From: Candidatus Latescibacterota bacterium
Lineage (GTDB): Bacteria; Latescibacterota; UBA2968
Direction of reading: 5' to 3'
Assembly: GCA_965204745.1 (NCBI GenBank)
Contig: OZ242010.1
Location: 5,283,461 to 5,347,460 of the forward strand
DNA length: 64,000 nt
The notes below the pieces were generated by a model, which was not told the DNA's origin, ran no database searches, and saw only the letters and a list, made by a program, of their open reading frames with translations. The translations under genes and the position numbers were made by a program. Below, in pieces: positions 1 to 64,000 of this stretch (positions are counted from its first letter, which is position 1; each line of letters opens with the position of its first letter).

Positions 1-3000
1 CCAAGCCCATCGAAGAAATGATGGGCACGATTTCCGGGATCGAGTCCATCCGAGCGCGGTCTTATGGCAGTCGGGGGTACGTGTTCATGGAATTTGACTA
101 TGGCACGGACATGGAACTCAAGTCGATTCAAGTGCGCGACCGCATCGATCAGGTTCGCAACTTACTGCCCGAAGACTTGGAGACCATCGAAACGCGCCGA
201 TGGGATTCGTCCGATTGGGAAATTTTGGACTACAACATGACGTGGCTAGGCGACGATCCCTCGGAACTCGCCACCGTGTATAAAACCACCATCTTGCCCC
301 GCTTACAACGCATTCCCGGGGTGGGCAATGTGGAAATGGAAGGCGCGGATGAAAAAATCCTCAGAGTCGATGTGGATCAAAACCGCATGCACGCGCATGG
401 CTTGGACATTCGCACCCTCAACAGAACGATTCGGACGAACAACATCAACATCTCGGGCGGGTACGTCACCGATGGCGGCAAACGCCTCGCGGTGCGCGCG
501 GTCGGCGAATTTGACGAAGTCGATCAAATCCGCGATCTCGACTTGCCCAATGGCCTCGAGATAAAAGACGTGGCGCAGGTGAGTTACGACTATCCGGAAA
601 AGCGGTACTTCGAACGCTTGGACGGGCGAGACGCGGTCTCGATGGAAATTCGCAAAACCTCCACCGCCAATCTGGTCGAAACGTGCAGGCTGGTCAGGGC
701 AGAAATCGAAGCCCTACAAGACGACATCGGGCGCGACAAATTGCGCCTGCATCTGCGCCGCGACCAATCCGAAGCCGTGATCGCGGGCATCGCGGACCTG
801 GGGCAATCGGCTATCTTGGGGGGCATGCTGGCGATTTGCATCATCTTTGTCTTCTTGCGAAACTTCCGCAGCACGCTCATCGTCGGCTCTGCCATTCCCA
901 TTTCCGTCTTGTGCGTTTTCGTGATCATGTATTTGATGCGGCAGGTTTTTGGATCGACCATCACCTTGAACATGATCTCGATGATGGGCCTGATGGTCGC
1001 CATTGGGATGCTGGTCGATCCCGCTGTGGTGGCATTGGAGAATATCTATCGCAGGCGCTTTGACGAAGGCGACGGCGTGCGCGACGCGGCGATAGAGGGC
1101 AGCAGGGAAATCGGCATCCCGGTGCTGGCGGCCGCGCTGACGACGATCTGCGTGTTCGTCCCCCTCATTTTTATCTCTGGCTCGTACAACACCATGTGGA
1201 TGCGCGACTTTGCCATCACCGTTTGCATTTCCGTGGTCGCGGCCATGTGCGTGGCCTTGAGCCTCATTCCGCTGGCGTGTTCGCGGGCCTTTGCCTCTGC
1301 TGGCAACCGCGTGGATCTCGCGTTGAAACTCGGCTTGGGCGCGCTGTTTTGCGCGGGCGCGATCTACCTCATCCACCGGGAGGGCCTCGCGGAATCGGGC
1401 GCGTGGATCGCGGAAAACGCGCTGTGGCTTTTGGGCGGGCTCGCCACCGTGGCCATAAGCGTTTGGCTCGCACTCGGCGCGGCCGTCGCAACGCTGGCCT
1501 TTTTCTATTTTCGCCTGCGGCACCTCGGCCTCAAGGGCGTGTACGCGCGCGTCATCGGCACGACCCTGCACTATCGTTGGACCACGGTTGTGGTCGCCAC
1601 GTTCATCTTGTTCAGCGGCATCTACATCTTCACCAAAATCGAAGTCCAACGCTACCGCTATCAACCCAACCGCATGGTGGGCTATACGGTGGAAATCCCG
1701 CGCACGTACGACATCGACGACGCGCTCGTCCTCTACAAACAAATCGAAGCCATCCTGTTGCCGCACAAGGAAGAACTCGACATCGAAGCCATCAAAACCC
1801 GGTTCAGCACTCGGCGCGGCAATACGATCTATCTGTACCTCAAACCCGCTGAAGAAAGCGCGTACAGCACGGATGAAGTTCAAAAAAAGGTGACCGTGCT
1901 GTTGCCCAAAGACATCCCCGGCGTGCGCTTTAAGTCGGGCTTCAGGCGCAGGGGCAGCAGTGGCACGGGCGTGGGCATCGAAATCAAGGGCAGAAACCAG
2001 GAAGTGCTGGCGATTTTGGCCGAAGACATCCGCCTGCGAATGGACGACATCGCGGGCATCCACACCGTCGAGACCAGCTTGGAAAGCGGCACCGAGGAAA
2101 TTCGCGTGTCCGTGAACCGCACGCGGGCGCAGCAATTTGGCCTGTCGTCCCAACAAATTGCCAGCACGGTCGCCACGGCCTTGGGCGCGCGCGGGAACAG
2201 CAAGTTCAAAACGCCGGATGGGGAAATCGACATCGCCTTGCAACTGCGAGAAGAGGACCGCGCCACGCTGGACCAACTCAAAACCCTGTCTTTTGAAAGC
2301 GACCAAGGCAGCATGATTTCATTTGCCAGCCTCGCGGACTTTGAATTGACCAAAGGCCCGCAGTCTATCGAACGCCAAGATCGCATGTCCACCGTGACCG
2401 TCTTCGCCAATACCGAGGCGTCCGAGGTGCAAAAGGTCGGCTTTGAAATGCGCGACCGCATGGACGCCATCCCCTTGCCCAAGGGGTATAGCTGGCAGAT
2501 GGATCGCCGGTTTCGGTACATGGCGGCTGAAGAGGGGGAAAGTAATTTCACGATGGTTTTTGCCGCGCTGCTCATCTACCTGATCATGGCGTCCCTGTTT
2601 GAATCCTACATCCACCCGTTCACGATCATGTTTTCCATCAGCTTTGCGTTTATCGGCGTGGCGCTGGGGCTTTACATTTTTGGCGTGGTGCTCGACAGCA
2701 ACGCGACTTATGGGTTGCTCATCTTGTTCGGCATTGTGGTCAACAACGGCATTGTGCTCATCGACCACATCAACCGGTATCGCAAGCAGGGCCTGTATCG
2801 CAGAGACGCGATTTTGCGCGGGGGGCAAGATCGCCTGCGCCCCATTTTGATGACCGCCACCACGACCATTTTGGGCCTCGCGCCGCTGGTGATCCCGATG
2901 ATCTACGGCAATGTGGAAGGCAATGCGCGCCGCTGGGGCCCCATCGGCTTGGTGATCATCTCCGGCCTGTCGATTTCCACGGTCCTCACTGTGGTCATCC

Positions 3001-3077
3001 TGCCGACCATCTACTCCCTGATGGACGATCTCTCCGGCTACGCAAAGCGCGTCGTCGCCGTGGCAAAACGGGCATGA
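1..3077 (+). CDS. Efflux RND transporter permease subunit (AcrB/HAE1-like), 5'-partial (continues upstream of window)
   Basis: 1019-aa ORF in the listed frame, open back to position 3. Typical RND TM/periplasmic-loop organisation with many conserved G/P-rich TM segments. C-terminal cytoplasmic tail. Confidence 0.85.
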   Translation, partial: KPIEEMMGTISGIESIRARSYGSRGYVFMEFDYGTDMELKSIQVRDRIDQVRNLLPEDLETIETRRWDSSDWEILDYNMTWLGDDPSELATVYKTTILPRLQRIPGVGNVEMEGADEKILRVDVDQNRMHAHGLDIRTLNRTIRTNNINISGGYVTDGGKRLAVRAVGEFDEVDQIRDLDLPNGLEIKDVAQVSYDYPEKRYFERLDGRDAVSMEIRKTSTANLVETCRLVRAEIEALQDDIGRDKLRLHLRRDQSEAVIAGIADLGQSAILGGMLAICIIFVFLRNFRSTLIVGSAIPISVLCVFVIMYLMRQVFGSTITLNMISMMGLMVAIGMLVDPAVVALENIYRRRFDEGDGVRDAAIEGSREIGIPVLAAALTTICVFVPLIFISGSYNTMWMRDFAITVCISVVAAMCVALSLIPLACSRAFASAGNRVDLALKLGLGALFCAGAIYLIHREGLAESGAWIAENALWLLGGLATVAISVWLALGAAVATLAFFYFRLRHLGLKGVYARVIGTTLHYRWTTVVVATFILFSGIYIFTKIEVQRYRYQPNRMVGYTVEIPRTYDIDDALVLYKQIEAILLPHKEELDIEAIKTRFSTRRGNTIYLYLKPAEESAYSTDEVQKKVTVLLPKDIPGVRFKSGFRRRGSSGTGVGIEIKGRNQEVLAILAEDIRLRMDDIAGIHTVETSLESGTEEIRVSVNRTRAQQFGLSSQQIASTVATALGARGNSKFKTPDGEIDIALQLREEDRATLDQLKTLSFESDQGSMISFASLADFELTKGPQSIERQDRMSTVTVFANTEASEVQKVGFEMRDRMDAIPLPKGYSWQMDRRFRYMAAEEGESNFTMVFAALLIYLIMASLFESYIHPFTIMFSISFAFIGVALGLYIFGVVLDSNATYGLLILFGIVVNNGIVLIDHINRYRKQGLYRRDAILRGGQDRLRPILMTATTTILGLAPLVIPMIYGNVEGNARRWGPIGLVIISGLSISTVLTVVILPTIYSLMDDLSGYAKRVVAVAKRA

Positions 3078-3207
3078 GCACATTCTCGCAACGCAAAACG
3101 CCGTGCAGAAACGACCCTGCACGGCGTTTTTTTCGCGCTTGTAATATCCGAGTCTTTTCCATAAGTTGGGGCGTTCAATGATTAGCTCAATTTTCAGGAG
3201 GGGCGAC

Positions 3208-4092
3208 ATGGTCTTTGGAGAAGGGGATTATCGGTACGAAGAAGTGGATGATTGGGCGAAATTGCCCGAGGGCTGGGTGTTCACGCAGGTGTCGGACGCC
3301 GCGGTGGATTCGCAGGGGCGCATTTACGCATTTACGCGCGGGGTTCACCCGGTGATCGTGTTTGACAAAGCCGGCAATTTCATCACGTCTTGGGGATATG
3401 GCGATTTTGGGATTTCCCCGAACCTGATCAGCCAATCGCACGGCATTTTCATCGACCCAGAAGACAAGGTGTTTTTGACCGATTCTTACCAGCACATCGT
3501 TAGGCGTTATACCCGCTTGGGTGAGTTGGAACGCGAATGGGGCAACCGCGGCGTGCCCTCTCCGGCCTTTCGCCGCGGGGAATACAACATGCCCACCGGC
3601 GTCGCGTTCGCGCCCGATGGCGAGTCGTTTTACGTGTCGGACGGCTACGCCAATATGCTCGTCCACAAGTACTCGCGCGGCGGCGAGCACTTGGCAACGT
3701 GGGGCGAAGCCGGGCATGGCCCCGGGCAATTCTCATTGGTTCACAACATCGGTTGCGATAAGACGGGGCGGGTTTTGGTGTGTGACCGCGAGAACAGTCG
3801 CATTCAGGTTTTCGATCCAGAGGGCAAATTCATCGAGGCCTGGACCGATTTGATGATGCCGGGCGACGTGTGGATCACCGATGACAATGCGATTTACGTG
3901 GCCGAGCAAGGCGGCGGCGGGCGCGTCAGCGTTTGGTCTCCGGACGGCGAATTGATCTGCCGATTTGCAGACCCGAGCGCGGTGCAATCCCCGCACGGCC
4001 TGTGCGTGGATGACGAGGGTAGCATCTACGTCGCCGAAATCGGCACAGAGGGGCAGGGACAGCGGTTGCAGAAATTTGCGAGGGTCAGGTGA
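3208..4092 (+). CDS. NHL-repeat six-bladed beta-propeller protein (PAL-like/SMP-30-like fold)
   Basis: Start chosen at ATG 3208, preceded by AGGAGG with 6-nt spacing. Repeated motifs of the form '...G.IYVAD..N.RIQVFDP.G' are typical of NHL blades. Confidence 0.6.
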   Translation: MVFGEGDYRYEEVDDWAKLPEGWVFTQVSDAAVDSQGRIYAFTRGVHPVIVFDKAGNFITSWGYGDFGISPNLISQSHGIFIDPEDKVFLTDSYQHIVRRYTRLGELEREWGNRGVPSPAFRRGEYNMPTGVAFAPDGESFYVSDGYANMLVHKYSRGGEHLATWGEAGHGPGQFSLVHNIGCDKTGRVLVCDRENSRIQVFDPEGKFIEAWTDLMMPGDVWITDDNAIYVAEQGGGGRVSVWSPDGELICRFADPSAVQSPHGLCVDDEGSIYVAEIGTEGQGQRLQKFARVR

Positions 4093-4130
4093 TACACTCC
4101 CCGTTGCGGGGAAGGGCCATATTAGTTTAA

Positions 4131-4168
4131 GGCGAGAGATCAGATCGATCTCTCGCCTTTTATTTTTG
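4131..4168. terminator. Rho-independent terminator between convergent genes
   Basis: Perfect 11-bp inverted repeat ggcgagagatc/gatctctcgcc with a 5-nt loop. Followed by ttttattttt. Confidence 0.5.
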
Positions 4169-4264
4169 GCTTTCAGCAACAGGAGCCCAGTGCCTCGTCA
4201 GGGTTTTCTTTCCGCAGAAAGTTTGTTTGTCTCGGCAACTCTTGAACGAAAAATTATCGCTGCG

Positions 4265-5632
4265 TCAAATAAACCCAATCGCCCGCCAGTAGCGCAGGGT
4301 TAGGGGAAGCAGTACCGCGAGCGTGAGCGCGGAAATCAGGGACATGACGAGGACAAATTGTCCCATTCGGGCGTAGCGAAATCCGTACGCAATAATAAAG
4401 GGCGCGCTTTGATAGGGGATGAAAACCACGCCCGTGCCGATAGCCAGGCTGAGCGCGACGGGCAGGGGCGATAGGCCGAGTTGCGGGCCGAGGTCGAGCA
4501 AAACCGGAGCGAGCACCCCGCCGACCGCAGCGGTATCCATCAAAAAATCAAAGGGCACAGCCAAGCAGGCCATGAGCGCGAGTTGGGCAGTCGGGGTGTC
4601 GAGGGTTTGGAGATGGGGGATGAACGCGGACGCGAGCGCGCGGTTGAGGCCAGACTGTTCGAGTGCATGACCTATCGCAAAGATCGAGGAAATGAAGATG
4701 AGCAGGGGAAAATTGACTTTTTTGAGGGTGTCAAAAGGCAGAGGGCCCCAGCCGGGCAAATAGCAGAGGAGCACGAGGCCCAGGCCCACATAGACCGGAT
4801 GGATGCCGTGCATCGCGTCCGTCGTCCACATGACCATCCCGGCGATGAGAATGCCGAGCACCTTTTTCTCGGCTCGGGTGATCCGTGCGGGCACATCCGC
4901 GGGCGGGCGACGCGAGAGATCGGGTTGTCGCGCAGGGCGAAACAGCAACGAGATGAGGCCGTAGAGCAAGGCAACGCGCAACAGCCCGATGATGGGAAAG
5001 AGATAATACGCCCACGCGCTCCAATAGACCGAGAGGTCGCGCGATTCGAGCACGCCGAGGATGACCAAATTGGGCACGCTGGCCGTCAGAATGCCCGTGC
5101 CGCTGTAATACGTGGCGCAAGTCAGGGAGAGGACGAGGCCCGCGCTGACCTTTGAACCGGGCACTTCCCCAAGGGTTTTGAGCAGGGCAACGACTATCGG
5201 CATCATGATGAGGACGCGCACGACCCCAGAGGGAATCAGCAATGCCATAGCCACGCCGAGGATGTGCAGGCCCAAGACGAGTTGCCAATACCTATCCACG
5301 CGGTTGAGCACGAATTGAGCCAGTCGCGCGCCCAGCGGGGTTTCCGTGATGCCCAAGCTCAAGGCCATGCCCGCAAAAACGAGCCACACGGCTTTGCCGG
5401 AAAAACCTTGAAACGCGGTTTCAAAGGGCAGAACATCCAAAAGCGGAAAGAGCGCGAGGACGAAAATGGCGGTGTAGGAGATCGGGACGGGTTCAAACGT
5501 CCAGAAGATAACGGTCAGCGCAGTCAACGCGAGGGCCAACCGTGCGGATGGGATGAGGTCGCCGGGCAAGAGGAGGATGAGCAGGAACAGGACAGGCCCG
5601 AGGATGAGGCCGATGGTTTGGGAGTGAGGCAT
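4265..5632 (-). CDS. Anion permease, ArsB/NhaD superfamily (DASS/citrate-transporter-like)
   Basis: 455-aa highly hydrophobic polytopic protein with internal two-fold repeat organisation typical of this superfamily. A heptamer tandem repeat lies immediately upstream of its ATG. Confidence 0.45.
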   Translation of the reverse strand: MPHSQTIGLILGPVLFLLILLLPGDLIPSARLALALTALTVIFWTFEPVPISYTAIFVLALFPLLDVLPFETAFQGFSGKAVWLVFAGMALSLGITETPLGARLAQFVLNRVDRYWQLVLGLHILGVAMALLIPSGVVRVLIMMPIVVALLKTLGEVPGSKVSAGLVLSLTCATYYSGTGILTASVPNLVILGVLESRDLSVYWSAWAYYLFPIIGLLRVALLYGLISLLFRPARQPDLSRRPPADVPARITRAEKKVLGILIAGMVMWTTDAMHGIHPVYVGLGLVLLCYLPGWGPLPFDTLKKVNFPLLIFISSIFAIGHALEQSGLNRALASAFIPHLQTLDTPTAQLALMACLAVPFDFLMDTAAVGGVLAPVLLDLGPQLGLSPLPVALSLAIGTGVVFIPYQSAPFIIAYGFRYARMGQFVLVMSLISALTLAVLLPLTLRYWRAIGFI

Positions 5633-5773
5633 AGTCAGTTGTCAGTTGTCAGTCCCATCAGTCGTAGGGACGGGTTGAGGTGTAGGCCAAGAAAAAAATC
5701 ATATAAGCCGTATTGGAAGTTCCGAGAAGACATATAGGGCTAAAGACGCGCCACATTCGCCCCTGTTTTTTGC

Positions 5774-5801
5774 TTGACTCTTTTGGCAGAAGTCCTATAT
5801 A
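5774..5801 (+). promoter_or_regulatory. Sigma70-type promoter (-35 TTGACT, 16-nt spacer, -10 TATATA) for the sigma-factor gene
   Basis: TTGACT at 5774-5779 and TATATA at 5796-5801, about 30 nt upstream of the proposed GTG start. Confidence 0.35.
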
Positions 5802-5833
5802 TCGCAAAACCCAATGCCTCTCACTCCCCCTTC

Positions 5834-6682
5834 AATGAGGTGATTGCCTTGCCTACGACAATCGTTTCCAAAGATGCCTTGCATCGCTATCTCGAAGACG
5901 TGGCCGCGTCTCAACCGCTCTCTGCACGAGAGGAAGTGCGGCTCTCTGCGCGCATTCGCAAGGGCGACCGCGAAGCGCGTGCAAAACTCATCGAAGCCAA
6001 TCTGCGCTTTGTCATCACTGTGGCGTACGAATATCAAAATCAAGGCGTGCCGATTGTCGATCTCATCAGCGCGGGCAATGTCGGGCTGATCACCGCGGCA
6101 GAGCGTTTTGACGGCAGCCGAGGGTTTAAGTTTATCTCTTACGCTGTCTGGTGGATTCGCCAGTCCATTTTGCAAACCTTGGCAGAACATTCCCGCGTGG
6201 TGCGCCTGCCGCTCAACCGCGTGGATTTGCTCAGGCGCATCGCGCGTTGCGCGACCGGGCAGACGTCGATGCGATCTCTGGAAGAGATCGCCGAAGAATT
6301 GGGCATTCCAGTCGAGCAGGTGACGGAGACCCTCACCAGTGGGCAGCGCGTTTTGTCGTTGGATGCGTCTTTTGGCGGCGAGGATGAAAACAGCCTCCTC
6401 GACCTGATGGCCGATGACTCGCAAGAGTCGCCCGATGCGCTGATCATGCGAAATACCCTCAAAAAGGAAATCACCCGCGCATTGAGCACGCTTGAGGAAC
6501 GCGAGCGCGAGGTTATCTGCCTCTATTTTGGGTTGGAATCCGGCGTGGAAATGACGCTCGAAGAAATCGGCAGGCGATACCGCCTCACGCGCGAACGGGT
6601 GCGGCAGATCAAGGAAAAAGCACTCCGCAAATTGCGCCATCCCACCAGAGGCAGGAAGCTGATGCCTTATACGGAAAAGTGA
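5834..6682 (+). CDS. RNA polymerase sigma factor, sigma-70 family (compact RpoD/RpoS-like, regions 1.2-4)
   Basis: Motifs DALHRYLEDV (region 1.2), LIEANLRFVITVAYEY (2.1-2.2), DLISAGNVGLITAAERFD / FISYAVWWIRQSI (2.3-2.4), RVVRLPLNRV (3), and LTLEEIGRRYRLTRERVRQIKEKALRKLR (region 4.2 HTH). Start GTG 5834 is inferred (GAGG 4 nt upstream). The listed ORF start at 5774 lies inside the promoter. Confidence 0.8.
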   Translation, partial: NEVIALPTTIVSKDALHRYLEDVAASQPLSAREEVRLSARIRKGDREARAKLIEANLRFVITVAYEYQNQGVPIVDLISAGNVGLITAAERFDGSRGFKFISYAVWWIRQSILQTLAEHSRVVRLPLNRVDLLRRIARCATGQTSMRSLEEIAEELGIPVEQVTETLTSGQRVLSLDASFGGEDENSLLDLMADDSQESPDALIMRNTLKKEITRALSTLEEREREVICLYFGLESGVEMTLEEIGRRYRLTRERVRQIKEKALRKLRHPTRGRKLMPYTEK

Positions 6683-6930
6683 AAGGCACGGTGTACCTGC
6701 GATAGCCGTTCAAAGGCAAGAGGCAAGACGGAAGAGGCAAGAGGCAAGACGGGAGAAGGCCACCGCGCTGTTCCTCTCAAGTTGTCAGTTGTCAGTTGTC
6801 AGTCCGCCCCGCCCACCCCCTGTTGTAGGGGCGATGCCCCCGTGCTCGTCCAAAGATACAAGGGGGAATGAGGTCTCCCCTCCCCGAAATGGGAGGGGCA
6901 TAACATTGTGCATTCCAACAACGACGGGCA

Positions 6931-8301
6931 TCATGAATTTGATGCCCGTTTCAATTTGTCCACCCAGGCGCGGAATCGCTCGCCGCGTTCTTCAAAATTC
7001 CGAAATTGGTCGTAACTCGCAGACGCAGGCGATAGCAAGACCACATCCCCGGGTTGTGCCAAGCGGGTCGCGCATGCCATTGCCGCGGCCAAATTTTCGA
7101 CCCGATGGATGGCGGTCACACCCTTTGTCGCGTCTGCGATGGCGTCACCGGTTTCGCCCATCACAATCAGGTGCGCCACTTGTTCTGCTATCGCGGGTCC
7201 CAACTCGTCAAACGCGATGCCCTTATCGTATCCCCCGGCGATGAGCACGATGGGCTTGTCAAATGCCTCGAGTGCTGTTTGCGTGCGGTCCGGGGTTGTG
7301 GCGATTGAATCGTTCACATAGAGAACGCCGTCGATCTCGGCCACCTGTTCCAATCTGTGGGGCACGCCTTCAAACATGTGCAGTGTTTCGGCGATGTCCG
7401 TCTCGGCTACGCCGCATAATAGCGCCGCGCCCGTGGCTGCGAGTGCGTTGGCGAGGTTGTGCTGACCGCGCAAGGACAACTCATTTGCAGAACAGATTGT
7501 TCGCGCCGAGCCCCGGAGCGCGTGTTGGATTTTGCCATCGCGCACAAAGACCTGCCCATCGCCTTCAATGGCAAAGACCACGCGTTGCCCATTGCCCGGC
7601 CAGCGAGACACTTCGGCGTCTTCCCCATTGACGACGGCCCAATCGCCGCGGCTTTGGTGCGCGGTGATCTGCTGTTTGGCCTTGCGATACGCTTTTAATG
7701 ACCCGTGAACGTCGAGGTGATTGGGCGCGAAATTGGTGAGCACGGCAATGTGCGGGCTCCACGGCAACTCGCCCAGTCGGTCGAGTTGAAAGCTCGACAA
7801 CTCCAGCACAACCGGGATGGTGGCATCGCCATGCAGGATGTCCAGCGCGTCCAACAATGACCCGCCGATGTTGCCGCCGATTAGGGCGCGCCCATCCTCG
7901 CGCTTGAGCATGTCGCCCAAGAGCGACGTGGTGGTGGTCTTGCCACTGCTGCCCGTGATGCCGATCACCGGCGCGGGACAGCGTTCGACAAACAGACAGA
8001 TTTCAGACGTGATGGGCACACCTGCGGATTCCGCGACCTGCAAAAACCGCGATGACCGGGGCACTGCGGGATTGGCGACGATCAAATCCGCGTTCCGAAA
8101 ATCCGCCTCCTCGTGCCCGCCCAACACAAATGCCACGGGCAACCCATCCAGCGTGCGCACGGATGCGCCCAGTTCCCTCTCCGACCGCAAATCCGTCACT
8201 GTGACCACGGCGCCTTCGCGCACCAAAAACCGCACGGCCCCCACACCCCCGCCAAACACGCCCAACCCCATCACCAAAACGCGCTGGCCCTTTAAGTTCA
8301 T
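6931..8301 (-). CDS. murD: UDP-N-acetylmuramoylalanine--D-glutamate ligase
   Basis: N-terminus MNLKGQRVLVMGLGVFGGG (Rossmann fold). Mur ligase P-loop GITGSSGKTTTTSL. Conserved central and C-terminal Mur domains. Start at 8301 preferred over 8331. Confidence 0.85.
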   Translation of the reverse strand: MNLKGQRVLVMGLGVFGGGVGAVRFLVREGAVVTVTDLRSERELGASVRTLDGLPVAFVLGGHEEADFRNADLIVANPAVPRSSRFLQVAESAGVPITSEICLFVERCPAPVIGITGSSGKTTTTSLLGDMLKREDGRALIGGNIGGSLLDALDILHGDATIPVVLELSSFQLDRLGELPWSPHIAVLTNFAPNHLDVHGSLKAYRKAKQQITAHQSRGDWAVVNGEDAEVSRWPGNGQRVVFAIEGDGQVFVRDGKIQHALRGSARTICSANELSLRGQHNLANALAATGAALLCGVAETDIAETLHMFEGVPHRLEQVAEIDGVLYVNDSIATTPDRTQTALEAFDKPIVLIAGGYDKGIAFDELGPAIAEQVAHLIVMGETGDAIADATKGVTAIHRVENLAAAMACATRLAQPGDVVLLSPASASYDQFRNFEERGERFRAWVDKLKRASNS

Positions 8302-8366
8302 GGGAATCTCCTCTGATCGAAAAAAAGTCACTAGGTTCTGTTGACATTTAGGAGCAAAGCAACATC

Positions 8367-8700
8367 GGGACCTACCCCCCTAGCCCCCCTTCCTTAGAGG
8401 AAGGGGGGAACGCGGATGGGTTTTGCGAGGGGGACCTACCCCCTAGCCCCGTTACTCGCTACGCTTCGTTGTAGGCTACGCCTGTGCCTGCGAGGAAGGG
8501 GGAATGACGAGAGGTTTTGCGAGGGGATGGTGTGAGGGATTTTTAATCGCTTTATGCCCTCGGTCAATGCCATCAGAGCAACTAGAGATATAAGCCATCA
8601 AAGGGACTTTACTCCCCTTTCCTCGTAGGAAAGGGGCCGGGGGATAGGTCCCCTCGCGCAACGCCATCAGAGCAACCTAAGCCATCAAAGGACCAAACGC
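8367..8700. repeat. Composite GC-rich palindromic intergenic repeat cluster (family C, MITE/REP-like), two partial copies
   Basis: Contains terminal motif GGACCTACCCCC(T)AGCCCC. Perfect hairpins cccccttcc-ttaga-ggaaggggg and ccctttcc-tcgta-ggaaaggg. Submodule gtaggctacgcctgtgcct. Homologous to 10266-10343, 23391-23820 and 28872-29050. Confidence 0.7.
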
Positions 8701-8844
8701 ATTAAATGAGCAAGCAACACATTTGCTAATCTGTGCGTAACATAAAAAATAAAATGTCAACACGACCTAAAAATTAAAATAGTGATAGAAAAATAAAAAA
8801 TCAAATTGGTATAACCTGCTTTTCTCTTTGCCCCACCTGAACGC

Positions 8845-8890
8845 CCCAATCCGCGCAATCTGTTTAATCCGCGATTCAGACGAGGTGTTG
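8845..8890. repeat. Family E repeat (TAATCCGCG-type motif cluster)
   Basis: aatccgcgcaatctgtttaatccgcgattcagac is shared almost exactly with 23925-23975 and, more loosely, with 53941-53990. Confidence 0.6.
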
Positions 8891-9119
8891 CCTCTCCTTT
8901 TATCCCTTGCCAAAGGTCATCTCGGGTATTAAGTTGGTCGATGAACTTTGACATACATCCCATCGCATGCGCGGCGTGCGGTCAATGGCGAGCAACGATC
9001 CCTCGCAGAAAGGAGGCTTATGGACGGAAATCCCAAGCGAGCAGTTGCAGCATCACGCGAGTAGTTGTAGCATCAGGTCTGTTTATTTTTTGTCTCATTC
9101 ACCCCCGGAGGAAATTCCC

Positions 9120-9986
9120 ATGACGTATCGACATCCACTCTTTGCCCTGCTCTTCCTCGTTGTGTGTTTTGCCGGCTATGGCGCAAGCGATGCCGGCCAT
9201 CACAAAATGCACGAAAAAAAAACCGTCACCATCCCCGACGCCAATCTGCGCGCGGTGATCGCGGATTCTTTGAAAAAGGCGAGTGATGAGGCGATCACCA
9301 CGGCTGATATGGCCATGGTGACGCGCCTCGTCGCGCCGAATGCAGGCATTGGCGATTTGACCGGATTAGAGCACGCCACCAATCTGGCACATTTGGACCT
9401 CGGCGACGCGCGCGTGGAGGAAAAGCGCGCCAATAGCAACGACATATCCGACCTGTCGCCCCTGTCTGGCCTCACCAAGTTGAGGGTGCTGGACCTCGAC
9501 CGCGCCACCTCGGTTATGGACCTCGCGCCGCTGGCCGGGCTGATGAACCTGCGAACCCTGCGCCTCAGCAACAACGAGGTAGCCGATCTGTCGCCCTTGT
9601 CTGGCGCGACCAAGTTGAGAATCCTGACGCTTGCCGGAAACAAAAAAATCATGGACATCGAGCCGCTAGCAGGCGCGACCATGTTGCGGAACCTCAATCT
9701 GAACAACACCGGCATCTCGGACCTCGCATCCCTGTCCGGGATGGCGGAACTGGTATCGCTGAATCTCAACAGCACCAAAATTATGGACCTCGCGCCCCTC
9801 TCGGGCTTGGCGAAGCTGAAAACCTTGAATATCAACAACAACAAGGTCGGCGACATCTCGCCCGTGGCGGGCTTGAGCGCACTGAGCACCCTGAACCTCA
9901 GAAACAACCCATTGGACGAAGCGGCGATCAACACGCATGTTCCGGCCCTGAAGAAACGCGGGGTCAAAGTGGGCATCGAAGAATAA
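9120..9986 (+). CDS. Secreted leucine-rich-repeat (LRR) protein, internalin-like 22-residue repeats
   Basis: Signal peptide MTYRHPLFALLFLVVCFAGYGA. At least 9 tandem repeats of the form 'L..L..L.L..N.I.DL.PLSGL'. Confidence 0.7.
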   Translation: MTYRHPLFALLFLVVCFAGYGASDAGHHKMHEKKTVTIPDANLRAVIADSLKKASDEAITTADMAMVTRLVAPNAGIGDLTGLEHATNLAHLDLGDARVEEKRANSNDISDLSPLSGLTKLRVLDLDRATSVMDLAPLAGLMNLRTLRLSNNEVADLSPLSGATKLRILTLAGNKKIMDIEPLAGATMLRNLNLNNTGISDLASLSGMAELVSLNLNSTKIMDLAPLSGLAKLKTLNINNNKVGDISPVAGLSALSTLNLRNNPLDEAAINTHVPALKKRGVKVGIEE

Positions 9987-10082
9987 ATGTCCGCAACATC
10001 TCAACCATGACCAGCGGGGTTCGTGTCTGTCGCACGAACCCCGTTGCGGTTGAGAGGCGAAATCGAACGCCATCACGGAGGG

Positions 10083-10117
10083 AAGTTGTCAGTTGTCAGT
10101 TGTCAGTTGTCAATGCG
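10083..10117. repeat. Family A heptamer tandem repeat (GTTGTCA)n
   Basis: gttgtcagttgtcagttgtcagttgtca. Also at 5633-5655 and 6781-6810, each followed by gtcc. Confidence 0.8.
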
Positions 10118-10361
10118 AATTAAGAGTAGAAAGCGAGTAAGAAGCAAGCCGCAACCCATCATCCAAAGACATGAACGAGTCATCCATTATAGAATCGCCC
10201 TTGAATTTGTCTTAAAACGAACGATGGATGCCCCTCCTCCTGCTCTTCCCCGCAACGGAGAGATGTTATTCCCCCCTTGTATCTTCCTCGTAGGCACAGG
10301 CGTAGCCTACAACGAAGCGTAGCGAGTAACGGGGCCAGGGGGGTAGGTCGTAAAAAGTAAA

Positions 10362-10404
10362 GCCCGAGTTCACTGTGAACCCGGGCTTTTGTTTGTTTGC
10401 ATCT
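10362..10404 (-). terminator. Stem-loop terminator downstream of giant-protein/dockerin operon (bidirectional-looking)
   Basis: agcccgagttcac-tg-tgaacccgggct 13-bp stem. T/A-rich runs on both sides (ttttgtttgtttg on plus, tttacttttta on minus). Confidence 0.4.
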
Positions 10405-10418
10405 TTCGTCGTTCAGCC

Positions 10419-10613
10419 TTAGGTACCAAAGCTATCGGCGGAGATGAAGCAATCGTCGAATCCAATCTCGCCATCGCCATCGCCATCGCACCGGGGGTCA
10501 TATCGCTCCTGGCCGAGTCGCGAGCCGAACTTGCTGGCAAAGGTCAAGAAGTCGGCGAAATTCACATCGCCATCGCCATCTTCATCTGTGGCGGTCAGGG
10601 AACAGGCTTTCAT
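10419..10613 (-). CDS. Small dockerin-domain ORF (64 aa), 4-nt ATGA overlap with stop of giant gene; possibly the displaced C-terminal dockerin of the giant protein
   Basis: Two canonical dockerin Ca-binding segments: TDEDGDGDVNFADFLTFASKFG and DGDGDGEIGFDDCFISADSFG. No signal peptide. ATG at 10613-10611 overlaps the TGA at 10612-10610. Confidence 0.45.
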   Translation of the reverse strand: MKACSLTATDEDGDGDVNFADFLTFASKFGSRLGQERYDPRCDGDGDGEIGFDDCFISADSFGT

Positions 10614-13600
10614 TGGAAGTGGGAGTCGGGATAGAGGCTTCGGATGTAGGGTTCAATGGCTTGAGCGGTCGTGCGCGTAGCATTTTGCTCAATGACGTTC
10701 CCTCTGAGGAGGGCCTCGTTCCGGAAGAAGAGGACGTATCGAATGATCAGGATTATATCCGAGAACAGCCTCACATCGCCATCGCCATCCACATCGAGAA
10801 TGTTCTGATTGACCAACGTGTCGAGGTAGGGTTCAATTTCTTGAGCGGTCGTGCGCGTGGCAGTTGGCTCGATGACGTTCCCTCTGAGGAGGGCCTCTTC
10901 CCGGAAGAAGAGGACATATCGAATGACCAGGATTATATCCGAGAACAATCTCACCCGGCCATCGCCATCCACATCCAAGTTGGCACTCGAGGTTTCGTCA
11001 TCGATAATCGTCCCTGTGCCTTGCGCCGTGCTTATGGTCGCATTGGTCGCACTGCTCAGCGTCACGATCACGGTCTCGTTCTGCTCATCATCCGAGTCGT
11101 CGGTCACAGAAACAGGGATGGTCTGGATGGTATCGCCTACCGTGAAGGTCAGGGTCCCCGCGGTAAGCGCGGTGTAATCCGTCCCCGAAGTCGCGGTGCC
11201 CGTGCCCGCGTCTGCATACCCCACTGTCACTTGTGCCGTGTGCGCCGGGCGTAGGTACACCCGAAAGGTTAGGGTCGCGCCGGTCGCGCCTTCAATCACG
11301 CTTGGCGAACCGATACTCAGCGCAGGCATGCCATCGTCATCGATAATCGTCCCTGTGCCTTGCGCCGTGCTTATGGTCGCATTGGTCGCACTGCTCAGCG
11401 TCACGATCACGGTCTCGTTCGGCTCATCATCCCCGTCGTCGCTCACAGAAACAGCGATAGTCTGGCTGGTCGTGCCCGCCGCGAAGGTCAGGGTTCCTGC
11501 GGTAAGTGTGGAGTAATCCGTCCCCGAAGTCGCGGTGCCCGTGCCCGCGTCTGCATACGCCACCGTCACCTCCTTGCCGCTCACCGCATTCAATCTAACG
11601 GTGAACGTCAGGGCAGTGCCCTCAACCGCACTCGGCGAACTGATCGAGAGCCTCGGTTGCGGGTCATCATCGGTGATCGTTATTGCAGTCGGGAGGACCA
11701 CACTGCCCTGGGCGTTGGCTGATACAACGGACACGGTCACGTCGCGATTAAGTTCGTCTCGGGTGTTGTCCACCGCTGTGATGACCACCGTATCCGACGC
11801 GTTCGCGGTTTGCCCTGCCGCGATGGTGATCGTCGAATCCATCCCCACCGTGTAAGCACCGGTCACAGGGCGCACCGTGATCGTCGTCGCCGTGCTCCAC
11901 GACCGTGTCAGCGTCGCGGTCACGGTACTCATCCCGCCGCTTTCCGAGATCGACGAGGGCGTCAGGGTCAACGTCACTACCGCGGGTTGGAGTTGAAATT
12001 GCACGGTGGTGTCCATGCCGGCATACTTCAAGACCGGATACTGATCCGCCGCGCCAAAGGTCCACGGATCGTCTTTGCCCACTGCGTCGCCCGTGTTGGT
12101 ATCGCTGTCCACATTTAGGTTCCAGTTGTAGTAGGTGTCGCTGTTGGTGGCACCGTAAGTGCTCGGGCTCTGGAGATCGCGGGTGGTCTTGCCCCCGGCA
12201 ATGCCGCTCCGGTCACTGTCCCAGTAGCTATTGGTCACTGTGCCAGATGTGCTACCCACCAACCCGCCTTTCGTGCCGTCACCAGTGACCTGACCTGTCG
12301 CATAACTGGCCGTCACTTCACCGCTACTCTCGAGGCGCCCCACCAACCCGCCTTTCGTGCCGCTCCCAGTAACCGTGACCGCGCCCGTCGCATAGGACGC
12401 GATAATCGTCCCGCCGTTCTGCCACCCCACCAGACCACCGACCCAGAAATTGGCCCCACTCCCTAAGGCCGTCACAGCCGCAACGGAATAGCTAGCACTG
12501 ATGCGGCGGTTGGCACCGGTATGAGAATGCCCCACCAGACCGCCCAAGCCGTAACTGCCAGACCCCCGAACGCGACCGGTGACATAACAACCCGTGATGG
12601 CACCCCCGCGCTGATTGCCGGTGAGTCCTCCCACGGCGAGGTTGCCTCTGACATCCACATTGCGGAGCCCAAGACCGGAAACAGTGCCCGTGATATCCCG
12701 GAACAGCCCAACATCATTCTGACCGCCACGGTTGATATACAGGTTGGAGATCGTCTTGTTATTGCCCTTGAGCGTACCGGTGTAAGTCCCGAGGGGTTGC
12801 CAACCCGCGCTGCCATTCCAGTAGGTGGCGTCTGCTGAGGTGATTTCGTCGTCGCCATTCTCGTCAAAGTTGAGGTTGTTGAGCAGTTCGTAGCCGGTGC
12901 AGGTCCCAGAAGGGCAACCCATCCGGACATTGCTGGTGGTGTCGCGGTTGGGAAAGGCGGCGTTGTAGTTCATGGTATCACTATCGGCGACGATCCCATC
13001 GCCGTTGAGATCCCAGCGGATGGCATGCAGTTGTGCCAGCGTCTTAATGTCGATGAGGCCATCGCCATCCCTGTCGTAATTGATCCCCGGGGGCGTGCCC
13101 ATGACCTCGTCCGAGGGCGTGCTATCGGTCCCACCTGCCAGGGTGGCAAGGACGCGCACTGTGTAGGGCGTCCCTATCGTCAGGTTCTCTATCGTGTAGG
13201 TCGTGGTGCTGCCTCCAGAGACCGTCTCCTGGCGAGAAGAGGTGTTGTAGCTTTGTCCACCGGACTTCCACTGCACCTTGTAGCCCGTCGCGCCGGTTGC
13301 CTCGGTCCAAGCCACAATGAGTTGGCCCGGCCCAGGCGTCACGCGCACATTGGTGGGTTTATTTGTCGCCAAGGTCACCATGACTGCGTCCGAAGGAGCG
13401 CTGTCGGCTACATTGATATTGGTACTCGTGGCGATGACGCGAATCGTGTAAGTCGTCCCTGCGGTCAGCCCAGAAATTTTGTGGATCGTGGTGCTCCCGC
13501 CAGCGATTGTGGCTTGCCCGTGCGTGGCCAACGCCAGATCGGCGGTGGGATAAGTCGCTACCCCGGATTTCCACTGCACCTTATACCCAGTTGCATCGTT

Positions 13601-16600
13601 CACCGCATTCCAAGTCACGGTCAGCGTGTCCACCTTCGCCGCCACCATCACAGCCGGACTGCCCAGCAAGGCGGGAACGCCGGTCTGCTCTGCCGAGGGC
13701 ATGCCATCGGGCGCACCGGTCTTGGTGGCAATGACACGCACTGTGTAGGTCGTCTCGGCGAGCAAGTTGGGGATCTTGTAGCGCGTCCCTGTGACGATCC
13801 CCTGACGTGAGGCGGCGTAGCTCTGCGCGCCGGCTTTCCACTGCACCTTGTACCCCGTCGCATAACTCGCCGCAGTCCAACGCACGTCCAAGGTGTCCGC
13901 TTTTGGCGTTACTGTCACACTTGTCGGAATGCCCGGCGGTTGCAAGTTATACTGCACGGTGGTGTCCATGCCGGCATATTTCAAGACCGGATACTGATTC
14001 GCCGCGCCAAAGGTCCACGGATCGTCGTTGCCGGGTTGTCCGTCGAGGTTGGCGTTCCAGCCGTAGTAGGTGTCGTTGCTGGTGGCACCGTAGGTGGTGG
14101 GGCTTATGAGCGCGCTGGTCGTCAGTCCGGTAACGCCGCTACCGCCGGCGCTGGTTGTGCAACCGTTGCTGCCGCCGGATGTACAGCCGCTGGTTTGGGT
14201 GTCCCAGTAGCTTGCGGTGCCGCCCGTGCCGGAGCCTATCAACCCGCCGATGGTTGTTAGCGTTCCGCTGGAGCGAGTAACCACGCCGGTGGAGTAGGAG
14301 TTCGTTACGGTGCCGCCTTGGCTTGCTCCCAGCAGTCCGCCGACGTGCTCAGGGCCGCTGACGGATGCGGTGGAGTAGCTTGAGGTAATCGCGTTGGGCG
14401 TCCATCCGACCAGTCCGCCGGCGGTCCTAGTCGTCGCCGAAATGTTGCCGGTGGAGTAGCAGGCGACGACTGTGCCGCGCAGGGCGCCGACCAGAGCGCC
14501 GGCATATTCGCCTCCCGCAACACTGGCGTTGGTTATGCCGACGGACTCGATGCGGGAGGCGGTGTCGACGTTGCCGAATAATCCCACTTCAACGACGGAG
14601 GGTCGGTTGATGGTCAGGTTGTCGATAGTGTAGCCGTTGCCCTTGAAATCGCCGGTGTATCTGGCGGCGTCTGTGCCAATGGGTAGCCAGCCGTCGCCGT
14701 TGTTCCAGTAGGTGGCGTCTGCTTGGGTGATTTCGCCATCGCCATTCTCGTCAAAGTCGAGGTTGTTGAGCAGTTCGTAGCCGGTGCAGGTCCCGGAAGG
14801 GCAACCCATCCGGCCGCTACTGGTGGTGACGCGGTTGGGAAAGGCGGCGTTGTAGGTCATGGTATCATTATCGGCGACGACCCCATCGCCGTTGAGATCC
14901 CAGCGGATGGCATGCAGTTGCGCCAGCGTCTTAATGTCGATGAGGCCATCGCCATCGCTGTCGTAATTGATCGCTTGGGGCGTGCCCATGACCTCGTCCG
15001 AGGGCGTGCTATCGGTCCCACCTGCCAGGGTAGCAGTGACGCGCACCGTGTAGGTCGTGCCAAAGGTCAGGTTCTCTATCGTGTGGGTCGTAGTGCTCAT
15101 CCCAGAGACCGTCGTCTGGCGATCAGATGTGTTGTAGCTTTGTACACCGGACTTCCACTGTATCTTGTATCCCGTCGCGCCGGTTGCCTCGGTCCAAGCC
15201 ACAATGAGTTGGCCCGGCCCCGGCGTCACGCGCACATTGGTGGGCTTGGTGGTCGCCGAGGTCACCATGACTTCCTCCGAAGGGGCACTGTTGCCGGCCG
15301 TTGTGGTGTGCGTGGCGATGACGCGAATCGCGTAGGTCGTCCCTGGGGTCAGCCCAGAAATTTTGTGGATCGTGGTGCGCCCGCCAGCGATAGTGGCTTG
15401 CCCATGCGTGGCGGACTCCTCATCGGCGGCGGGATAAGTCTCTGACCCGGATTTCCACTGCACCTTATACCCGGTTGCGAGGGGCACCGCATTCCAGGTC
15501 ACGGTCAACGTGTCCACCTTCGCACTCACCTCCACACCCGTTGGGCTACCCAGCGTGAGAAGGGTGATCACTTCCTCCGAGGGGGCACTGTCGGCTACAT
15601 TGGTACGCGTGGCGATGACGCGAATCGCGTAGGTCGTCCCTGGGGTCAGCCCAGAAATTTTGTGGATCGTGGTGCGCCCGCCAGAGATTGTGGCTTGCCC
15701 GTGCGTGGCGGACTCCTCATCGGCGGCGGAATAAGTCTCTGACCCGGATTTCCACTGCACTTTGTAGCCGGTTGCTCCGTTCGCCGCATTCCAAGTCACG
15801 GTCAGCGTGTCCACCTTCGCATTCACCTCCACACCCGTCGGGCTACCCAGCAGGGGAACGCCGGTCTGCTCTGCCGAGGGCCGGCCATCGCGGACACCGG
15901 TCTTGGTGGCAATGACACGCACTGTGTAAGTCGTCCCGCCGATCAAGTTGGCGATCTTGTAGCGCGTATCCGTGGTGATGGCCTCACGCGAGACGGCGTA
16001 GTTCTGCGCGCCGGCTTTCCACTGCACCTTGTATCCCGTCGCATTACTCGGCGCAGTCCAACGCACGTCCAAGGTGTCCCTTTGCACCGTCACGGTTACA
16101 CTTGTCGGAATGCCCGGCGGTTGCATTGCAAATTGTGCGGTGGTGTCCATGCCGGCATATTTCAACACCGGATACTGATCCGCCGCGCCAAAGGTCCACG
16201 GGTTGTCACTGCCAGGCCTGCCATCGACATCCACATTCCAGTTGGCGTAGATGCCGTTGTAATCCGTTTCTGACCGCAACGCGCTGGTGGTCTGGCTCGT
16301 GCCGCGAGCACTGGATGAGCGACCACTACTTTCCCTATCCCAGTAACTATGGGACACTCCGGATTGTGCAAACCCGATCAATCCGCCTAGTTGGCTGGAG
16401 TCATGTCTGCGCCCAGTGACTGTCCCCGTGGCATAGCTGGTACTAACCGAACTAGGAGAAATGTCCAACCTCCCCACCAAACCGCCGACCCTGAAATTTC
16501 CAGTCACCGGCCCGATAGCGTAGGACGCTATCACCGTAGCCTTTAGTCTGCCCACCAAACCGCCGGCCCCGTCATGAATCCGCCCTCCGGAGACCTCAGC

Positions 16601-17983
16601 ATTGGCATAGCTGGCCGCGATGACGGTATTATTACCGTTTGATTCACCCGCTAAACCGCCCACATCGTGACCAGTACCCTCAACGCGACCCGTGACATAA
16701 CAGCCCAGGATGCGACCACCCACCTGATTACCGACCAACCCACCCACTTGATTTCTGCCTCTTACATTGACACTTTTCAGCCCCAGACCGGAAATGTTGC
16801 CGCTGACACGGCCGAACAGCCCAACATCATCCTGACCACGGTTGATGTGCAGGTTGGAGATGGTCTTGTTATTGCCCTTGAACGTGGTTGAGTAGGTGCC
16901 TCCGATGGGCGACCAGTTGGGGTAGGTGTCGGCAGAGGTGACGCTCCCGCTCCCGTCGGTGTCGAAATTTAGGTTGTTGAGCAGTTCGTAGCCGGTGCAT
17001 GTCCCGGAAGGACAACCCATCCGGACGTTGCTGGTGGTGTCGCGGTTGGGAAAGGCGGCGTTGTAGTTCGTGATATCACTATCGGCGACGATCCCATCGC
17101 CGTTGAGATCCCAGCGGATGGCATGCAGTTGCGCCAGCGTCTCAATGTCGATGAGGCTATCGCCATCGCTGTCGTAATTGAACCCTTGGGGCGTGCCCAT
17201 GACCTCGTCCGAGGGCGTGCTATCCATCCCACCTGCCAGGGTAGCAAGGACGCGCACGGTGTAGGTCGTGCCAAAAGTCAGGTTCTCTATCGTATAGGTC
17301 GTGGTGCTCCCTCCAGAGACCGTCTCCTGGCGAGAAGAGGTGTTGTAGGTCTGTTGTCCGGACTTCCACTGCACCTTGTATCCCGTCGCACCGGTTGCCT
17401 CGGTCCAAGCCACAATGAGTTGGACCGGCCCCGGCGTCACGCGCACATTGGTGGGTTTGGTTGTCGCCGAGGTCACCATGACTTCCTCCGAGGGGGCACT
17501 GTCGGCTAAATTGATATTGGTACTCGTGGCGATGACGCGAATCGTGTAGGTCGTCCCTGCGGTCGGCCCAGAAATTTTGTAGGTCGTGGTGCGCCCGTCA
17601 GAGATTGTGGCTTGCCCGTGCGTGGCGGCCTGAGAATCGGAGGTGGGATAAGTCGTTGCCCCGGATTTCCACTGCACCTTATACCCGGTGGCATCGTCCA
17701 CCACATTCCAAGTCACGGTCAGCGTGTCCACCTTCGCCGCCACCATCACAGCCGGACTGCCCAGCAAGGCGAGAACGCCGGTCTGCTCTGCCGAGGGTGT
17801 GCTATCGGGCGCACCGGTCTTGGTGGCAATGACACGCACTGTGTAGGTCGTCTCGCCGAGCAAGTTGGGGATCTTGTAGCGCGTCCCCGTGACGATCCCC
17901 TGACGCGAGGCGGCGTAGCTCTGATCGCCGGATTTCCACTGCACCTTGTACCCCGTCGCATAACTCGACGCACGCCAACGCAC
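10610..17983 (-). CDS. Giant cell-surface protein, C-terminal portion: 3x[Ca-loop+GLUG+3 FN3] modules, 3 Calx-beta domains, 2 dockerin-like repeats
   Basis: Repeated YDSDGDGLIDIKTLAQLHAIRWDLNGDG (DxDxDG loops). GLUG motifs (VGGLVG/AGGLVG/IGGLIG recurring roughly every 20 aa). FN3 repeats (PPGIPTSVTVT...GYKVQWKSG...TTYTVRVIATKTG). Calx-beta (LSISSPSAVEG...TDYSTLTAGTLTFAAGTTSQTIAVSVSDDGDDEPNETV). C-terminal DVDGDGRVRLFSDIILVIRYVLFF x2. Confidence 0.75.
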   Translation of the reverse strand: MRWRASSYATGYKVQWKSGDQSYAASRQGIVTGTRYKIPNLLGETTYTVRVIATKTGAPDSTPSAEQTGVLALLGSPAVMVAAKVDTLTVTWNVVDDATGYKVQWKSGATTYPTSDSQAATHGQATISDGRTTTYKISGPTAGTTYTIRVIATSTNINLADSAPSEEVMVTSATTKPTNVRVTPGPVQLIVAWTEATGATGYKVQWKSGQQTYNTSSRQETVSGGSTTTYTIENLTFGTTYTVRVLATLAGGMDSTPSDEVMGTPQGFNYDSDGDSLIDIETLAQLHAIRWDLNGDGIVADSDITNYNAAFPNRDTTSNVRMGCPSGTCTGYELLNNLNFDTDGSGSVTSADTYPNWSPIGGTYSTTFKGNNKTISNLHINRGQDDVGLFGRVSGNISGLGLKSVNVRGRNQVGGLVGNQVGGRILGCYVTGRVEGTGHDVGGLAGESNGNNTVIAASYANAEVSGGRIHDGAGGLVGRLKATVIASYAIGPVTGNFRVGGLVGRLDISPSSVSTSYATGTVTGRRHDSSQLGGLIGFAQSGVSHSYWDRESSGRSSSARGTSQTTSALRSETDYNGIYANWNVDVDGRPGSDNPWTFGAADQYPVLKYAGMDTTAQFAMQPPGIPTSVTVTVQRDTLDVRWTAPSNATGYKVQWKAGAQNYAVSREAITTDTRYKIANLIGGTTYTVRVIATKTGVRDGRPSAEQTGVPLLGSPTGVEVNAKVDTLTVTWNAANGATGYKVQWKSGSETYSAADEESATHGQATISGGRTTIHKISGLTPGTTYAIRVIATRTNVADSAPSEEVITLLTLGSPTGVEVSAKVDTLTVTWNAVPLATGYKVQWKSGSETYPAADEESATHGQATIAGGRTTIHKISGLTPGTTYAIRVIATHTTTAGNSAPSEEVMVTSATTKPTNVRVTPGPGQLIVAWTEATGATGYKIQWKSGVQSYNTSDRQTTVSGMSTTTHTIENLTFGTTYTVRVTATLAGGTDSTPSDEVMGTPQAINYDSDGDGLIDIKTLAQLHAIRWDLNGDGVVADNDTMTYNAAFPNRVTTSSGRMGCPSGTCTGYELLNNLDFDENGDGEITQADATYWNNGDGWLPIGTDAARYTGDFKGNGYTIDNLTINRPSVVEVGLFGNVDTASRIESVGITNASVAGGEYAGALVGALRGTVVACYSTGNISATTRTAGGLVGWTPNAITSSYSTASVSGPEHVGGLLGASQGGTVTNSYSTGVVTRSSGTLTTIGGLIGSGTGGTASYWDTQTSGCTSGGSNGCTTSAGGSGVTGLTTSALISPTTYGATSNDTYYGWNANLDGQPGNDDPWTFGAANQYPVLKYAGMDTTVQYNLQPPGIPTSVTVTPKADTLDVRWTAASYATGYKVQWKAGAQSYAASRQGIVTGTRYKIPNLLAETTYTVRVIATKTGAPDGMPSAEQTGVPALLGSPAVMVAAKVDTLTVTWNAVNDATGYKVQWKSGVATYPTADLALATHGQATIAGGSTTIHKISGLTAGTTYTIRVIATSTNINVADSAPSDAVMVTLATNKPTNVRVTPGPGQLIVAWTEATGATGYKVQWKSGGQSYNTSSRQETVSGGSTTTYTIENLTIGTPYTVRVLATLAGGTDSTPSDEVMGTPPGINYDRDGDGLIDIKTLAQLHAIRWDLNGDGIVADSDTMNYNAAFPNRDTTSNVRMGCPSGTCTGYELLNNLNFDENGDDEITSADATYWNGSAGWQPLGTYTGTLKGNNKTISNLYINRGGQNDVGLFRDITGTVSGLGLRNVDVRGNLAVGGLTGNQRGGAITGCYVTGRVRGSGSYGLGGLVGHSHTGANRRISASYSVAAVTALGSGANFWVGGLVGWQNGGTIIASYATGAVTVTGSGTKGGLVGRLESSGEVTASYATGQVTGDGTKGGLVGSTSGTVTNSYWDSDRSGIAGGKTTRDLQSPSTYGATNSDTYYNWNLNVDSDTNTGDAVGKDDPWTFGAADQYPVLKYAGMDTTVQFQLQPAVVTLTLTPSSISESGGMSTVTATLTRSWSTATTITVRPVTGAYTVGMDSTITIAAGQTANASDTVVITAVDNTRDELNRDVTVSVVSANAQGSVVLPTAITITDDDPQPRLSISSPSAVEGTALTFTVRLNAVSGKEVTVAYADAGTGTATSGTDYSTLTAGTLTFAAGTTSQTIAVSVSDDGDDEPNETVIVTLSSATNATISTAQGTGTIIDDDGMPALSIGSPSVIEGATGATLTFRVYLRPAHTAQVTVGYADAGTGTATSGTDYTALTAGTLTFTVGDTIQTIPVSVTDDSDDEQNETVIVTLSSATNATISTAQGTGTIIDDETSSANLDVDGDGRVRLFSDIILVIRYVLFFREEALLRGNVIEPTATRTTAQEIEPYLDTLVNQNILDVDGDGDVRLFSDIILIIRYVLFFRNEALLRGNVIEQNATRTTAQAIEPYIRSLYPDSHFQ

Positions 17984-20900
17984 ATCCTAAGGTGTCCACT
18001 TTTGGCGTTACGGTCACACTTGTCGGAATGCCCGGCGGTTGCAAGTTATACTGCACGGTGGTGTCCATGCCGGCATATTTCAACACGGGATATTGATCTG
18101 TCTTGCCAAAGGTCCACGGCTCGTCGTTGCCGGGTTGTCCGTCGAGGTTGGCGTTCCAAGTGGAGAAGATGAGGGTGTAGCCGGTGGGGGATTGGAGCGC
18201 GCTGGTCGTCTGGCCGGTAACGCCGCTACCGCCGGCGCTGGTTGTGCAACCGTTGCTACCGCCGGATGTACAGCCGCTGGTTTGGGTGTCCCAGTAGCTT
18301 GCGGTGCCGCCCGTGCCGGAGCCTATCAACCCGCCGACGAGTGGAGAACTGCCGGTGCCGATAACCGTGCCGATGGAGTAGGAGTTCGTTACGGTGCCGC
18401 CTTGGCTTGCTCCCAGCAGTCCGCCGACGTGCTCAGGGCCGCTGACGGATGCGGTGGAGTAGCTTGAGGTAATCGCGTTGGGCGTCCATCCGACCAGTCC
18501 GCCGGCGGTCCTAGTCGTCGCCGAAACGCTGCCGGTGGAGTAGCAGGCGACGACTGTGCCGCGCAGGGCACCGACCAGAGCGCCGGCATATTCGCCTCCC
18601 GCAACACTGGCGTTGGTTATGCCGACGGACTCGATGCGGGAGGCGGTGTCGGCATTGCCGAATAATCCCACTTCAACGACGGCGGGTCGGTTGATGGTCA
18701 GGTTGTCGATAGTGTAGCCGTTGCCCTTGAAATCGCCGGTGTATCTGGCGGCGTTTGTGCCGATGGGTAGCCAGCCGTCGCCGTTGTTCCAGTAGGTGGC
18801 GTCTGCTGAAGTGATTTCGCCGTCGCCATTCTCGTCAAAGTCGAGGTTGTTGAGCAGTTCGTAGCCGGTGCAGGTCCCGGAAGGGCAACCCATCCGGACG
18901 TTGCTGGTGATGTCTCGGTTGGGAAAGGCGGCGTTGTAGGCGGTCGTATCGCTGGTTGAGGCACTTGCGTCTATGGCACCATCGCCGTTGAGATCCCAGC
19001 GGATGGCATGCAGTTGCGCCAGCGTCTCAATGTCGATGAGGCCATCGCCATCGCCATCGTAATCGATCCCTTGGGGCGTGCCCATGACCTCGTCCGAAGG
19101 CGTGCTATCGGTCCCACCTGCCAGGGTAGCAGTGACGCGCACCGTGTAGGTCGTGCCAAAAGTCAGGTTCTCTATCGTGTAGGTCGTGGTGCTTCCTCCA
19201 GAGACCGTCTCCTGGCGATCAGATGTGTTGTATGCCTGTTGCCCGGACTTCCACTGTATCTTGTATCCCGTCGCGCCAGTTGCCTCGGTCCAAGCCACAA
19301 GGAGTTGGAAATGCCCCGGCGTCACGCGCACATTGGTGGGCTTGTTTGTCGCCGCAGTTACCATGACTTCCTCCGAAGGGTCACTGTCGGCGATATTGAG
19401 ATTGGTACTCGTGGCGATGACGCGAATCGTGTAAGTCGTCCCTGCGGTCACATTGGAGATTTTGTAGGTCGTGGTGCTCCCGCCTGCGATGGTGGCTTGC
19501 CCGTGCGTGGCGGCGGACGTCAGATCGGAGGTGGGATAAGTCGCTACCCCGGATTTCCACTGCACCCTATACCCGGTTGCGTTGGACACCGCATTCCAAG
19601 TCACGGTCAGCGTGTCCACCTTCGCACTCGCCATCACAGGCGGACTGTCCAGCGTGGACACGATAAAGATGGATTGCTCTGCTGAGGGTGTGCCATCGCG
19701 GGCACCGGTCTTGGTGGCAATGACACGCACTGTGTAGGTCGTCCCAAACGTCAAGTTGGGAATCTTGTGGCGCGTCCCCGTGGTGGTGGCCTCACGCGAG
19801 GCGGTATCGTAGCTCTGCGTGCCGGATTTCCACTGCACCTTGTACCCCGTCGCATAACTCGCCGCAGTCCAACGCACGTCCAAGGTGTCCGCTTTTTGCG
19901 TTACTGTCACACTTGTCGGAATGCCCGGCGGTTGCATTGCAAATTGCGCGGTGGTGTCCATGCCGGCATACTTCAAGACCGGATACTGATCCGTCTTGCC
20001 AAAGGTCCACGGATCATCGCCGCCCGGTTGCCTGTCCAGGTTCAGGTCCCAATTCATTATGTAGATGCCGGTATAACCCGTGGGGCCTTGGAGACCGGCG
20101 GTGGTCTGGGGAGCACCGCGTCCGGTGTCGCTACGTTTAGAGGTGGTACTATCGTAGTAGCTATGGGTAATTGTTGAACTACTGTTGAGACCGACCAGGC
20201 CACCAACCTGTGAAGGAGCACTGACCGGGCCGATGGCATAGCTACCGGTTATCGTGCTGGAATAGAAGTTGGCACCGACCAGGCCACCGGTTCTATAGTT
20301 GCCGCTGACTACGCCGGTGGCATAGCTGGCGCGTATGATGGCCTTCGGGCTACCAAAGTTGCCGTGGAAGCCCACCAGGCCGCCGACGTAAGTAGTGCCG
20401 CTGACTGCGCCGGTAGCATAGCTAGCGGTTATCGTGCCGCGACTCCAGCCCACCAAGCCGCCGATGCTTATATTAGACCCAGTGACGTCCACCTCGGAAC
20501 GACAGGCGGTAATGGTCGAGCTACCGTGCCGCAGCCAGCCCACCAAGCCGCCGCTTCGTGCATACCCGCTGACCTGTCCGGTAACGCGGATGTGCATGAG
20601 ATGGAGCCTGTTGCCTTCGCCAACAAGGACTGCGGTTTCAGAATTGCCGGTCACATTGGCGTTCACCAGGCTCAAATTGCGGATCGTACCGTCCGCGGCA
20701 AAGCCGAACAGCCCGATGTCGTCGGCAGAGCGGTTGATAAACAGGTTGGAGATGGTATAGTCGTTGCCGTGGAAGGTGCCGGTGTATTTCGTCGCACTGT
20801 TGCCGATGGGCGCCCAGCCTGCGCCGCTGTTCCAGTAGGTGGCGTCTGCTACGGTGATTTCGTTGTCGTTGTTCTCGTCGAAGTTGAGGTTGTTGAGCAG

Positions 20901-23060
20901 TTCGTAGCCGGTGCAGGTTCCGGAAGGGCAACCCATCCGGCCGCTACTGGTGGTAACGCGGTTGGGAAAGGCGGCGTTGTAGTTCATGGTATCATTATCG
21001 GCGACGACCCCATCGCCGTTGAGATCCCAGCGGATGGCATGCAGTTGCGCCAGCGTCTTAATGTCGATGAGGCCATCGCCATCGCTGTCGTAATTGATCG
21101 CGTAGGGCGTGCCCATGACCTCGTCCGAGGGCGTGCTATCGGTCCCACCTGCCAGGGTAGCAGTGACGCGCACCGTGTAGGTCGTGCCAAAAGTCAGGTT
21201 CTCTATCGTGTAGGTCGTGGTGCTTCCTCCAGAGACCGTCTCCTGGCGATCAGATGTGTTGTAGCTTTGTCCACCGGACCTCCACTGCACCTTGTATCCC
21301 GTCGCGCCGGTTGCCTCGGTCCAAGCCACAATGAGTTGGGCCGGCCCCGGCGTCACGCGCACATTGGTGGGTCTGGTGGTCGCCAAGGTCACCATGACTG
21401 CGTCCGAGGGGACACTGTCGGCTAAATTGATATTGGTACTCGTGGCGATGACGCGAATCGTGTAGGTCGTCCCTGTGGTCAGCCCAGAAATTTTGTGGAT
21501 CGTGGTGCCCCCGCCAGCGATGGTGGCTTGCCCGTGCGTGGCGGACTGCTCATCGGAGGTGGGATAAGTCGCTACCCCGGATTTCCACTGTACCTTATAC
21601 CCGGTTGCGTTGGACACCACATTCCAAGTCACGGTCAGCGTGTCCACCTTCGCCGCCACCATCACAGCCGGACTGCCCAGCAAGGCGGGAACGCCGGTCT
21701 GCTCTGCCGAGGGTGTGCCATCGGGCGCACCGGTCTTGGTGGCAATGACACGCACTGTGTAGGTCGTCTCGCCGAGCAAGTTGGCGATCTTGTAGCGCGT
21801 CCCTGTGACGGTCTCCTCACGCGAGGCGGCGTAGCTCTGATCGCCGGATTTCCACTGCACCTTGTACCCTGTCGCATAACTCGCCGCAGTCCAACGCACG
21901 TCCAAGGTGTCCGCTTTTGGCGTCACGGTCACACTGGTCGGCCTGCCCGGCGGTTGCAAGTTATACTGCACGGTGGTGTCCATGCCGGCATATTTCAAGA
22001 CCGGATACTGATCCGCCGCGCCAAAGGTCCACGGATCATCGTCGCCGGGTTGTCCGTCGATGTTGGCGTTCCAGGTGGAGAAGATGAGGGTGTAGTCGGT
22101 GGGGGATTGGAGCGCGCTGGTCGTCTGGCCGGTAACGCCGCTACCGCCGGCGCTGGTTGTGCAACCGTTGGTGCCGCCGGATGTACAGCCGCTGGTTTGG
22201 GTGTCCCAGTAGCTTGCGGTGCCGCCCGTGCCGGAGCCTATCAACCCGCCGATGAGTGGAGAACTGCCGGTGCCGATAACCGTGCCGATGGAGTAGGAGT
22301 TCGTTACGGAGCCGCCTTGGCTTGCTCCCAGCAGTCCGCCGACGTGCTCAGGGCCGCTGACAGATGCGGTGGAGTAGCTTGAGGTAATCGCGTTGGGCGT
22401 CCATCCGACCAGTCCACCGGCGACCCTAGTCGTCGCCGAAACGTTGCCGGTGGAGTAGCAGGCGACGACTGTGCCGCGCAGGGCGCCGACCAGAGCGCCG
22501 GCATATCCGCTTCCTGCAACACTGGCGTTGGTTACGCCGACGGACTCGATGCGGGAGGCGGTGTCAGTGGTGCCGAATAATCCCACTCCAGAGACGGCGG
22601 GGCGGTTGATGGTCAGGTTGTCGATAGTGTAGCCGTTGCCCTTGAAATCGCCGGTGTATCTGGCGGCGTCTGTGCCGATGGGGACCCAGCCGTCGCCGTC
22701 GTTCCAGTAGGTGGCGTCTGCTGAGGTGATTTCGCCATCGCTGTTCTCGTCAAAGTTGAGGTTGTTGAGCAGTTCGTAGCCGGTGCAGGTCCCGGAAGGG
22801 CAACCCATCCGGCCGCTACTGGTGGTGACGCGGTTGGGAAAGGCGGCGTTGTAGGCGGTCGTATCGCTGGTCGTGGCACTTGCGTCTATGGCACCATCGC
22901 CGTTGAGATCCCAGCGCATGGCATTGAGCTGGGCGAGGTTGGCTACATCAATGTAGCCGTCGTTGTTCATGTCGTAGTCGGTTTGGGCAAAAGCCGGCCC
23001 CGATGCCACCAGCATGGCCAGCGCGACCAGGGCCAACAAGTGAGCGTAGCGGGGCATCAT
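17984..23060 (-). CDS. Giant cell-surface protein, N-terminal portion (signal peptide + 3 modules); same gene as 10610-17983 interrupted by a 1-nt frameshift near 17988
   Basis: ATG at 23060 preceded by GAGGGGGA SD. Signal peptide MMPRYAHLLALVALAMLVASGPAFA. Module architecture identical to the downstream part. The listed ORF's upstream extension (23061-23717) is read-through of the leader/repeats and is not coding. Confidence 0.7.
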
Positions 23061-23254
23061 TTTGTCCCCCTCTCGAGGGGGGGGGGGGGGGGGTACACTG
23101 TACTGATCATCGTAACAGGCTGTTTTGCAATAAAATAGAACCGCACTCCAAGACGAGGATGGGCGATATGAACGCCACTTTTCGCGGTGGGACAGGCTGG
23201 AAAAACATAGCGCCAAATGAGGTTCAAACAGCGGCTGAAAATGGCGGTGATCAT
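23057..23254 (-). CDS. Leader uORF (65 aa) ending in polyproline encoded by the poly-C tract; stop overlaps giant-gene ATG (ATGA)
   Basis: AAAGGAGG SD 6 nt upstream of ATG 23254. Reads through 17 consecutive C (PPPPP). TGA at 23059-23057 overlaps ATG 23060-23058. Confidence 0.3.
   Translation of the reverse strand: MITAIFSRCLNLIWRYVFPACPTAKSGVHIAHPRLGVRFYFIAKQPVTMISTVYPPPPPLERGTK
23077..23093. repeat. Homopolymeric G17 (C17 on coding strand) tract ~15 nt upstream of giant-gene start codon
   Basis: Directly visible run of 17 G between 23077 and 23093. Confidence 0.9.
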
Positions 23255-23336
23255 CTGAAGCCTCCTTTGCAAAGCTGTCGCACAGACCGGGTGCGACTTT
23301 TTCTTCGCGTTCAAAATCGCAATGGTGAACGGGAAA

Positions 23337-23366
23337 AATATAGGGAATCGCGCTCTTGTTTGTCAA
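23337..23366 (-). promoter_or_regulatory. Sigma70-type promoter for giant gene (TTGACA-18nt-TATATT), implying ~270-nt leader
   Basis: Minus-strand TTGACA (23366-23361), 18-nt spacer, TATATT (23342-23337). Confidence 0.35.
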
Positions 23367-23390
23367 GCGGTAAAATGACGATGGGAATTG

Positions 23391-23820
23391 GGACCTACCC
23401 CCTGGCCCCCTTCCTAAGAGGAAGGGGGAATGGCGAGAGGTTGTGCGAGGGATTGTGTGTAAGGGTTTTTGGATTTTCATGGCGTGATCCATTCGCCCAA
23501 AGCCATCAAAACAGCCCTGGATGCAAACCTTCAAGAAAGCCATGCGCTCCCCCTTTCCTTGTAGGAAAGGGGGCCGGGGGGATAGGTCCTGCGATGAAGG
23601 GGGAATGGCGAAAGGTTTTGCGAGGGATTGCGCGAGGGGGGTTTGGGGTTCTATGGCGTGATCCATTCGCCCAAAGCCATCAAAACAGCCCTGGATGCAA
23701 ACCTTTAAGAAAGCCATGCGCTCCCCCTTTCCGCGTAGGCACAGGCGTAGCCTACAATGAGCGAAGCGAATAACGGGGGCCGGGGGGATAGGGCTATGGC
23801 GACAGGGCGTGCGAAGGACA
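23391..23820. repeat. Family C composite repeat, two tandem full copies with ~75-nt conserved core
   Basis: Core catggcgtgatccattcgcccaaagccatcaaaacagccctggatgcaaacctt(c/t)aagaaagccatgcgctccccctttcc duplicated. Ends gtaggcacaggcgtagcctac...ggggccggggggataggg. Same family as 8367-8700 and 28872-29050. Confidence 0.75.
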
Positions 23821-24090
23821 CAGCGGAGTGGGAACGATGAAGCGGTGGTGGGGCGGTGGGTGGATCTCGCCTCTTACTTCTTGCCTCTTACTTGGGGATA
23901 GGGCTTGCGGTAGGGTGGTGTGGGGTAATCCGCGCAATCTGCGTAATCCGTTTAATCCGCGATTCAGACACGGCGGGGCGGATGGACAAGCACAGGGCAT
24001 CGCCCCTACACACACTGCTCGTTTTTTGTGTTTTTGTGCCTTTGAACTGGCTGTTGCCAGTTGTACCCCGCTCGTGGCTAAACTTCCATC

Positions 24091-25083
24091 TCACCTCTTG
24101 CTGGGCGGATGGGGAAACGGGCGGGGACTGACCACTGCATTTGCCTCTCCCGTCTTGCCTCTCCCGTCTTGCCTCTTCCCTCTCTCCTCTGCCCATGCCC
24201 GCAGGGGAATGTCATCTCCATTTTTTGTGAGCCAGTATTGAGACGAGGGGTGAAACTCGGATTCCGGGCCGAGGGGGTCGCCGCCGGATGCCAGCGCGCC
24301 GAGCAACTGTTGTCGAATGGGCGAACTGCGTTGGATGAGTGCCTCGTCTTGCGCGATGTAATCCGTTGGGCGCAGCCAGCGGTAGTGGTAGCCCACATGC
24401 ATGATCTTCCGGGTTTTCCGCGACAAGTTCGGCCCGACGCAGTGCCAGACCGCTGTGCGCCACAACACGGCAGACCCGGCGCACAACTTGAGTTCCACGG
24501 CCTCTTCGGGGCTGACCACGCGCCCGGCGTCGCGCAGTTCCTCGGGCTTGCGCTTGTGGCTACCCGGCACCAACCACAAGTTGCCGCAGTTGGACTCGGT
24601 CATGTCGTAGAGCACGTAAAAAATCTTGATCTCCATGAACGGCAACCGCCCGTCCAGCGAGGGCGCGAGAAACAGGGTGTCGCTCGCCAAATCCGGATGC
24701 CACGCGACATTGCGATACCCGGCTTCTTGATCCGCGCCCTTGCCCACGCCCACGTCGCCGGGCGTCATGCCTTCGGGATACGGCGGGCGATAATCCAAAT
24801 GCGTGGTTCTGATCTGGATGTTCCACCCAATCGCATCCACCACCAAAGGCAACATGCGCGGGTGGTCGATCAAGTCGAGAAACGCCTCGTGTTGCGACAA
24901 GGCATTCCGCACGGCAAACGGATCACTGGGGCACAAACCCTCGGCCGCCCGAACCCGCTCGGCCACCTCGTCAATCGCCAACAAGAGCCGATCCACCTCG
25001 GCCTGCGCCAAAAAATCCTCGAAAACGACAAATCCCTTTTCCTCAAAATCCCGCGCCTGCTCCTCGGTCATTGCAAGGGCCAT
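24091..25083 (-). CDS. Phytanoyl-CoA dioxygenase (PhyH) family Fe(II)/2-oxoglutarate oxygenase
   Basis: Family-typical N-terminus (MTEEQARDFEEKGFVVFEDFL), WHPD motif and double-stranded beta-helix core. The 3' end of the ORF runs into repeat families B/D, so the C-terminal ~45 aa is repeat-derived. Confidence 0.65.
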   Translation of the reverse strand: MALAMTEEQARDFEEKGFVVFEDFLAQAEVDRLLLAIDEVAERVRAAEGLCPSDPFAVRNALSQHEAFLDLIDHPRMLPLVVDAIGWNIQIRTTHLDYRPPYPEGMTPGDVGVGKGADQEAGYRNVAWHPDLASDTLFLAPSLDGRLPFMEIKIFYVLYDMTESNCGNLWLVPGSHKRKPEELRDAGRVVSPEEAVELKLCAGSAVLWRTAVWHCVGPNLSRKTRKIMHVGYHYRWLRPTDYIAQDEALIQRSSPIRQQLLGALASGGDPLGPESEFHPSSQYWLTKNGDDIPLRAWAEERGKRQDGRGKTGEANAVVSPRPFPHPPSKR

Positions 25084-25111
25084 CGCGTTCCCCCTTCATT
25101 GCGAAAATGGA

Positions 25112-25468
25112 TTATTCATCCGCATCGGGCACCTTGCAGCAATTAGGCAACTGCTGATAGGCTGTGGAATCGGCCTGTTTGTCGTTGGCCGCATACCCCG
25201 ATTGGACGATTGCCTGCTCCAATGCGGGCACATCGGTCACTTTGGCGTCGAATGTCACCGTTGCGGTTTTGGCATTCAGCTCGACGCGCACATCTTGCAC
25301 GCCCTCGACCTGTTTCACCGCTGTTTCCACGGTGTTGACGCACACCGCGCATTGCAGCGTCGGCAACTTCACTTCGGCGGTTGTGGCTTCCGACTTTGCC
25401 GAACAGCCGATATGGGCCGCGGCGCCGATTGCACACGCGATCACCCAGGCAAAAATGCGAACCTTCAT
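25112..25468 (-). CDS. Heavy-metal-associated (HMA) domain lipoprotein (periplasmic metallochaperone-like)
   Basis: Lipoprotein signal ...AAAHIGC. HMA-like ferredoxin fold with metal-binding CAVC motif (LQCAVCVNTVETAVK). Located immediately downstream of the HME-RND pump gene. Confidence 0.55.
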   Translation of the reverse strand: MKVRIFAWVIACAIGAAAHIGCSAKSEATTAEVKLPTLQCAVCVNTVETAVKQVEGVQDVRVELNAKTATVTFDAKVTDVPALEQAIVQSGYAANDKQADSTAYQQLPNCCKVPDADE

Positions 25469-25505
25469 GATACACCTCCAAAAAAATATGGGTTGAGGCG
25501 CGGTC

Positions 25506-28500
25506 TCATTTTTCGCGCCCTTCGTTGAACTGCCTCTCCTTCCACAAGGCGTAAATCGCGGGGATCACCAAAAGCGTCAGGATCGTGGAGGACACCATCC
25601 CGCCGACCATCGGCGCGGCGATGCGTTTCATCGCCTCGGCGCCCGTGCCTGTGGACCACATGATCGGCAACAGGCCGACCATTGTCGAGAACACCGTCAT
25701 CAACTTGGGCCGCACGCGCTCCACCGCGCCTGCGATGATGGCCCGGTTCAAGTCTGCCCGCGTCAGTGTCTCGCGTTCGTACGCCTGATTCAGATAGATC
25801 AGCATCACCACCCCGGTTTCGGCGGCCAGGCCGGCCAGTGCGATGAACCCGACGCCGACGGCAATGCTCATCTCGTAATCCAAAATATACAGCAACCATA
25901 TCCCGCCGACCAGTGCAAAAGGCAGGGATAGCATGACGATCAGGCTCTCGGCCACGGTTTTGAAATTCAGGTACAGCAGAATGAAAATGATCGCAAGGGT
26001 GACGGGTATGACCACCTTCAGCTTTTGCTCGGCGCGTAGCATGTACTCGTACTGCCCGCTCCAGATCACGGTGTAGCCGGGGGGCATTGCCACCTGCTCC
26101 AAGACCGCCTGCCGCGCTTTTTCGACATAAGTGCCCACATCCACGTCTCGGATATCCACGTAGATCCACGCATTGAGGCGGGCGTTCTCGCTCTTGATGC
26201 TCGGCGGGCCTTTCCGAATGCGGAGCGCAGCCAATTCGCCAAGGGGGATTTGCGCGCCCGTGGGCGTGGGGACGAAGACGCGCCGCAGTGCGGGCAAATT
26301 GTCGCGCAATTCCCGGCCGTAGCGCAAATTTATCGGGTAGCGCGCCAAGCCCTCGACAGCATGCGTGATGTTCTGCCCGCCGAGTGCGGTCACGATAATG
26401 TCCTGCACGTCTCCCACTGTGAGCCCGTAACGCGCAACGGCCTGTCGGTCGATTTCAAAATCGAGATAATTGCCGCCGGCAACGCGCTCGGCAAACGCGC
26501 TTTGCGTGCCCGGCAGGCCGCGCATGACCGCCTCGATTTGTTTGCCCAATGCCTGCAACGTGTCGAGGTTGTCGCCCACGACCTTGATGCCCACCGGGGT
26601 TTTGATGCCGGTCGAGAGCATGTCGATGCGCGTCTTGATCGGCATGGTCCACGCATTGGTCAGGCCGGGGAATTGGACCGCGCGGTCCAGTTCTCGAATC
26701 AATTTTTGCGGGGTCATGCCCTCGCGCCATTCGGATTCGGGTTTGAGCATAATGGTGGTTTCGATCATCGACAAAGGCGCGGGGTCCGTTGCGGTTTCTG
26801 CGCGTCCGATTTTGCCGAATACGTGTTCGACTTCCGGAAACGTGCGGATGATTTTGTCGGTCTGTTGCAACAAGGCCCGCGCTTTGGTGATCGACACGCC
26901 GGGCAAGGTCGTGGGCATGTACAGCAGGTCGCCTTCGTACAGGGGGGGCATAAATTCCGAGCCGATTTTTTCGAGTGGAAACAGCGCGTCCAATTTGACC
27001 AGCGCCTTGTGGGTCAGGCTTTGCGGATGGGTTGCAAAACGCGAGACGACGAGATCGCGGAACGGGAACGCGGTCGCGAACAACGCGGCGCAGCCCAAGG
27101 CGACGGTCAGCAGTCGATGGTGCAACACCCAGTCGATCATGGGGCGGTACAGAAAAATCAATCCCCGGTTGATGGGATTTTCCGCTTCGGGGCGGATTTT
27201 GCCGCGCACGAAAAAGGTCATCAGCACGGGCACGACGGTAATCGCCAAGCATGCCGCCGCTACCATCGCATAAGTTTTGGTGTACGCGAGCGGTTTGAAC
27301 AGCCGGCCTTCCTGCGCCTCGAGGGAAAAGACCGGCAAAAACGACAGCGCGATGATCAGCATGGAAAAGAATAGGGAGGGCCCCACTTCTTTGGACGCGG
27401 CGATGACGATGTCCAGGTGCGGCTTTTTCCCGGCGTCGCGCTCGAGGTGCTTGTGAGCGTTTTCGATCATCACGATAGCCGCATCCACCATCGCGCCGAT
27501 AGCTATGGCGATGCCGCCGAGGGACATGATATTCGAGTTGACGCCCTGATGGTGCATGGCGATGAACGCGATCAATATCCCCATCGGCAAGGTGAACACC
27601 GCGACAAACGCGCTGCGAAAATGCAGGAGAAAGACCATGCACACCACGGCCACGACCGCGATCTCTTCTAGCAGCTTTTGTCGCAAGTGATCGACCGCGC
27701 GCAAGATCAGCGCGGAGCGGTCATAATTGGGGATGACGACCACGCCCTTGGGCAGGCCGGGTTTGAGCGTCTCGAGTTTTTGTTTGACCCGCTCGATCAC
27801 TTTGAGGGCGTTTTCCCCGTAGCGCATGACCACGATGCCGCCGACCACTTCGCCCTCGCCATTCCACTCGGCCAAGCCCCGCCTGAGTTCCGGGCCCACT
27901 TGCACGGTCGCAATGTCTTTGACGCGAATGGGCGTGCCCTTGTCATCCACGCCGAGCGCGATGTGCTCGATGTCTGCCACAGAGCGGATGTAGCCCAAGC
28001 CGCGCACCATAAATTCCGTTTCGGCCAGTTCGACGAGCCGCCCGCCCACGTCGTCGTTGCTGCGCTGAATGGCCATCCGCACCTCTTGCAACGGGATGTT
28101 GTACGCCAGCAGGCGATGGGGATCCACCACGACTTGATACTGTTTGACAAATCCCCCGACGGACGCCACTTCCGCGACGCCCTGCACGCTGCTCAATTCG
28201 TAGCGCAAGTACCAGTCTTGGATGGAGCGCAACTCCGACAAATCGCGCGTGCCCGTGGTGTCCAACACCGCGTATTGATAGACCCAACCCACGCCGGTCG
28301 CATCGGGCCCCAGCACGGGCGTGACCCCACGCGGCAATCTGCCGGACGCGGCATTGAGGTATTCCAATACCCGGCTGCGCGCCCAATACATGTCCGTGCC
28401 ATCCTCAAAAATCACATAGACGTAAGACAGGCCAAAAAACGAGTACCCGCGCACGGTCTTGGCATGAGGCACGGACAACATCGCGGTGGTCAGGGGATAG

Positions 28501-28697
28501 GTCACTTGGTCTTCGACCACCTGCGGCGCTTGCCCCGGGTATTCGGTGAACACGATCACCTGCACGTCCGACAAATCGGGAATCGCATCCAGCGGCGTGT
28601 TCACCATAGCATACACGCCCCAGCCGATCACCATCACCGTGGCGATCACCACCAAAAAACGATTCTCCACACTCGCTTGGATGATTTGGTTTAACAT
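25506..28697 (-). CDS. CusA/CzcA-family heavy-metal efflux RND transporter
   Basis: Start [27 protein letters not shown]...[40 protein letters not shown] is the hallmark HME-RND N-terminus. 1063 aa. Upstream extension of the listed ORF is translated repeat DNA. Confidence 0.85.
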   Translation of the reverse strand: [1063 protein letters not shown]

Positions 28698-28702
28698 GGC
28701 AG

Positions 28703-29050
28703 CGGTGAAAGGTGAGAGGTGAAAGGTGAAAGGTGAGAGGGCCGCCCAACAGCCCATCCGCAAGTAAGAGGTGAGACGGGAGAGGTGAGAGGGCCGCCCA
28801 ACAGCCCATCCGCAAGTAAGAGGTGAGACGGGAGAGGTGAGAGGGCCGCCCAACAGCCCATCCGCAAGTAAGGGGGAATGGCGAGAGGTCTTCGGGGTTC
28901 ATGGCGTTATCCATTCGCCCAAAGCCATCAAATCCGCCCTGGATGCAACCCTTTAAGAAAGCCATGCGCTCCCCCTTTCCTCGTAGGCACAGGCGTAGCC
29001 TACAATGAGCGAAGCGAATAACGGGGGCCGGGGGGATAGGGCTATGGCGG
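28703..29050. repeat. Tandem ~52-nt units (family B, x2.5) plus one family C core copy in cusA upstream region
   Basis: Unit gggccgcccaacagcccatccgcaagtaagaggtgagacgggagaggtgaga repeated head-to-tail. Followed by the conserved core ...ccattcgcccaaagccatcaaa...gtaggcacaggcgtagcctac. Confidence 0.75.
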
Positions 29051-29080
29051 TAGGCCGGTTGGGGAACGCGGTTGGGGGTA

Positions 29081-30694
29081 CTATCCTCCGAACAGGCGGG
29101 CGAAAATGATAAAATCCGCGAAATCGACGCGGCCGTCTTGGTTGAGATCAAAGCGGGAATCAAAGTCCGCGTCGCCTTGGCGCAGGCCGAAGTGTTCGGC
29201 GAACAAGCGAAAATCGTCAAAACTCCGTTGTCCATTGCCATCAAAGTCAATGCGCGCGGCATAGCCCACGCTGGGAGATAGGGCGATGTACTCGTCGCCT
29301 TTTCGATAGGGCACGTATTCCATTGCCACGAGGAGCATTTCATCCGTGGTTTTTTCGCCCCACGCCACCGTGCGCGGGGGGGAATTGGGATTGAGCGGAT
29401 TGCCGACGGTATTGTCATACGTGACGACAGCGTGAATTTTCGATCCCGCGACAATTTTCTGAAAATGCGTGAAGGTGTAACTGCCCTGCCAATCAAAATC
29501 CCAGTCTGAAATCCGCACGAGATTGACGCGCTTGCCCTGTGGATCCACCGCGTACACGTCCCATGACCTGCCCAGCAAGTGCATGTGCGGGTAGATGGAC
29601 AACAAGCTGATGTCTTGATCGATAGTGAGGGTACCGCGAAAGGTTTTGACCCTGCGTGCCGGGATGACAAAGCGGCTGTCGATCTCGAGTTTTGCCATCG
29701 GATTGATCGCGCCAAACAAGTCGTCCGCGCTGCCGAGGAGATCGATCAAGTCTTCGACAGTGGGCGACAAATCCCCGAGTGCTTTGAGTTGCTCGATGTC
29801 GCGCCCGCCAAAAAGGCCGAAGAACGCTTTGACGTCATTGAGCGAAAAAGGCACGATAGCGATGAGGCCCACCTCTCTTTCGAGGGGTTCTTTTTTGAAA
29901 AAGATGTTCACGCTGGATCGATCCGACTCTGCAATGGGCCAGGGCGCGTAATGCACTTGGATGAGCAAATCGGCGTCTTTGGGCAAGATCTGTCCAACGC
30001 CCTGGGGAAATGCCACCGGGCGCGCGCCCGGGGTATAGGAGGGCAGGAGGGCGGCAATGGGCGAATCGAACCCGCCAAAAGACGCGTACCCGTATTCCGG
30101 GGTTTCGAGATCTTTTCGGCGCGCCGTGCCCGTGATGTCAACCGCGAGAAGCGCGTGGTGAACGATCTGGCGATTGCCCGGCCGAAATTCAATCGCCGCG
30201 ATAGCCCGATGTTCTGTCAGCCCGGTTGGGAGGACGAAGACCTGATACTGGTCCTCGTTATCCCCGCGGATGGTAAAGGGTTCTGCCATGGTCAAGACGA
30301 GGTCCGGCGTGCCGAGTGCAGACCCCGTGGGAAAGGTCGGCAGCGGTGCTTCGAGGGCGAGGTCGCCTCGCGGAAATCCCGCGTCGACCCAATCGCGGAT
30401 CAGGTCAATTTCGCTTTGCGTCAATGTTTGTTCGCCGATGTGCCGGCCGTAATTGGGATTGGGTTTCCACGGCGGCATTGCCCTGGTCTGCGTGACGTGT
30501 TTGACCATGGTCGCGTACGCCGCAACCTCGCTGTAATTCGTAAAAGGCATCGGCCCAATTTCACCCGTGCGATGGCAAGATGTGCAGTTGTTGTAGATGA
30601 TCGGGGAAATGTGTTCGCCAAACGCGATGGTTTGTGCGTGCGGCGAAGCAAGGGCGCAGGCGAGTGCGAGAATCAACAGGGCGAATACGCGCAT
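29081..30694 (-). CDS. Secreted copper type II ascorbate-dependent monooxygenase-like (PHM/DBH-like) protein with N-terminal CxxCH motif and C-terminal dockerin
   Basis: Signal peptide MRVFALLILALACALA. CTSCH heme-c-type motif followed by ...MPPW. PHM-like His clusters (IVHHALLAV, and YPHMHLLG HxH followed by a later Met). C-terminal dockerin repeats FDGNGQRSFDDFRLFAEHFG and FDLNQDGRVDFADFIIFARLFG. Confidence 0.55.
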   Translation of the reverse strand: MRVFALLILALACALASPHAQTIAFGEHISPIIYNNCTSCHRTGEIGPMPFTNYSEVAAYATMVKHVTQTRAMPPWKPNPNYGRHIGEQTLTQSEIDLIRDWVDAGFPRGDLALEAPLPTFPTGSALGTPDLVLTMAEPFTIRGDNEDQYQVFVLPTGLTEHRAIAAIEFRPGNRQIVHHALLAVDITGTARRKDLETPEYGYASFGGFDSPIAALLPSYTPGARPVAFPQGVGQILPKDADLLIQVHYAPWPIAESDRSSVNIFFKKEPLEREVGLIAIVPFSLNDVKAFFGLFGGRDIEQLKALGDLSPTVEDLIDLLGSADDLFGAINPMAKLEIDSRFVIPARRVKTFRGTLTIDQDISLLSIYPHMHLLGRSWDVYAVDPQGKRVNLVRISDWDFDWQGSYTFTHFQKIVAGSKIHAVVTYDNTVGNPLNPNSPPRTVAWGEKTTDEMLLVAMEYVPYRKGDEYIALSPSVGYAARIDFDGNGQRSFDDFRLFAEHFGLRQGDADFDSRFDLNQDGRVDFADFIIFARLFGG

Positions 30695-30699
30695 GGGGG

Positions 30700-31227
30700 T
30701 TACTCCTGTGCTGTGTTTTGCAAGGGCGTGATGAAGCAGCCAATGGCTTGGGTTTTGCGAAATGTCGAGGGCTTTTTGTTGCGGAGGACATTCAGGACAT
30801 CCGCGAGGTCATGCTCGGTGACGACCCTGCGCCGCTTGCCCACGCGCGCAAAGGTGTTGTCAATGCGGCCCTGGTAGATCGCGGTATTTGACGAATCGAC
30901 AACCACGACCTCGGGCATCACGGTTATCCCAAAGCGCTTCACCCATGTGTGGGCGGAATCCCGGATGCAGGAGAACGGCAGCATGTATTTCTCTTTGAAC
31001 GCGGCGATGGTGGTCGATGTGGAGAGCGCGTTGGGGAACACGCCGATAAATGCGAGTTCTTCAGCCGCGTACTTCGCGTGCAACTTTCTCAGCGTCAGGG
31101 TGTAATGCCGCGAGACCGGACAGGTTTCCCCGAGAAAGACATAGACCTTATGCGGCGCGCAAATCCCCGATCCGACCAAGAGCAAAATCGCACAGGGGAT
31201 GACCAAAATAGCATGACGCCAATTCAT
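30700..31227 (-). CDS. Thioredoxin-fold (redoxin/TlpA/SCO-like) protein with signal peptide, co-operonic with the Cu-monooxygenase-like gene
   Basis: ATG 31227 with GGAGGAG SD. N-terminal hydrophobic signal. Motif VYVFLGETCPVSRH occupies the CxxC/CxxS position. 6-nt gap to the next gene. Confidence 0.4.
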   Translation of the reverse strand: MNWRHAILVIPCAILLLVGSGICAPHKVYVFLGETCPVSRHYTLTLRKLHAKYAAEELAFIGVFPNALSTSTTIAAFKEKYMLPFSCIRDSAHTWVKRFGITVMPEVVVVDSSNTAIYQGRIDNTFARVGKRRRVVTEHDLADVLNVLRNKKPSTFRKTQAIGCFITPLQNTAQE

Positions 31228-31397
31228 CGATCTCCTCCACGAAACAATGGAAAAATTTGCGTTGACAACTACACATTTGTTTATGATAATGCCTTCACAA
31301 TAGCTATTGCAGAGGAAAGCATGGGGCAATCAACGCCTCAGTTCAACCCAAACGCAGAATAACTTCGTTCAAAATTTTTAAGCGAAAAGGACAGGCG

Positions 31398-33143
31398 GTG
31401 GTCATCACAAAACAAAAGGCAATGGGGGTACATTTTACCCCTCCTGAATTGGCCCGGTTTGTAGCGCGGAGAATTATTAACGCATTCTCTTCCAATGCCT
31501 CAAAGCACCTCAGGGTTCTCGATCCCGCTTGTGGAGATGGCGAATTGCTTTTGGCATTTGCCGAAATGCTTCCCGACTCATTTCAAGGCCGATGTACTTT
31601 GGTAGGTATCGAGTCAGACTGTTCATCATTGCATCGCGCGAGCGAACGATTGGCGCACTTGCCTCAAAAAGAAGTCGAACTCCACGAAGACGATTTTCTA
31701 GCGTTCTACGAAAATCAGCAGAAACGCCCCGATTTGTTTCATCTCCCTTCAAACGGTCATTCGCTTGTAAAACCCGCCGATGTCATTATTGCAAATCCCC
31801 CTTATGTAAGGACACAGATACTCGGCGCCGCGAAAGCACGAGAATTATCGAACCTTTTTGGTTTGAAGGGGCGGATCGATCTCTATCAGGCATTTCTGAT
31901 TGCAATGACCGATCATTTGTCTCCGGGGGGAATGATCGGCGTCATTACTTCAAATAGGTTTCTTTTTACCCGAGGTGCAAGTGTTGTGCGAGAATTTTTG
32001 GATCGTCAATACCATATCACTGAAATTTTTGATCTTGGAGATACGAAACTTTTTGACGCTGCGGTACTGCCCGCGGTGTTTATAGGACAGCGCAAATCCG
32101 ACGGTGAATTACCCGACAAAAAGTTACAAAAATTTGTGAAAATTTATGAAAATCTGAACGGCAATGACAATTCCAAACAAAATGTAGAGTACTCTGACTC
32201 CGTGTTCAAAGTTCTCGAAAGCGAAGCCATTGGCACGTATCAAATCCAGAGTAAATGCTTCAATATCTCCCGAGGTCTTCTTTCTATCCCAGCCTCATCC
32301 TCCGAACCGTGGCGCATGGTCACGGCAGGGGAAAGTGCTTGGCTCAAAAGGATAAACGCTCGGGCCTTTTATCGCATTGGAGATATTTTGAAAGTTCGAG
32401 TGGGTATTAAGACCACGGCGGATGAGGTGTTCATCAGAGAAAATTGGGACGCGCTTTCCAAAACGCGAAAGCCAGAAAAAAAACTCCTTCAATACTTGCT
32501 GTCTCATGGCGATGCGGCCCGTTGGCGTTCTCTAACGAGGAAAGAGGCCCTCAAGCAAGTCTTGTACACTCATGAAGAGAAAAATGGCAGACGTCAGGCG
32601 ATTGATTTATCTGAATATCCACGAGCTAAGGCGTATCTCTCTCTGTATCGAAAGCGTTTGGAAGGCAGAAAATACGTTTTGAAAGCGAAGCGCAATTGGT
32701 ACGAGATCTGGGTACCTCAAAATCCCCATCTGTGGAAACGGCCCAAAATCGTTTTTCCCGATATAAGTTTGGTGCCCAAATTTTTCTATGATGCAGATGG
32801 ATATATCGTCGATGGCAACTGCTACTGGATTCCACTGGAAAACGGAACGGATGAAGAGGTGCTTTTTCTGATACAAGGCGTGGCAAATTCAAAACTCATG
32901 ACGCGCTATCACGACCTTTCATTTAACAACAAGCTCTATGCTGGACGGCGGCGATATTTGACTCAATACGTTCAAAAGTATCCCCTTCCCGATCCAACCA
33001 CCCGCGACGCACAGCAGATTGTCGCTCTGGTCAAAGCGTTGGTATTTTCTGTCTCAGATGATAAATCGCGTGATGAAAAAGAACGAGAATTGGAAATTAC
33101 GGTCGCAAGTGCCTTTGGCGTAGAGCCCGTGTCCGAAATTTAG
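31398..33143 (+). CDS. Type II N6-adenine DNA methyltransferase, gamma class (Eco57I/TaqI-like)
   Basis: Motif I VLDPACGDGELL precedes motif IV IIANPPY. C-terminal target-recognition region. Lower GC than surroundings. Confidence 0.8.
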   Translation: MVITKQKAMGVHFTPPELARFVARRIINAFSSNASKHLRVLDPACGDGELLLAFAEMLPDSFQGRCTLVGIESDCSSLHRASERLAHLPQKEVELHEDDFLAFYENQQKRPDLFHLPSNGHSLVKPADVIIANPPYVRTQILGAAKARELSNLFGLKGRIDLYQAFLIAMTDHLSPGGMIGVITSNRFLFTRGASVVREFLDRQYHITEIFDLGDTKLFDAAVLPAVFIGQRKSDGELPDKKLQKFVKIYENLNGNDNSKQNVEYSDSVFKVLESEAIGTYQIQSKCFNISRGLLSIPASSSEPWRMVTAGESAWLKRINARAFYRIGDILKVRVGIKTTADEVFIRENWDALSKTRKPEKKLLQYLLSHGDAARWRSLTRKEALKQVLYTHEEKNGRRQAIDLSEYPRAKAYLSLYRKRLEGRKYVLKAKRNWYEIWVPQNPHLWKRPKIVFPDISLVPKFFYDADGYIVDGNCYWIPLENGTDEEVLFLIQGVANSKLMTRYHDLSFNNKLYAGRRRYLTQYVQKYPLPDPTTRDAQQIVALVKALVFSVSDDKSRDEKERELEITVASAFGVEPVSEI

Positions 33144-34309
33144 GGGTCGTGAACCGCTCGACCTTCATATTGGTCAAAGAAGCTCATCGGAATCGCCCTT
33201 TGGCATTTGTAGTTCGTACTGGAAACATAAGAGAAATGCTCGCCTAATTTTTCCCCAGGACACAACACAACGCCTGTGACGACACCTGTTTTTTCGTCCG
33301 TCAATGCAATCAGATATCGAATATCCGATGTCGTGAACCCCGGACATGCGGGAACATCTTCCTCGACTCGAGGGCTGTACATACCCAAGTCAATGGTGGG
33401 CGAATCTTGCACTTTGACTTCGAGTGCTTGATTGGGCAAATCGGGATAGCTTCCCATGAGTGGTTCATCCGCACGCGGCATATATCCCAGATACTGGGAA
33501 ATGAGCAGTTCGAGAAATTGCCCTCGGTTTTTGGTGGTAGCCCCCTCAATTGTTGCATTTATCAGACGGACCGCTACTTTCTCTCGCAATATTCGCAGTG
33601 CCAGTACTCGCCCCTGTCTGGGCTTGTCACGCATAGAAGCGCGTGGCCTTTCATAAAGTTGCGAAACCATTGTCGCAACTTTAGCGGTATCTGGATAATA
33701 GAGAATGGGGGGCCGCGTCTCCAAAATTTTCCTGCGTGTTTTATCGGTGATAATGAGTTGATGCTTGATTGTGGGCCTGCTAAATTTTCCGAAATGATCG
33801 ACGATATAATCCGATGATAAGAGGAAAATAGAACGCACTTCGAAGGTATGGGGATCGACGCGCACGATAACGAATCTAACATCTCGGTCACGCAAGTTTT
33901 CCCCAAAAGCGTACTCGATTTGGATACTTTCTCCTACGGGATTTCGATTCCATACTTGGAGATTGTACGCCGCGCCCGTTGTAACGATATAGGTGTCGAT
34001 ATATTCTCGCAGAATCCGCGGTACACCTTTCTTTTTTGGAGGGATGATCGTATAGGAAGCCCGATCACATGGCGGCGGCAACGGGTGTTTTTCAAGTGTT
34101 GCCGCGATCAAATTTCGCATATTCGTGCCGTCGGTTCTCGTTTTCCGCGTCAATGGAAATGAGGTTCCGATCAGCACGCTTAAGCACTCAACGAGGATTT
34201 TAGGCGGTGTGAGCGCGTTTTTATTTTTCGGCGGAATCGTTAAGGGGTTATTCAAAGCGAGCCCCATCTTGAAATGGCGAATGGACTTGTGCAATACCGC
34301 GTATCGCAT
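33140..34309 (-). CDS. Putative type II restriction endonuclease (PD-(D/E)xK)
   Basis: Convergent with the methyltransferase, overlapping by 4 nt. ...YPDLPNQALEVKVQ fits PD-x(n)-E-x-K. Low GC. Start uncertain (34309, 34267 or 34120). The N-terminal ~135 codons of the listed ORF overlap the uxaC-like gene and are rejected. Confidence 0.5.
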   Translation of the reverse strand: MRYAVLHKSIRHFKMGLALNNPLTIPPKNKNALTPPKILVECLSVLIGTSFPLTRKTRTDGTNMRNLIAATLEKHPLPPPCDRASYTIIPPKKKGVPRILREYIDTYIVTTGAAYNLQVWNRNPVGESIQIEYAFGENLRDRDVRFVIVRVDPHTFEVRSIFLLSSDYIVDHFGKFSRPTIKHQLIITDKTRRKILETRPPILYYPDTAKVATMVSQLYERPRASMRDKPRQGRVLALRILREKVAVRLINATIEGATTKNRGQFLELLISQYLGYMPRADEPLMGSYPDLPNQALEVKVQDSPTIDLGMYSPRVEEDVPACPGFTTSDIRYLIALTDEKTGVVTGVVLCPGEKLGEHFSYVSSTNYKCQRAIPMSFFDQYEGRAVHDP

Positions 34310-34311
34310 CT

Positions 34312-35553
34312 TCAATCCAGCAATTTGCCCCCGCCGAACATGGTCGAGATGTCGCGTTGGATGTCGGCTTGGGTGAGGGGCCAGCCCGCGGCGCGGAGCG
34401 ATTCGTATTTCTCGACGAAAACCGGGGCGATGACTTGGATGGCATGCGTCCATTTGTAGAGCAACTGGTCGAGGATGCGCGCATCGGAGTGCTGCGGGAC
34501 AAAACTCGTGCCGAGCAGTTCGAGGCGTTCGGCGGTAATTTCGCGGATGATGCTCGGATTGTTCAAAAACCACCAGCAGCCAAAGGGATGCACATTGGGA
34601 AATTTGCGGCCCGTCACGCAGAGTTCGTGCTGGTTCTCGCGCGAGAGCAAGGTGATGAGAAAATCGACCTCCGGCCAATCGCGGGCGATGCGCTCGAGGT
34701 TCGTCATATCCCACTTGCCCAAACTGTCGCCCCCGTCTTTGAGCACGGGGTTGACCTGCCGCGTCACCCCGATCATCATCGCCGATGGGATTTGCAATTC
34801 CCGCGCCGTGGGATACACCACGTTGCCCATCATCAGGGAGATGCTGTCCGCTGAGGGATATGCAAAATCCGGGGGAAGCGAGATCGCCATGTAGCGCGCG
34901 TCCATCTTTGCCACCCAGTCCGCGAGATAGCGGCGCAGTTCCGAAAAGGTCTTGTCGGACAACCCCTCTTCCACGTCATACCCCAAACCGCGCAGTTTGC
35001 CCACCGGCGTCGGCCAGTTCATCAACGCGCTGTCGAGGCGCAAGACCGCCTTGAAGCGCGGGTCAATGGAAACGCCCTGCTGCCACATCGCGCCTTCGGC
35101 GTCGTCGAGCGGATCATTGGTCATGTACACACAGGCGACCCCGGCTTTTTCAAACACCATATCGGTGTATTCTTCGGGCGTCTTGGAGGCGTAAAAGGCG
35201 CGAAACTCGGACAGGTCTGTAGCACGGGGATTCAGCCCCAAGCGGCTCATCACAGTGACCACGCCCAGTTGTGCTTCGGAAATCGGCGAACTGTTGCCCA
35301 CGAAAAGTCGTCGCCAGATCACGTCGGCCTGTTCCGCAGTGGGCATATTGTTAAACGCGGCCACCGAGACGCCTTCGGGCAACATGCGCGAACACTCGGC
35401 TTTGAGATAGTGGTAGGTCAGCAACTCGTCCGGCCCGGCCAGGTACAACGCGCCCATCGACGCGGGGTAGAGATGCGTGTGAATATCGACAATGGCGTGG
35501 TTTTGAAATGCGTTCTCCACGGCTTTTGCGATTGAAAAATTGGACATGTTCAT
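34312..35553 (-). CDS. uxaC: Glucuronate (uronate) isomerase-like amidohydrolase-superfamily protein
   Basis: N-terminal IVDIHTHLYP...HYLKAECSRM and C-terminal FGCWWFLNNP resemble the UxaC signatures (DYHCHL, HYKWRAMR, GSGWWFND) recalled from memory. Start at MNMSNF (35553). Confidence 0.55.
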   Translation of the reverse strand: MNMSNFSIAKAVENAFQNHAIVDIHTHLYPASMGALYLAGPDELLTYHYLKAECSRMLPEGVSVAAFNNMPTAEQADVIWRRLFVGNSSPISEAQLGVVTVMSRLGLNPRATDLSEFRAFYASKTPEEYTDMVFEKAGVACVYMTNDPLDDAEGAMWQQGVSIDPRFKAVLRLDSALMNWPTPVGKLRGLGYDVEEGLSDKTFSELRRYLADWVAKMDARYMAISLPPDFAYPSADSISLMMGNVVYPTARELQIPSAMMIGVTRQVNPVLKDGGDSLGKWDMTNLERIARDWPEVDFLITLLSRENQHELCVTGRKFPNVHPFGCWWFLNNPSIIREITAERLELLGTSFVPQHSDARILDQLLYKWTHAIQVIAPVFVEKYESLRAAGWPLTQADIQRDISTMFGGGKLLD

Positions 35554-35582
35554 TCCCCTTTTCGCGAATGCGATGAATTGGA

Positions 35583-36332
35583 TCAATACCGGTCGATCAG
35601 AAACAGAAATTCGCGCCAGTTTTTGATTTCGACATGCGGATCCGGGCCGTCGAGCGGCGCGTCCAACCGGTTGTACCACACGGCGCCCATGCCGGCATTG
35701 TGCGCGCCGGCAATGTCGTATTGCGGCGTATTGCCTATGTACCACGCATCCGAGGGTTTCACGCCGAGCTTGGCTGCAGCGGTTTCCAAGATGAGGGGAT
35801 GGGGCTTACGCACCCAGTAGTCCGCGCTCGACATGAGAAATTGAAAATAATTCGCGAGCCCCTGTCGCTCGAGTTCCCACCACAACGTGTTGCCACAAAA
35901 CGCGGCATTGCTGACAATGCCCATTGGAATGCGTTTTTCGTTCAATGTTTTGAGGGCATTTTCCACACCCGGTTCGGGCCGCCACGACATGGCCGCACGC
36001 CAAAACACGCGCTCAACTTCCTCGGGCGCACAATCAAAGGCGATGTGCAGAGCTTCGTAAACATGGCGTTGAAAAATGTGCGGATGAAATTCCACCTGCG
36101 CTTTTTCGCGGCGCGGAATGAGGTCGCGGTTCATGCTTTCAATGCGCCTGCCGATGTCTTTGACCGTATGGCCCGATGGGTTGTTGGCGATTTCGAGCGT
36201 GGCTGCAATCCCCGCCTCCGGGTCAAAGCCGAGATGCGTCAAGAGCGTGTCGCCCATGTCGAACAAAACGCCGAGCGGCTTTTGCAAGGTCGACGCCCGT
36301 TGCGCCTTGGGTCGGGGTCGTGTTTCGCGCAT
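35583..36332 (-). CDS. HAD-superfamily hydrolase, subfamily IA
   Basis: Motif I FDMGDTL, motif II GIVSN, K...GNTPQYDIAGAHNAGM (motifs III/IV). Start inferred. The listed ORF has an N-terminal extension towards the IS element. Confidence 0.6.
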   Translation of the reverse strand: MRETRPRPKAQRASTLQKPLGVLFDMGDTLLTHLGFDPEAGIAATLEIANNPSGHTVKDIGRRIESMNRDLIPRREKAQVEFHPHIFQRHVYEALHIAFDCAPEEVERVFWRAAMSWRPEPGVENALKTLNEKRIPMGIVSNAAFCGNTLWWELERQGLANYFQFLMSSADYWVRKPHPLILETAAAKLGVKPSDAWYIGNTPQYDIAGAHNAGMGAVWYNRLDAPLDGPDPHVEIKNWREFLFLIDRY

Positions 36333-36429
36333 TTCCGCCGCGGTGACCGTTTTGTGCTCGGTTCGCTCACCGCTCGCCTCCCGAGTCTGAGAAGCGCGAA
36401 TAGCCTGCGGCCGATTTTGTCGCATCTCT

Positions 36430-37800
36430 TAGCCGCTCCTTCAAATTGTATGAAATCGACTTTATCGCATACTATCGCATGCTACACAAAAGCCAATGAC
36501 CGTTGATTCGATTGCCGCTTCTTTGGGCGTGCGTCCACGCGCTTACAACCTCGTGTCCGTCTTATCGTTCCTCCACGTCCGTTTATCGACTCGGCAGGGC
36601 TTGCCGCGTCGTATTGTGCAAGATTTCTTGCCGCGTTCAAATCGCGGTCAAGAACCAGTCCGCAGGACAAGCAGACATACTCACGCTCTGACAAATCCAT
36701 AGCAACCTTGCGCTGTCCACAGCCAGAGCATGTCTTCGTGCTGGCAAACCACCTGTCGGCTTTCTCAAAGGCCACGCCAGACCATTCGCACTTATACGCC
36801 AACATACGCAAGAAGCCTGCGATGCCGGCGCGGTGGAACGCACGCGACAGGCTTTTGTTGCGGCGCATACCGGCGACATTCAGCGTTTCGACAATCACCT
36901 TGCCAACGGTCGTCGCTTTGACCAAAGCGGAAGTGGCTTTGTGATGAACATCGTTGCGAATGGTTGTGATGCGTCCGTAGATGCGCTGGCGTTGGTCATA
37001 CAAGCGTTGCCTGCGATTACTGCGTTGGTTCTTGCCATGCACATGCTTTGAGCGTGCGATGGCTTTATCTACTCGGCGCAACTTCCGATACTGCGTATCA
37101 ATTGATCCTTTTGGATTGTCTATCGTTGTGCCATCAGAATAGGTTGCCAGCGTCTTGATGCCCATGTCAATGCCGATGGGTTCACCAGACCGCTTATCGG
37201 GCACAGCCTCGCCAGTATCGACAGATAGACAAACAAACCAGCGGTCATGCGTCTTTGTCACCGTGGCTTTGACAATCTCGCCGGGAAAGCGCAGACGCTC
37301 AGCCATCTTGACCCAACCAATTTTGGGGAGATAGACCTTTTTGCCGTCCACCTTGACCGTACCGGGCCCATTATCGGCTTGGTACGCACGCTTACCAGAC
37401 CGCTTGCGGTGTTTTGGAAACCTCGCTGGCGATTTCTTGTCTTGCCACCTCTTGATGGCAAAGTCCAAATCGTGAATGGCGTTCTTTGATGCGTTCTGCG
37501 ACAACTCGACAGACCATTCATACTCGGCATACTTGACCGCATTGAACTCCCGCTTGAGCGTATAGACCGACTTAAACACGCCCATATCCAGGGCGTGTTT
37601 GAACGCATTGAGGGCGTGATTATACGCAACACGAGCATAGCCACAGTGCTTTGACAACCGCGTCGCCTGGGCTTTATTCGGCTTCAGTGCATTTTTGTGC
37701 GTCTTAACCATTGGCCTATCCAATCTTCAACACCAACTGCTTTCGCTCGATAATATACGATTTTATACGATACGATACGATTATAGCGAAATGTTACTTA
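36430..37800 (-). mobile_element. IS200/IS605-family element of IS1341 type (tnpB only, no tnpA)
   Basis: Complete TnpB ORF. Lower GC. Upstream end carries atacgat direct repeats and ...gaaatgttacttacc. No Y1 transposase in the window. Confidence 0.6.
36482..37723 (-). CDS. tnpB: TnpB (OrfB) RNA-guided endonuclease-like transposase accessory protein
   Basis: N-terminal HTH-like region (KAQATRLSKHCGYARVAYNHAL). RuvC-I GIDMGI. Zn finger CSGCGQ...CLSCG. RuvC-III DRDLNAARN. Confidence 0.85.
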   Translation of the reverse strand: MDRPMVKTHKNALKPNKAQATRLSKHCGYARVAYNHALNAFKHALDMGVFKSVYTLKREFNAVKYAEYEWSVELSQNASKNAIHDLDFAIKRWQDKKSPARFPKHRKRSGKRAYQADNGPGTVKVDGKKVYLPKIGWVKMAERLRFPGEIVKATVTKTHDRWFVCLSVDTGEAVPDKRSGEPIGIDMGIKTLATYSDGTTIDNPKGSIDTQYRKLRRVDKAIARSKHVHGKNQRSNRRQRLYDQRQRIYGRITTIRNDVHHKATSALVKATTVGKVIVETLNVAGMRRNKSLSRAFHRAGIAGFLRMLAYKCEWSGVAFEKADRWFASTKTCSGCGQRKVAMDLSEREYVCLSCGLVLDRDLNAARNLAQYDAASPAESINGRGGTIRRTRGCKRVDARPKKRQSNQRSLAFV

Positions 37801-38048
37801 CCCTCTGTCGTTCCTATATCCTCGCCACTCCGCTCTTCCCAAGTATAGGTTGGGAATGGCGATGAAGCAAGCGAGAATATGGCGAGATGTAGGGGCGGCG
37901 CAATTAGCCGTTCTCAAGCCAGTTCATGGATGGGAAACGACGAGCGAGGTAGGGGCAGTGCCCCTGTGCCAAAAAAAAATGATGTGGCTATCAGAAATTA
38001 TCATACCTTTTCGATATGGATGGGAATAATGTGAAAAAGGAGAATAAC

Positions 38049-38876
38049 ATGGTTTCTGATCTCGATATCTATCTGTTCGACTTGCGCGGGTACCTGCTTC
38101 TGGAAGGCGCGCTGACCGATAGTGAAGTTCGGGCATTGAACGGGTGTTTGGACGAAATTCCCGCGCTCGCGCCGGGCGACTGGTATGGGTATATCCACGG
38201 CCATGCGTATGGCGATGTCACATCGGGAATCAACTATCAGCAGATTTACGAGGCGGGCGAGCCGTATGAAAAGCTGATCGACCATCCGTCTTGGTTTGAA
38301 CACGTCAAGTTGTTCATCGGCGGCGAAGGCACCTTTGACTACCATCACGGCCCCGTGTTCATCGACGAATGTTTTGCCAATTTCCGCGGGCCGGGCGAGG
38401 CCATTGGCCTGCATTCGGGTGGGTTTCCGCCCATTCACAGAAATCAGTTTCGCTATCGCGGCGGCCGGTTTATGTGCGGGCAGATCAACGTGCTGATCGC
38501 CCTCACAGACATCGGGCCGGGCGATGGGGGAACGATGCTGATTCCGGGCAGCCACAAATCGAATTTCAAGCATCCGCATTACGACAAACAGCGGATGGGA
38601 GAGAACAGGTCCGTCGATGGCACCCTAGGCGCGATTGAAGTGTTTATGAAGGCGGGCGATACCTTGGTTTTTGTCGATGGGATTTCTCACGGCTCCGCCA
38701 AGCGCGTCAACGAGGGCACGCGGCGCATTGTCGTGTATCGCTACGGCCCTTCGTGGGGAAATTTCCGGCACGGGTACCAGCCCTCACCGGAATTGCTCGA
38801 CCGCCTCACACCCCAACGCCGCCGCATCGTCCAACCCCAGGTCTTGCTCCCACGCGAACCACAAATCAAAAAATAA
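38049..38876 (+). CDS. Phytanoyl-CoA dioxygenase (PhyH) family protein
   Basis: AAGGAG SD 6 nt upstream of ATG 38049. DSBH-type 2OG-oxygenase fold with conserved His/Asp residues. Paralogous to the three other PhyH genes in the window. Confidence 0.55.
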   Translation: MVSDLDIYLFDLRGYLLLEGALTDSEVRALNGCLDEIPALAPGDWYGYIHGHAYGDVTSGINYQQIYEAGEPYEKLIDHPSWFEHVKLFIGGEGTFDYHHGPVFIDECFANFRGPGEAIGLHSGGFPPIHRNQFRYRGGRFMCGQINVLIALTDIGPGDGGTMLIPGSHKSNFKHPHYDKQRMGENRSVDGTLGAIEVFMKAGDTLVFVDGISHGSAKRVNEGTRRIVVYRYGPSWGNFRHGYQPSPELLDRLTPQRRRIVQPQVLLPREPQIKK

Positions 38877-38926
38877 AAAAAGGAAGGCGACCTGCCTTCC
38901 CCCTTTCTTTTGCACAAAAAATGGCA

Positions 38927-39772
38927 TTAGCACGTTGCGCCGAGTTGGTCGCCGCCGTAGATGGCTAGGCGTTCTGCTGTGGTCAGCGCGACAGCACGTT
39001 GAGGGCGGTAGTGGTATTGCAAGGCCCTGCGGCGATAGGGCGAGCGATTGGTCGGGCTACCGTGATGGGTCAAGCCGTGCCAGAACAGGCAACCGCCGGG
39101 ATCGAGCGGCACAGTGACGCTGTTGGGAACAGCCACATCCGCGTCGCATATTTGCCAGTCGCGCCGCTTAAAATGCGGGATCGGGCCATGTTGGTTAGAA
39201 CCGGGAATGATGTGCAAACACCCATTTTCTTCGGTGGCCGCATCTATCGCAATCCACACCCCGACAACCGTGGTGTGAACGGGATAATTGAAATACGCGC
39301 AGTCTTGGTGCCATGGCTTCTCGCGGCCAATGCGCGGGGGTTTGATCAGCCCCATGTCCTGAAAGAGCACGGGCGTGTCGTTCATCATGCGGGCGAGCAC
39401 AGCGAGCACGTCGGGGGCATAAGCGAGGGCAGAGAGGCGGTCGTCGCTATCGACAAATTGCCAGAGTTTCCGCACGGCATCGCGGCGCGCCTCACCCGTG
39501 AGTGTGGAAAAACACCCGCGGTTGTCGGCTTCGACCTGCAAGCCCTTAAAGTCCGGATTGTTGCCATCGATGAGGTGCCACATCGCCCGGCCAGCGGATT
39601 CAATTTGTTGCGGCGCGAACGCCTGCCGAATGGCGAGATACCCCTGTTCGTGAAACCGGGCGATTTGACGGTCGTCAATATCGGCGAGCGTATCGAGATA
39701 CTCGGCCCGTCTGTTCGCGCTGTAGAGCGATGGGTCATGGATCTCGATAGACACGGGAACTGGTTCTGCCAT
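38927..39772 (-). CDS. Phytanoyl-CoA dioxygenase (PhyH) family protein
   Basis: KPWHQDCAYF (WHQD motif). Start at MAEPVP (39772). Upstream extension of the listed ORF is translated family D repeat. Confidence 0.7.
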   Translation of the reverse strand: MAEPVPVSIEIHDPSLYSANRRAEYLDTLADIDDRQIARFHEQGYLAIRQAFAPQQIESAGRAMWHLIDGNNPDFKGLQVEADNRGCFSTLTGEARRDAVRKLWQFVDSDDRLSALAYAPDVLAVLARMMNDTPVLFQDMGLIKPPRIGREKPWHQDCAYFNYPVHTTVVGVWIAIDAATEENGCLHIIPGSNQHGPIPHFKRRDWQICDADVAVPNSVTVPLDPGGCLFWHGLTHHGSPTNRSPYRRRALQYHYRPQRAVALTTAERLAIYGGDQLGATC

Positions 39773-39775
39773 GAG

Positions 39776-39875
39776 ATACTCCTGAAAAGATGGAAGTTTA
39801 GCCACGAGCGAGGTACAACTGGCAACAGCCCGTTCAAAAACACGAGCGGGGTACAACTGGCGACAGTCCGATCAA
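39776..39875. repeat. Family D dispersed repeat (two tandem copies)
   Basis: gatggaagtttagccacgagcg(a/g)ggtacaactggc(a/g)acag(c/t)cc occurs twice here and in reverse orientation at 24035-24100. Confidence 0.6.
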
Positions 39876-40035
39876 ACAAAGATACAAGAAACCTTTACAG
39901 GCTATCGTCGCGGTGGTGAAAGTAGGGGACTATAATTATAGCCCCCTACGCCATTCAATCTGGGGCATGTTGCGGCACGACCAGGATTTTGATGGCGAGA
40001 AATTCTATCGGATCACCGCGCAAACCCCTTGACCT

Positions 40036-40995
40036 TTAAGAGCGTATCTTATTTTTTTCGCTTTCTAATGCGAGGAGCATGACCTCTGTTGTCGTTAGCA
40101 AATCCAGCGCGTTGTGGAACAGAATATCGCGCATTTGCACGGCATTGCCCGAGAGCACAAAGCGGTGGTACGCGTCGGGAATTTCCGCGCCCGGAATATC
40201 GCCGCGCCGGATGCGGTGGCAAAGATGGCGTTCCAAGGTCTGCAACTTGCAGTTGGGCAGTTGCCGGCCCCAAAACCGCCGCGCCACATGCAACATGTCA
40301 ATATGCGCTTGTCGCAGGCAGAAGGGCACGCCCAAGAACGCGCACCGGTCGCGGATATAGGGCAAATCGTAGGACTTGCCATTGAAGCTGACAATCACGC
40401 TGGACGCATCCAACAGGGCGGCGAAGTGCGTCAACAGCGCGGCTTCTTCGGTGTAATCGCGGGCTAGCAGTTGGACGACGCGCAAGTCGCCATTGAACTG
40501 CGCCAAGATGCCGATCAAGAACAAGGGCGTGCCCGCGGTCAATCCCGTGGTTTCGATATCCACGCAAATCACATCGCGGGCATGGGCGTCGATGAGGGGA
40601 TGGAAAGTGTCGTAGCGATCCCACGGCACATTGCCCGCGTGCAACGCGCTGATCGCGCGTGTGTATCGCTCGGCAAATGCCCGGCCGCCGCCGTGCAGAA
40701 TTTCTCGCACGGTTTGGTCGATCCGCAGAAACGCGCCCGCGGGCGTCTGGATCGCTTGGCCCTGCGCCACTTCGCTCAACGAGAGGTGCAACCGCGCATC
40801 GGCCGCGGTCGCCATGACGCGCAAGTCGCGGGCATCGGGCACGGGCGTGCGGAATGAGGTCGCTGCGTTGCCGCGGTTTTTTTGATCGGTTGCAACGGGG
40901 CGGTGCTCGGATTCGGACACTTCGATCTCGTCTTTGTGTTTCAAATCGCGGCGGTTGAGCGCGGCAATGCGTTTTCGCATGTCATCGGAAATCAT
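40036..40995 (-). CDS. RNase H-like 3'-5' exonuclease (YprB/COG3359, PolB-exo-related family)
   Basis: ICVDIETTGL (exo I), SFNGKSYDLPYIRDR (exo II), HNALDLLTT (exo III). Confidence 0.55.
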   Translation of the reverse strand: MISDDMRKRIAALNRRDLKHKDEIEVSESEHRPVATDQKNRGNAATSFRTPVPDARDLRVMATAADARLHLSLSEVAQGQAIQTPAGAFLRIDQTVREILHGGGRAFAERYTRAISALHAGNVPWDRYDTFHPLIDAHARDVICVDIETTGLTAGTPLFLIGILAQFNGDLRVVQLLARDYTEEAALLTHFAALLDASSVIVSFNGKSYDLPYIRDRCAFLGVPFCLRQAHIDMLHVARRFWGRQLPNCKLQTLERHLCHRIRRGDIPGAEIPDAYHRFVLSGNAVQMRDILFHNALDLLTTTEVMLLALESEKNKIRS

Positions 40996-41082
40996 AGGGA
41001 CAATATACTTTCAGAACCGCCCATCCGTCAAGGTGTAGAAACTTCTCGCATGAACGAAATGGGTTTATTAAATTACGGGTCT

Positions 41083-42987
41083 ATGAAACGCATCTATTTT
41101 TGGATTTTCTTTTTTTTGGTAGGGTGTCTCGCGCCCGATCCTGGGCAACGCGAAGCGGGTGAGGCCGTGCAGTCCAATGCGGTGATCCGCGAATCGCGCG
41201 CACCCGAGCAGATCGATCCCACAATTTTGATCGACCGCACCTTTGGCGAAGCCCCCGGCCTCGCTGAAAAAGTCAAAAGCGGCAAACTCCCTCCGGTATC
41301 TGAACGCCTGCCGGAAAATCCCCTCGTGGTCATCCCGATAGACACCATCGGACAATATGGGGGCATCTTGCGCCGCGCACTCACGGGCGACATCATCCAA
41401 ACAGCGGGCGCGAATAAAACCCTGAGCGAAAATCTGATGGGATTTTCCCGGCCCTTGCCGGACAGCATTGTACACAACCTCGCAGAAAGTTTTGAATTTC
41501 GAGACGCGGGTCGAACCGCGATTTTCAAAATCCGCAAGGGCATCAAGTGGTCCGATGGCGCGCCATTTACGGTTGACGACATCTTGTTTTGGTACTACGA
41601 CATGACCTTTGACGACAATGCCCGGCCGCACAACCAGCCGGTTCCCCCTTCGGTGTGGGTGGTGGATGGCAAGCCCATTGACTTGGAGAAGATCGACGAT
41701 CATACCTTGAAAGTCTCGTCGTCCAAACCCCTCGGCCGCGTCTTGCACGCGCTGTGTTCAGATGTGGTTGCACAGCCCAAACACCACTTGTCGCACTTGC
41801 ATCCGCGGTACAATCCGGAAGCGCGTTATGAGGAGTTTCGGGAAAAAGCCACGAATGCCATGCTCATCATGAAACCCGGGATGCCGCGCTTGTCTGCGTG
41901 GGTGCCCGTGGAATGGATTCGCGGGCAACGCATCGTTTATGAGCGCAATCCTTATTATTGGAAGGTGGATACCGCGGGCAATCAACTGCCTTATGTGGAC
42001 CGCCTCGAATTTACGGTCATCCAAGACCCGCAGGTTATTTTGCTCAAATTCGTCAATGGCGAGCTCGACTTGTTTGGGCGGTATTCCCGCATCAACATGT
42101 TTCCCACCCTGCGCGCCGAAGAAACAGAGGGCAAGTTCAAATTGCGAATCACCGGGCCGGACCGAGGGCCGGCGTACTATCTCAACTGGGATACGCCCAA
42201 ACCCGCGCTGCGCGAAGCCTTTCGCAACCGGGATGTGCGCGTCGCCATGTCGCACGCGATCAACCGCGAGGAGATCAACCAGATCGTGTATCACGGCTTG
42301 CTCGATCCCTCGGGATATTCTTTCGCGCCCTCCAACCCGCACTACGCCGAGGCGGCCTATCGCAAATATTCTGCCTTTGACCCGGCCCTATCCCGCGACC
42401 TTTTGGACAGGGCCGAGTACCGCGACACAGATGGCGATGGGTGGCGCGAGCTCCTGGACGGGTCGCGTTTTGAACTCAATATCGACGTGATTCCCGGGGT
42501 CGGCGTGGATGTGTCCGAACTCGTGTCCGAACACTGGCGCGACATTGGCATCAAAGCCAATTTGAATATCGCGTTGCGCGACATCGTATGGCCGCGCCGG
42601 CTCAACGGGGAATTTGACATCCACCACTGGGGACTCGAAGGCCCGGCCGATCCTTTGGGCCGCCTCAACGACTGGGCGATTATGGCGCCCACCGTGCCCT
42701 TTTGGCACCGCAATGCGTCCAAAGAAGGCCCGGCGTGGTTGCGCGAAGCCACGGCCCGCATCAAAAAGGTGTTGACGAGCGTCGATCCCATCGCCGTACA
42801 CCGGGAAATGACAGACGTGCGCGACCTCCACACCGACAATGTACCCGTTATCGTCGTCGGTTCCGCCTATTCCATCTGGGGGGCGAGCACGCGACTGGGC
42901 AATGTCCCGCTTCAAGGCAGCGCCGCAGACGTACATCGCGGCTGGGGCCGCCCCGTGTTCCACGAACAGATTTTTGTGAGGAAGTAG
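41083..42987 (+). CDS. ABC transporter substrate-binding lipoprotein, family 5 (DppA/OppA-like)
   Basis: Lipobox ...FFFLVGC at start 41083. ~630 aa, SBP_bac_5-like. Upstream of the permease and ATPase genes. Confidence 0.75.
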   Translation: MKRIYFWIFFFLVGCLAPDPGQREAGEAVQSNAVIRESRAPEQIDPTILIDRTFGEAPGLAEKVKSGKLPPVSERLPENPLVVIPIDTIGQYGGILRRALTGDIIQTAGANKTLSENLMGFSRPLPDSIVHNLAESFEFRDAGRTAIFKIRKGIKWSDGAPFTVDDILFWYYDMTFDDNARPHNQPVPPSVWVVDGKPIDLEKIDDHTLKVSSSKPLGRVLHALCSDVVAQPKHHLSHLHPRYNPEARYEEFREKATNAMLIMKPGMPRLSAWVPVEWIRGQRIVYERNPYYWKVDTAGNQLPYVDRLEFTVIQDPQVILLKFVNGELDLFGRYSRINMFPTLRAEETEGKFKLRITGPDRGPAYYLNWDTPKPALREAFRNRDVRVAMSHAINREEINQIVYHGLLDPSGYSFAPSNPHYAEAAYRKYSAFDPALSRDLLDRAEYRDTDGDGWRELLDGSRFELNIDVIPGVGVDVSELVSEHWRDIGIKANLNIALRDIVWPRRLNGEFDIHHWGLEGPADPLGRLNDWAIMAPTVPFWHRNASKEGPAWLREATARIKKVLTSVDPIAVHREMTDVRDLHTDNVPVIVVGSAYSIWGASTRLGNVPLQGSAADVHRGWGRPVFHEQIFVRK

Positions 42988-43191
42988 CGAGCGATCAACC
43001 CTCCCCATCCACCCCGGAGATATGTTTCGCCGACCTCTTGGGGATTGTGTGGCCTTCTCACGTCTCACGTCTCGCTTTTAGGGTTGTGTGGCCTCTTGCA
43101 TCTTTGGGCCGCCCCGTGCAGATTTTTGTTAGCGAAAGGCTATCTCCGCAGAGACGGCCTTTCCCGATTCCTTTACATTTGGGAGAATGAT

Positions 43192-44433
43192 ATGGATGAC
43201 CAACAATTGGAACAAGCCTTGCAGAAGGTTGGAAAAGAATGCTTTGTGACCTATCTTGAGAAGTTCGCCGACTTTTCGATAGTCAACAAAGATGTTGCCG
43301 CACAGATTAAGGCGGAGAAAAATTACACGGACAAAGCCTGCCAATATCGCACAAACGATGCCCGCCGCATCATCAGGGCAGGCCAAGCTGTGGATGCCTT
43401 GATCAATATTAGCCAATCAAATGTGCCAAGCCATGTTATGGAAAAAGCTCGCAAAATTGCCGAGCGGGCCAATGCCGAAAATAAGGGCAAGTCGGTCAAT
43501 GGCTCTGATCTGCTACAAATTATCGCGGCCTCAGTCGGTCTCACTTTTACCTACGCGATTGACAACATCCTTAAAGATGGTTGTTTTCTTGATCGGGCCA
43601 AACTGGAAATGGTACTACAGCGGCTCAAGGACAAGAAGAACCTGATTCTACAGGGGCCGCCGGGCACGGGCAAGACTTGGCTGGCTACCAAGTTGGCGTT
43701 TGCTCTGCTTGGGGGCAAAGACAGACGCAGGGTGGAGCGTTTCCAGTTTCATCCCAATCTCTCTTACGGGGACTTCATCCGCGGTTACCGTCCTCAAGGT
43801 GAAAAAGGGCCAACGCTCGTTGACGGTCCGTTTCTCAGGGTGGTTAATAACGCGAAGGAAGAGCCTGATCGCGATTACGCACTCGTCATTGAAGATATAA
43901 ACCGGGGCAACCCGGCCCAGATTTTCGGCGAGATGCTGACCCTGCTGGAAGCCGACAAGCGCGAGTACAGTGACGCACTGACGCTGGCCCATCCTCATAC
44001 TCCTGATGAGCGCGTCTATATTCCGCCTAATGTGTATGTTATTGGCACGATGAATGTCGCGGATCGCTCTTTGGCACTCTTCAATTTGGCTCTCCGACGC
44101 CGATTTGCGTTCGTTGACCTGGAACCCATTTTCGACACCACTTGGCGCGACTGGGTCAACCGGGAGTGTGACATAGATAGCGACTTTCTATCGACCATTG
44201 CAAATCGGCTGACGTCTCTGAATGAGCAAATCGCAGCCGATCACAATCTGGGGCCACAATTCCGAATCGGGCACAGCGTCGTAACCCCTCAACCCAACGC
44301 ATCGATTACTGATCCGATAAAGTGGTTCACAGATGTCGTCGAAACCGAGATAGGCCCCATGCTGGATGAGTACTGGTTCGATAATGCGGATGAGGCTCAA
44401 AAAGCAAAGCGAGCACTGCTGGAAGACCTGTGA
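43192..44433 (+). CDS. McrB-family AAA+ GTPase (5-methylcytosine restriction system subunit B-like)
   Basis: Walker A ILQGPPGTGKTW. McrB signatures GTMNVADRS and ALRRRF. GGGAGA SD 5 nt upstream of ATG. Markedly lower GC than flanks. Confidence 0.8.
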   Translation: MDDQQLEQALQKVGKECFVTYLEKFADFSIVNKDVAAQIKAEKNYTDKACQYRTNDARRIIRAGQAVDALINISQSNVPSHVMEKARKIAERANAENKGKSVNGSDLLQIIAASVGLTFTYAIDNILKDGCFLDRAKLEMVLQRLKDKKNLILQGPPGTGKTWLATKLAFALLGGKDRRRVERFQFHPNLSYGDFIRGYRPQGEKGPTLVDGPFLRVVNNAKEEPDRDYALVIEDINRGNPAQIFGEMLTLLEADKREYSDALTLAHPHTPDERVYIPPNVYVIGTMNVADRSLALFNLALRRRFAFVDLEPIFDTTWRDWVNRECDIDSDFLSTIANRLTSLNEQIAADHNLGPQFRIGHSVVTPQPNASITDPIKWFTDVVETEIGPMLDEYWFDNADEAQKAKRALLEDL

Positions 44434-44525
44434 TGATAGCCCCTAACACTATTGACCGTGCGGACCGCGCTATTGCCGAAGAGGCCATCGGCGCGGTGTT
44501 GGACAACGGAGAACTGATTGCTTGA
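44433..44525 (+). pseudogene. 30-codon ORF overlapping mcrB stop (TGATGA), truncated by family B repeat; possible mcrC remnant
   Basis: ATG at 44433 overlaps the McrB TGA. Reading frame terminates as the ctctcacc repeats begin. Confidence 0.2.
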
Positions 44526-44539
44526 ACGGTTGGGCGTTG

Positions 44540-44618
44540 GGCGGCCCTCTCACCTCTCACCTCTTGCCTCTTGCTTCTTGCCTCTCACCTCTCGCCTCTC
44601 ACCTCTCACCTTTCACCT
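44540..44618. repeat. Family B pyrimidine-rich octamer tandem repeat (ctctcacc/ctcttgcc)n
   Basis: Reverse-complement relative of the ggcaagag/gaggtgaga tracts at 6718-6766 and 28703-28880. Shares gggcggccc...caac. Confidence 0.7.
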
Positions 44619-44619
44619 T

Positions 44620-45618
44620 ATGATCAACTACATCATCCGCCGATTGTTGCACATGATCCCCACGCTGATCCTGATTTCCATGGTCAGCTTCGCGGTGATT
44701 CAAGCGCCGCCGGGCGATATGCTCACGTCTCGCCTCGCGGAATTGGCCGAGCAGGGCGAGTTGGGGTCCGAAAGCGCGATGGCGCAAATTGACGCCCTGC
44801 GCGAACGCTATGGGCTCAACGATCCGATCTACGTGCAATACGCGCGCTGGATCTGGAAAATCGTCAGCAAAGGCGATTTTGGGCAATCGTTCACGTACGA
44901 AATGGACGTGATGGAACTCTTGGCCGAACGCTTGGGACTCACCTTGACCCTGACGCTCTCCACCTTGATCTTTACGTGGATCGTCGCCATACCCATTGGC
45001 ATCTACTCGGCCACGCGGCAATATTCCATTGGGGATTACGGCTTTACCTTTCTCGGGTTCATCGGCCTTGCCACCCCCAACTTTTTGCTGGCACTGGTCA
45101 TTATGTTCATCCAAGTCTCGGTCTTTGAAGCCGAATCGGTCGGGGGGTTGCTCTCGCCCGAATACATCGGCGCGGCGTGGTCGTGGGCAAAATTTGTCGA
45201 TTTGCTCGAGCACATCTGGGTGCCCATTCTCGTCATTGGCACGGGCAGCACGGCGGGCATCATCCGCATTATGCGCGGCAACTTGCTCGACATCCTCGGG
45301 CAACAACACATTCAAACCGGGCGCGCCAAGGGCCTCAAAGAAGGCAAGGTCATCGTCAAGTACGGCGTCCGCATTGCCATCAACCCGTTGGTCAGCCGCC
45401 TCGGCCTCGAGTTGCCCGGCCTGCTCTCGGGCGCGGTTGTGACCGGCATCGTGCTCGGCTTGCCGACGGCCGGCCCCATTTTTTTGACCGCGCTCACGTC
45501 GCAAGACATGTACTTGGCGGGCGCATTCCTGCTCTTGGCCGCCACGTTTTTGCTCGTGGGCAATTTGTTGGCGGATATTCTTTTGGCATGGCTCGATCCG
45601 AGGATTCGCTATGAGTAG
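44620..45618 (+). CDS. ABC transporter permease (DppB/OppB-like)
   Basis: Start MINYIIRRLLHMIPTLILISMVSF is a typical DppB N-terminus. 6 TM. EAA-like loop. Confidence 0.8.
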   Translation: MINYIIRRLLHMIPTLILISMVSFAVIQAPPGDMLTSRLAELAEQGELGSESAMAQIDALRERYGLNDPIYVQYARWIWKIVSKGDFGQSFTYEMDVMELLAERLGLTLTLTLSTLIFTWIVAIPIGIYSATRQYSIGDYGFTFLGFIGLATPNFLLALVIMFIQVSVFEAESVGGLLSPEYIGAAWSWAKFVDLLEHIWVPILVIGTGSTAGIIRIMRGNLLDILGQQHIQTGRAKGLKEGKVIVKYGVRIAINPLVSRLGLELPGLLSGAVVTGIVLGLPTAGPIFLTALTSQDMYLAGAFLLLAATFLLVGNLLADILLAWLDPRIRYE

Positions 45619-46741
45619 CATCGATCAAACGACGCCGGAGGTACAGGCGGAAGAAGCCGCGACCGCGGGCACGTATTCGCAGCGCGAGTTGATCTGGCGG
45701 CGGTTCAAAAAACACCGCGCAGGCGTCGTGGGGGGATACGTGGTGCTCTTTCTGTATGTCTGCGTTTTCATGGGCGAATTTTTGGCGCCGCACGACCCGG
45801 CGCATCGCTACTACAACTACGTTCATTTGCCCGCGCAGCGCGTTCACATCTTTTCCGAGAACGGCATCCACTGGCCCTTTGTCTATGGGATCAAAAAGGC
45901 GTTTGACCGGCAAACCGGCATCAAAACCTATACGGAAGACGCCTCGGCGCGCTACCCGGTGTACCCGTTTGCCCGCGGCGCGGAATACGCATTTTACGGC
46001 CTCTTTCGCACGGATATTCACTTGTTTGGCACGGGCAAGGGCAACCCGCTGTTCCTCTTGGGCACGGACCGGTTTGGGCGCGACATGCTCTCGCGCATCA
46101 TCGTGGGCGGGCGCATCTCCCTCACCATTGGCCTGCTCGCGGTGCTCATCAGCCTCACCCTCGGCTCTGCGCTCGGCGTGATCTCGGGCTATTACGGCGG
46201 CCATGTCGATAACATCATCCAGCGCATCATCGAACTGATCTTTGCGTTTCCATCCATCCCCATTCTCATGGCCCTCAGCGCGATCTTGCCCCCAGAGTGG
46301 CCCTCGCATCTCGTTTTTATGGGCATCGTCACCGTGCTCGCGCTCGTGGGTTGGGGCGGCCTCGCCCGGGAAATCCGCGGCAAGACCCTGTCCATCCGCG
46401 AAGCCGATTTCGTGCTGGCGGCCCGCGTGGCCGGCGCCAAAGACAGGCGCGTCATTTTTCGGCACTTGCTCCCGTCGATGTTTAGCCACATCATCGTCAT
46501 CGCAACCCTGGCGATTCCGGGATTCATCCTCGGCGAAAGCACGTTGAGTTTTCTCGGCTTGGGCATCAAACCGCCCATGACCTCGTGGGGCTTGCTCTTG
46601 GCCGACGCGATGAATATTCACTCCCTCAGCTTGTATCCCTGGCTGCTTTTGCCCGGCGTGTGCATCATCATCGCGGTGCTCGCGTTCAATTTTCTCGGGG
46701 ATGGGTTGCGCGATGCCGCGGATCCGTATTCGAGCAGATAG
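45611..46741 (+). CDS. ABC transporter permease (DppC/OppC-like)
   Basis: 8-nt overlap with upstream permease. N-terminal cytoplasmic extension then 6 TM. Confidence 0.8.
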   Translation: MSSIDQTTPEVQAEEAATAGTYSQRELIWRRFKKHRAGVVGGYVVLFLYVCVFMGEFLAPHDPAHRYYNYVHLPAQRVHIFSENGIHWPFVYGIKKAFDRQTGIKTYTEDASARYPVYPFARGAEYAFYGLFRTDIHLFGTGKGNPLFLLGTDRFGRDMLSRIIVGGRISLTIGLLAVLISLTLGSALGVISGYYGGHVDNIIQRIIELIFAFPSIPILMALSAILPPEWPSHLVFMGIVTVLALVGWGGLAREIRGKTLSIREADFVLAARVAGAKDRRVIFRHLLPSMFSHIIVIATLAIPGFILGESTLSFLGLGIKPPMTSWGLLLADAMNIHSLSLYPWLLLPGVCIIIAVLAFNFLGDGLRDAADPYSSR

Positions 46742-46764
46742 CGCGGATCGTTTGAGGACTTCCC

Positions 46765-47754
46765 ATGACACAACCGCTTTTGGACATCTGCGACCTCAAA
46801 ACCTATTTTTACACGGACGATGGGATCGTGCGCGCAGTCGATGGCGTGTCCCTGTCCATGATGCCGCAACAGACCCTGGGCGTGGTGGGCGAATCCGGGT
46901 GCGGCAAAAGCATCACGGCATTTTCGACCATGCGCCTCATCCCAAGCCCGCCGGGCAAAATCGAAAACGGGCAGATTTTGTTTCGCAAAACCCCAAAAAG
47001 CGATCCCATCGACCTGACCCAACTCAACCCCAAAGGCGCGCAGATGCGCGGGATTCGCGGGAATGACATCGCCATGATCTTTCAAGAACCCATGACCTCG
47101 CTCAGCCCGGTCCACACCGTGGGCAACCAGATCGGCGAAGCCATTATGTTGCACCAAAATGCGGACAAAACCGAGGCTCGGGAACGCGCCATTGACGCGC
47201 TCAACAAGGTGCGCCTGCCGCGTCCGGACCGCCAGGTCGATGCCTATCCCCACGAACTTTCGGGCGGGATGCGCCAACGCGCGATGATCGCCATGGCCCT
47301 GTCGTGCAACCCCAACTTGCTCATCGCGGACGAACCCACCACGGCCTTAGATGTGACGGTGCAGGCCCAAATTTTGGACCTGATGCGCCAACTGCAATCC
47401 GATATCGGCATGGCGATTATGCTCATCACGCACGACTTGGGCGTGGTCGCCAGCATGGCGGATTACGTCGCGGTGATGTATTTGGGCAAGATCGTCGAGT
47501 ATGCCGACACGCGCACCATTTTCAAAAACCCGCGCCATCCCTATACCAAGGGCTTGCTGAACTCCCTTCCCCAAGTGGGGCACAAACGCCGGCTCGTGCC
47601 CATTGAAGGCGCGATTCCAGATCCGTTTGAAATCCCCCAGGGCTGTGCTTTTGCCCCGCGTTGCCCGCACGCCATGCGAAAGTGCCGCGAAGAACCGCAA
47701 CTCCTCGAAATCGCATCGGGCCATCGCGTGAGTTGTTGGTTGGAAAATGATTGA
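46765..47754 (+). CDS. ABC transporter ATP-binding protein (DppD/OppD-like)
   Basis: Walker A GESGCGKS, signature LSGGMRQR, Walker [14 protein letters not shown]-terminal oligopeptide-ABC extension with Cys motif. Confidence 0.85.
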
Positions 47755-48796
47755 TGGACAAAACGCCATGACAAAAACGAACGCGCAACCCCTCCTCGAA
47801 GTGACGCAACTCAAGACCCATTTCCCAATTAAAAAGGGCATTTGGCGGCGCGTGGTGGGCTATGTCAAGGCCGTAGATGGGATCGACCTGACCCTGTACC
47901 GCGGGGAGACCCTCGGTTTGGTGGGCGAATCCGGCTGCGGCAAGACCACGGCGGGGCGGTCGATCATTCGCCTGATCGAGCCTTCGGCTGGGAAGATCGT
48001 TTTCCACCACAACGGCGAGCCGATTGACCTGCGCGGCTTGGGCAAGGAAGATATCCGCAACCTGCGGCGCGAATTGCAATACATCTTCCAAGACCCCTTC
48101 TCGTCGCTCAACCCGCGCATGACGGTTTTCGACCTCGTGGCCGAACCCCTCGTCATCAACCGAGTCGCGTCCGGCGCCGAACTCGAAGACCGCATCGAGC
48201 AGTTGCTCATCCGCGTGGGCTTGCGTCCGGATCACCTGCGCCGCTATCCCCATGCGTTTTCGGGGGGGCAACGCCAGCGCATCGGCATTGCCCGCGCCCT
48301 CGCGCTCAATCCCAAACTCGTCATTGCCGACGAGCCGGTCTCTGCCCTCGACGTGTCCGTACAAGCGCAGGTCATCAACCTCCTCGAAGACCTGCAAGAA
48401 GCCTTTGGCCTGACGTATTTGTTCATCGCGCACGACCTCGGCGTCGTGGAACACATTTCGGATCGCGTGGCGGTGATGTACCTCGGTCAGATCATCGAGA
48501 TCACCACCTCTGAGCGGCTCTATCAAAATCCCCTGCATCCCTATACCGCGGCCCTTTTATCCGCCGTTCCAGTTGCGGACCCGGATGATCGACGCCAGCG
48601 CATCTCTATCGAAGGCGATGTGCCCGATCCCGCGGATGCCCCATCCGGATGCAAATTTCACACGCGCTGCCTGTACGCGCAGGACAAGTGCAAAACAGAA
48701 GCGCCCCAGCTAAGAGAAATCGAACCGGGGCACGAGGTGAGTTGCCACTTCGCGGGCGAACTCACATTCTCCGATCACCACGTCGAACCCGCTTGA
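47747..48796 (+). CDS. ABC transporter ATP-binding protein (DppF/OppF-like)
   Basis: Walker [10 protein letters not shown], signature FSGGQRQR, Walker [13 protein letters not shown]. 8-nt overlap with the upstream gene. Confidence 0.85.
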
Positions 48797-48825
48797 CCTG
48801 GGACCGTGCTTTGGTATTTTGAAAA

Positions 48826-49104
48826 ATGAACTGGACCGTCACAATAGGTACGAGGGCACAAAAACAAATCAGGCGTTTACCCGAACAGATCAAAAAGAAT
48901 CTTGTTGCTCTGATCAGAGAGATTGAAGTGGCAGGTCCAGTTCGTGGGAACTGGCCTAATTATAGCTCTCTCGGAAGAAATCGGCACCATTGTCACATCA
49001 AAAAAGGAAGACCGACTTACGTCTCTGTTTGGGAAGTAAAGGACAAAAACATCAAACTGGTAGAGGTGACTTATGCAGGTACCCATGAAAAAGCACCGTA
49101 CTGA
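48826..49104 (+). CDS. RelE/ParE-superfamily toxin (HigB-like; toxin-first gene order)
   Basis: 92-aa basic protein (RelE/ParE-like by size and charge). Precedes and overlaps an HTH antitoxin gene. Very low GC (~43%). Confidence 0.5.
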   Translation: MNWTVTIGTRAQKQIRRLPEQIKKNLVALIREIEVAGPVRGNWPNYSSLGRNRHHCHIKKGRPTYVSVWEVKDKNIKLVEVTYAGTHEKAPY

Positions 49105-49429
49105 AGCAGACACCATTGAACTGCGCTTTCTCGGTCCGCAAGAAAAACGCAAGCAAGCCATTCGCGTACTCGATTCCATGGGCTTTGTGGATATATCCGA
49201 TTCAGTTCCCTGGCAGGCGTGTTTTTCGTATGCTGACGAACAGTTGCCCAGCATTTCTCTGGCGGGAGCAAGGGAAAAGGAAGGGTTGACACAACGAGAA
49301 CTGTCTCGGTTGACGGGCATTCCGCAACGACGTATTTCAGAAATGGAAAATGGCAAACGGCCCATTCAAAAAGAAACAGCGAAAAAACTGGGGAAAACAC
49401 TCAACATCAGCTATAAAGTCTTTCTGTGA
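49085..49429 (+). CDS. HTH XRE-family antitoxin (HigA-like)
   Basis: C-terminal helix-turn-helix LTQRELSRLTGIPQRRISEMENGKRPI. Overlaps the toxin 3' end by ~20 nt. Confidence 0.6.
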   Translation: MKKHRTEADTIELRFLGPQEKRKQAIRVLDSMGFVDISDSVPWQACFSYADEQLPSISLAGAREKEGLTQRELSRLTGIPQRRISEMENGKRPIQKETAKKLGKTLNISYKVFL

Positions 49430-49492
49430 ACCGACAGATCGCCTAAAAATATCCACTGAAATTTTTTGACGCTCGTCTTTCCGAGGGAAGCG

Positions 49493-50290
49493 ATGTCTTT
49501 GACGCAAGCGCAAATTGACCGCTTTCGCAAGTGGGGGTACGCGGTCGTGCCCGATATGTTCACGCGGCGGGAAGTGCGTGCGATGCGCGGGGAACTCGAC
49601 CGCTTCAAGCGCGAGGGGCTTCTCCGCAATGTGGCGACGGATGGCGATGGGCAAACCCATTCGCAAACGCAGATCAACTTGCAGATTTGCCCCATCACCC
49701 CCAAGAGTGCGTTTTACCGCGCCCTGCACTTTCACCCCAAGGTCATCGCGCTCGTCGAACAACTCATCGGCTCGCCCTTTGTGTTCTACCTCGATCAGAT
49801 CTTTCTCAAACCCGGCAAACAGGGCATTGGCACGGACTGGCATCAGGACAACGCCTATTTCAAAGTCAGGGACCCGGGCAAAGGCGTTGGGATGTGGGTT
49901 GCCCTGCACGATGCGACTATCGCCAACGGCACCTTGCACATCATTCCCGGCAGCCATCGAGAAAACCATGCCCACGACCGCGATCCCAACAGCGACCACC
50001 ACATTCACTGCGCCGTGCCCGAAGAGAGGGCCATCCCCATTGAATTGCCGGCCGGAGGCGCGGTCTTTTTTAATTTTGGCATCGCGCACAGCACCCGCGC
50101 AAATACCACAGCCCGAGAACGCGCGGGCCTTGCCCTGCATTTTTTGAACGCGGACTATATTCCCGAAAACATCAGAGGCACGCGGCGATATACCCACCTC
50201 ACAGGCCCTCTCGCCACGGGTGGGAAGAGGGAATACGGCCGCTGCATTGCCAACACTTGGCGCGATGAAGTGGATCGCGTGCTTGGGTGA
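49493..50290 (+). CDS. Phytanoyl-CoA dioxygenase (PhyH) family protein
   Basis: TDWHQDNAYF motif. N-terminal LTQAQIDRFRKWGYAVV is typical for the family. HxD...H iron ligands. Confidence 0.7.
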   Translation: MSLTQAQIDRFRKWGYAVVPDMFTRREVRAMRGELDRFKREGLLRNVATDGDGQTHSQTQINLQICPITPKSAFYRALHFHPKVIALVEQLIGSPFVFYLDQIFLKPGKQGIGTDWHQDNAYFKVRDPGKGVGMWVALHDATIANGTLHIIPGSHRENHAHDRDPNSDHHIHCAVPEERAIPIELPAGGAVFFNFGIAHSTRANTTARERAGLALHFLNADYIPENIRGTRRYTHLTGPLATGGKREYGRCIANTWRDEVDRVLG

Positions 50291-50594
50291 ATCGTGCGTG
50301 CCCATCCTCTCTACCCCGCCGCTTTGGGCGATGCCCCCGTGTCCGCCCGCCGAAAAAAAATTGAAATTAGCTGTTGACATGTTTCCCCAAATCAGATAGT
50401 TTTTGAGCAGAACATAGAACCTCGTGCTTTGATGCGTTTTGCATCTCTTCCGATCCCGATGGTCTCAGTCGGGAATCCTACGGGTTCGACAATCTGTAAC
50501 GGGATGCGCGGATTGTTTGGTTTTATTCGACAAGCCGATAATCCCGTTCGATTGCCCCACTTGGGATAGGGTGTCGCTTAACAAAGGAGTGGGA

Positions 50595-52394
50595 ATGAGC
50601 GAAGCCAAAGATGGCCGTTCTGGCCTTGTTTTTCCGCTACGCGATTCTTCTTCCGAAGAAATTTTCCTCATTGTGCAGTGCCTTCAGGACGCTGGTTTTT
50701 CCCGCCATGACCGAGCATGGCTGGTGCGCGTTTTTGAACGCCCAGATTGTTTTGGCGATCCCAACGGGGACGCTGTGTTGAAAGAGGCGTTTGCGGCTTC
50801 TTTTGAGCATGTTCTGCCCGGCGTCGTGGAAGAATTGGGCGAACCGGAGCAAACCGAGGAAGACAGGCAGAACCGCTTGGCACTTCTGTTCGGGTTCCTG
50901 CTTGGCTTTGGGCCGATCTACAGCGAGGTGGTTCTACCCGATGACAGGCTCGGAAAATCGGGCGACGCTTGGCATGTTCCCGCGTGGGTTGGCGCGTTCC
51001 AAAAGCACGCGAGGTTTTGTGCGAAAAGTCTGGGTTGGCAAAAACTCAATGCGTTGCGGGACGCGGGTGTTTTTCGATTCTTTGACCTGATTCCATTTCT
51101 CTTTCCCAAAGGCGTGCCATTGGCCCAGGTCGTGGAGTTGGGCTTGTTAAATCCGATTCTGCGACGCGGATGGTCGAGCGATGATTTTCGGGATCCCAGA
51201 GAACTCGAGTTTTGGTTGATCTGGCGATTTCGCACGGATGCCGAATGCCGCGACATGATTGACCTGCACACGTTATTGCGAGCGTTTTCAGAGTTTCCCG
51301 ATGGCGTTTTGGGCGATAAAATACTCGGGCTGTTGAACGCCATCGAATACGCTATGAACCTGGGATCGGCATTGGGCGATAAACGCCTGAATGCGTTGGG
51401 CGACGGATGGCGGGTTGTTGCACGGGAGTTGACGCCGTTTTGGGAACTGTTGAATGGGAAATCGCCAGAGTCGCAGCCGCAACCCTCATCCCTGCTCAAA
51501 GCATGGTGGCGGTTGGCTGTGGCGATTCACTACAAAAGTATGGGTGGGTTGGAATCCGATCTCGCCGATGAACTCAGGAACCAGCTCGTCGAAAGTGCCG
51601 CACGGCACATTGGGATTTTGCGAAAGATAGTGCGAGAAACGCCTGAAAATTTTGCAGGTAGGGATTCGACGGGAATGCCCGTTTCCGATTTTTACGACAA
51701 GGCGTTTGAAGTGCTGTGCATTTTTGCACCCCCGTGGAAATGTCTGAAGTCCTTATTGCTGGCTTTTTCCGAGATGACCGTGCCGGCCATTGCATCTGAT
51801 CTGCGGCCATGGGCAGAAGCGAACAGAGAAGCCCCGCCGCATCCGCATCATCACATCCCGCTGTGGATCGGCATCGCCATGTATCCGCAGAATCTTCGGA
51901 ATGAATTGAAGCGAGACCCGCACTTGCGGCGGTTGCGCGAGGAGTTCGCCAAATTTTGCCTCGACCGGCTCAAAACAAAAAAAATTGACACCGAGGCGAA
52001 AACCGAGGTGTCTGATTACGCAGATGAAGAATTTGTCGAACCGCGTCGCCCGTGGCGACGGTGCTATGTGCAAGCCGTAACCGCATTGCGCGTCAATCCC
52101 GGCGGCCGGGCGCACAGAACCCTGTTCTGGCTTTCTAGGAATGATCCGGATAAAACGGTCCGAGAATTTGCAAAACGAGCGCACGGACAAATTCGGCATC
52201 TCAACCGCAACAAATCGAATTTAGATCGCGGTGCATCACCCCGCCGCCCCCTATTTGAAGCCTTTTGGTGGCTTCGCCAAGCGCATCTGTTGACGCTCGA
52301 CAAACCGATTGATGAGGCGGGCGCGCTGCGAACGCGCAGAACGGAGTTGCACCGCACCCGCGAGAAAGCTGATCGCCTCAATTGGGAAGCATAG
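50595..52394 (+). CDS. Hypothetical protein (~600 aa, predominantly alpha-helical), no recognisable domain; immediately upstream of the pVip cassette
   Basis: AAGGAG SD 6 nt upstream of ATG 50595. Long uninterrupted ORF with coding-like third-position GC. ~52% GC, lower than core genes. Confidence 0.5.
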   Translation: MSEAKDGRSGLVFPLRDSSSEEIFLIVQCLQDAGFSRHDRAWLVRVFERPDCFGDPNGDAVLKEAFAASFEHVLPGVVEELGEPEQTEEDRQNRLALLFGFLLGFGPIYSEVVLPDDRLGKSGDAWHVPAWVGAFQKHARFCAKSLGWQKLNALRDAGVFRFFDLIPFLFPKGVPLAQVVELGLLNPILRRGWSSDDFRDPRELEFWLIWRFRTDAECRDMIDLHTLLRAFSEFPDGVLGDKILGLLNAIEYAMNLGSALGDKRLNALGDGWRVVARELTPFWELLNGKSPESQPQPSSLLKAWWRLAVAIHYKSMGGLESDLADELRNQLVESAARHIGILRKIVRETPENFAGRDSTGMPVSDFYDKAFEVLCIFAPPWKCLKSLLLAFSEMTVPAIASDLRPWAEANREAPPHPHHHIPLWIGIAMYPQNLRNELKRDPHLRRLREEFAKFCLDRLKTKKIDTEAKTEVSDYADEEFVEPRRPWRRCYVQAVTALRVNPGGRAHRTLFWLSRNDPDKTVREFAKRAHGQIRHLNRNKSNLDRGASPRRPLFEAFWWLRQAHLLTLDKPIDEAGALRTRRTELHRTREKADRLNWEA

Positions 52395-52442
52395 TGTCCC
52401 CCTGCGGCGATAGATACCAACGAGAAAGGAGGTGATGAGAAT

Positions 52443-52607
52443 ATGGCGAAAATCAGTGGCAATCGCTCGGGCGGTACCCGCAGTGGCGGTAAAGGTGGTC
52501 GGCAAAGCGGCGGTCAAAGCAAAAGCCGTGGAAGTGGCGGCTGGCCGAGCAAGACCGGCAACCGCTCCGGCACTGGCCGAACCAATGCCCCGCCGAAAAG
52601 CAAATGA
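52443..52607 (+). CDS. Small Gly/Ser/Lys/Arg-rich ORF (54 aa; KGG-like), uncertain
   Basis: MAKISGNRSGGTRSGGKGGRQSGGQSKSRGSGG... lies between the hypothetical gene and pVip. The alternative overlapping frame (52432, MMRIW...) has atypical codon bias. Confidence 0.3.
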   Translation: MAKISGNRSGGTRSGGKGGRQSGGQSKSRGSGGWPSKTGNRSGTGRTNAPPKSK

Positions 52608-52783
52608 ACTGATCGGAAGGTGCTGATAACGCCAGTTCATTCACGCGATCAACACCTTCCGCCAACAACTGGTGCGTCCGCACTTCGTGGCTCAATAGCC
52701 ACCCGTTTGATCTCTTCGAGATCGTGCTATGGCGCATCCTTTCAAGACAATTTTTGAATCGCCTTGTCAAAGGAGAAAGGATC

Positions 52784-53683
52784 ATGAAAATGACCATCAA
52801 TTCCCCCGATCTGTCGCAGAAAATTCCATCGGTCAACTACCATCTCTGGGAGCCGTGCAACATGCGTTGCAAGTTCTGTTTTGCCACATTTCAAGATGTC
52901 AAGCGAGACATGGAACTGCCCAAAGGTCACTTGCCGGAGAATGAGTGTCTCTCGGTCGTGGATCGACTTGCCGAAGCCGGTTTTGAAAAGATCAATTTTG
53001 CCGGCGGAGAACCCACGCTTTGCCCTTGGTTGCCAAACTTGATCAAGCGGGCAAAGAACCATGAGATGGTCACCTCCATCGTTACAAATGGATCGAGAAT
53101 CACCGATCCATGGCTGGACGGGCTGAACGGAAGTTTGGACTGGATCGCGTTGAGCATTGATACCGTTGATCCGGAAAAACTGAAACGCTCGGGTCGCGCA
53201 CTTGGTGGTGGAAAGAAACCCATGACCGAGGAAGAATATCTGGGCATCATCCGCACCGTAAAGCGACGAGGGGTTCGGCTGAAAATCAACACGGTCATCA
53301 CTTCTGAAACGTGGCAAGAGGATTTTACCGACTTCATCAGATCGGCCAAACCGGAGCGATGGAAGTTGCTCCAAGCCCTCCGCGTCGAGGGGCAAAATGA
53401 CGCGCATATCGCCGATTTCGAGATCGCGCCAGAGCAATTCGAGGCGTACGTCCAACGCAATCGCATCGTCGAAAATGACGGTATTATCGTCGTGCCAGAG
53501 AGCAATGAAATGATGACGGAAAGTTATGTCATGATCGACCCAGCGGGCCGCTTTTTTGATAACGCACAAGGTGCCCATACTTATAGCCGCCCTATTTTGG
53601 AGGTTGGCATTGAAGATGCTTTGCAGGATGTATCGGTTGACCGTGAACGTTTTCTCAAAAGAGGAGGGCAGTATGAGTGGTGA
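52784..53683 (+). CDS. Prokaryotic viperin (pVip) radical SAM antiviral nucleotide-modifying enzyme
   Basis: CNMRCKFC (CxxxCxxC). Near-collinear similarity to human viperin RSAD2 recalled from memory: NYH..R.CN..C.FCF, KINFAGGEP, SIVTNGS, KINTVI, RWKLLQAL.VEGQN, VPESNEMMTESYVMID, ILEVGIEDA, and C-terminal FLKRGGQYEW (vs FLKRGGKYIW). Confidence 0.85.
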   Translation: MKMTINSPDLSQKIPSVNYHLWEPCNMRCKFCFATFQDVKRDMELPKGHLPENECLSVVDRLAEAGFEKINFAGGEPTLCPWLPNLIKRAKNHEMVTSIVTNGSRITDPWLDGLNGSLDWIALSIDTVDPEKLKRSGRALGGGKKPMTEEEYLGIIRTVKRRGVRLKINTVITSETWQEDFTDFIRSAKPERWKLLQALRVEGQNDAHIADFEIAPEQFEAYVQRNRIVENDGIIVVPESNEMMTESYVMIDPAGRFFDNAQGAHTYSRPILEVGIEDALQDVSVDRERFLKRGGQYEW

Positions 53684-53883
53684 TACACTCCCGCGCTGAA
53701 GCGAAGCGGGGTGAGGCCGTTAGAAATGAGGAGCGAAACCTCGCTGAGAAAGTTGCCCGACGCGAGGCAGTGCTTCAGGCGTACCGGATGTTTGACCCGA
53801 TTGAGATCGATACCAGTCACCTCGATCCCGATGCCGTACTCGTAGCGGTGCTCGAGGTTCTGCACAAATCCGTATTGTGTTAA
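53677..53883 (+). pseudogene. Cytidylate-kinase-like C-terminal remnant (68 codons) overlapping pVip stop
   Basis: RNEERNLAEKVARRE...DPIEIDTSHLDPDAVLVAVLEVL resembles the Cmk C-terminus (R-D-x-R-D...[20 protein letters not shown]). No P-loop N-terminal part is present. Confidence 0.35.
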
Positions 53884-53894
53884 GCATCTGATAC

Positions 53895-53936
53895 AAAAAA
53901 GTGCCCCGGCGATGTTTTGCCGGGGCACTTTTTTTG
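53895..53936. terminator. Bidirectional Rho-independent terminator (pVip cassette / uvrA)
   Basis: aaaaaa-gtgccccggc-gatgtttt-gccggggcac-ttttttt. Perfect 10-bp GC stem flanked by A6 and T7. Confidence 0.65.
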
Positions 53937-53967
53937 TCACCGTCGAGGGTTTAATCCGCGCCATCCC

Positions 53968-56529
53968 TTAATCCGCGACAATCCGCGATCCAGACTGGAG
54001 AAACCGGCCCGTGTGGGAAGTGGGAACGCGGGTGATCGCTTCGGGGGTGCCCGTGGCGACGATGTGCCCGCCGTTTTCGCCGGCGTCGGGGCCGAGGTCG
54101 ATGATCCAGTCGGCGCGTTTGATCACGTCGAGATTGTGCTCGATGACGAGCGCGGTATTGCCGCGATCCACGAGGCGGTCGAGCACTTCGATGAGCACGC
54201 GGATGTCGTCAAAGTGCAAGCCCGTGGTGGGTTCGTCGAGCAAGTACAGGGTCTTGCCCGTGGCACTGCGCGCCAGTTCAGTGGCGAGTTTCACGCGCTG
54301 TGCCTCGCCGCCGGACAATGAGGTGGCCGCCTGCCCCAAGCGCAAATAGCCCAGGCCCACGGCTGCGAGGGAGTTGAGGTGTCGCTGTGCGGCGGGAATG
54401 TTGCGGAAAAAGGACTGCGCCTGCGCGACGGTCATGTTCAACGCGTCGGCGATGGAACTGCCCTTGTACCGGACCTCGAGGGTTTCCCGGTTGTAGCGCG
54501 TGCCCGCGCAGGTGTCGCAAGTGACGAACACATCGGGCAAGAAGTGCATCTCGATGCGGCGCACCCCATCGCCCTGACAGGCTTCGCACCGCCCGCCCTT
54601 CACATTGAAACTGAACCGGCCCGCGCCATAACCGCGCACTCGGGATTCGGGCAGTTGCGCGTACAGGTCGCGGATGGCGGTGAACGCGCCGGTGTACGTG
54701 GCGGCATTGGATCGCGGGGTGCGCCCAATGGGCGATTGGTCGATGCGGATGACCTTGTCGAGTTGCCCCATGCCCTCTATTGCGCGATGGGGCAGGGGGT
54801 CTGCATTCGCGCGGTGAAAATGCCGGGCGAGCGCGGGATACAGGGTTTGGTCGATGAGCGAACTCTTGCCGGAGCCGGACACGCCGGTGACGCACACAAA
54901 AACGCCCAGTGGAATATCCACCTCCACGTCTTGCAAATTGTGCCCACGGGCGCCCCGAATCGAGAGATGGCCGTGCGGTTGGCGCGCATCCGGAGGCGGG
55001 GGAATGGTCTTGCGCCCCGAGAGATAATCGCCGGTGAGGGATCGTTCATCGGCCATCACGGTTCGCGGCGCACCCTTTGCGATCACCCGGCCCCCGTGTT
55101 CGCCCGCGCCCGGCCCGAGGTCGATGAGATAATCGGCCATTTCCATGGCTTCGCGGTCGTGCTCGACCACGATGACCGAATTGCCCAAATCGCGCAGATT
55201 GCAAAACGCTTTGATGAGTTTGCGATTGTCGCGGGGGTGCAGGCCAATGCTCGGTTCGTCGAGCACGTACAGGACGCCAACGAGGCGCGTGCCGATTTGC
55301 GTTGCCAAGCGGATGCGCTGAAATTCGCCACCGGAAAGCGTGGTTGCCCTGCGGTTGAGCGCGAGATACCCCACGCCCACATCTGCGAGAAAGCCGAGGC
55401 GGCTTTCGATTTCGCGGATCAGGGGCGCGGCGATCTCGGCGGCATTGTCTCGCAAGTCGAGCGTTTGAAAAAACCGCCTGATCCCATCGATGGGCAGGCG
55501 GGCGATATCGGCGATGGTGCTATCGGCAAGGGTGATGGCTAGCGCCTCTGCGCGCAAGCGCGTGCCATGGCACTCGGGGCAGGTTTGATCGCGCACGCGC
55601 GAATCGGAATCGCCCGGGGCCGGATCGCTGCTAGATGGAGGCTTGCTGAATAACTCCCCGTCAGCGCCTGCGTTGGAAACCGTCCCAAGGCCATCGCAGG
55701 TCGGGCAGGCGCCATAAGGGCTGTTGAAGGAAAACAAGCGCGGTTCGATGGCGTGGATTTCAAAATGGCCCTCTGTGCAGGCAAAGCGCGTGGAGAACGT
55801 CCAGTCGCCTTTGCCGACAATGTCGAGTGTGGCCGTGCCGTCGGCCAAATCGAGCGCGGTTTCGAGCGAATCCGCGAGGCGCGAAGCCAGGTTGCCGCGC
55901 ACCACCAAGCGATCCACGACCGCGTCAATGCTGTGCGCGGCGCGTTTGTCCAAGGTGATCGCACGGTCGAGCGGCAGAATCGCGCCATCCACGCGCACGC
56001 GCAGATAGCCCGCTTTTCGCAACTGCACAAAAACGCTTTGCTGCCCGCCTTTTGCATTGCGGACCAGCGGCGCGAGCACCTGAAGGCGTTGGCCTTCGGG
56101 CAAGGCGAGCACGCGATCCACGACTGCCGCGACCGTCTCTCGGACGATGACCTGCCCACAGACCGGACAATGCGGCGTGCCAACTCTGGCAAACAAGAGG
56201 CGCAAGTGGTCATAGACTTCCGTCAACGTGCCCACGGTCGAACGCGGTGTGCGGGGCATGCCGCGCTGTTGAATTGCCACCGCAGGCGAAAGACCTTCGA
56301 TGCTGTCGGCATCGGGCTTGTCCATCAAATCGAGAAATTGCCGCGCGTACGCAGACAGGGATTCGACATAACGGCGTTGCCCTTCGGCGTAGATCGTATC
56401 AAAAGCCAACGACGATTTGCCCGACCCGGAAGGCCCGGTGATCACGACCAGACAGTTGCGCGGAATGTCCAAGTCGATATTTTTGAGGTTGTGCTGCCGC
56501 GCACCGCGAATGGTGATCGTATCGCTCAT
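53968..56529 (-). CDS. uvrA: Excinuclease ABC subunit A (UvrA family), 853 aa
   Basis: N-terminus [66 protein letters not shown]. Two ABC modules with Zn-finger Cys clusters ([25 protein letters not shown]). Confidence 0.85.
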
Positions 56530-56591
56530 ATCTCAAAATAGCCGAACCGCGCAAAAAATCAACCGCGTCGTATCGGCCTTCGGAAATTGCC

Positions 56592-56620
56592 TTGACATCG
56601 CAAAAATTATTTATTAGCAT
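56592..56620 (+). promoter_or_regulatory. Candidate sigma70 promoter (TTGACA-17nt-TAGCAT) in divergent uvrA / M28-FtsX intergenic region
   Basis: TTGACA at 56592-56597. AT-rich spacer. TAGCAT at 56615-56620. Confidence 0.3.
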
Positions 56621-56763
56621 AAAATTCGCTTTGTTTGGATCCGTAAGGAGATATGGACGATAGCCTGCTCGTTCCCCTGCCTCTGGCTGTAAAAGTCCTA
56701 CATCGCGCCTAATTAGACTTGGAAACCGGATCGTCGTTTTCGCCTTTTAACAGGAGCTTTGCA

Positions 56764-59700
56764 ATGCGTAAAGTCGGCACAGGCATTCTTTGGGTCATCA
56801 CGATTTTGATGTTGTCGTCGGTGACTGTGTTCAACCCGGGGCAGGTGACGGATTTTTTCGTCACGCTTTTCAATATCAAACCGAGCATTCCCGAGCTCAA
56901 GCCCATCGAGATTTCGGAACGCGACCGCGAGATTCGGACCGTTGTCGAGTCCATTGCCCAAGAAGACGTGCGCCAAGTCATCGCGGACCTCTCGGCGATG
57001 GGATCGCGGGTGCCGGGCTATGCGGGGCATCGGCAGGCGTTTGAATACGTCAAACGGCAGTTTGAACAAATCGGTCTGGAAAACATCCAAGTCGAAGAAC
57101 ACCTGGTCACGGTGCCCATCGACAAAGGCGCGGCCCTTACCCTGACGGAAACCGGCGAAAAAATCGAGATTTACGGGTTCTGGCCGAACCACGTTCAAAC
57201 GCCTTCCATCCCCGGGGCCGGGGTTTCTGGCCCCCTGATTTACGGAGGCAAGGGGGCGTTTTCAGAACTCAATGGCAAACGGGTTGAAGGCAGCATCGTG
57301 TTGATGGATTTCGATTGCGACCAAGGATATCTCAGCCCGCGCATGCTCGGCGCGCAGGCGATTTTGTTTTACGACAATGGGCGCGTCACCCGAGGGCAAG
57401 CGATAGACAAGTTCTTGCCGGTGCCGGTTGACGTGCCCCGGTTCTGGGTGGAGAAAGCCGACGCGATGCGCCTGCTCGAGATGGCCGAAACCCAATCGCC
57501 AGAAGTGCATTTGACGTCGCGGATGGACTGGGAAGAAGTCCCGGCGTGGAACATCTTTGCCACCTTGCCCGGCTCGGATACGTATATCACCGAGCGCGAA
57601 GAGCGCAAGTGGAAGGATCAGCAAATCGCGTTGAGCGCGTTTTACGACGCGATTTCAGTCGTGCCCGCAATCGCGCCGGGCGCCGAGAACGCCTCGGGCA
57701 TGGCCGCGCTGTTGCACGCGGCGAAAATCCTCAAGCGGCATCCGCCGAAATACTCCGTGACCTTTTTGGCGACTGGCTCGCACTTTCAGGGCTTGGCCGG
57801 CATCAACGATTTCGTGTATCACCACGCGCGCGAAAGCGACCACTTCCGCGACAAAATTCCGGATAGTTTGTCCGCCGAGGGCGCGTATCTCGACGGGGAG
57901 TTCATTCACCGAGACAGCGAGGATTTCGAGGAGCTCATCCCGGACAGTTACAAGATCGACTTTCGGTTGTTCGTGGGCTTGGACTTGTCGAGCGAATCCG
58001 ACCAGTTGGCGAGTTTTTCGCACGGCACGTTTAACAACCCCAACTGGCAGACCGACAATTATCTGAACAATTTGCTCGCGCCTTATGCGGACAAGTTCGA
58101 CAAGTACATGGCCAAGGTTTTTCCCGGAGAGGAAAACCGGCATGTGGATGCCATCGCCCCGCCCAAGCGCACCTGGAAAAATTTCATGCCCATTCGCATG
58201 GGCTTCGACAGCGAGGCGGTCACGTTTGTGGGCAAAGAGGGCATTACCCTGGCCACGCCCTCGACCGTGCGTCGATTTGTCGATACGCCCATCGACCAGG
58301 TGGAGCGCGTCAACATGGACAATTTGACGCGCCAAGTGCAAACCGCGGTTGCGGCGATGATGAAGGCCGGCGAGGATGCCGAGTTTTTCAGGGTGTCCAA
58401 GCTCAAGTTGCAAGACCGCGGGCACAGCTTGTCCGGGCGCGTGTTGTGGTTTGACCGCAATGTGGATTTCGCCTTGCCCCGCGTGCCGGTGCCGGGCGCC
58501 GTGGTCACGTATCGGCAACCGGGCAATGTGCCGAGTTGTGCGGGCGTCCGCACCTTGATCATCGACAAGACCACGCGCGGGCCGATTTACGATGTCGATA
58601 AATTGGCGGGCGGCAGGACCGATGTGGATCCCAACTTGTTTGGCAAAGAGGAGCGCGTCAAAGAAACCGGGGTGTTTTCCTTCGACATTATGCGGAACCG
58701 CTTTACCAATCGCATTTTGTCCTACGACATTGACGAGGAGGGCAGAATCACGTCCGCGCCGGATATGGGGTCCGAAGGCGAGGACAAGTTCCCCTTGCTC
58801 CAGCGGTATGGCTGGTGGGAAAACGAAATGATAACGGTGTTGTTCAAGTGCCGCTCCATCAGCGTTTTTGAAATCATCGACTCGAGTTATTTGTCCGCGC
58901 TCGATTTTATGACCGTGCTCAACGAGAACGACACCACGCCCCTGGAATTTGGCAACACGTACTTGCCCGGGCAAAGCACCAAAGAGGGCGATGTGACGCG
59001 CGCCGCGGTGACATTTGCGCGCATCGATGAAGTCACGGGCGAGGCCGAGCGCCTGAAGGTGTTGATGAGCACGGGCCTGTTTGGGGTGAAGTACTTGCTG
59101 ATCAACGCGCCGCAGGAATTTTTGGACACGCCGATTGACAAGAGCCAAGTGAATCCCACGCTCTTGGAAGAGGCGCGGGGCGAGGGCTACGCGCCCGGGG
59201 TCATTTTCCGACCCTCGTATCAGGCGGCGCGAGATATGTGGGTCATCGACGACGTGCGGATGAAACAACTCGCGCAATTCGGCATTGAGAACAACCGCCT
59301 CACCCTGTTGCACAACAGCGCGCGCGAGGCCCTCCTCGAAGCCCGCCAATACCTGGAAAATTTGGATTACGAAGGCTTTATGGCCGCTTCGCGGCGCGCC
59401 TGGGGCCTCGAGGCACGCGGGTACCCAGAGGTGATGGCAACGGCCAACGACACGGTGCGGGGCATTATTTTTTATTTTATTTTGCTGCTCCCGTTTTCGT
59501 TTTTCTGCGAGCGGTTGTTGATCGGCGCGTCGAGCATTACGGCGCGCTTGAGTTGGTTCGCCGCGTTTTTCATATTTTTCTTCATCGTGTTGCGCTTCGT
59601 CCACCCGGCCTTTCAGCTGAGCAATTCCCCGTACATCATCTTTCTCGCATTTGTGATCATGGCCTTGGGCGGGGTGGCCATGGTCATCGTGGTGTCCAAA

Positions 59701-61617
59701 TTCGGGGACGAAGTTCGCAAGATGAAACAGGCTTCTGCCGGCACGTACGAAGCGGACGTGGGGCGCATCAGCGCGACGTCGGCCGCGGTCGTGCTGGGGA
59801 TTTCCAACCTGCGGAAGCGGCCCATGCGAACCGGGTTGACGGCGATTACCCTCACCTTGTTGACGTTCACAACCCTGTCCTTTACGTCCGTGCAAACGTC
59901 CCTGAAATTTTACAAATTGCCCCGCGACAACGAGCCGTCTTACCAAGGGGCATTGGTGCGCGACCGGTCGTGGCGCGGCATGCAGGAATCCGTGCTCAAC
60001 TACTTGCACAGCGCGTTTGAGGGCCGCGCGGATATCGTGCCGCGGTCGTGGTATTTGTCGCAGGTGCGCGGGGAACGCGCTTACGTGAATTTTTCGCGCG
60101 TGACCGAGGCCACCGCAGATATGGGCCCCAAAGAGATTTACGCGGATTTCGACGTGGGCATCACCACGGGCAAAGACAGCTTTGTCAACGCGCTATTGGG
60201 CCTCACCCCGGACGAAACCAAAATCACCGGCGCGGATCGGTATTTGATGAGCGGGCGGTGGTTCCAGCCCGGGGAGGAGTTCGTCTGCTTGTTGCCCAAT
60301 GACTTGGCGGAACTCGTGGGGATTTTCCCGGAAGACGCGGGCACGGCGAAAATCGAAATGCAGGGGCAGATTTTTACCGTGATCGGCATTCTCGATTCCG
60401 AGGCGTTTAATAAGTTCAAGGATTTGGACGACGAAAAGCTGACCCCGGTCGATACGGTGAAGGAAAAAGACGACTTGGCAGACGCGCAAGACCAAGACCC
60501 GCGCGTGGTCGCCGCCGCGCCTATCGAAACCTTTACGCATCTGGAATCGACGAATGTGCTCGTCGTGCCCTACGAGTACATCCGCGACATCGGGGGCGTG
60601 TTGGCGTCGGTTGCTATCGCCAATTTCAAGGATGACAGCGGGCAGCCCAAATCGGATTTCGTGCCGGATATCGAGGAGTTCATGGCGCGCGTGTCCCTGA
60701 CGATGTTCGTGGGCAAAGGCGAAGGCGTCACGGTGTACAGTTCGATAGGGTCCACATCGCTTTCCGGCTTGGGCAATTTGTTCATTCCCATTTTGATCGC
60801 CGCGCTCATCGTGCTCAATACCATGATGGGCGCCGTGTACGAACGCTTCCGCGAGATCGGGATTTATTCATCGGTGGGCTTGGCGCCCAATCACATCGCC
60901 GCGCTTTTCCTCGCCGAGGCCGGCGTGTTTGCCACCCTCGGCGCGGTGATGGGCTATTTGATCGGACAGGTGCTCGTGCTCGTGTTGTACAACCAGGGCT
61001 TGTTGGGCGGGCTGGAATTGAATTACTCGTCCCTGTCCGCGATTTCCGCCACCCTGATCGTGATGGCAACGGTGTTTCTCTCCGCGCTTTATCCGGCGAA
61101 AAAAGCCGCGGATATGGCCGTGCCCGACGTGACCCGCAAGTGGGAATTTCCAGATCCGGATGGGGACCGCTGGGTGTTCGACTTTCCCTTTACCGTGGGC
61201 GGGGCCGAGGTCTTGGGCATGTATTCCTATCTGACGCGGGTGTTCGAATCTTATGGCGAGGGGTCCGTAGGCGATTTCGTGGCGGACCACGTCAAGTTCT
61301 GGTCCGAGGATCACGCGGGCGAGCCGCAGTACAATATCGACCTGACCGCGTGGTTGGCGCCTTATGATTTGGGCATCAGCCAGGAAGTGCAACTCAAGGC
61401 GATTCCCACGGGGGAACACAATATTTACAAGATCGAGGTGATCATCAATCGCTTGAGTGGCGATGTGGCGTCGTGGAAGCGGATCAATCGCGGATTTTTG
61501 AATGTGCTGCGTAAGCGGTTCCTGGTGTGGCGCACCATTCCGGGGGACATGAAGTTCAATTACGCAGAAGAAGGCCGCCGGATCTTGTCTGGCGAAGTTT
61601 TGGAAGAAGTCGCATAA
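56764..61617 (+). CDS. Fusion protein: N-terminal PA/M28 zinc peptidase ectodomain + MacB/FtsX-type permease (4 TM with large periplasmic domain) + C-terminal cytoplasmic domain
   Basis: AGGAG 8 nt before ATG 56764. M28 signatures (...PGAENASGMAALLHAAKIL, HH pairs). TM cluster. MacB-like TM1 LRKRPMRTGLTAITLTLLTF. FtsX core LNTMMGAVYERFREIGIYSSVGLAPNHIAALFLAEAGVFATLGAV. ~170-aa C-terminal tail. Confidence 0.7.
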   Translation: MRKVGTGILWVITILMLSSVTVFNPGQVTDFFVTLFNIKPSIPELKPIEISERDREIRTVVESIAQEDVRQVIADLSAMGSRVPGYAGHRQAFEYVKRQFEQIGLENIQVEEHLVTVPIDKGAALTLTETGEKIEIYGFWPNHVQTPSIPGAGVSGPLIYGGKGAFSELNGKRVEGSIVLMDFDCDQGYLSPRMLGAQAILFYDNGRVTRGQAIDKFLPVPVDVPRFWVEKADAMRLLEMAETQSPEVHLTSRMDWEEVPAWNIFATLPGSDTYITEREERKWKDQQIALSAFYDAISVVPAIAPGAENASGMAALLHAAKILKRHPPKYSVTFLATGSHFQGLAGINDFVYHHARESDHFRDKIPDSLSAEGAYLDGEFIHRDSEDFEELIPDSYKIDFRLFVGLDLSSESDQLASFSHGTFNNPNWQTDNYLNNLLAPYADKFDKYMAKVFPGEENRHVDAIAPPKRTWKNFMPIRMGFDSEAVTFVGKEGITLATPSTVRRFVDTPIDQVERVNMDNLTRQVQTAVAAMMKAGEDAEFFRVSKLKLQDRGHSLSGRVLWFDRNVDFALPRVPVPGAVVTYRQPGNVPSCAGVRTLIIDKTTRGPIYDVDKLAGGRTDVDPNLFGKEERVKETGVFSFDIMRNRFTNRILSYDIDEEGRITSAPDMGSEGEDKFPLLQRYGWWENEMITVLFKCRSISVFEIIDSSYLSALDFMTVLNENDTTPLEFGNTYLPGQSTKEGDVTRAAVTFARIDEVTGEAERLKVLMSTGLFGVKYLLINAPQEFLDTPIDKSQVNPTLLEEARGEGYAPGVIFRPSYQAARDMWVIDDVRMKQLAQFGIENNRLTLLHNSAREALLEARQYLENLDYEGFMAASRRAWGLEARGYPEVMATANDTVRGIIFYFILLLPFSFFCERLLIGASSITARLSWFAAFFIFFFIVLRFVHPAFQLSNSPYIIFLAFVIMALGGVAMVIVVSKFGDEVRKMKQASAGTYEADVGRISATSAAVVLGISNLRKRPMRTGLTAITLTLLTFTTLSFTSVQTSLKFYKLPRDNEPSYQGALVRDRSWRGMQESVLNYLHSAFEGRADIVPRSWYLSQVRGERAYVNFSRVTEATADMGPKEIYADFDVGITTGKDSFVNALLGLTPDETKITGADRYLMSGRWFQPGEEFVCLLPNDLAELVGIFPEDAGTAKIEMQGQIFTVIGILDSEAFNKFKDLDDEKLTPVDTVKEKDDLADAQDQDPRVVAAAPIETFTHLESTNVLVVPYEYIRDIGGVLASVAIANFKDDSGQPKSDFVPDIEEFMARVSLTMFVGKGEGVTVYSSIGSTSLSGLGNLFIPILIAALIVLNTMMGAVYERFREIGIYSSVGLAPNHIAALFLAEAGVFATLGAVMGYLIGQVLVLVLYNQGLLGGLELNYSSLSAISATLIVMATVFLSALYPAKKAADMAVPDVTRKWEFPDPDGDRWVFDFPFTVGGAEVLGMYSYLTRVFESYGEGSVGDFVADHVKFWSEDHAGEPQYNIDLTAWLAPYDLGISQEVQLKAIPTGEHNIYKIEVIINRLSGDVASWKRINRGFLNVLRKRFLVWRTIPGDMKFNYAEEGRRILSGEVLEEVA

Positions 61618-61651
61618 CGCGCATTCGTGGATTCCTTACCGGGAGGCAATT

Positions 61652-63706
61652 TTGGCAACCGAACCGAGAGATGCGGAAGAAACAAAAGAGGACCTGGCGG
61701 AATACGAACAAATTATGCCAGAGGACGCGCCCTTTGAAGAGGGCTTTGGCTGGAAGACGATTTGGGCGACGGTGTTCGTGGGCTTGGTGATGCTGCCCGG
61801 CGCGATTTATCTGGGCTTGGTGACGGGCCAAAGCATGGCCGGCGCGTCCGAGTGGGTGACGATCATTCTCTTTCTCGAGATTGCCAAACGCTCGTTTGTG
61901 CGCCTCAAAACGCAGGAAATTTTGATCATCTACTGGGTGGCCGCGGGCCTGTTGGGCATCGGCGTGAAACTCGGCTCGGGCGCGCATCTGTACGGCGGGC
62001 CTTTTGGCGGCCTGATCTGGGACCAGTATTTGATTCAATCGCCCGCGGCAATGGGCCTGGATAAATACATTCCCAACTGGGTGACGCCCCCGCTCGATTC
62101 GCCCGTGTATGCGGACCGCACCTTCGTCCATCAGGACTGGGCTTTGCCGGTGTTGATTCTGTTCTTGGTCATGATCATCAACCAGACTGCGCGCTTGTCC
62201 TTTGGGTACGTGATGTTCCGCATTACCAGCGATATCGAGCAACTGCCCTTTCCGCTCGAGCCGGTTCACGCGCGCGGGTGTACTGCACTGGCCGAGACCT
62301 CGTCCAAGACCGAGGGTTGGCGGTGGCGCGTGTTTAGCACGGGGACGTGTATTGGGCTCGTCTGGGGCTTGCTCTACGTGGTCGTGCCCACATTGTCCGG
62401 CATTTTCCTAACCGAGACCGTTCAGGTCTTGCCCATTCCATTTATCGACTTTACGGCCGAGGTCAAGACCATCTTGCCCGCTGCGGTGTTTGGACTGGGA
62501 ACGGATTTGGGGCATGTGTTGCTCGGGTTCGTCCTGCCGTTCTACGTGGTGGTCGGGTCCTTTATCGGCGCGGTGCTCGGCAATTTGGTGATCAATCCCA
62601 TGCTCTATCTCCACACGGATGTGTTGAGCCGCTGGGCGCCTGGCATGACGGCGATTCCCGCGAGCATTTCCAATCGCTTCGACTTCTGGTTGAGCTTTGG
62701 GATCGGCACGTCTATCGTGATCGCGCTCACCGGGTTTTACATGGTGGGCAAAACCCTGCTGGAACAGCGCAAGATGCAACGGGAAACCGGGCATCATTCC
62801 CTAAAAATTAGCCTGGATGATTTGCCAGAAGGGCGCGGGGATATCGCGCTGAAGTGGCCCCTGGTCTTGTGGGTGCTGGCTTCTTTTGCCGCCATTGGCT
62901 TGTGCTATTGGCTCGTGCCCGAATTTCACTGGGGTTGGCTGGTTTTCTTCGCGTTTATTTATACGCCTGTGTCGTCTTATATCGGCGCGCGGATGATCGG
63001 CCTGACGGGCAGCCCTTATGGAGCGAGCATTCCCTATATTCGGGAAGCGGCCATTTTGCTGTCGGGGTACAAGGGCGTGGCCGTGTGGTTCGCCCCCATT
63101 CCCCTGCACGACCACGGGTTGGCCGTGCGGTCATTCAAGCAACTGGAATTGACCAAGACGAAGATCGGCAGTTATGTCAAAATGGTGGCGATCACGTCGG
63201 TTGTGATTTTCCTGTGTAGCTTCATGTTCTACGAGTTTATCTGGCGTTTGGGCCCCATTCCATCTTCGACTTATCCCTACGTGCAACTGTTCTGGCCCTT
63301 TGAAGCCACGATGCAGACGATGTGGCTCAAATCGACTTTGCCCCCCGGCGAAGTGCAGGGCGCCGCTGGTTTGGAACTCCTGCGGGATATCATCAAGCCG
63401 AAATACATCGGCGTCGGGTTGGTTTCGGGCGGGCTTATCTACGTGGCACTGGTCGCCATCAAGGTTCCCGTGCTGGCGTTTTTCGGATTTGTGAATGGCC
63501 TGGCCCAATGGCCGCACTTCGTCATTTTGAACTTTGCCGGCGCCATGCTCGGTCGCTACCATTTTTCCAAGCGGTTCGGCGAGTCCAAATGGAAGGCTTA
63601 CGCGCCGATTTTGTTGGCGGGCTATTCCTGCGGCATGGGCCTGATCGGCATGACTTCGATAGCCGTGGCGCTGATTTCCAAGGCCGTGTCTCAGGTGGTG
63701 TTTTGA
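61652..63706 (+). CDS. Polytopic membrane protein (>=14 TM), putative OPT-family oligopeptide transporter
   Basis: 684 aa, very hydrophobic with regularly spaced TM helices. 35 nt downstream of the M28-FtsX gene (operon). Family assignment is tentative. Confidence 0.4.
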   Translation: MATEPRDAEETKEDLAEYEQIMPEDAPFEEGFGWKTIWATVFVGLVMLPGAIYLGLVTGQSMAGASEWVTIILFLEIAKRSFVRLKTQEILIIYWVAAGLLGIGVKLGSGAHLYGGPFGGLIWDQYLIQSPAAMGLDKYIPNWVTPPLDSPVYADRTFVHQDWALPVLILFLVMIINQTARLSFGYVMFRITSDIEQLPFPLEPVHARGCTALAETSSKTEGWRWRVFSTGTCIGLVWGLLYVVVPTLSGIFLTETVQVLPIPFIDFTAEVKTILPAAVFGLGTDLGHVLLGFVLPFYVVVGSFIGAVLGNLVINPMLYLHTDVLSRWAPGMTAIPASISNRFDFWLSFGIGTSIVIALTGFYMVGKTLLEQRKMQRETGHHSLKISLDDLPEGRGDIALKWPLVLWVLASFAAIGLCYWLVPEFHWGWLVFFAFIYTPVSSYIGARMIGLTGSPYGASIPYIREAAILLSGYKGVAVWFAPIPLHDHGLAVRSFKQLELTKTKIGSYVKMVAITSVVIFLCSFMFYEFIWRLGPIPSSTYPYVQLFWPFEATMQTMWLKSTLPPGEVQGAAGLELLRDIIKPKYIGVGLVSGGLIYVALVAIKVPVLAFFGFVNGLAQWPHFVILNFAGAMLGRYHFSKRFGESKWKAYAPILLAGYSCGMGLIGMTSIAVALISKAVSQVVF

Positions 63707-63787
63707 ACTGGAACTTTTAATCGGGCATGGGTCGTCTAAGGGGTTGCGATGCATGCCCAATTTCACCCTTTTTCAAAGGAGCAACAA

Positions 63788-64000
63788 GATGCAGAGGTTT
63801 CGACTTTTCGGGGTTTTGGCGATGGCGATGCTCATCGCAACCGCCTGCGACGTGTGGGCACAGCCGAGAGGCGATGGCGGTGGTCAAGGCCGGCGCGGCG
63901 GGGTTCAGGTGCAGCGATTTTTGCCCGTGGAACAAGTGCTGAGTTATTTGGCATTTAACGACAATATCGCCCTGACGGACGAACAACTCGCCGAGGTGCG
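63788..64000 (+). CDS. Secreted hypothetical protein, 3'-partial
   Basis: AAGGAG 8 nt upstream of ATG 63788. Signal peptide MQRFRLFGVLAMAMLIATACDVWA. Open to the end of the window. Confidence 0.3.

Follow-up and report, generated by a model that had tools for sequence, protein, structure and literature searches.

Gene organization and a break in the reading frame

The window, i.e. the whole stretch of 64,000 nucleotides analysed here, carries on its minus strand a coding region of 12.4 kb (23060 to 10610) that is divided between two ORFs in different frames. The first ORF runs from 23060 to 17802 and the second from 17983 to 10610; they overlap at 17802-17983 and are listed with 1,971 and 2,457 codons, respectively. 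At the highest level, the encoded order is a Sec-type signal peptide, six heads of ~340-380 aa together with 16 fibronectin type III (FN3) domains, Calx-beta domains, and two C-terminal repeats of 60 aa.

The frame is broken by a single extra A at window position 17988 (GACACCTT[A]GGATGTG), which causes a +1 shift and terminates the first ORF at 17802. Four paralogous copies inside the gene read GACACCTTGGACGTG, i.e. they lack this base, and the extra A is likewise absent from all three matching sites of a 91%-identical locus (L001). It does not lie within a homopolymer. This is the sole lesion across 12.4 kb, both parts being otherwise free of stop codons, and its deletion in silico yields a protein of 4,149 aa. 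A public gene call of identical sequence (P0266; 2,409 aa) begins downstream of the extra A and thus has the same break. Programmed frameshifting at 17988 was considered and rejected: the site has no slippery motif, a TAG occurs there in the +1 frame, and the relatives are plainly in frame. The initial annotation had described one gene of ~4,150 aa; its extent and length stand after removal of one base, but the sequence as given contains two ORFs.

A recent mutation and a consensus error are about equally likely as the cause of the break. As sequenced, the locus would encode a secreted N-terminal product of 1,751 aa with three heads and six FN3 domains, lacking the C-terminal module. The 2,457 codons downstream have no export signal. 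Owing to the frameshift, the full-length protein may not form in this organism. The limits of the stretch first described are borne out by a sigma-70-like promoter at 23366-23337 and an intrinsic-terminator-like hairpin at 10389-10359. Position 10419, the lower of these limits, is the end of a separate ORF of 64 codons (10613→10419).

Putative promoter, upstream ORF and signal peptide

The sigma-70-like promoter (TTGACA-18-TATATT; 23337-23366, minus strand) agrees with the consensus at 11 of 12 positions, which makes it a consensus match rather than a functionally proven promoter; the paralogue in L078 is preceded by the same conserved sequence. It is followed on the same strand by an upstream ORF (uORF) of 65 codons (23057-23254) with a strong Shine-Dalgarno (SD) sequence, AAGGAGG, whose TGA stop overlaps the main ATG (ATGA). 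L078 retains both the uORF and the stop/start overlap in spite of indels of -12, -16 and +1 nt. The start codon of the uORF corresponds by homology to the main start codon in L083-type genes; an insertion of ~175 nt has split the ancestral coding region of the signal peptide. Within the uORF, immediately 5' of the main SD GAGGGGGA, lies a poly-C tract of 17 nt (23077-23093, minus strand; poly-G on the plus strand). This tract is the only homopolymer of at least 10 nt in the window, and L078 has three C at the same place. A hairpin in which the tract sequesters the SD was predicted, but it does not outperform shuffled controls (z -0.24 and -0.57), and we rejected it.

The start codon and the Sec-type signal peptide occupy 22986-23060 on the minus strand, the start region reading MMPRYAHLLALVALAMLVASGPAFA|QT. 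The signal peptide claimed at the outset is thus present; it was assigned by inspection, and a near-identical one is found in the relatives P0002, P0123, P0267, P0269 and P0272.

A dispersed intergenic repeat with a tandem duplication of ~145 bp lies upstream of the promoter (23421-23757, minus strand), and another copy of the repeat lies 3' of the gene (10290-10312, minus strand); the window contains four copies, with none expected by chance. The window gave no matches in Rfam or tRNA scans. Genes for LRR and NHL repeat proteins are situated near the locus.

GLUG beta-helix heads and FN3 stalks

Each of the six heads, which start at residues 29, 657, 1334, 1962, 2699 and 3328, consists of an N-terminal DxDxDG-type cap and a GLUG beta-helix. 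According to Pfam matches and pairwise head identities, type A comprises head 1 (21975-22976), head 3 (18060-19061) and head 5 (13961-14965), the first being 84-89% identical to the other two. Type B comprises head 4 (16142-17176) and head 6 (12008-13078), the latter without FN3 domains after it, and head 2 (19953-21092) forms type C, with 57-61% identity to the other heads and 62.3 bits to Pfam Glug in five stretches; all six are on the minus strand. The two ORFs score 57-73 bits with Glug (PF07581; cut-off 20.5), in line with the GLUG domain of the initial annotation, although Pfam covers just the 28-aa motif of a head of ~350 aa. Conservation is uneven: among the six heads, the caps are 79-86% identical and the helix bodies about 50%. 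Across 60 homologues, the elements that vary little or not at all are DYDxDxDGLI, AxRxDLxGDG, a Cys pair, and the C-cap PW.FG...YP.L.

For head 4, AlphaFold2 produced a model with a pLDDT of 95.1 and a pTM of 0.93, and the fold of the heads is predicted from it to be a right-handed beta-helix. In Foldseek searches the model matches 3N6Z (BACOVA_03286) at E 6e-8 with a TM score of 0.63-0.66 and the N-terminal domain of IgA1 protease (6XJA/6XJB) at E about 1e-4; all significant fold matches are GLUG beta-helix structures. A profile search of the head finds 6XJA/6XJB as well, at E about 1e-17 and over residues ~172-334 of IgA1 protease. The likeness to IgA-protease/ZmpB-type proteins that had been proposed from the letters therefore holds by both fold and profile.

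The 16 FN3 domains, counted as Pfam stretches (fn3, PF00041; 167.8 and 277.9 bits against a cut-off of 25), are distributed over the modules as 3, 3, 3, 4, 3 and 0. The arrays lie on the minus strand at 21093-21974 (module 1), 19062-19952 (module 2), 17177-18059 (module 3, with the frameshift inside its first domain), 14966-16141 (module 4) and 13079-13960 (module 5). The module 4 array contains a local duplication, 15851-15570 being 90% identical to 15554-15270. Six repeats of calcium loop, GLUG domain and three FN3 domains had been described; the six heads and the FN3 assignment stand, but not the uniform number of FN3 domains. A match to PF23759 is a 25-residue fragment inside the FN3 region.

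The C-terminal region

One divergent Calx-beta-like domain and two Calx-beta domains occupy 11000-11992 on the minus strand. The two latter pass Pfam (PF03160; 71.6-77 bits against a cut-off of 27), with matches to the CBD of NCX1 in the PDB. Of the three Calx-beta domains originally counted, the first is a divergent relative, with 41% identity to the second over 74 aa (E 5e-5).

They are followed by two 60-aa repeats (10613-10981, minus strand) of the form DVDGDG.VRLFSDIIL.IRYVLFF...ATRTTAQ.IEPY, ending in ...YPDSHFQ. Their description as dockerin-like fits the motif but not the model threshold: they reach 21.4 bits (E 2.9e-4) with Dockerin_1 (PF00404), whose gathering cut-off is 22.9, and their loops are 60 aa apart. 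The best PDB profile matches are the dockerins 1OHZ_B, 4UYQ_B and 2CCL_B, at E about 0.005-0.01; taken together, PDB dockerins match at E about 0.005-0.06 only. Each repeat bears an extra helical extension of ~35 aa, which accounts for the period of 60 aa, and the extended module has the consensus LDxDGDG..LTDGLLxLRYLFGF..ATRxTAxEIExYL. The C-terminus is predicted to be helical; an AlphaFold2 model from an alignment of eight sequences was unusable (pLDDT 39.7). Relatives of the repeats amount to 3,192 cluster representatives, for the most part hypothetical proteins from marine Gram-negatives, and in 95 of the 150 top relatives the domain stands at the extreme C-terminus. No model for this family was found in Pfam or NCBIfam.

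A further dockerin-like EF-hand pair is encoded by the ORF of 64 codons (10419-10613, minus strand), which overlaps the stop codon of the main gene (ATGA) and is out of frame with it. Its score with Dockerin_1 is 14.8 bits, yet it is more canonically dockerin-like than the in-frame repeats, and its product looks like the C-termini that two Latescibacterota homologues, L046 and L018, encode in frame. The loci L080-L083 share the downstream-ORF arrangement, with a 6-nt deletion, a frameshift (L080) or a replaced segment (L081); in these relatives the preceding 150 nt are conserved, unlike the ORF itself. Judged from this comparison, the ORF is probably the decaying remnant of an ancestral C-terminal dockerin. 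A programmed -1 frameshift into it is unlikely, as the slippery heptamer is absent, and so is a functional small gene, as the product has no signal peptide and the relatives carry in-frame deletions, a frameshift and a replaced segment. Downstream lies an intrinsic-terminator-like hairpin of 14 bp followed by a T-run (10359-10389, minus strand), which is conserved in L080-L083. Reading the region as a single gene had concealed both the frameshift and the out-of-frame dockerin remnant, which calls for caution.

Relatives and habitat

Homologues of the head number more than 2,572, often with fn3, and species-representative genomes contain at least 501 loci. Genes with 4-11 heads and 3,000-5,800 aa are numerous among them, and multi-head giants are present in MAGs of Dehalococcoidia, Binatia, Acidobacteriota, Latescibacterota and Gammaproteobacteria. 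Intact close relatives of 1,146-3,499 aa possess the same signal peptide, heads, FN3, Calx-beta domains and C-terminus. The combination of domains, called unusual at first sight, is thus common. Sequence comparison places the locus in a large family that is as yet uncharacterised and occurs in uncultured bacteria, some of them sponge-associated.

MurD of the window is 89% identical to its counterpart in the closest complete genome, apparently the Latescibacterota MAG OZ251458.1, in which the gene is absent from the syntenic site beside murD. Some carriers are MAGs from sponge-symbiont taxa or bin series; the carrier family Azotimanducaceae is largely free-living. The Latescibacterota host of this locus is probably sponge-associated. 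Latescibacterota is described as a typical sponge-symbiont phylum and is among those with FN3 and cadherin genes (PMC8163846). A literature search on GLUG in sponge symbionts, and on dockerin or cohesin in Latescibacteria or sponge symbionts, found nothing relevant.

Comparison with known systems

The heads share fold, homology and GGLVG-type coils with BACOVA_03286 (3N6Z) and the N-terminal domain of the S. pneumoniae IgA1 protease (6XJA, 6XJB, 7JGJ). In contrast to the latter, the protein has no M26 metalloprotease domain, LPXTG anchor or G5 domain; Peptidase_M26 is absent from its Pfam matches, and the 13.4 bits obtained with NCBIfam ZmpA are far from its cut-off of 3000. Unlike in IgA1 protease and 3N6Z, the head is present sixfold and alternates with FN3 arrays. 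Comparison among homologues suggests that the N-cap DYDxDxDG...DLNGDG is characteristic of the head family described here.

With the type I dockerins of cellulosomes (C. thermocellum Xyn10B, 1OHZ_B; A. cellulolyticus ScaB, 4UYQ_B), the C-terminal repeats have in common a calcium-loop-helix motif, DxDGDG...D..L..RY.L, which is also present twice and is here C-terminal. They differ in their sub-threshold scores, their extra ~35 aa (…ATRxTAxEIExYL) and their period of 60 aa.

Adhesins such as LapA, SiiE and MpIBP are also several thousand residues long and combine tandem beta-sandwich spacers, Ca2+-binding domains and ligand-binding modules. Those adhesins lack an N-terminal signal peptide and are exported by the T1SS by means of RTX-type C-terminal signals. 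The protein studied here begins with a Sec signal peptide and is free of RTX repeats, and in place of one distal ligand-binding region it carries several beta-helix heads in its interior. RTX/HemolysinCabind has no match in the protein, and LapA domains match at E 2.2 only. Neither an autotransporter or RTX signal nor a T9SS C-terminal domain came up in scans with Pfam and NCBIfam, and the C-terminal ORF showed no domain of the Por_Secre_tail type. Similar in composition are the putative attachment genes of sponge MAGs (Robbins et al. 2021, PMC8163846), which are likewise FN3-rich, bear Ca2+ domains and occur across unrelated phyla. FN3- and cadherin-domain genes are reported there to be enriched and laterally transferred, with a proposed role in attachment; the discussion concerns these two domains, and dockerin, cohesin and Calx are not mentioned.

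Proposed function and alternative explanations

We propose, with a probability of about 0.58, that the gene belongs to a large family encoding giant multivalent adhesins or extracellular fibres, exported by Sec and stabilised by Ca2+, and that it is either truncated in this organism or affected by a consensus error. A giant surface protein, as first suggested, is accordingly plausible, though not as the product of one intact gene. According to this model, the six right-handed GLUG beta-helices would form rigid heads, each with two putative calcium-binding DxDxDG-type cap loops and a conserved Cys pair, and the FN3 stalks would space them apart. Because the three sequence types of heads combine conserved caps (~80%) with variable bodies (~50%), one molecule may present several different binding faces, and the heads may bind host matrix, glycan or other cells through avidity. 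The three Calx-beta or Calx-beta-like domains and the two dockerin-like repeats would make up a Ca2+-dependent C-terminal attachment module, whose partner need not be a cohesin.

It is possible, if doubtful, that the frameshift is real and that we are looking at a pseudogene, which is being lost in this lineage as apparently in related genomes. The extra A lies outside a homopolymer, is missing from the paralogous and orthologous sites, and also interrupts the public gene call; in L080, L082 and L083 the relatives are broken up into several ORFs, with an internal deletion in L080 as well, and the syntenic site in OZ251458.1 lacks the gene. On the other hand, a single lesion in 12.4 kb means that any inactivation is very recent, relatives of up to 3,499 aa are intact, and the fragmented ones come from contigs whose names give a coverage of 4-8x, so that consensus errors in repeats are plausible. 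The repetitiveness of the gene and the low coverage of related long-read contigs might also suggest an artefact, in which smaller genes or repeat copies were collapsed or chimerically joined, as the initial annotation had conceded. We consider this very improbable: the intragenic copies are just 83-93% identical and include no exact repeat of at least 200 bp, the frame is continuous across all junctions bar one base, and similar multi-head genes occur in close relatives and in dozens of independent chromosome-level MAGs.

Two further explanations concern function. Beta-helices can be enzymes too, and the heads could be polysaccharide lyases or hydrolases, or parts that gate substrates to a protease, within a multi-catalytic degradative fibre. 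Their fold class is common to pectate lyases and tailspike depolymerases (the matches being weak, at E 0.2 or worse), the nearest solved relatives are parts of IgA1 proteases, and glycoside hydrolases and carbohydrate esterases are reported to abound in sponge Latescibacteria (PMC8163846). We nevertheless find such an activity quite hard to credit, since the Pfam and NCBIfam scans revealed no catalytic domain – neither an M26 peptidase nor a CAZyme family in 4,149 aa –, the lyase and hydrolase fold matches are non-significant (TM 0.3 or lower), and conservation in the family falls on structural residues (coil Gly and Leu, the two Cys, and the caps). Docking of the adhesin or fibre to a cohesin, as originally suggested, would require the C-terminal dockerin to bind a cohesin on a scaffoldin or on an S-layer anchor protein. 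In its favour are the near-threshold E-value of the C-terminal repeats, the true dockerins at the top of their PDB profile matches, and the dockerin-like pairs in which L046 and L018 as well as P0047 and P0080 terminate. But all dockerin scores (21.4, 21.0, 14.8 and 13.1 bits) remain below 22.9, the in-frame repeats with their longer period and helical extensions represent a different, unmodelled family, and the pair that looks canonical is decaying and lies in another frame. Furthermore, no cohesin was matched in the 40 ORFs of the window that were scanned, or in ten ORFs beside the homologues L046 and L018, which end in dockerin-like pairs and come from two Latescibacterota genomes. Cohesin docking is therefore improbable here.

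A more far-reaching extension of the adhesin model, which we offer tentatively and think unlikely to hold as a whole, takes the head for a laterally spread module of host or matrix recognition, the 2×60-aa C-terminus for a new, cohesin-independent and Ca2+-dependent means of anchoring or sorting, and the uORF with its hypermutable poly-C for a gate of expression. If true, a Ca-capped GLUG head of ~350 aa would have spread by lateral transfer among unrelated symbiont phyla, the 2×60-aa module would replace the canonical dockerin in marine Gram-negative bacteria, and a conserved uORF with a poly-C (polyproline) tract inside it and its stop on the main start codon would gate a giant gene. Annotation has gaps in any case: Pfam has no model for the ~350-aa head, and neither Pfam nor NCBIfam has one for the family of C-terminal repeats, with its more than 3,000 cluster representatives. 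The gene would add an uncharacterised case to the FN3-rich proteins, putatively for attachment, that have been proposed to aid persistence in sponges, and its beta-helix head is a concrete candidate for a recognition module, which can be expressed and tested.

Structure of the giant gene

As sequenced, the minus strand carries two very long open reading frames (ORFs), 17802..23717 (1,971 codons) and 10610..17983 (2,457 codons), which use different frames and share 182 nt; the two translations clearly belong to one repetitive protein split in two. The outer boundaries of the gene are sound: a sigma-70-like promoter (23366-23337; TTGACA-18-TATATT, 11 of 12 consensus matches), the start codon ATG at 23060 preceded by the SD sequence GAGGGGGA, the stop codon (10612-10610) and a terminator hairpin of 14 bp followed by a T-run (10389-10359) mark them, all on the minus strand. 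The single gene proposed in the initial annotation is a repaired reading. The break is caused by a single extra A at position 17988, GACACCTT[A]GGATGTGCG, where the matching sequence at four paralogous FN3 starts within the gene is GACACCTTGGACGTGCG; once this A is removed, one frame of 4,149 codons results, with zero further stops. At the related locus L001, which is 91% identical, the extra A is missing at all three corresponding sites.

What is more challenging is the origin of the extra A, which lies outside any homopolymer, and at which no slippery motif was found. From a GTG at about 17839 onwards, the downstream ORF has the same sequence as the public protein P0266; therefore, the break is also present in the deposited assembly. 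On contigs with 4-8x coverage according to their names, homologs are fragmented, so that consensus errors in such repeats are plausible, and an assembly or consensus error is a plausible explanation of the A at 17988 as well. Alternatively, it may be a recent inactivating mutation, and the locus a dying pseudogene; judged from the reading frames, only the first 1,690 residues and a 61-residue out-of-frame tail would then be made and exported. A mis-assembly of the locus as a whole is a different proposal: a collapsed assembly appears unlikely because the internal repeats are 83-93% identical and include no exact repeat of at least 200 bp. In related genomes, homologs are split into several ORFs at the loci L080 (7218-10719), L082 and L083 (both about 4100-10824), which reflects either decay of the family in those lineages or low-coverage long-read consensus that is error-prone in such repeats. 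At L080, an internal deletion joins a head directly to Calx-beta.

The N-terminus, MMPRYAHLLALVALAMLVASGPAFA followed by QT, was assigned by inspection as a Sec-type signal peptide. Six heads begin at residues 29, 657, 1334, 1962, 2699 and 3328. The domain calls of the initial annotation hold, since fn3 in 16 stretches, Glug, and Calx-beta in two all exceed their Pfam thresholds; its regular arrangement of three FN3 domains in each of six modules does not, as the counts per module are 3, 3, 3, 4, 3 and 0, and the sixth head is followed by the Calx-beta region without any FN3. This region opens with a divergent Calx-beta relative, 41% identical over 74 aa to the second domain (E 5e-5) and with only a weak LapA match in Pfam.

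The beta-helix head

Three types of head can be told apart: A (heads 1, 3 and 5; 84-89% identical), B (heads 4 and 6; 66%) and C (head 2). Conservation between heads is 79-86% in the N-cap and 78% in the C-cap, but only about 50% in the helix body. An alignment of head 4 with 59 sequences (three other heads of the giant gene and 56 homologs) reveals invariant or nearly invariant loops (DYDxDxDGLI and AxRxDLxGDG), a Cys pair (GC....C.GYEL), W.PIG, the coils GLFG and GGLVG, and the C-cap motif PW.FG...YP.L. The AlphaFold2 model of head 4 is confident (pLDDT 95.1, pTM 0.93), and in a Foldseek search against the PDB it matches significantly only GLUG beta-helices, best BACOVA_03286 (3N6Z; E 6e-8, TM 0.63-0.66), and also the N-terminal domain of the S. 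pneumoniae IgA1 protease (6XJA, 6XJB, 7JGJ); matches to pectate lyases, tailspikes and pentapeptide proteins are at E 0.2 or worse. A sequence profile search agrees with these fold matches (E about 1e-17). The analogy to GLUG domains and IgA proteases drawn earlier is correct for the head domain. It does not extend to the whole protein: neither an M26 peptidase nor any other catalytic family was found in the product by Pfam or NCBIfam, which distinguishes it from the protease and argues against the alternative that the heads are enzymes.

C-terminal repeats and the question of cohesin docking

The protein ends with two 60-aa repeats of the form DVDGDG.VRLFSDIIL.IRYVLFF...ATRTTAQ.IEPY (10613-10981, minus strand; period 60 aa). 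In an exhaustive HMMER search, this repeat family comprises 3,192 cluster representatives at E <=1e-3 and 770 at <=1e-10, with the consensus LDxDGDG...LTDGLLxLRYLFGFRG..L.....ATRxTAxEIExYL present twice; in 95 of the 150 top relatives the domain ends at most 10 residues from the C-terminus. Named members come from Cocleimonas, Methylococcaceae and Psychrosphaera, where they are annotated as hypothetical, and for ten members and the query no Pfam or NCBIfam family was found above threshold. One relative, the public protein P0258, has three copies of the repeat (relatives span P0258-P0414).

The best PDB matches of the family profile are true dockerins (1OHZ_B, 4UYQ_B, 2CCL_B, 4FL4_A; E 0.005-0.06), confined to the loop-helix segment; the repeats resemble dockerins over this segment, yet score 21.4 bits against Dockerin_1, below the Pfam cut-off of 22.9. 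An AlphaFold2 model from a shallow alignment reaches a pLDDT of 39.7. "Dockerin-like" is a fair term; membership in the dockerin family is putative at most. The proposal that the protein docks to a cohesin is not supported, as no cohesin domain occurs in the 40 window ORFs scanned or in the flanks of the dockerin-ending homologs at the related loci L046 and L018.

An ATG that overlaps the giant gene's stop codon (CAATGAAAG) opens a dockerin-like ORF of 64 codons, out of frame with the giant gene (10613→10419, minus strand; MKACSLTATDEDGDGDVNFADFLTFASKFGSRLGQERYDPRCDGDGDGEIGFDDCFISADSFGT); its end at 10419 explains where the initial annotation let the feature start. The small ORF is very similar to the C-termini that GLUG proteins of two Latescibacterota genomes carry in frame (at L046, ...DIDGDGNVNFADFILFAGKYGSRIGQDRYDPRCDLNGDGQIDFADFLIFAADFGSTG). 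The stop/ATG overlap and the small ORF also occur at four related loci, L080-L083, with lesions in the ORF: L082 and L083 lack 6 nt in its second loop, L080 lacks 1 nt, and L081 has one segment replaced. The sequence ahead of the stop is nearly invariant over 150 nt. We read the small ORF as a probable fossil of an ancestral C-terminal dockerin that was cut off from the protein in this clade; at least eight relatives have the conserved end ...SLYP[DA]SHFQ* as their functional C-terminus.

Upstream leader and genomic neighborhood

An upstream ORF (uORF) of 65 codons with a strong SD sequence (AAGGAGG) lies at 23057-23254 on the minus strand, and its TGA overlaps the main ATG (ATGA). The paralogous locus L078 (about 2440-2610) retains both the uORF and the stop/start overlap despite indels of -12, -16 and +1 nt. 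An alignment with L083 shows that the uORF start is the codon from which the signal peptide was ancestrally translated, split off by an insertion of about 175 nt. The overlap suggests possible translational coupling. Directly 5' of the main SD, the uORF contains a poly-C tract of 17 nt (23077-23093; poly-G on the plus strand), which encodes PPPPP and is the only homopolymer of at least 10 nt in the 64 kb; L078 has three C there. A predicted SD-pairing hairpin from this tract is no better than shuffles. The tract is possibly a hypermutable or polyproline-stalling element.

A dispersed intergenic repeat, TTGTAGGCTACGCCTGTGCCTAC, occurs at 8469-8491 (plus) and at 10290-10312, 23735-23757 and 28983-29005 (minus), with zero matches expected by chance, and an adjacent motif of about 40 nt at 23512-23553, 23686-23727 and 28934-28975 (minus). 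Copies in the same orientation lie on both sides of the giant gene, similar sequences flank the homologs at L080, L082 and L083, and the repeat family includes a tandem duplication of about 145 bp at 23421-23739.

A gene for a leucine-rich-repeat (LRR) protein (8967-9986, plus) faces the giant gene in convergent orientation, and one for an NHL-repeat protein (3166-4092, plus) is also nearby; eukaryote-like repeat proteins of these types have been reported in sponge symbionts (PMC8163846). The window further encodes two AcrB-type RND pumps, a Na/sulfate symporter, sigma-70, MurD, two PhyH-family proteins, an Opp-type ABC transporter, a UvrA-like protein, an FtsX/M28 protein and others. A low-GC patch at 31398-37723 (46.6% at 32-34 kb versus about 58% elsewhere) contains a TnpB/Cas12f-like IS605 OrfB (36482-37723, minus), an Eco57I/TaqI-like N6-methyltransferase and two ORFs without Pfam match, and appears to be a mobile or defence islet.

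Relatives and habitat

The domain combination had been considered unusual. More than 2,572 head homologs exist at 40-50% identity, almost all of them unnamed metagenomic proteins, and at least 501 head loci are confirmed in species-representative genomes. Those listed belong mostly to Dehalococcoidia, and also to Binatia, Acidobacteriota, Latescibacterota, Azotimanducaceae and Ca. Oxydemutator MAGs, often with several loci per genome. Many head genes encode 4-11 heads in 3,000-5,800 or more residues. Among close relatives (1,146-3,499 aa), signal peptide, heads, FN3, Calx-beta-type domains and C-terminus are all shared; the combination is therefore common in this niche.

The MurD of the window is 89% identical to a protein that probably belongs to the Latescibacterota MAG OZ251458.1, and named MurD homologs (58-63% identity) are mostly from Latescibacteria. 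Compared with window positions 5774-10000, the closest complete Latescibacterota genome, OZ251458.1 (locus L079, 4167377-4188747), conserves the murD-sigma70 pair; synteny stops at murD, beyond which unrelated genes stand in place of the LRR gene and the giant gene. These two genes therefore occupy a variable region.

Ca. Oxydemutator has been described as a symbiont of sponges (PMC11685487), and sponge Poribacteria are among the SB06xx bin series (PMC7883664), whereas Azotimanducaceae are mostly free-living (PMC12625764). Robbins et al. 2021 found FN3- and cadherin-domain genes enriched in sponge MAGs and laterally transferred, proposed a role in attachment, and counted Latescibacterota among the phyla rich in repeat proteins (PMC8163846). 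We infer a sponge origin of the window DNA.

Interpretation

The most fitting reading of the product is a multivalent adhesin or extracellular fibre that is exported by Sec and stabilised by Ca2+; we infer its adhesion role, ligand, Ca2+ binding, outer-membrane export route and habitat. According to this model, rigid beta-helix heads with three surface types would be held apart by FN3 stalks and could bind host matrix, glycans or other cells by avidity, and the Calx-beta domains and extended dockerin-like repeats may mediate Ca2+-dependent attachment to some partner. The locus, itself uncharacterised, belongs with giant repetitive surface adhesins and FN3-rich symbiont proteins. Of more interest, as by-products, are two large domain families for which neither Pfam nor NCBIfam has a model, and a conserved uORF with a poly-C leader.

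Follow-up and report, generated by a model that had tools for sequence, protein, structure and literature searches.

A poly-C leader ORF as a candidate phase-variable, translationally coupled switch of giant surface-protein genes

To our knowledge, nearly all examples of simple-repeat phase variation come from pathogens and commensals of vertebrates that are in culture. The classical contingency loci occur in host-associated bacteria, often in multigene families, and have strain-variable repeat lengths above the slippage threshold. Neisseria pilC and opc, the poly-G loci of Campylobacter, the poly-C of Bordetella fim and the poly-G in the 5' UTR of Moraxella uspA1 all combine a G/C homopolymer with a surface-protein gene, as does the locus described here, in which a poly-C run lies in a short upstream ORF (uORF) directly before a giant gene. 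However, the classical runs are usually 8–15 nt long and occupy either the structural gene itself or the promoter and its vicinity, whereas those considered here are 15–28 nt long, belong to an upstream ORF of their own and are predicted to give three states instead of two. Surveys of simple-repeat contingency loci include PMC1891110, PMC5084427 and PMC6321876. The closest precedent is the leader-peptide switch of Streptococcus gallolyticus pil1, in which the repeat number of the leader gene sets the frame, the position at which ribosomes stop and downstream expression (Danne et al. 2014, PMC3894217). There, as proposed here, a repeat in a leader-peptide gene switches adhesin genes, and the frame of the leader is set by repeat number. 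The pil1 repeat is a pentanucleotide, GCAGA, read out by ribosomes that disrupt an intrinsic terminator, whereas here the repeat is a C homopolymer coding for polyproline, there is no terminator, the readout would be ATGA coupling, fusion or overrun, and the arrangement is multi-copy and belongs to another phylum.

Systems that couple stop and start codons (ATGA, TAATG) resemble this locus in the overlap of the uORF stop with the giant-gene start, present in 6/6 leader copies compared as DNA, with a G-rich Shine-Dalgarno sequence (SD) in the last uORF codons. In ordinary coupled operons the upstream cistron is a protein-coding gene with a fixed frame, whereas this leader is unconstrained and its frame is set by a hypermutable run. 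Leader ORFs with consecutive proline codons are also known from Salmonella mgtCBR. There the mgtP/mgtL leaders are likewise short ORFs with consecutive proline codons before a regulated gene, whose expression stalling could alter; they have three proline codons in a mixed sequence and work with alternative RNA hairpins, whereas here 5–9 prolines derive from a mutable, pure C run, and we found no alternative-hairpin attenuator in the poly-C leader.

The stretch analysed (the window) comprises 64,000 nt, and the features of the leader and the giant gene are listed in Table 1. As the preliminary description had claimed, a C17 tract lies on the coding strand; it is an extreme outlier, since no other G/C run in the 64 kb exceeds 7 and runs of ≥17 are expected ~1e-4 times per window by our own arithmetic from base composition. 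The coordinates also bear out a 65-codon uORF with an SD at 6-nt spacing, a polyproline reading through the tract (C-terminal residues ...VYPPPPPLERGTK) and a TGA that overlaps the giant-gene ATG as ATGA. The tract had been placed 15 nt before the giant-gene SD, a distance that has to be corrected: 2 nt separate the run end from the SD and 16 nt separate it from the ATG. The uORF peptide has no Pfam or NCBIfam match, and Rfam gives no match at E ≤ 1 in 22000–25500 and none anywhere in the window at gathering score. Downstream, the giant gene is split by a +1 frameshift near 17985. Its frame stays open 5' of its ATG, across the run and back to 23717. Contigs from short reads of the same species stop short of the leader, and the next relatives have no giant gene at this site.

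Table 1 Features of the poly-C leader and the giant gene in the window (SD, Shine-Dalgarno sequence).
Feature	Coordinates	Strand	Remarks
Sigma-70-like leader promoter	23337..23366	-	TTGACA 23366-23361, 18 nt, TATATT 23342-23337; 11/12 matches
5' UTR hairpin GUCGCAC...GUGCGAC	23277..23297	-	Just 5' of the uORF RBS; fold prediction
uORF SD AAAGGAGG	23261..23268	-	6 nt upstream of the uORF ATG
uORF (leader ORF), MITAIF...STVYPPPPPLERGTK	23057..23254	-	65 codons + TGA; ATG 23254-23252, TGA 23059-23057; homologues known
Nucleotide-conserved block GCCATTTTCAGCCGCTGTTTGAAC	23222..23245	-	uORF codons 4-11; alignment of six DNA copies
Nucleotide-conserved block ATTGCAAAACAG..GTTA..GATCAGTACAGTGTA	23094..23131	-	Directly 5' of the run; alignment of six DNA copies
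Poly-C run	23077..23093	-	C17 (23093-23077), plus strand reads G17; polyproline in uORF reading
Giant-gene G-rich SD GAGAGGGGGA	23065..23074	-	Potential pairing with the run's 3' end (CCCCCU/CGAG/AGGGGG)
ATGA, uORF stop overlapping giant-gene start	23057..23060	-	Giant-gene ATG 23060-23058; ATGA kept in 6/6 DNA copies
Signal peptide of the giant protein MMPRYAHLLALVALAMLVASGPAFAQT	22980..23060	-	Predicted from the translated N-terminus
Giant gene, first ORF, 1752 aa	17802..23060	-	EF-hand/dockerin-like repeat modules, GLUG, three FN3 domains
Giant gene, continuation after the frameshift, 2457 aa	10610..17983	-	FN3, GLUG, Calx-beta, C-terminal dockerin-like repeats

The same leader recurs in many copies. 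An exhaustive search with the uORF peptide returned 18 homologues, all but three of which align from residue 1 of the matched protein (two of these three look unrelated), and a profile search extended the family to at least 65 protein clusters. A 65-aa protein 100% identical to the uORF peptide (P0273) lies on a 5,482,115-bp contig that carries at least 10 distinct leader copies. Looking up P0273 and the PhyH encoded in the window by exact sequence gave no record. The cassette-bearing group consists of uncultured, Chloroflexota-like and probably sponge-associated bacteria. Six leader copies, that of the window and five more, were compared as DNA and share one order: promoter, SD GGAGG, 6-nt spacer, ATG, poly-C, G-rich SD, ATGA and signal peptide. 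The uORF GGAGG, its ATG and the length of the spacer are invariant in 6/6, the spacer sequence varies, and the promoter has a -35 of TTGACA (4/6) or cTTGCC (2/6) with a TAnnnT-type -10 in every copy. Run lengths are 15, 17, 17, 22, 24 and 28, taken from long-read consensus with an error of 1 possible; C17 and its homologous copies (C15–C28) lie well above the slippage threshold. The uORF has 55–72 codons, intact runs encode 3–9 consecutive prolines, and the reading ends 5–6 codons past the run on the giant-gene start codon; the distance from run to ATG is 15–18 nt in 6/6, with an equivalent G-rich SD after the run. The genes behind these leaders encode giant proteins that bear signal peptides, in keeping with the association of contingency loci with surface or host-interaction genes, often in multigene families; their domain content (FN3/GLUG, Calx-beta, He_PIG, dockerin) differs from copy to copy. 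A search for the arrangement before paralogous giant genes, which had been named as a check, was thus positive on one contig, across the clusters and in all six DNA copies.

Substitutions fall evenly on the three uORF codon positions (233:226:253), and the uORF peptide is therefore not conserved as a protein, whereas its RBS, ATG and frame are. Indels between the conserved leader blocks are multiples of 3. Together, the substitution and indel patterns fit a uORF whose translation matters and whose peptide sequence does not. Conservation of the uORF frame, also raised beforehand, is visible in the SD, the fixed spacer, the ATG, the open frame and the ATGA overlap, all of which are kept. Family members were mostly found through called ORFs, which favours intact, short uORFs, so the apparent excess of coupled copies reported below and the conservation of the frame are partly selection artefacts. 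A blastn search of the leader against the collected loci gave no additional copies, and scans of JGI metagenomes and viral sequences with leader patterns gave zero or chance matches only.

An invariant tract length, which the preliminary description took as speaking against a switch, is contradicted by the spread of 15–28 among the six copies and by near-identical leaders, in different assemblies of close relatives, that differ in proline number (7 in P0346 vs 5 in P0347; 9 in P0280 vs 7 in P0334) or in state (P0332 fused; P0336 and P0333 with a stop before the ATG). It is extremely improbable that the run is an artefact of sequencing or assembly, or that it is merely a neutral oddity of mutation. 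Long homopolymers are error-prone on all sequencing platforms and the same giant gene contains an unexplained frameshift, but independent assemblies, which come from several samples and genomes, have the run at the homologous position and with the same strand orientation, and without selection long homopolymers decay quickly.

When run lengths were simulated, the stop-on-start state and the in-frame-fusion state could be reached in 6/6 copies, depending on length modulo 3, and in the third frame the start was overrun by 107–1094 nt in 5/6, the remaining copy (L068) stopping 13 nt before it. At present four of the six copies are coupled, with stop and start in the overlapping frame, one is fused (L065 = P0353, 2056 aa) and one has its stop 13 nt before the ATG. 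The four coupled copies arrive at the same frame by different combinations of flank and run lengths, with (upstream, run, downstream) lengths modulo 3 of (2,2,1), (2,1,2), (2,0,0) and (0,1,1). Fused and overrun forms also appear as predicted proteins (P0260, P0270, P0262), and public assemblies contain all three states. Copies in which the run has decayed to 1–2 prolines persist, mostly fixed in the coupled frame. We also tried counting frame states from peptide lists and treat those counts as biased, since overlapping uORFs are dropped by gene callers and fused forms disappear from view on clustering.

The fused forms bear on a different reading, that of an intragenic switch whose product begins with the uORF ATG and which is ON in the fused frame and OFF in the other two. 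Fused database proteins of 1300–2056 aa (P0260, P0270, P0353) would suit it, as would a Dehalococcoidia locus (L013) whose run lies within the 5' coding region, currently out of frame, with no start codon between run and signal peptide; an extended N-terminal region is known in some giant adhesins. This reading is nevertheless very unlikely, since each copy retains, right after the run, its own G-rich SD followed by an ATG and by the n-region of a canonical signal peptide, the leader peptide is without protein-level constraint, and the coupled frame predominates, decayed-run copies included. A signal peptide behind ~70 residues is also unlikely to function.

Poly-C is not confined to this family. 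Unrelated leaders in Dehalococcoidia and Candidatus Poriferisodalis MAGs contain C10–C24 near the giant-gene start, always on the coding strand, and ~18–19 of the 44 loci with the gene start in view have poly-C, all of them within these MAGs. Orthologous trios from Dehalococcoidia have conserved flanks and differing run lengths (for example C21, C23 and C18). In the class-A leaders of Dehalococcoidia, the run and the start are 100–270 nt apart and the stops of uORFs follow no consistent geometry, so that not every poly-C leader is covered by the frame model. It is in part for this misfit that the mechanism of the switch is something we infer.

The polyproline reading raises the possibility of a physiological attenuator in place of a genetic switch, in which ribosomes stall when EF-P or prolyl-tRNA is limiting and length variation is incidental. 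The stalled ribosome would cover the giant-gene SD and ATG, or uncoupling would expose C-rich RNA to Rho, and the expression of a costly 12-kb gene would be tuned. Consecutive prolines in every intact-run copy accord with such an attenuator, as does a run end 15–18 nt from the ATG in all six, roughly the downstream reach of a ribosome, and it would account both for the coding-strand specificity and for the Dehalococcoidia leaders with inconsistent frame geometry. EF-P-dependent pauses break transcription-translation coupling and permit Rho action (PMC5021804). Against this, no terminator or alternative-hairpin architecture was found 3' of the run, copies with decayed runs persist, and both the strictness of the ATGA overlap and the way in which flank lengths compensate indicate that termination depends on frame. 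We consider attenuation as the sole explanation unlikely, although because a run of 15–28 nt inevitably varies, an attenuator and a switch are not mutually exclusive.

On the minus strand of the window, no terminator-like site was found between the run and the giant-gene ATG; the sole hairpin there (CCCCCU/CGAG/AGGGGG) has no U tract and overlaps the SD. Nor does a terminator follow the run in the Dehalococcoidia class-A leaders, and a pil1-type attenuator was therefore rejected. That same hairpin, of 6 bp, is what the minimum-free-energy fold of the window places over the giant-gene SD (z = -0.28 vs shuffles); the run-SD hairpin is short, and local folds in the window are no better than those of shuffled sequence. 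An anti-SD hairpin with the run as its loop is predicted at L016 (z = -2.7). In the RNAalifold consensus the run is paired with both SDs, but every predicted run-SD pair is invariant, so the pairing is without support beyond composition, and there is no net covariation in the leader. A stem is also predicted at the position of the 5' UTR hairpin, with most pairs broken or missing in 1–2 of the six sequences.

These folds bear on whether the run acts as an RNA element with no need of uORF translation, by masking the G-rich SD(s) or by binding Rho (rut-like), S1 (standby) or another poly(C)-binding protein. Such an element would be consistent with C lying always on the transcribed sense strand, in the six family copies and ~19 unrelated loci, with the pairing of the run to both SDs by RNAalifold, the window fold over the main SD and the L016 hairpin, and it tolerates the variable distance to the start codon in class-A leaders. 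We nonetheless judge it improbable: the predicted pairs do not vary, the folds in the window are no better than shuffles, and it offers no explanation for why the uORF RBS and ATG are invariant, why the frame is open or why stop and start overlap as ATGA.

Both nucleotide-conserved blocks of the leader are left unaccounted for by the switch model. The block in the uORF is able to pair with that 5' of the run, and this long-range helix is compatible with the alignment (92% of cells paired vs 39–53% in slid controls), with no compensatory or two-sided changes seen. For the block 5' of the run, an RNA helix, an arrest-peptide context or an internal promoter is possible. The last of these belongs to a transcriptional or DNA-structure switch, in which the run would alter an internal promoter (RARACA, 18 nt, TACART, GTA + poly-C) or form a G-quadruplex or i-motif that blocks transcription, by analogy with the homopolymer switches of Bordetella fim, Neisseria opc/porA or Treponema tpr. 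There is indeed a weak -35/-10-like pair inside the conserved block, and a G-quadruplex is conceivable in principle for the G17 of the template strand, but the run does not lie between the -35 and the -10, a strong conserved promoter is found ~245 nt upstream, and at other loci runs of 10–14 do not have the length that a three-tetrad G-quadruplex requires. A promoter downstream of the run is impossible because the gap from run to ATG is only 16 nt. The chance that the run acts on transcription thus seems slight. A promoter-spacer switch of the Bordetella fim or Neisseria opc/porA type was rejected on the same distances (promoter ~245 nt upstream, 16 nt from run to ATG).

A slippage-driven expression switch is the most likely reading of the C17 leader, because the same cassette recurs in many copies with run lengths of 15–28. 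That the poly-C leader is a phase-variable, translationally coupled switch of giant secreted surface-protein genes we hold to have about an even chance of being right. The preliminary proposal, in which the uORF frame and polyproline would mediate phase variation or attenuation, is supported by recurrence before paralogues, by length variation and by conservation of the frame, with a mechanism that we would picture as follows. A single promoter would give an mRNA whose first cistron is the uORF, translated from a canonical RBS, and ribosomes ending the uORF would be handed to the giant-gene start by translational coupling; the G-rich SD of the giant gene could otherwise pair with the C run. 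Replication slippage on a homopolymer of 15–28 nt would let its length drift, presumably reversibly, and length modulo 3 would put each copy into one of three states. In the first, the uORF stop lies on the start codon, and this coupled state would be the default and is probably ON. In the second, the uORF is fused in frame to the giant ORF and the signal peptide would be buried behind ~70 residues. In the third, uORF ribosomes would overrun the start by 107–1094 nt out of frame and occlude it. The polyproline would add a dependence on EF-P and prolyl-tRNA, and with at least 10 copies per genome the giant surface proteins would vary stochastically, heritably and in combination. It could be objected that tRNA-Pro, and possibly RNA polymerase as well, slips on a long C run, and that frames would for this reason be mixed regardless of the length of the DNA.

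The wider reading goes further and is, in our estimate, somewhat less probable than not. It holds that this is an undescribed cassette of sponge-type Chloroflexota, arisen convergently in other symbiont lineages, that provides at least 10 independent three-state switches per genome, gated by EF-P- and tRNA-Pro-dependent maintenance of the frame, and generates combinatorial, heritable surface variation in an animal host. For annotation, fused or split calls at these loci and 'hypothetical 60-aa' proteins would be states of one switch, and the conserved leader can serve as a marker for finding such giant genes. If confirmed, leader-ORF stop/start coupling would be a third readout for repeat-based switches, and the locus would be a natural system that joins polyproline stalling, EF-P and homopolymer slippage on the same nucleotides. 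Very large adhesin-like proteins are thought to mediate host or phage interactions. The leader would place a ready-made switch, recognisable from sequence, on such proteins in uncultured symbionts of marine invertebrates and, if confirmed, would mean that these symbionts diversify their surface stochastically.

The giant gene of the window is preceded by a leader ORF (uORF) that reads a run of 17 cytosines as polyproline. No other G or C run in the 64-kb window is longer than 7, and an estimate from base composition gives approximately 1e-4 runs of at least 17 per window. The preliminary description of the C17 tract, of a 65-codon uORF with its own Shine–Dalgarno (SD) sequence at 6-nt spacing, and of a uORF TGA overlapping the giant-gene ATG was borne out; its placement of the tract 15 nt before the giant gene's SD was slightly wrong, given that this G-rich SD (GAGAGGGGGA) lies 2 nt past the end of the run, from which the ATG is separated by 16 nt. 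A near-consensus sigma-70-type promoter (TTGACA, 18 nt, TATATT; 11 of 12 matches) is found on the same strand approximately 80 nt 5' of the uORF, with a hairpin between it and the uORF ribosome-binding site. Neither the leader region nor the window as a whole matched any Rfam family.

Coordinates of the poly-C leader, the giant gene and the dispersed element in the window
Feature	Position	Strand	Remarks
uORF SD	23268-23261	minus	AAAGGAGG; 6-nt spacer, then ATG
uORF	ATG at 23254; TGA 23059-23057	minus	65 codons; end ...STVYPPPPPLERGTK
C17 run	23077-23093	minus	G17 on the plus strand
Giant-gene ATG	23060-23058	minus	overlaps the uORF stop as ATGA
Signal peptide	N-terminus of the giant-gene product	minus	MMPRYAHLLALVALAMLVASGPAFAQT; typical
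Giant gene, first ORF	23060 to 17802	minus	
Giant gene, continuation	17983 to 10610	minus	past a +1 frameshift near 17985
~174-nt element, other intergenic copies	28874-29057, 8364-8651, 10284-10347, 39788-39892		

The 65-aa uORF peptide matched 18 proteins in an exhaustive HMMER search; the alignment starts at their first residue in all but three, of which two appear unrelated. The homologues comprise peptides of ~58–71 aa ending ...PPPP(L)ERGxK, peptides of ~90–120 aa, and proteins of 1300–1430 aa in which the leader is joined in frame to a giant protein and the signal peptide is internal (P0260, P0270); that this fused form is the real product we consider very improbable. A profile search with the leader peptide extended the family to 65 clusters. 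One of these, P0273, is identical to the window peptide (100%) and lies on a 5,482,115-bp contig carrying at least 10 distinct leader peptides, with others on contigs of 5.28 and 4.95 Mb. Three family members (P0265, P0268, P0325) lack the run and the main start, so that the signal peptide follows the leader immediately, through either recombination or deletion at the run or misassembly.

Alignment of the window leader with five further DNA copies (L065–L069) reveals a common cassette; the proposed check for the same arrangement before other giant genes thus comes out in favour of the switch. All six copies have a promoter (-35 TTGACA in four, cTTGCC in two; -10 TAnnnT), a 5' UTR of ~65 nt and an invariant GGAGG, 6-nt spacer and ATG, with only the spacer sequence varying. 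A switch at the promoter or in DNA structure is a reading to which we give slightly less credence still than to the fused form as the real product. After the uORF ATG come a nucleotide-conserved block (GCCATTTTTCGCCGTTGTTTGAAC), an indel zone, a second conserved block (ATTGCAAAACAG..GATCRGTACARTGTA) and the poly-C run (17, 24, 28, 15, 17 and 22 nt), followed in every copy by a G-rich SD, an ATGA at 15–18 nt and a signal peptide; that such a run is an artefact is hardly credible. The genes behind the cassette vary in domain content (FN3/GLUG, Calx-beta, He_PIG, dockerin), which marks it as a 5' control region portable among genes for giant secreted proteins. In five of the six copies (window 23103-23106; L065–L067, L069) a GATC site stands 9–10 nt 5' of the run, inside a nucleotide-conserved block.

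Substitutions among the six copies show no preference for any codon position (233:226:253) and the uORF peptide has no protein family match; hence it is not conserved as a protein. Indels between conserved blocks are nevertheless multiples of three, with at least six in-frame length classes against three singleton frame-broken peptides, and ~50 of ~95 peptides are coupled, that is, with the uORF stop on the giant-gene ATG, although both the frame conservation and the dominance of the coupled state are inflated because most family members were found through ORF calls. The ATGA overlap is likewise retained among leader copies. Judged from sequence, a kept SD, spacing, ATG, frame and ATGA around an unconserved peptide is what one would expect of a regulatory leader in which ribosome traffic would matter and the product would not.

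Changing the run length n in silico predicts three states in the window: the uORF stops on the giant-gene start codon when n mod 3 is 2, is fused in frame to the giant ORF when it is 0, and runs out of frame 110 nt into the giant gene when it is 1. The first two states are possible in all six copies; the third gives an overrun of 107–1094 nt in five and a stop 13 nt 5' of the ATG in L068. At present four copies are coupled (window, L066, L067 and L069), L065 is fused (a 2056-aa call) and L068 stops early. The four coupled copies combine upstream, run and downstream lengths that are, modulo 3, (2,2,1), (2,1,2), (2,0,0) and (0,1,1), so inheritance of one fixed length does not by itself account for the coupled frame. 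Run length had been expected to vary among relatives, and it does: near-identical leaders from different assemblies have 7 and 5 prolines (P0346, P0347) or 9 and 7 (P0280, P0334), and in another near-identical set P0332, on the contig of P0273, is fused, in contrast to P0336 and P0333 with their end ...PRGV-stop, which by our decoding places the stop a few nt 5' of the ATG. Most copies with an interrupted run, or with a run reduced by decay to 1–2 prolines, are fixed in the coupled frame. These sequence comparisons favour the proposed switch, and we give about an even chance that the leader is phase-variable and translationally coupled. A switch set by DNA length could be blurred if ribosomes or RNA polymerase slip on a long C run.

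At the RNA level, RNAalifold predicts pairing of both SDs with the C run, and a long-range helix that joins the two conserved blocks. Its covariation term (+3.58) is unfavourable and every run–SD pair is invariant; the long-range helix is 92% paired compared with 39–53% in slid controls, with no two-sided changes found in the six-copy alignment. A local hairpin over the main SD of the window (CCCCCU/CGAG/AGGGGG) was not better than shuffles. The predicted pairings are compatible with SD masking but no proof of it, and no intrinsic terminator was found 3' of the run in the window. The closest documented system is pil1 of S. gallolyticus, in which GCAGA repeats within the gene for a leader peptide determine the ribosome's stopping point and hence whether a terminator forms (PMC3894217). 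The window cassette is alike in logic but lacks the defining terminator, and is therefore not classed as a pil1-type member. The cassette shows most of the features that define a simple-repeat contingency locus. Unlike in classical loci, its run belongs to a separate cistron upstream of the giant gene and is read as polyproline, three states are predicted, and many copies occur in an uncultured lineage of non-pathogens. Our literature search turned up no account of such poly-C leaders from Chloroflexota or from sponge symbionts.

The giant gene encodes repeated EF-hand/dockerin-like, GLUG and FN3 modules, then Calx-beta domains and C-terminal dockerin-like repeats. It is split into two overlapping ORFs, and comparison with its internal repeats points to one extra G in 'TTAGGATG' (17975-17995, minus strand), which is a genuine +1 frameshift or else a mistake of the assembly. 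The protein ends, after the Calx-beta domains, in two dockerin-like repeats (DVDGDG.VRLFSDIIL.IRYVLF; 10610-10900, minus strand), whose sequence suggests cohesin–dockerin-type anchoring. Two tandem copies of a dispersed ~174-nt element with G/C-rich hairpins (REP- or MITE-like) lie 5' of the leader (23412-23739), and beyond them a PhyH-family gene whose best named homologue is from a Caldilineaceae MAG (75% identity). Two contigs of the same species by 98% identical PhyH (L060, an ENA scaffold; L061, a Logan contig) stop 234 and 23 nt past the PhyH stop codon, so these assemblies are interrupted within the repeat-rich stretch that separates PhyH from the leader and giant gene. In the next-closest genomes (L062–L064) a GlnR-like regulator and a gamma-glutamyltranspeptidase follow PhyH in place of the giant gene, making the leader and giant-gene unit variable genome content. 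Elsewhere in the window, GC falls to 0.47 at 32001-34000, compared with ~0.57 in the remainder.

A search with the N-terminal module of the giant protein retrieved 57 loci, mostly from MAGs of Dehalococcoidia that have several paralogues each. A C run of 10–24 occurs in 20 of them and an equivalent G run in none; in all but one (L034) it lies on the coding strand, either before the gene or within the gene's first part at the 5' end. Among the 44 loci with the gene 5' end in view, ~18–19 carry such a run, all from Dehalococcoidia and Candidatus Poriferisodalis MAGs and none from other groups. Their leaders are unrelated in sequence to that of the window. In class A (L001–L012, Dehalococcoidia MAGs) the flanks ...TTCTA-Cn-GCAATACCACTGCA... 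are conserved, with GCAATACCACTGCA invariant after a run of 13–24 located 100–270 nt 5' of the start of a giant-gene paralogue; orthologous runs differ (21/23/18, 13/22/24, 15/20 and 24/18) between near-identical flanks, and uORF stops have no consistent geometry. Two other readings fit these leaders better than the coupled-leader switch does: an attenuator working through EF-P, proline or Rho, in which length variation is incidental and which we regard as unlikely overall, and a poly(C) RNA element acting without translation, which seems distinctly less probable; both are compatible with that switch.

In L016, L033, L038 and L042 the run is 16–35 nt 5' of an ATGA start and a uORF reads through it. 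L013 (3888-4000) has C15 inside the 5' coding region, where MPIIRFSFYS and polyproline precede a signal peptide in another frame with no start codon between run and signal peptide; from its sequence it looks like a classical intragenic switch, at present in the OFF frame. The orthologues L010 and L011 (2640-2870) are identical from ~40 nt 5' of the ATG onward, and L011 lacks the whole poly-C leader of L010. In a SAR202 protein, C19 lies within a coding linker rich in Pro and Thr (L034:5801-5819) and is a possible intragenic frameshift hotspot or assembly problem. The related loci come from MAGs named as in marine-invertebrate symbiont projects, including Candidatus Poriferisodalis, and the cassette-bearing bacteria may be Chloroflexota-like and sponge-associated. 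In these symbiont-type genomes, giant secreted-protein genes repeatedly have sense-strand poly-C close to their 5' end, and its exact read-out may vary between leader types.

What the first reader, a model, noticed from the sequence alone, without database searches (positions are those of the whole stretch)
29081..31227. Operon of a thioredoxin-fold protein and a secreted PHM/DBH-like copper monooxygenase bearing a CxxCH motif and a dockerin
The 537-aa protein combines four parts:
- A signal peptide.
- An N-terminal CTSCH...MPPW segment (c-type haem-binding motif, reminiscent of planctomycete cytochrome-like domains).
- A two-domain region with the His clusters expected for type II Cu ascorbate-dependent monooxygenases (HH..., HxH..., M).
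- A canonical C-terminal dockerin.

The gene upstream, with a 6-nt gap, encodes a secreted thioredoxin-like protein with CPVS in the CxxC position (possibly a SCO/TlpA-like copper or redox partner).

A dockerin-targeted copper monooxygenase implies a cohesin-based surface complex recruiting oxidative enzymes. The same window contains a dockerin-type giant adhesin.
Basis: partly seen in the sequence, partly recalled or inferred. Interest (0 to 1): 0.6.

Follow-up and report, generated by a model that had tools for sequence, protein, structure and literature searches.

The report
Haem-fused copper monooxygenase with thioredoxin partner
A two-gene operon in an uncultured Latescibacterota bacterium encodes a secreted enzyme that joins a cytochrome c module to a copper monooxygenase of the type that makes animal peptide hormones and noradrenaline, next to a small thiol-redox helper protein; the pair belongs to a very large bacterial family that I could not find characterised.

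Summary
Window 29081-30694 (-) encodes a 537-aa protein with four parts:
- a signal peptide;
- a CxxCH haem c module;
- a two-domain PHM/DBH-type dicopper core, with the HH/H and HxH/M ligands conserved;
- a genuine dockerin.

Five nucleotides upstream, 30700-31227 (-) encodes a secreted thioredoxin-fold protein.

The copper assignment rests on three results: a family profile hits rat PHM at E 4e-11 with the His ligands aligned, Foldseek hits PHM at E 3e-13, and the ligands stay nearly invariant across diverged relatives.

The partner is not Sco-like. It belongs to the 2CVB/2YWI/3U5R thioredoxin-fold group. Its redox pair is C36 plus a C-terminal C164, not a CxxC.

The gene pair recurs in 69 of 81 loci from Latescibacterota, Bacteroidota, Verrucomicrobiota and Ignavibacteria, and in a KSB1 locus fetched separately. 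The two modules are fused in 30 of 270 relatives.

The C-terminal tail varies by lineage: dockerin in Latescibacterota, a T9SS sorting domain in Bacteroidota and KSB1.

Most likely this is an ascorbate-independent hydroxylase in which haem c feeds CuH, and the periplasmic thiol partner serves maturation or reduction. Substrate, cohesin partner and electron source remain unknown. I rate it a new variant of a known kind, of moderate interest.

The parts
30700..31227 (-). Gene B: secreted thioredoxin-fold protein (175 aa). N-terminal signal peptide. C36 (codon 31120-31122) sits in CPVS at the CxxC position. cis-Pro P105 is followed by E106. C164 (codon 30736-30738) lies in the motif IGCFI near the C-terminus.
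   Evidence: AhpC-TSA 30.9 bits (cut-off 26) and Redoxin 29.1 bits (cut-off 26.6). The profile hits 2cvb at E 4.9e-19, 2ywi at 7e-18 and 3u5r at 6e-14. AlphaFold model pLDDT 86.7. Foldseek top hits are 2ywo, 2cvb, 3u5r and 2ywi. C36, C164 and P105 are conserved in 154-155 of 156 modules.
30703..30707 (-). AGGAG ribosome-binding site for gene A, inside the 3' end of gene B. There is a 5-nt gap between the stop (30700-30702) and the ATG (30692-30694).
   Evidence: Sequence read directly.
29081..30694 (-). Gene A: 537-aa secreted haem c / PHM-like dicopper monooxygenase with a dockerin tail (stop codon 29081-29083).
   Evidence: ORF. 1651 homologues among the 8000 candidates scored. 15321 representative clusters at E<=1e-3.
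30632..30694 (-). Signal peptide of gene A (about residues 1-21, MRVFALLILALACALASPHAQ).
   Evidence: Read from the sequence. The N-terminal hydrophobic segment is present in all relatives. Cleavage site not predicted with a tool.
30365..30631 (-). Mono-haem cytochrome c module (about residues 22-110). CxxCH = C37/C40/H41 (30572-30586). Candidate distal ligand M73 in the invariant MPPW motif.
   Evidence: Cytochrome_CBB3 22.1 bits, below cut-off, in the window protein. It matches in 16/16 relatives and scores above cut-off in P0191 (37.1) and P0181 (34.1). Invariant columns. CcmF/CcmH genes lie on the contig of the 85%-identical orthologue.
29843..30322 (-). PHM-type N-terminal beta-sandwich domain (about residues 125-284) with the CuH-type ligands H179, H180 and H248.
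   Evidence: The profile alignment to rat PHM puts the family's vvHHvll on TVHHMLL and lqvHy on LQVHY. Foldseek hits PHM. The relative P0259 passes the Pfam Cu2_monooxygen cut-off (31.3 vs 30).
29684..29842 (-). Lineage-specific, partly helical insertion of about 50 aa between the two copper domains (residues 285-337).
   Evidence: Present in Latescibacterota-type and the 558-569-aa relatives, absent from the T9SS-tailed ones. pLDDT below 50.
29285..29683 (-). PHM-type C-terminal beta-sandwich domain (about residues 338-470) with the CuM-type ligands H370, H372 and M453.
   Evidence: Cu2_monoox_C matches residues 359-460 and 16/16 relatives. HmHllgk aligns with PHM HTHHLGK. M453 is invariant in 40 sequences.
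29084..29251 (-). Dockerin module (residues 482-537): two Ca-binding loop + helix repeats, DFDGNGQRSFDDF... and DLNQDGRVDFADF...
   Evidence: Pattern scan. Tail profile vs PDB: 2y3n_B E 6.6e-13, 4u3s_B 4.3e-11, 4wi0_B 2.9e-10, calmodulins about 1e-6. Dockerin_1 reaches E 3e-6 in orthologues.

Best explanation
This is a two-gene operon for an ascorbate-independent copper hydroxylase of the PHM/DBH type.

Gene A is exported through Sec. In the periplasm it receives one covalently bound haem c at C37-x-x-C40-H41, with M73 as the probable sixth ligand, and two copper ions. One copper binds at H179/H180/H248 (the electron-transfer CuH site). The other binds at H370/H372/M453 (the O2-activating CuM site).

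During catalysis the N-terminal haem c module sits directly in front of the CuH domain. It takes single electrons from an external donor and passes them to CuH. This replaces the ascorbate used by the animal enzymes. CuM then activates O2 and hydroxylates a C-H bond of a substrate that is still unknown and probably extracellular.

In Latescibacterota the C-terminal dockerin parks the enzyme on a surface or scaffold protein. Bacteroidota and KSB1 relatives export the same core with a type IX secretion tail instead.

Gene B is a periplasmic thioredoxin-fold protein whose redox pair is C36 plus C164. It is an obligate partner of the enzyme. It carries no export tail, and fused forms never carry one. 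Its common role is therefore most likely played in the periplasm before export: keeping the CxxCH cysteines reduced for haem attachment, or handing over Cu(I). In the fused periplasmic forms it may also feed reducing equivalents into the haem.

Shown: the architecture, ligand conservation, fold, gene pairing and fusions. Inferred: haem and copper occupancy, the direction of electron flow, the role of the partner, and hydroxylase activity.
For: - PHM relationship. Profile A4 matches rat PHM chains at E 4.4e-11, with HH, QVHY and HxH aligned. The Foldseek top 30 hits are all PHM or DBH, best E 2.8e-13, about 355 aligned columns covering both domains. Cu2_monoox_C matches 16/16 relatives.
- Ligands and haem motif are invariant or nearly so in 40 diverged sequences.
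- Haem c. The CxxCH + MPPW motifs are invariant. Cytochrome profiles score above cut-off in relatives. Ccm genes are present in the lineage.
- The haem module lies immediately N-terminal to the CuH domain. A cytochrome c domain fused next to a copper centre is an efficient donor in caa3 oxidases (PMC5668878).
- Partner. It is adjacent and co-oriented in 69/81 loci from Latescibacterota, Bacteroidota, Verrucomicrobiota and Ignavibacteria, and also in a KSB1 locus, and is the only conserved neighbour. It is fused to the enzyme in 30/270 relatives, at either end, which implies independent fusions.
- C36, C164 and the cis-Pro are conserved in about 99% of 156 modules, while the second CxxC position is S, C, A or T.
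- The mature enzyme's only cysteines are the CxxCH pair.
- Export tails occur in 150/240 unfused forms and 0/30 fused forms (Fisher p 2.7e-12).
- The dockerin is genuine.
- The two genes are translationally coupled.
Against: - No biochemical data exist for any member, as far as I could find.
- The window protein itself is below every Pfam cut-off. Its model has only moderate confidence (pLDDT 63.8, and poor over the haem module).
- The profile alignment to PHM stops before the Met ligand.
- The five disulfides of PHM (recalled from the literature) have no counterpart, because the core has no cysteines.
- A surface or extracellular enzyme has no obvious electron source.
- The link between fusion and absence of export tails may reflect taxonomy rather than function.
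- 12 of 81 loci lack an adjacent partner, though some of these are truncated contigs.
- A maturation factor permanently fused to its client is unusual.
Confidence: 0.6

Rival explanations
1. The thioredoxin-fold protein is the steady-state electron donor. Its C36/C164 dithiol, recharged from the cytoplasm through a CcdA/DsbD-type pathway, delivers two electrons per turnover. The haem c splits them into single-electron steps for CuH, giving a thiol -> haem c -> Cu relay.
For: - The module order in most fusions is Trx - cytochrome c - copper core, with only 15-25 residues between the C-terminal Cys and the haem module.
- PHM chemistry needs exactly two electrons per turnover (established knowledge).
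- The Cys pair and cis-Pro are strictly conserved.
- Periplasmic enzymes fused to a reductant Trx domain are known, for example Neisseria PilB (Trx-MsrA-MsrB), and Sco-cytochrome c fusions have been reported (both recalled, not checked here).
Against: - In more than half of the unfused forms the enzyme carries a T9SS or dockerin tail and leaves the periplasm. The partner has no such tail, so the two would end up in different compartments.
- Direct thiol-to-haem electron transfer is unusual.
- No CcdA/DsbD gene was seen next to any locus inspected.
Confidence: 0.2
2. The pair is an oxidative-stress or thiol-oxidase device rather than a hydroxylase. Either the copper core reduces O2 or H2O2 with electrons drawn from thiols via the haem (a periplasmic sulfhydryl oxidase), or the partner is a peroxidase that mops up peroxide.
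For: - The best Pfam families for the partner are AhpC-TSA and Redoxin.
- The C-terminal Cys resembles a resolving cysteine, as noted for 2ywi in PMC3091736.
- No substrate is known.
Against: - The conserved Cys sits at the first CxxC position, and the partner has neither a Thr three residues before it nor an Arg in the expected place (read; the peroxiredoxin motif itself is recalled from memory).
- Full retention of the PHM CuH and CuM ligand sets, including the Met, argues for substrate-coupled O2 activation.
- Export to the cell surface is hard to reconcile with periplasmic thiol oxidation.
Confidence: 0.1
3. The operon is part of copper homeostasis. The protein binds or oxidises periplasmic copper and works with the CusA-type efflux pump encoded immediately downstream.
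For: The next gene (25506-28696, -) is a CusA/CzcA-family heavy-metal RND pump, scoring 1274 bits against a cut-off of 701. The protein has two copper sites.
Against: - No CusA relative lies near the module in any of the 88 other loci.
- The 85%-identical orthologue has PhyH genes downstream instead.
- 385 nt with a tandem repeat separate the two genes.
- A dockerin or T9SS tail does not fit a periplasmic homeostasis role.
Confidence: 0.04
4. The PHM-like core is a non-catalytic binding or structural module on a surface protein, and the CxxCH motif is not used for haem.
For: The window protein scores below the Pfam cut-offs. The haem region of the model has low confidence.
Against: All eight metal and haem ligands are invariant or nearly invariant over thousands of diverged relatives. 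That pattern is typical of catalytic constraint, not of a binding module.
Confidence: 0.03

Closest known systems
Peptidylglycine alpha-hydroxylating monooxygenase (PHM, catalytic core of PAM; PDB 1PHM, 3MLL, 1SDW)
   Same: Two beta-sandwich domains. The HH+H (CuH) and HxH+M (CuM) ligand sets lie in the same order with similar spacing. The local motifs VHHxLL, LQVHY and HxHxLGK align.
   Different: About 14% identity. There are no disulfides. A 50-aa insertion sits between the domains. A haem c module and a dockerin are added. The arginine that I recall binding the peptide carboxylate just before the HxH motif has no counterpart (the family has Y-P-H-M-H), so the substrate is probably not a glycine-extended peptide. 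The electron donor is presumably not ascorbate.
Dopamine beta-hydroxylase / tyramine beta-monooxygenase / MOXD1 (PDB 4ZEL)
   Same: Same dicopper core (Foldseek E about 1e-11). An accessory domain sits N-terminal to the CuH domain.
   Different: In DBH the N-terminal domain is a DOMON domain with no bound haem (recalled). Here it is a c-type cytochrome. DBH is a disulfide-linked, ascorbate-dependent vesicular enzyme.
Cytochrome c domain fused to the CuA domain in subunit II of caa3-type cytochrome oxidases
   Same: A covalently attached mono-haem cytochrome c sits next to a copper centre and acts as its built-in electron donor (PMC5668878).
   Different: Different copper centre (binuclear CuA), different fold, and a membrane respiratory complex. 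This is an analogy of mechanism only.
Cellobiose dehydrogenase cytochrome domain with lytic polysaccharide monooxygenases (recalled from the literature)
   Same: A haem domain supplies electrons to a secreted copper monooxygenase acting on extracellular material. Both can be attached to targeting or carbohydrate modules.
   Different: LPMOs are mononuclear histidine-brace enzymes of unrelated fold. The CDH haem is b-type. No polysaccharide link is shown here.
Thioredoxin-fold proteins 2CVB/2YWO (Thermus thermophilus), 2YWI (Geobacillus kaustophilus), 3U5R (Sinorhizobium meliloti SMc02350); I recall this group as 'PRX_like1' in CDD
   Same: Best sequence and fold matches of gene B (E 4.9e-19 to 6e-14, TM about 0.7). 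They share the Cys at the first CxxC position followed by P-x-[VI], the cis-Pro, and the C-terminal xIGCxI cysteine.
   Different: 18-24% identity. These structural-genomics proteins have no known function, and no association with a copper enzyme is known to me. Gene B is secreted.
ResA / CcmG (DsbE) / StoA / TlpA periplasmic thiol-disulfide reductases
   Same: They are the next-best fold and profile hits. They are periplasmic, have a cis-Pro loop, and act on CxxCH of apocytochromes or on copper-site cysteines.
   Different: They use a CxxC pair. In gene B's family the second Cys is S, A or T in about 80% of members, and the partner cysteine comes from the C-terminus.
Sco1/SenC copper chaperones
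   Same: Thioredoxin fold, periplasmic, and serve copper enzymes.
   Different: The CxxxC + His copper site is absent. No Sco structure appears among the profile or fold hits.
Cellulosomal type I dockerins (e.g. 2Y3N_B, 4U3S_B, 4WI0_B)
   Same: A duplicated 22-residue Ca-loop/helix repeat aligns over 57 residues at E 6.6e-13.
   Different: It is attached to an oxidative metalloenzyme in a non-clostridial phylum. No cohesin partner is identified. Relatives carry a T9SS sorting domain in its place.

Membership tests
PHM/DBH copper type II monooxygenase superfamily | Two-domain beta-sandwich catalytic core | tested here: met
   Foldseek against the PDB: the top 30 hits are PHM or DBH, best E 2.8e-13, TM (target-normalised) 0.64, about 355 aligned columns. 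The model has moderate confidence.
PHM/DBH copper type II monooxygenase superfamily | CuH site: HH pair plus a third His in the N-domain | tested here: met
   H179/H180 and H248 align with PHM VHHMLL and LQVHY. H180 is invariant; H179 and H248 are at least 90% conserved in 40 sequences.
PHM/DBH copper type II monooxygenase superfamily | CuM site: HxH plus Met in the C-domain | tested here: met
   H370/H372 align with PHM HTH. H370, H372 and M453 are invariant. The Met lies beyond the end of the HMM alignment, so its equivalence rests on position and on the D-E-M motif, which I recall from PHM/DBH.
PHM/DBH copper type II monooxygenase superfamily | Passes the curated Pfam cut-offs (PF01082, PF03712) | tested here: inconclusive
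   Window protein: PF03712 scores 20.7 against 23, and PF01082 gives no hit. Relatives pass: P0214 PF03712 34.5; P0259 PF01082 31.3 against 30.
PHM/DBH copper type II monooxygenase superfamily | Ascorbate as electron donor; O2-dependent C-H hydroxylation | not testable with these tools
   Needs enzymology. The fused haem c suggests a different donor.
PHM proper (peptidylglycine-specific) | Substrate carboxylate-binding residues around the HxH and Met motifs; conserved disulfides | tested here: not met
   The family has Y-P-H-M-H, and the PHM 'yrv' segment falls in an insert state. There are no cysteines outside CxxCH. The identity of the PHM residues is recalled, not checked.
Class I c-type cytochrome | CxxCH haem-attachment motif, a distal Met, a Sec signal, and a maturation system in the organism | tested here: met
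   C37/C40/H41 and M73 are invariant. A signal peptide is present. CcmF/CcmH are found on the orthologue's contig. The Pfam score is below cut-off for the window protein (22.1 vs 27) and above it in P0191 and P0181. Haem binding itself is not testable here.
Planctomycete PSCyt-type cytochrome domains | Match to PSCyt profiles | tested here: not met
   No PSCyt family is listed at E<=1. There is only a faint resemblance to the haem domain of hydrazine synthase alpha (E 0.04-0.37).
Dockerin (type I) | Two tandem Ca-binding loop/helix segments at the C-terminus, similar to dockerins of known structure | tested here: met
   Both loops are present. Profile hits to 2y3n_B, 4u3s_B, 4wi0_B and 5k39_B rank ahead of EF-hand proteins. 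The window protein alone is below the Pfam cut-off (13.9 vs 22.9).
Dockerin (type I) | A cohesin partner in the same organism | not tested
   No cohesin family appeared among 36 window ORFs scanned. The rest of the genome was not available.
Sco1/SenC | CxxxC plus a distal His copper site | tested here: not met
   The motif is C-P-V-S. There is no invariant His. No Sco structure is among the hits.
TlpA/ResA/CcmG thiol-disulfide reductases | CxxC active site on a thioredoxin fold with a cis-Pro | tested here: not met
   The fold and cis-Pro are present, but the second Cys is S in 103, A in 15, T in 4 and V in 1 of 156 modules, and Cys in only 31.
2CVB/2YWI/3U5R thioredoxin-fold group | Single conserved Cys at the first CxxC position plus a conserved C-terminal G-C | tested here: met
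   Full-length HMM alignments at E 4.9e-19 to 6e-14 with both cysteines aligned. They are the top fold hits.
Peroxiredoxin | PxxxTxxC peroxidatic motif and a catalytic Arg | tested here: not met
   The residue three before C36 is G, L, S, A or K rather than T. Peroxiredoxin structures score only E 0.01-0.2. The motif definition is recalled from memory.

The most novel reading that the evidence does not exclude
The family is a widespread, ascorbate-independent class of PHM-type monooxygenases. A thiol module, a c-type haem and two coppers form a complete electron relay. The catalytic unit is displayed on the cell surface by dockerin in Latescibacterota and by T9SS in Bacteroidota, to oxidise extracellular polymers or peptides. 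That would make it a bacterial counterpart of the fungal CDH-LPMO system, and the first oxidative metalloenzyme shown to be recruited by a dockerin.
Probability: 0.25. Interest if true: 0.8.

Novelty: new variant of a known kind. Interest (0 to 1): 0.55.

Why it matters
PHM and DBH are textbook animal enzymes that depend on ascorbate. A bacterial branch comprising thousands of sequence clusters carries its own cytochrome c and an obligate thiol partner. That would show how this copper chemistry is driven without ascorbate, and would give tractable bacterial models, since orthologues exist in cultured Hymenobacter strains.

Current annotation names these proteins only after their tails ('T9SS type A sorting domain-containing protein', 'cytochrome c', 'hypothetical protein'). 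NCBIfam has no model for the core. A large group of secreted oxidative enzymes in soil and aquatic Bacteroidota, Verrucomicrobiota and Latescibacterota is therefore invisible to genome-based metabolic inference.

If the dockerin is functional, it would extend cohesin-dockerin display from hydrolases to redox enzymes.

Tried and rejected
- A 16-sequence family profile (A1) searched against PDB sequences found no PHM at all, only a faint haem-motif hit. A more diverse 40-sequence profile was needed.
- Sco-like copper chaperone for gene B: rejected. The motif is absent and no Sco structures appear among the hits.
- Peroxiredoxin for gene B: rejected, because the catalytic motif is not present.
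- Functional link to the adjacent CusA pump: rejected, because no CusA relative lies near the module in any of the 88 other loci.
- Search for further conserved neighbours. All-against-all clustering of ORFs from 81 loci found only the two genes. Pfam scans of neighbours in Hymenobacter, Saprospiraceae, Latescibacterota and two fused-form contigs gave unrelated genes.
- Cohesin in the window: none among the ORFs scanned.
- Literature. Six full-text searches found no characterised bacterial cytochrome c-PHM protein and no paper on dockerins in Latescibacteria in the held library. My recollection that Latescibacteria genomes were reported to hold many dockerin proteins could not be checked.
Full report
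**1. What is in the sequence**

Gene A spans 29081-30694 (537 aa). Gene B spans 30700-31227 (175 aa from the ATG at 31227).

The gap between them is 5 nt, not 6. An AGGAG ribosome-binding site for gene A lies inside the last codons of gene B, and another precedes gene B's own start. The two genes therefore form a tightly coupled operon.

- a hydrophobic signal peptide;
- C37-T-S-C40-H41;
- M73-P-P-W;
- H179-H180;
- H248 within QVHY;
- H370-M-H372;
- M453 within T-D-E-M;
- a C-terminal pair of Ca-loop repeats.

The closest genomic relatives are seven Candidatus Latescibacterota MAGs, at 62-87% identity over the full length. The window therefore comes from that phylum.

**2. Is gene A really a PHM/DBH-type copper protein?**

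Taken alone, the window protein falls just under every curated Pfam cut-off: Cytochrome_CBB3 22.1 against 27, Cu2_monoox_C 20.7 against 23, Dockerin_1 13.9 against 22.9. NCBIfam has no model for the core. The case rests on family-level evidence.

- The protein has 1651 homologues among the 8000 candidates scored in the 90%-clustered collection. It has 15321 representative clusters at E<=1e-3, of which 2395 reach E<=1e-30, in the 50%-clustered library.
- All 16 relatives tested match Cu2_monoox_C and a cytochrome c profile. Some pass the cut-offs, including the N-terminal Cu2_monooxygen domain in P0259.
- A profile of 40 diverged members matches the rat PHM chains of the PDB at E 4.4e-11. In the printed alignment the family's vvHHvll lies on PHM's TVHHMLL, lqvHy lies on LQVHY, and HmHllgk lies on HTHHLGK. 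These are the motifs that hold the CuH and CuM histidines.
- An AlphaFold model (pLDDT 63.8, with the beta-sandwich core mostly 70-90) finds PHM and human DBH as its top 30 Foldseek hits. The best is E 2.8e-13 with both domains aligned.
- In those 40 sequences the mean column identity is 19%. Even so, C37, C40, H41, M73, H180, H370, H372 and M453 are invariant, and H179 and H248 are at least 90% conserved.

The core differs from PHM in three ways. The mature protein has no cysteine other than the CxxCH pair, so PHM's disulfides have no counterpart. A roughly 50-residue low-confidence insertion, partly helical in the model, separates the two domains in some lineages. PHM's 'yrv' segment before the HxH motif has no counterpart in the family profile; I recall that segment as carrying the carboxylate-binding arginine. 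That argues against a glycine-extended peptide as substrate.

**3. The haem module and the dockerin**

The CxxCH and MPPW motifs are invariant. Cytochrome profiles score above cut-off in relatives (37.1 and 34.1 bits). The contig of the 85%-identical orthologue encodes CcmF and CcmH. No PSCyt profile was among the Pfam matches listed.

A profile of the last 60 residues from six orthologues, plus the second dockerin-like module of the window, hits solved cellulosomal dockerins. The scores are 2y3n_B at E 6.6e-13, 4u3s_B at 4.3e-11 and 4wi0_B at 2.9e-10, aligned over the whole module. Calmodulins reach only about 1e-6. The dockerin is genuine.

It is a lineage-specific tail, however. Relatives at 70-72% core identity, together with most Bacteroidota and KSB1 members, carry a T9SS C-terminal sorting domain in the same place. 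Others carry Ig or PKD modules.

No cohesin family appeared among the 36 window ORFs I scanned. What the evidence supports is exposure or secretion at the cell surface. A cohesin scaffold remains a hypothesis.

**4. Gene B**

Gene B passes the AhpC-TSA and Redoxin cut-offs. Its family profile aligns end to end with three thioredoxin-fold structures whose entry titles give no function: 2cvb/2ywo, 2ywi and 3u5r (E 4.9e-19 to 6e-14). ResA, StoA and DsbE follow far behind, and no Sco protein appears. A confident model (pLDDT 86.7) gives the same ranking by fold.

Across 156 modules the cysteine at the first CxxC position (C36), the C-terminal G-C cysteine (C164) and the cis-proline are each present in 154-155. 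The second CxxC position is Ser in 103, Cys in 31, Ala in 15 and Thr in 4.

The functional pair is therefore C36/C164, not a CxxC. The Thermus homologue was deposited twice, once explicitly as the 'reduced' form. This suggests, but does not prove, a reversible disulfide in this fold group.

'SCO-like' is not supported. 'TlpA-like' holds only at the level of the general fold.

**5. The two genes work together**

A profile search of 80 genome loci placed a gene B homologue directly beside gene A and on the same strand in most of them, usually upstream and occasionally downstream. These loci come from Latescibacterota, Bacteroidota (Saprospiraceae, Hymenobacter, Flavobacteriales, Cytophagales, Chitinophagales), Verrucomicrobiota and Ignavibacteria. 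The KSB1 locus fetched separately has the same arrangement.

All-against-all clustering found the partner in 69 of 81 loci. No other conserved neighbour emerged. Neighbours inspected by Pfam are unrelated housekeeping genes.

In 30 of 270 family members the two modules are fused into one polypeptide: 27 with the Trx module at the N-terminus and 3 with it at the C-terminus. The fused modules keep the same C...GC signature.

None of the 30 fused proteins carries a T9SS or dockerin tail, whereas 150 of 240 unfused ones do (Fisher p 2.7e-12). Taxonomy may confound this result.

**6. How it most likely works**

- Shown: the architecture, ligand conservation, fold, pairing and fusions.
- Inferred: everything about cofactors, electron flow and activity.

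The haem c module lies immediately N-terminal to the CuH domain. That is the position expected for a built-in single-electron donor to CuH, in place of ascorbate. A cytochrome c fused next to a copper centre plays exactly this role in caa3 oxidases (PMC5668878). CuM would then activate O2 and hydroxylate a substrate that remains unknown.

The partner has a signal peptide but no export tail. Fused forms are never exported. The enzyme's only cysteines are the haem-attachment pair. The role common to the whole family is therefore best placed in the periplasm before export. It could reduce the CxxCH cysteines for haem ligation, as ResA and CcmG do, or deliver Cu(I) through a bis-cysteinate site.

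A steady-state thiol -> haem -> copper relay is attractive for the fused periplasmic forms. It conflicts with the different destinations of the two proteins in the exported forms.

**7. Rivals considered**

- A peroxidase or thiol-oxidase device. This does not fit the missing peroxiredoxin motif or the fully retained PHM ligand set.
- A copper-homeostasis role with the CusA-family pump encoded 385 nt downstream. No CusA relative lies near the module in any of the 88 other loci, and the orthologue in L001 has different neighbours.

**8. Novelty**

Six full-text searches found no characterised bacterial member. Public names refer only to the tail or to the haem motif.

The components are all known kinds, and the family is plainly visible in sequence databases. 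What is new is the combination. A PHM-type dicopper core carries its own cytochrome c, has an obligate C...C thioredoxin-fold partner, and bears interchangeable surface-export tails, here a dockerin.

I rate it a new variant of a known kind, of moderate interest. It would become considerably more interesting if the electron relay and an extracellular oxidative role were demonstrated.

Noticed in passing
window 28712-28875: Three tandem copies of a 52-nt repeat (90-100% identical) lie immediately upstream of the ATG (28696) of the CusA-family gene, in the 385-nt spacer after gene A. They inflate the mechanical ORF call to 28853. Function unknown.
   Followed up: partly
window 25506-28696 (-): A CusA/CzcA-family heavy-metal RND pump (1274 bits) has no CusB or CusC-like gene beside it. 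Its neighbours are the monooxygenase operon upstream and a PhyH-family dioxygenase downstream. A second RND permease lies at 18-3077 (+).
   Followed up: partly
window 10419-10613 (-) and 10610-17983 (-): A canonical dockerin (DEDGDGDVNFADF...DGDGDGEIGFDD) is encoded by a 64-aa ORF that starts right after the stop codon of the 2457-aa fn3/GLUG/Calx-beta adhesin, but in another frame. This suggests a frameshift, a sequencing error or a decaying C-terminus.
   Followed up: partly
window 10757-10975 (-): Two copies of a different Ca-loop motif (LDVDGDGRVRLFSDIILVIRYVLFF) lie near the C-terminus of the giant adhesin. Repeated 'HAIRWDLNGDG' and 'NNLDFDENGDGEIT' loops occur along both giant adhesins (10610-17983 and 17802-23717).
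   Followed up: no
window 31398-34714: An Eco57I/TaqI_C-type N6 DNA methyltransferase (31398-33143, +) converges on an ORF with no Pfam match (33140-34714, -), in the lowest-GC stretch of the window (0.47 against about 0.58). This may be a restriction-modification island. In the orthologous locus L001 the methyltransferase is interrupted by an IS1595 transposase.
   Followed up: partly
window 36482-37723 (-): An IS605-family OrfB/TnpB gene (Cas12f1-like TNB, OrfB_IS605 and HTH domains).
   Followed up: no
window 24091-25083 (-), 38016-38876 (+); L001 11884-15859: Several PhyH (phytanoyl-CoA dioxygenase-like) paralogues lie around the operon. There are four in tandem directly downstream of the orthologue in L001, and one near the fused form in L087. 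I did not test whether this is meaningful.
   Followed up: no
relatives P0218, P0181, P0191 (no window coordinates): Unusual architectures occur in the family. P0218 has the Trx + cytochrome c + copper core followed by an FGE-sulfatase domain. P0181 is a tandem duplication of the whole enzyme with EF-hand/dockerin-like tails. P0191 is a tandem duplication of the fused form with apparent membrane segments.
   Followed up: partly
window 3166-4092 (+): An NHL-repeat protein resembling ScyF (E 9.5e-28, below the curated cut-off). It caught my eye only because NHL beta-propellers form the lyase half of animal PAM. No link to the operon is shown.
   Followed up: no
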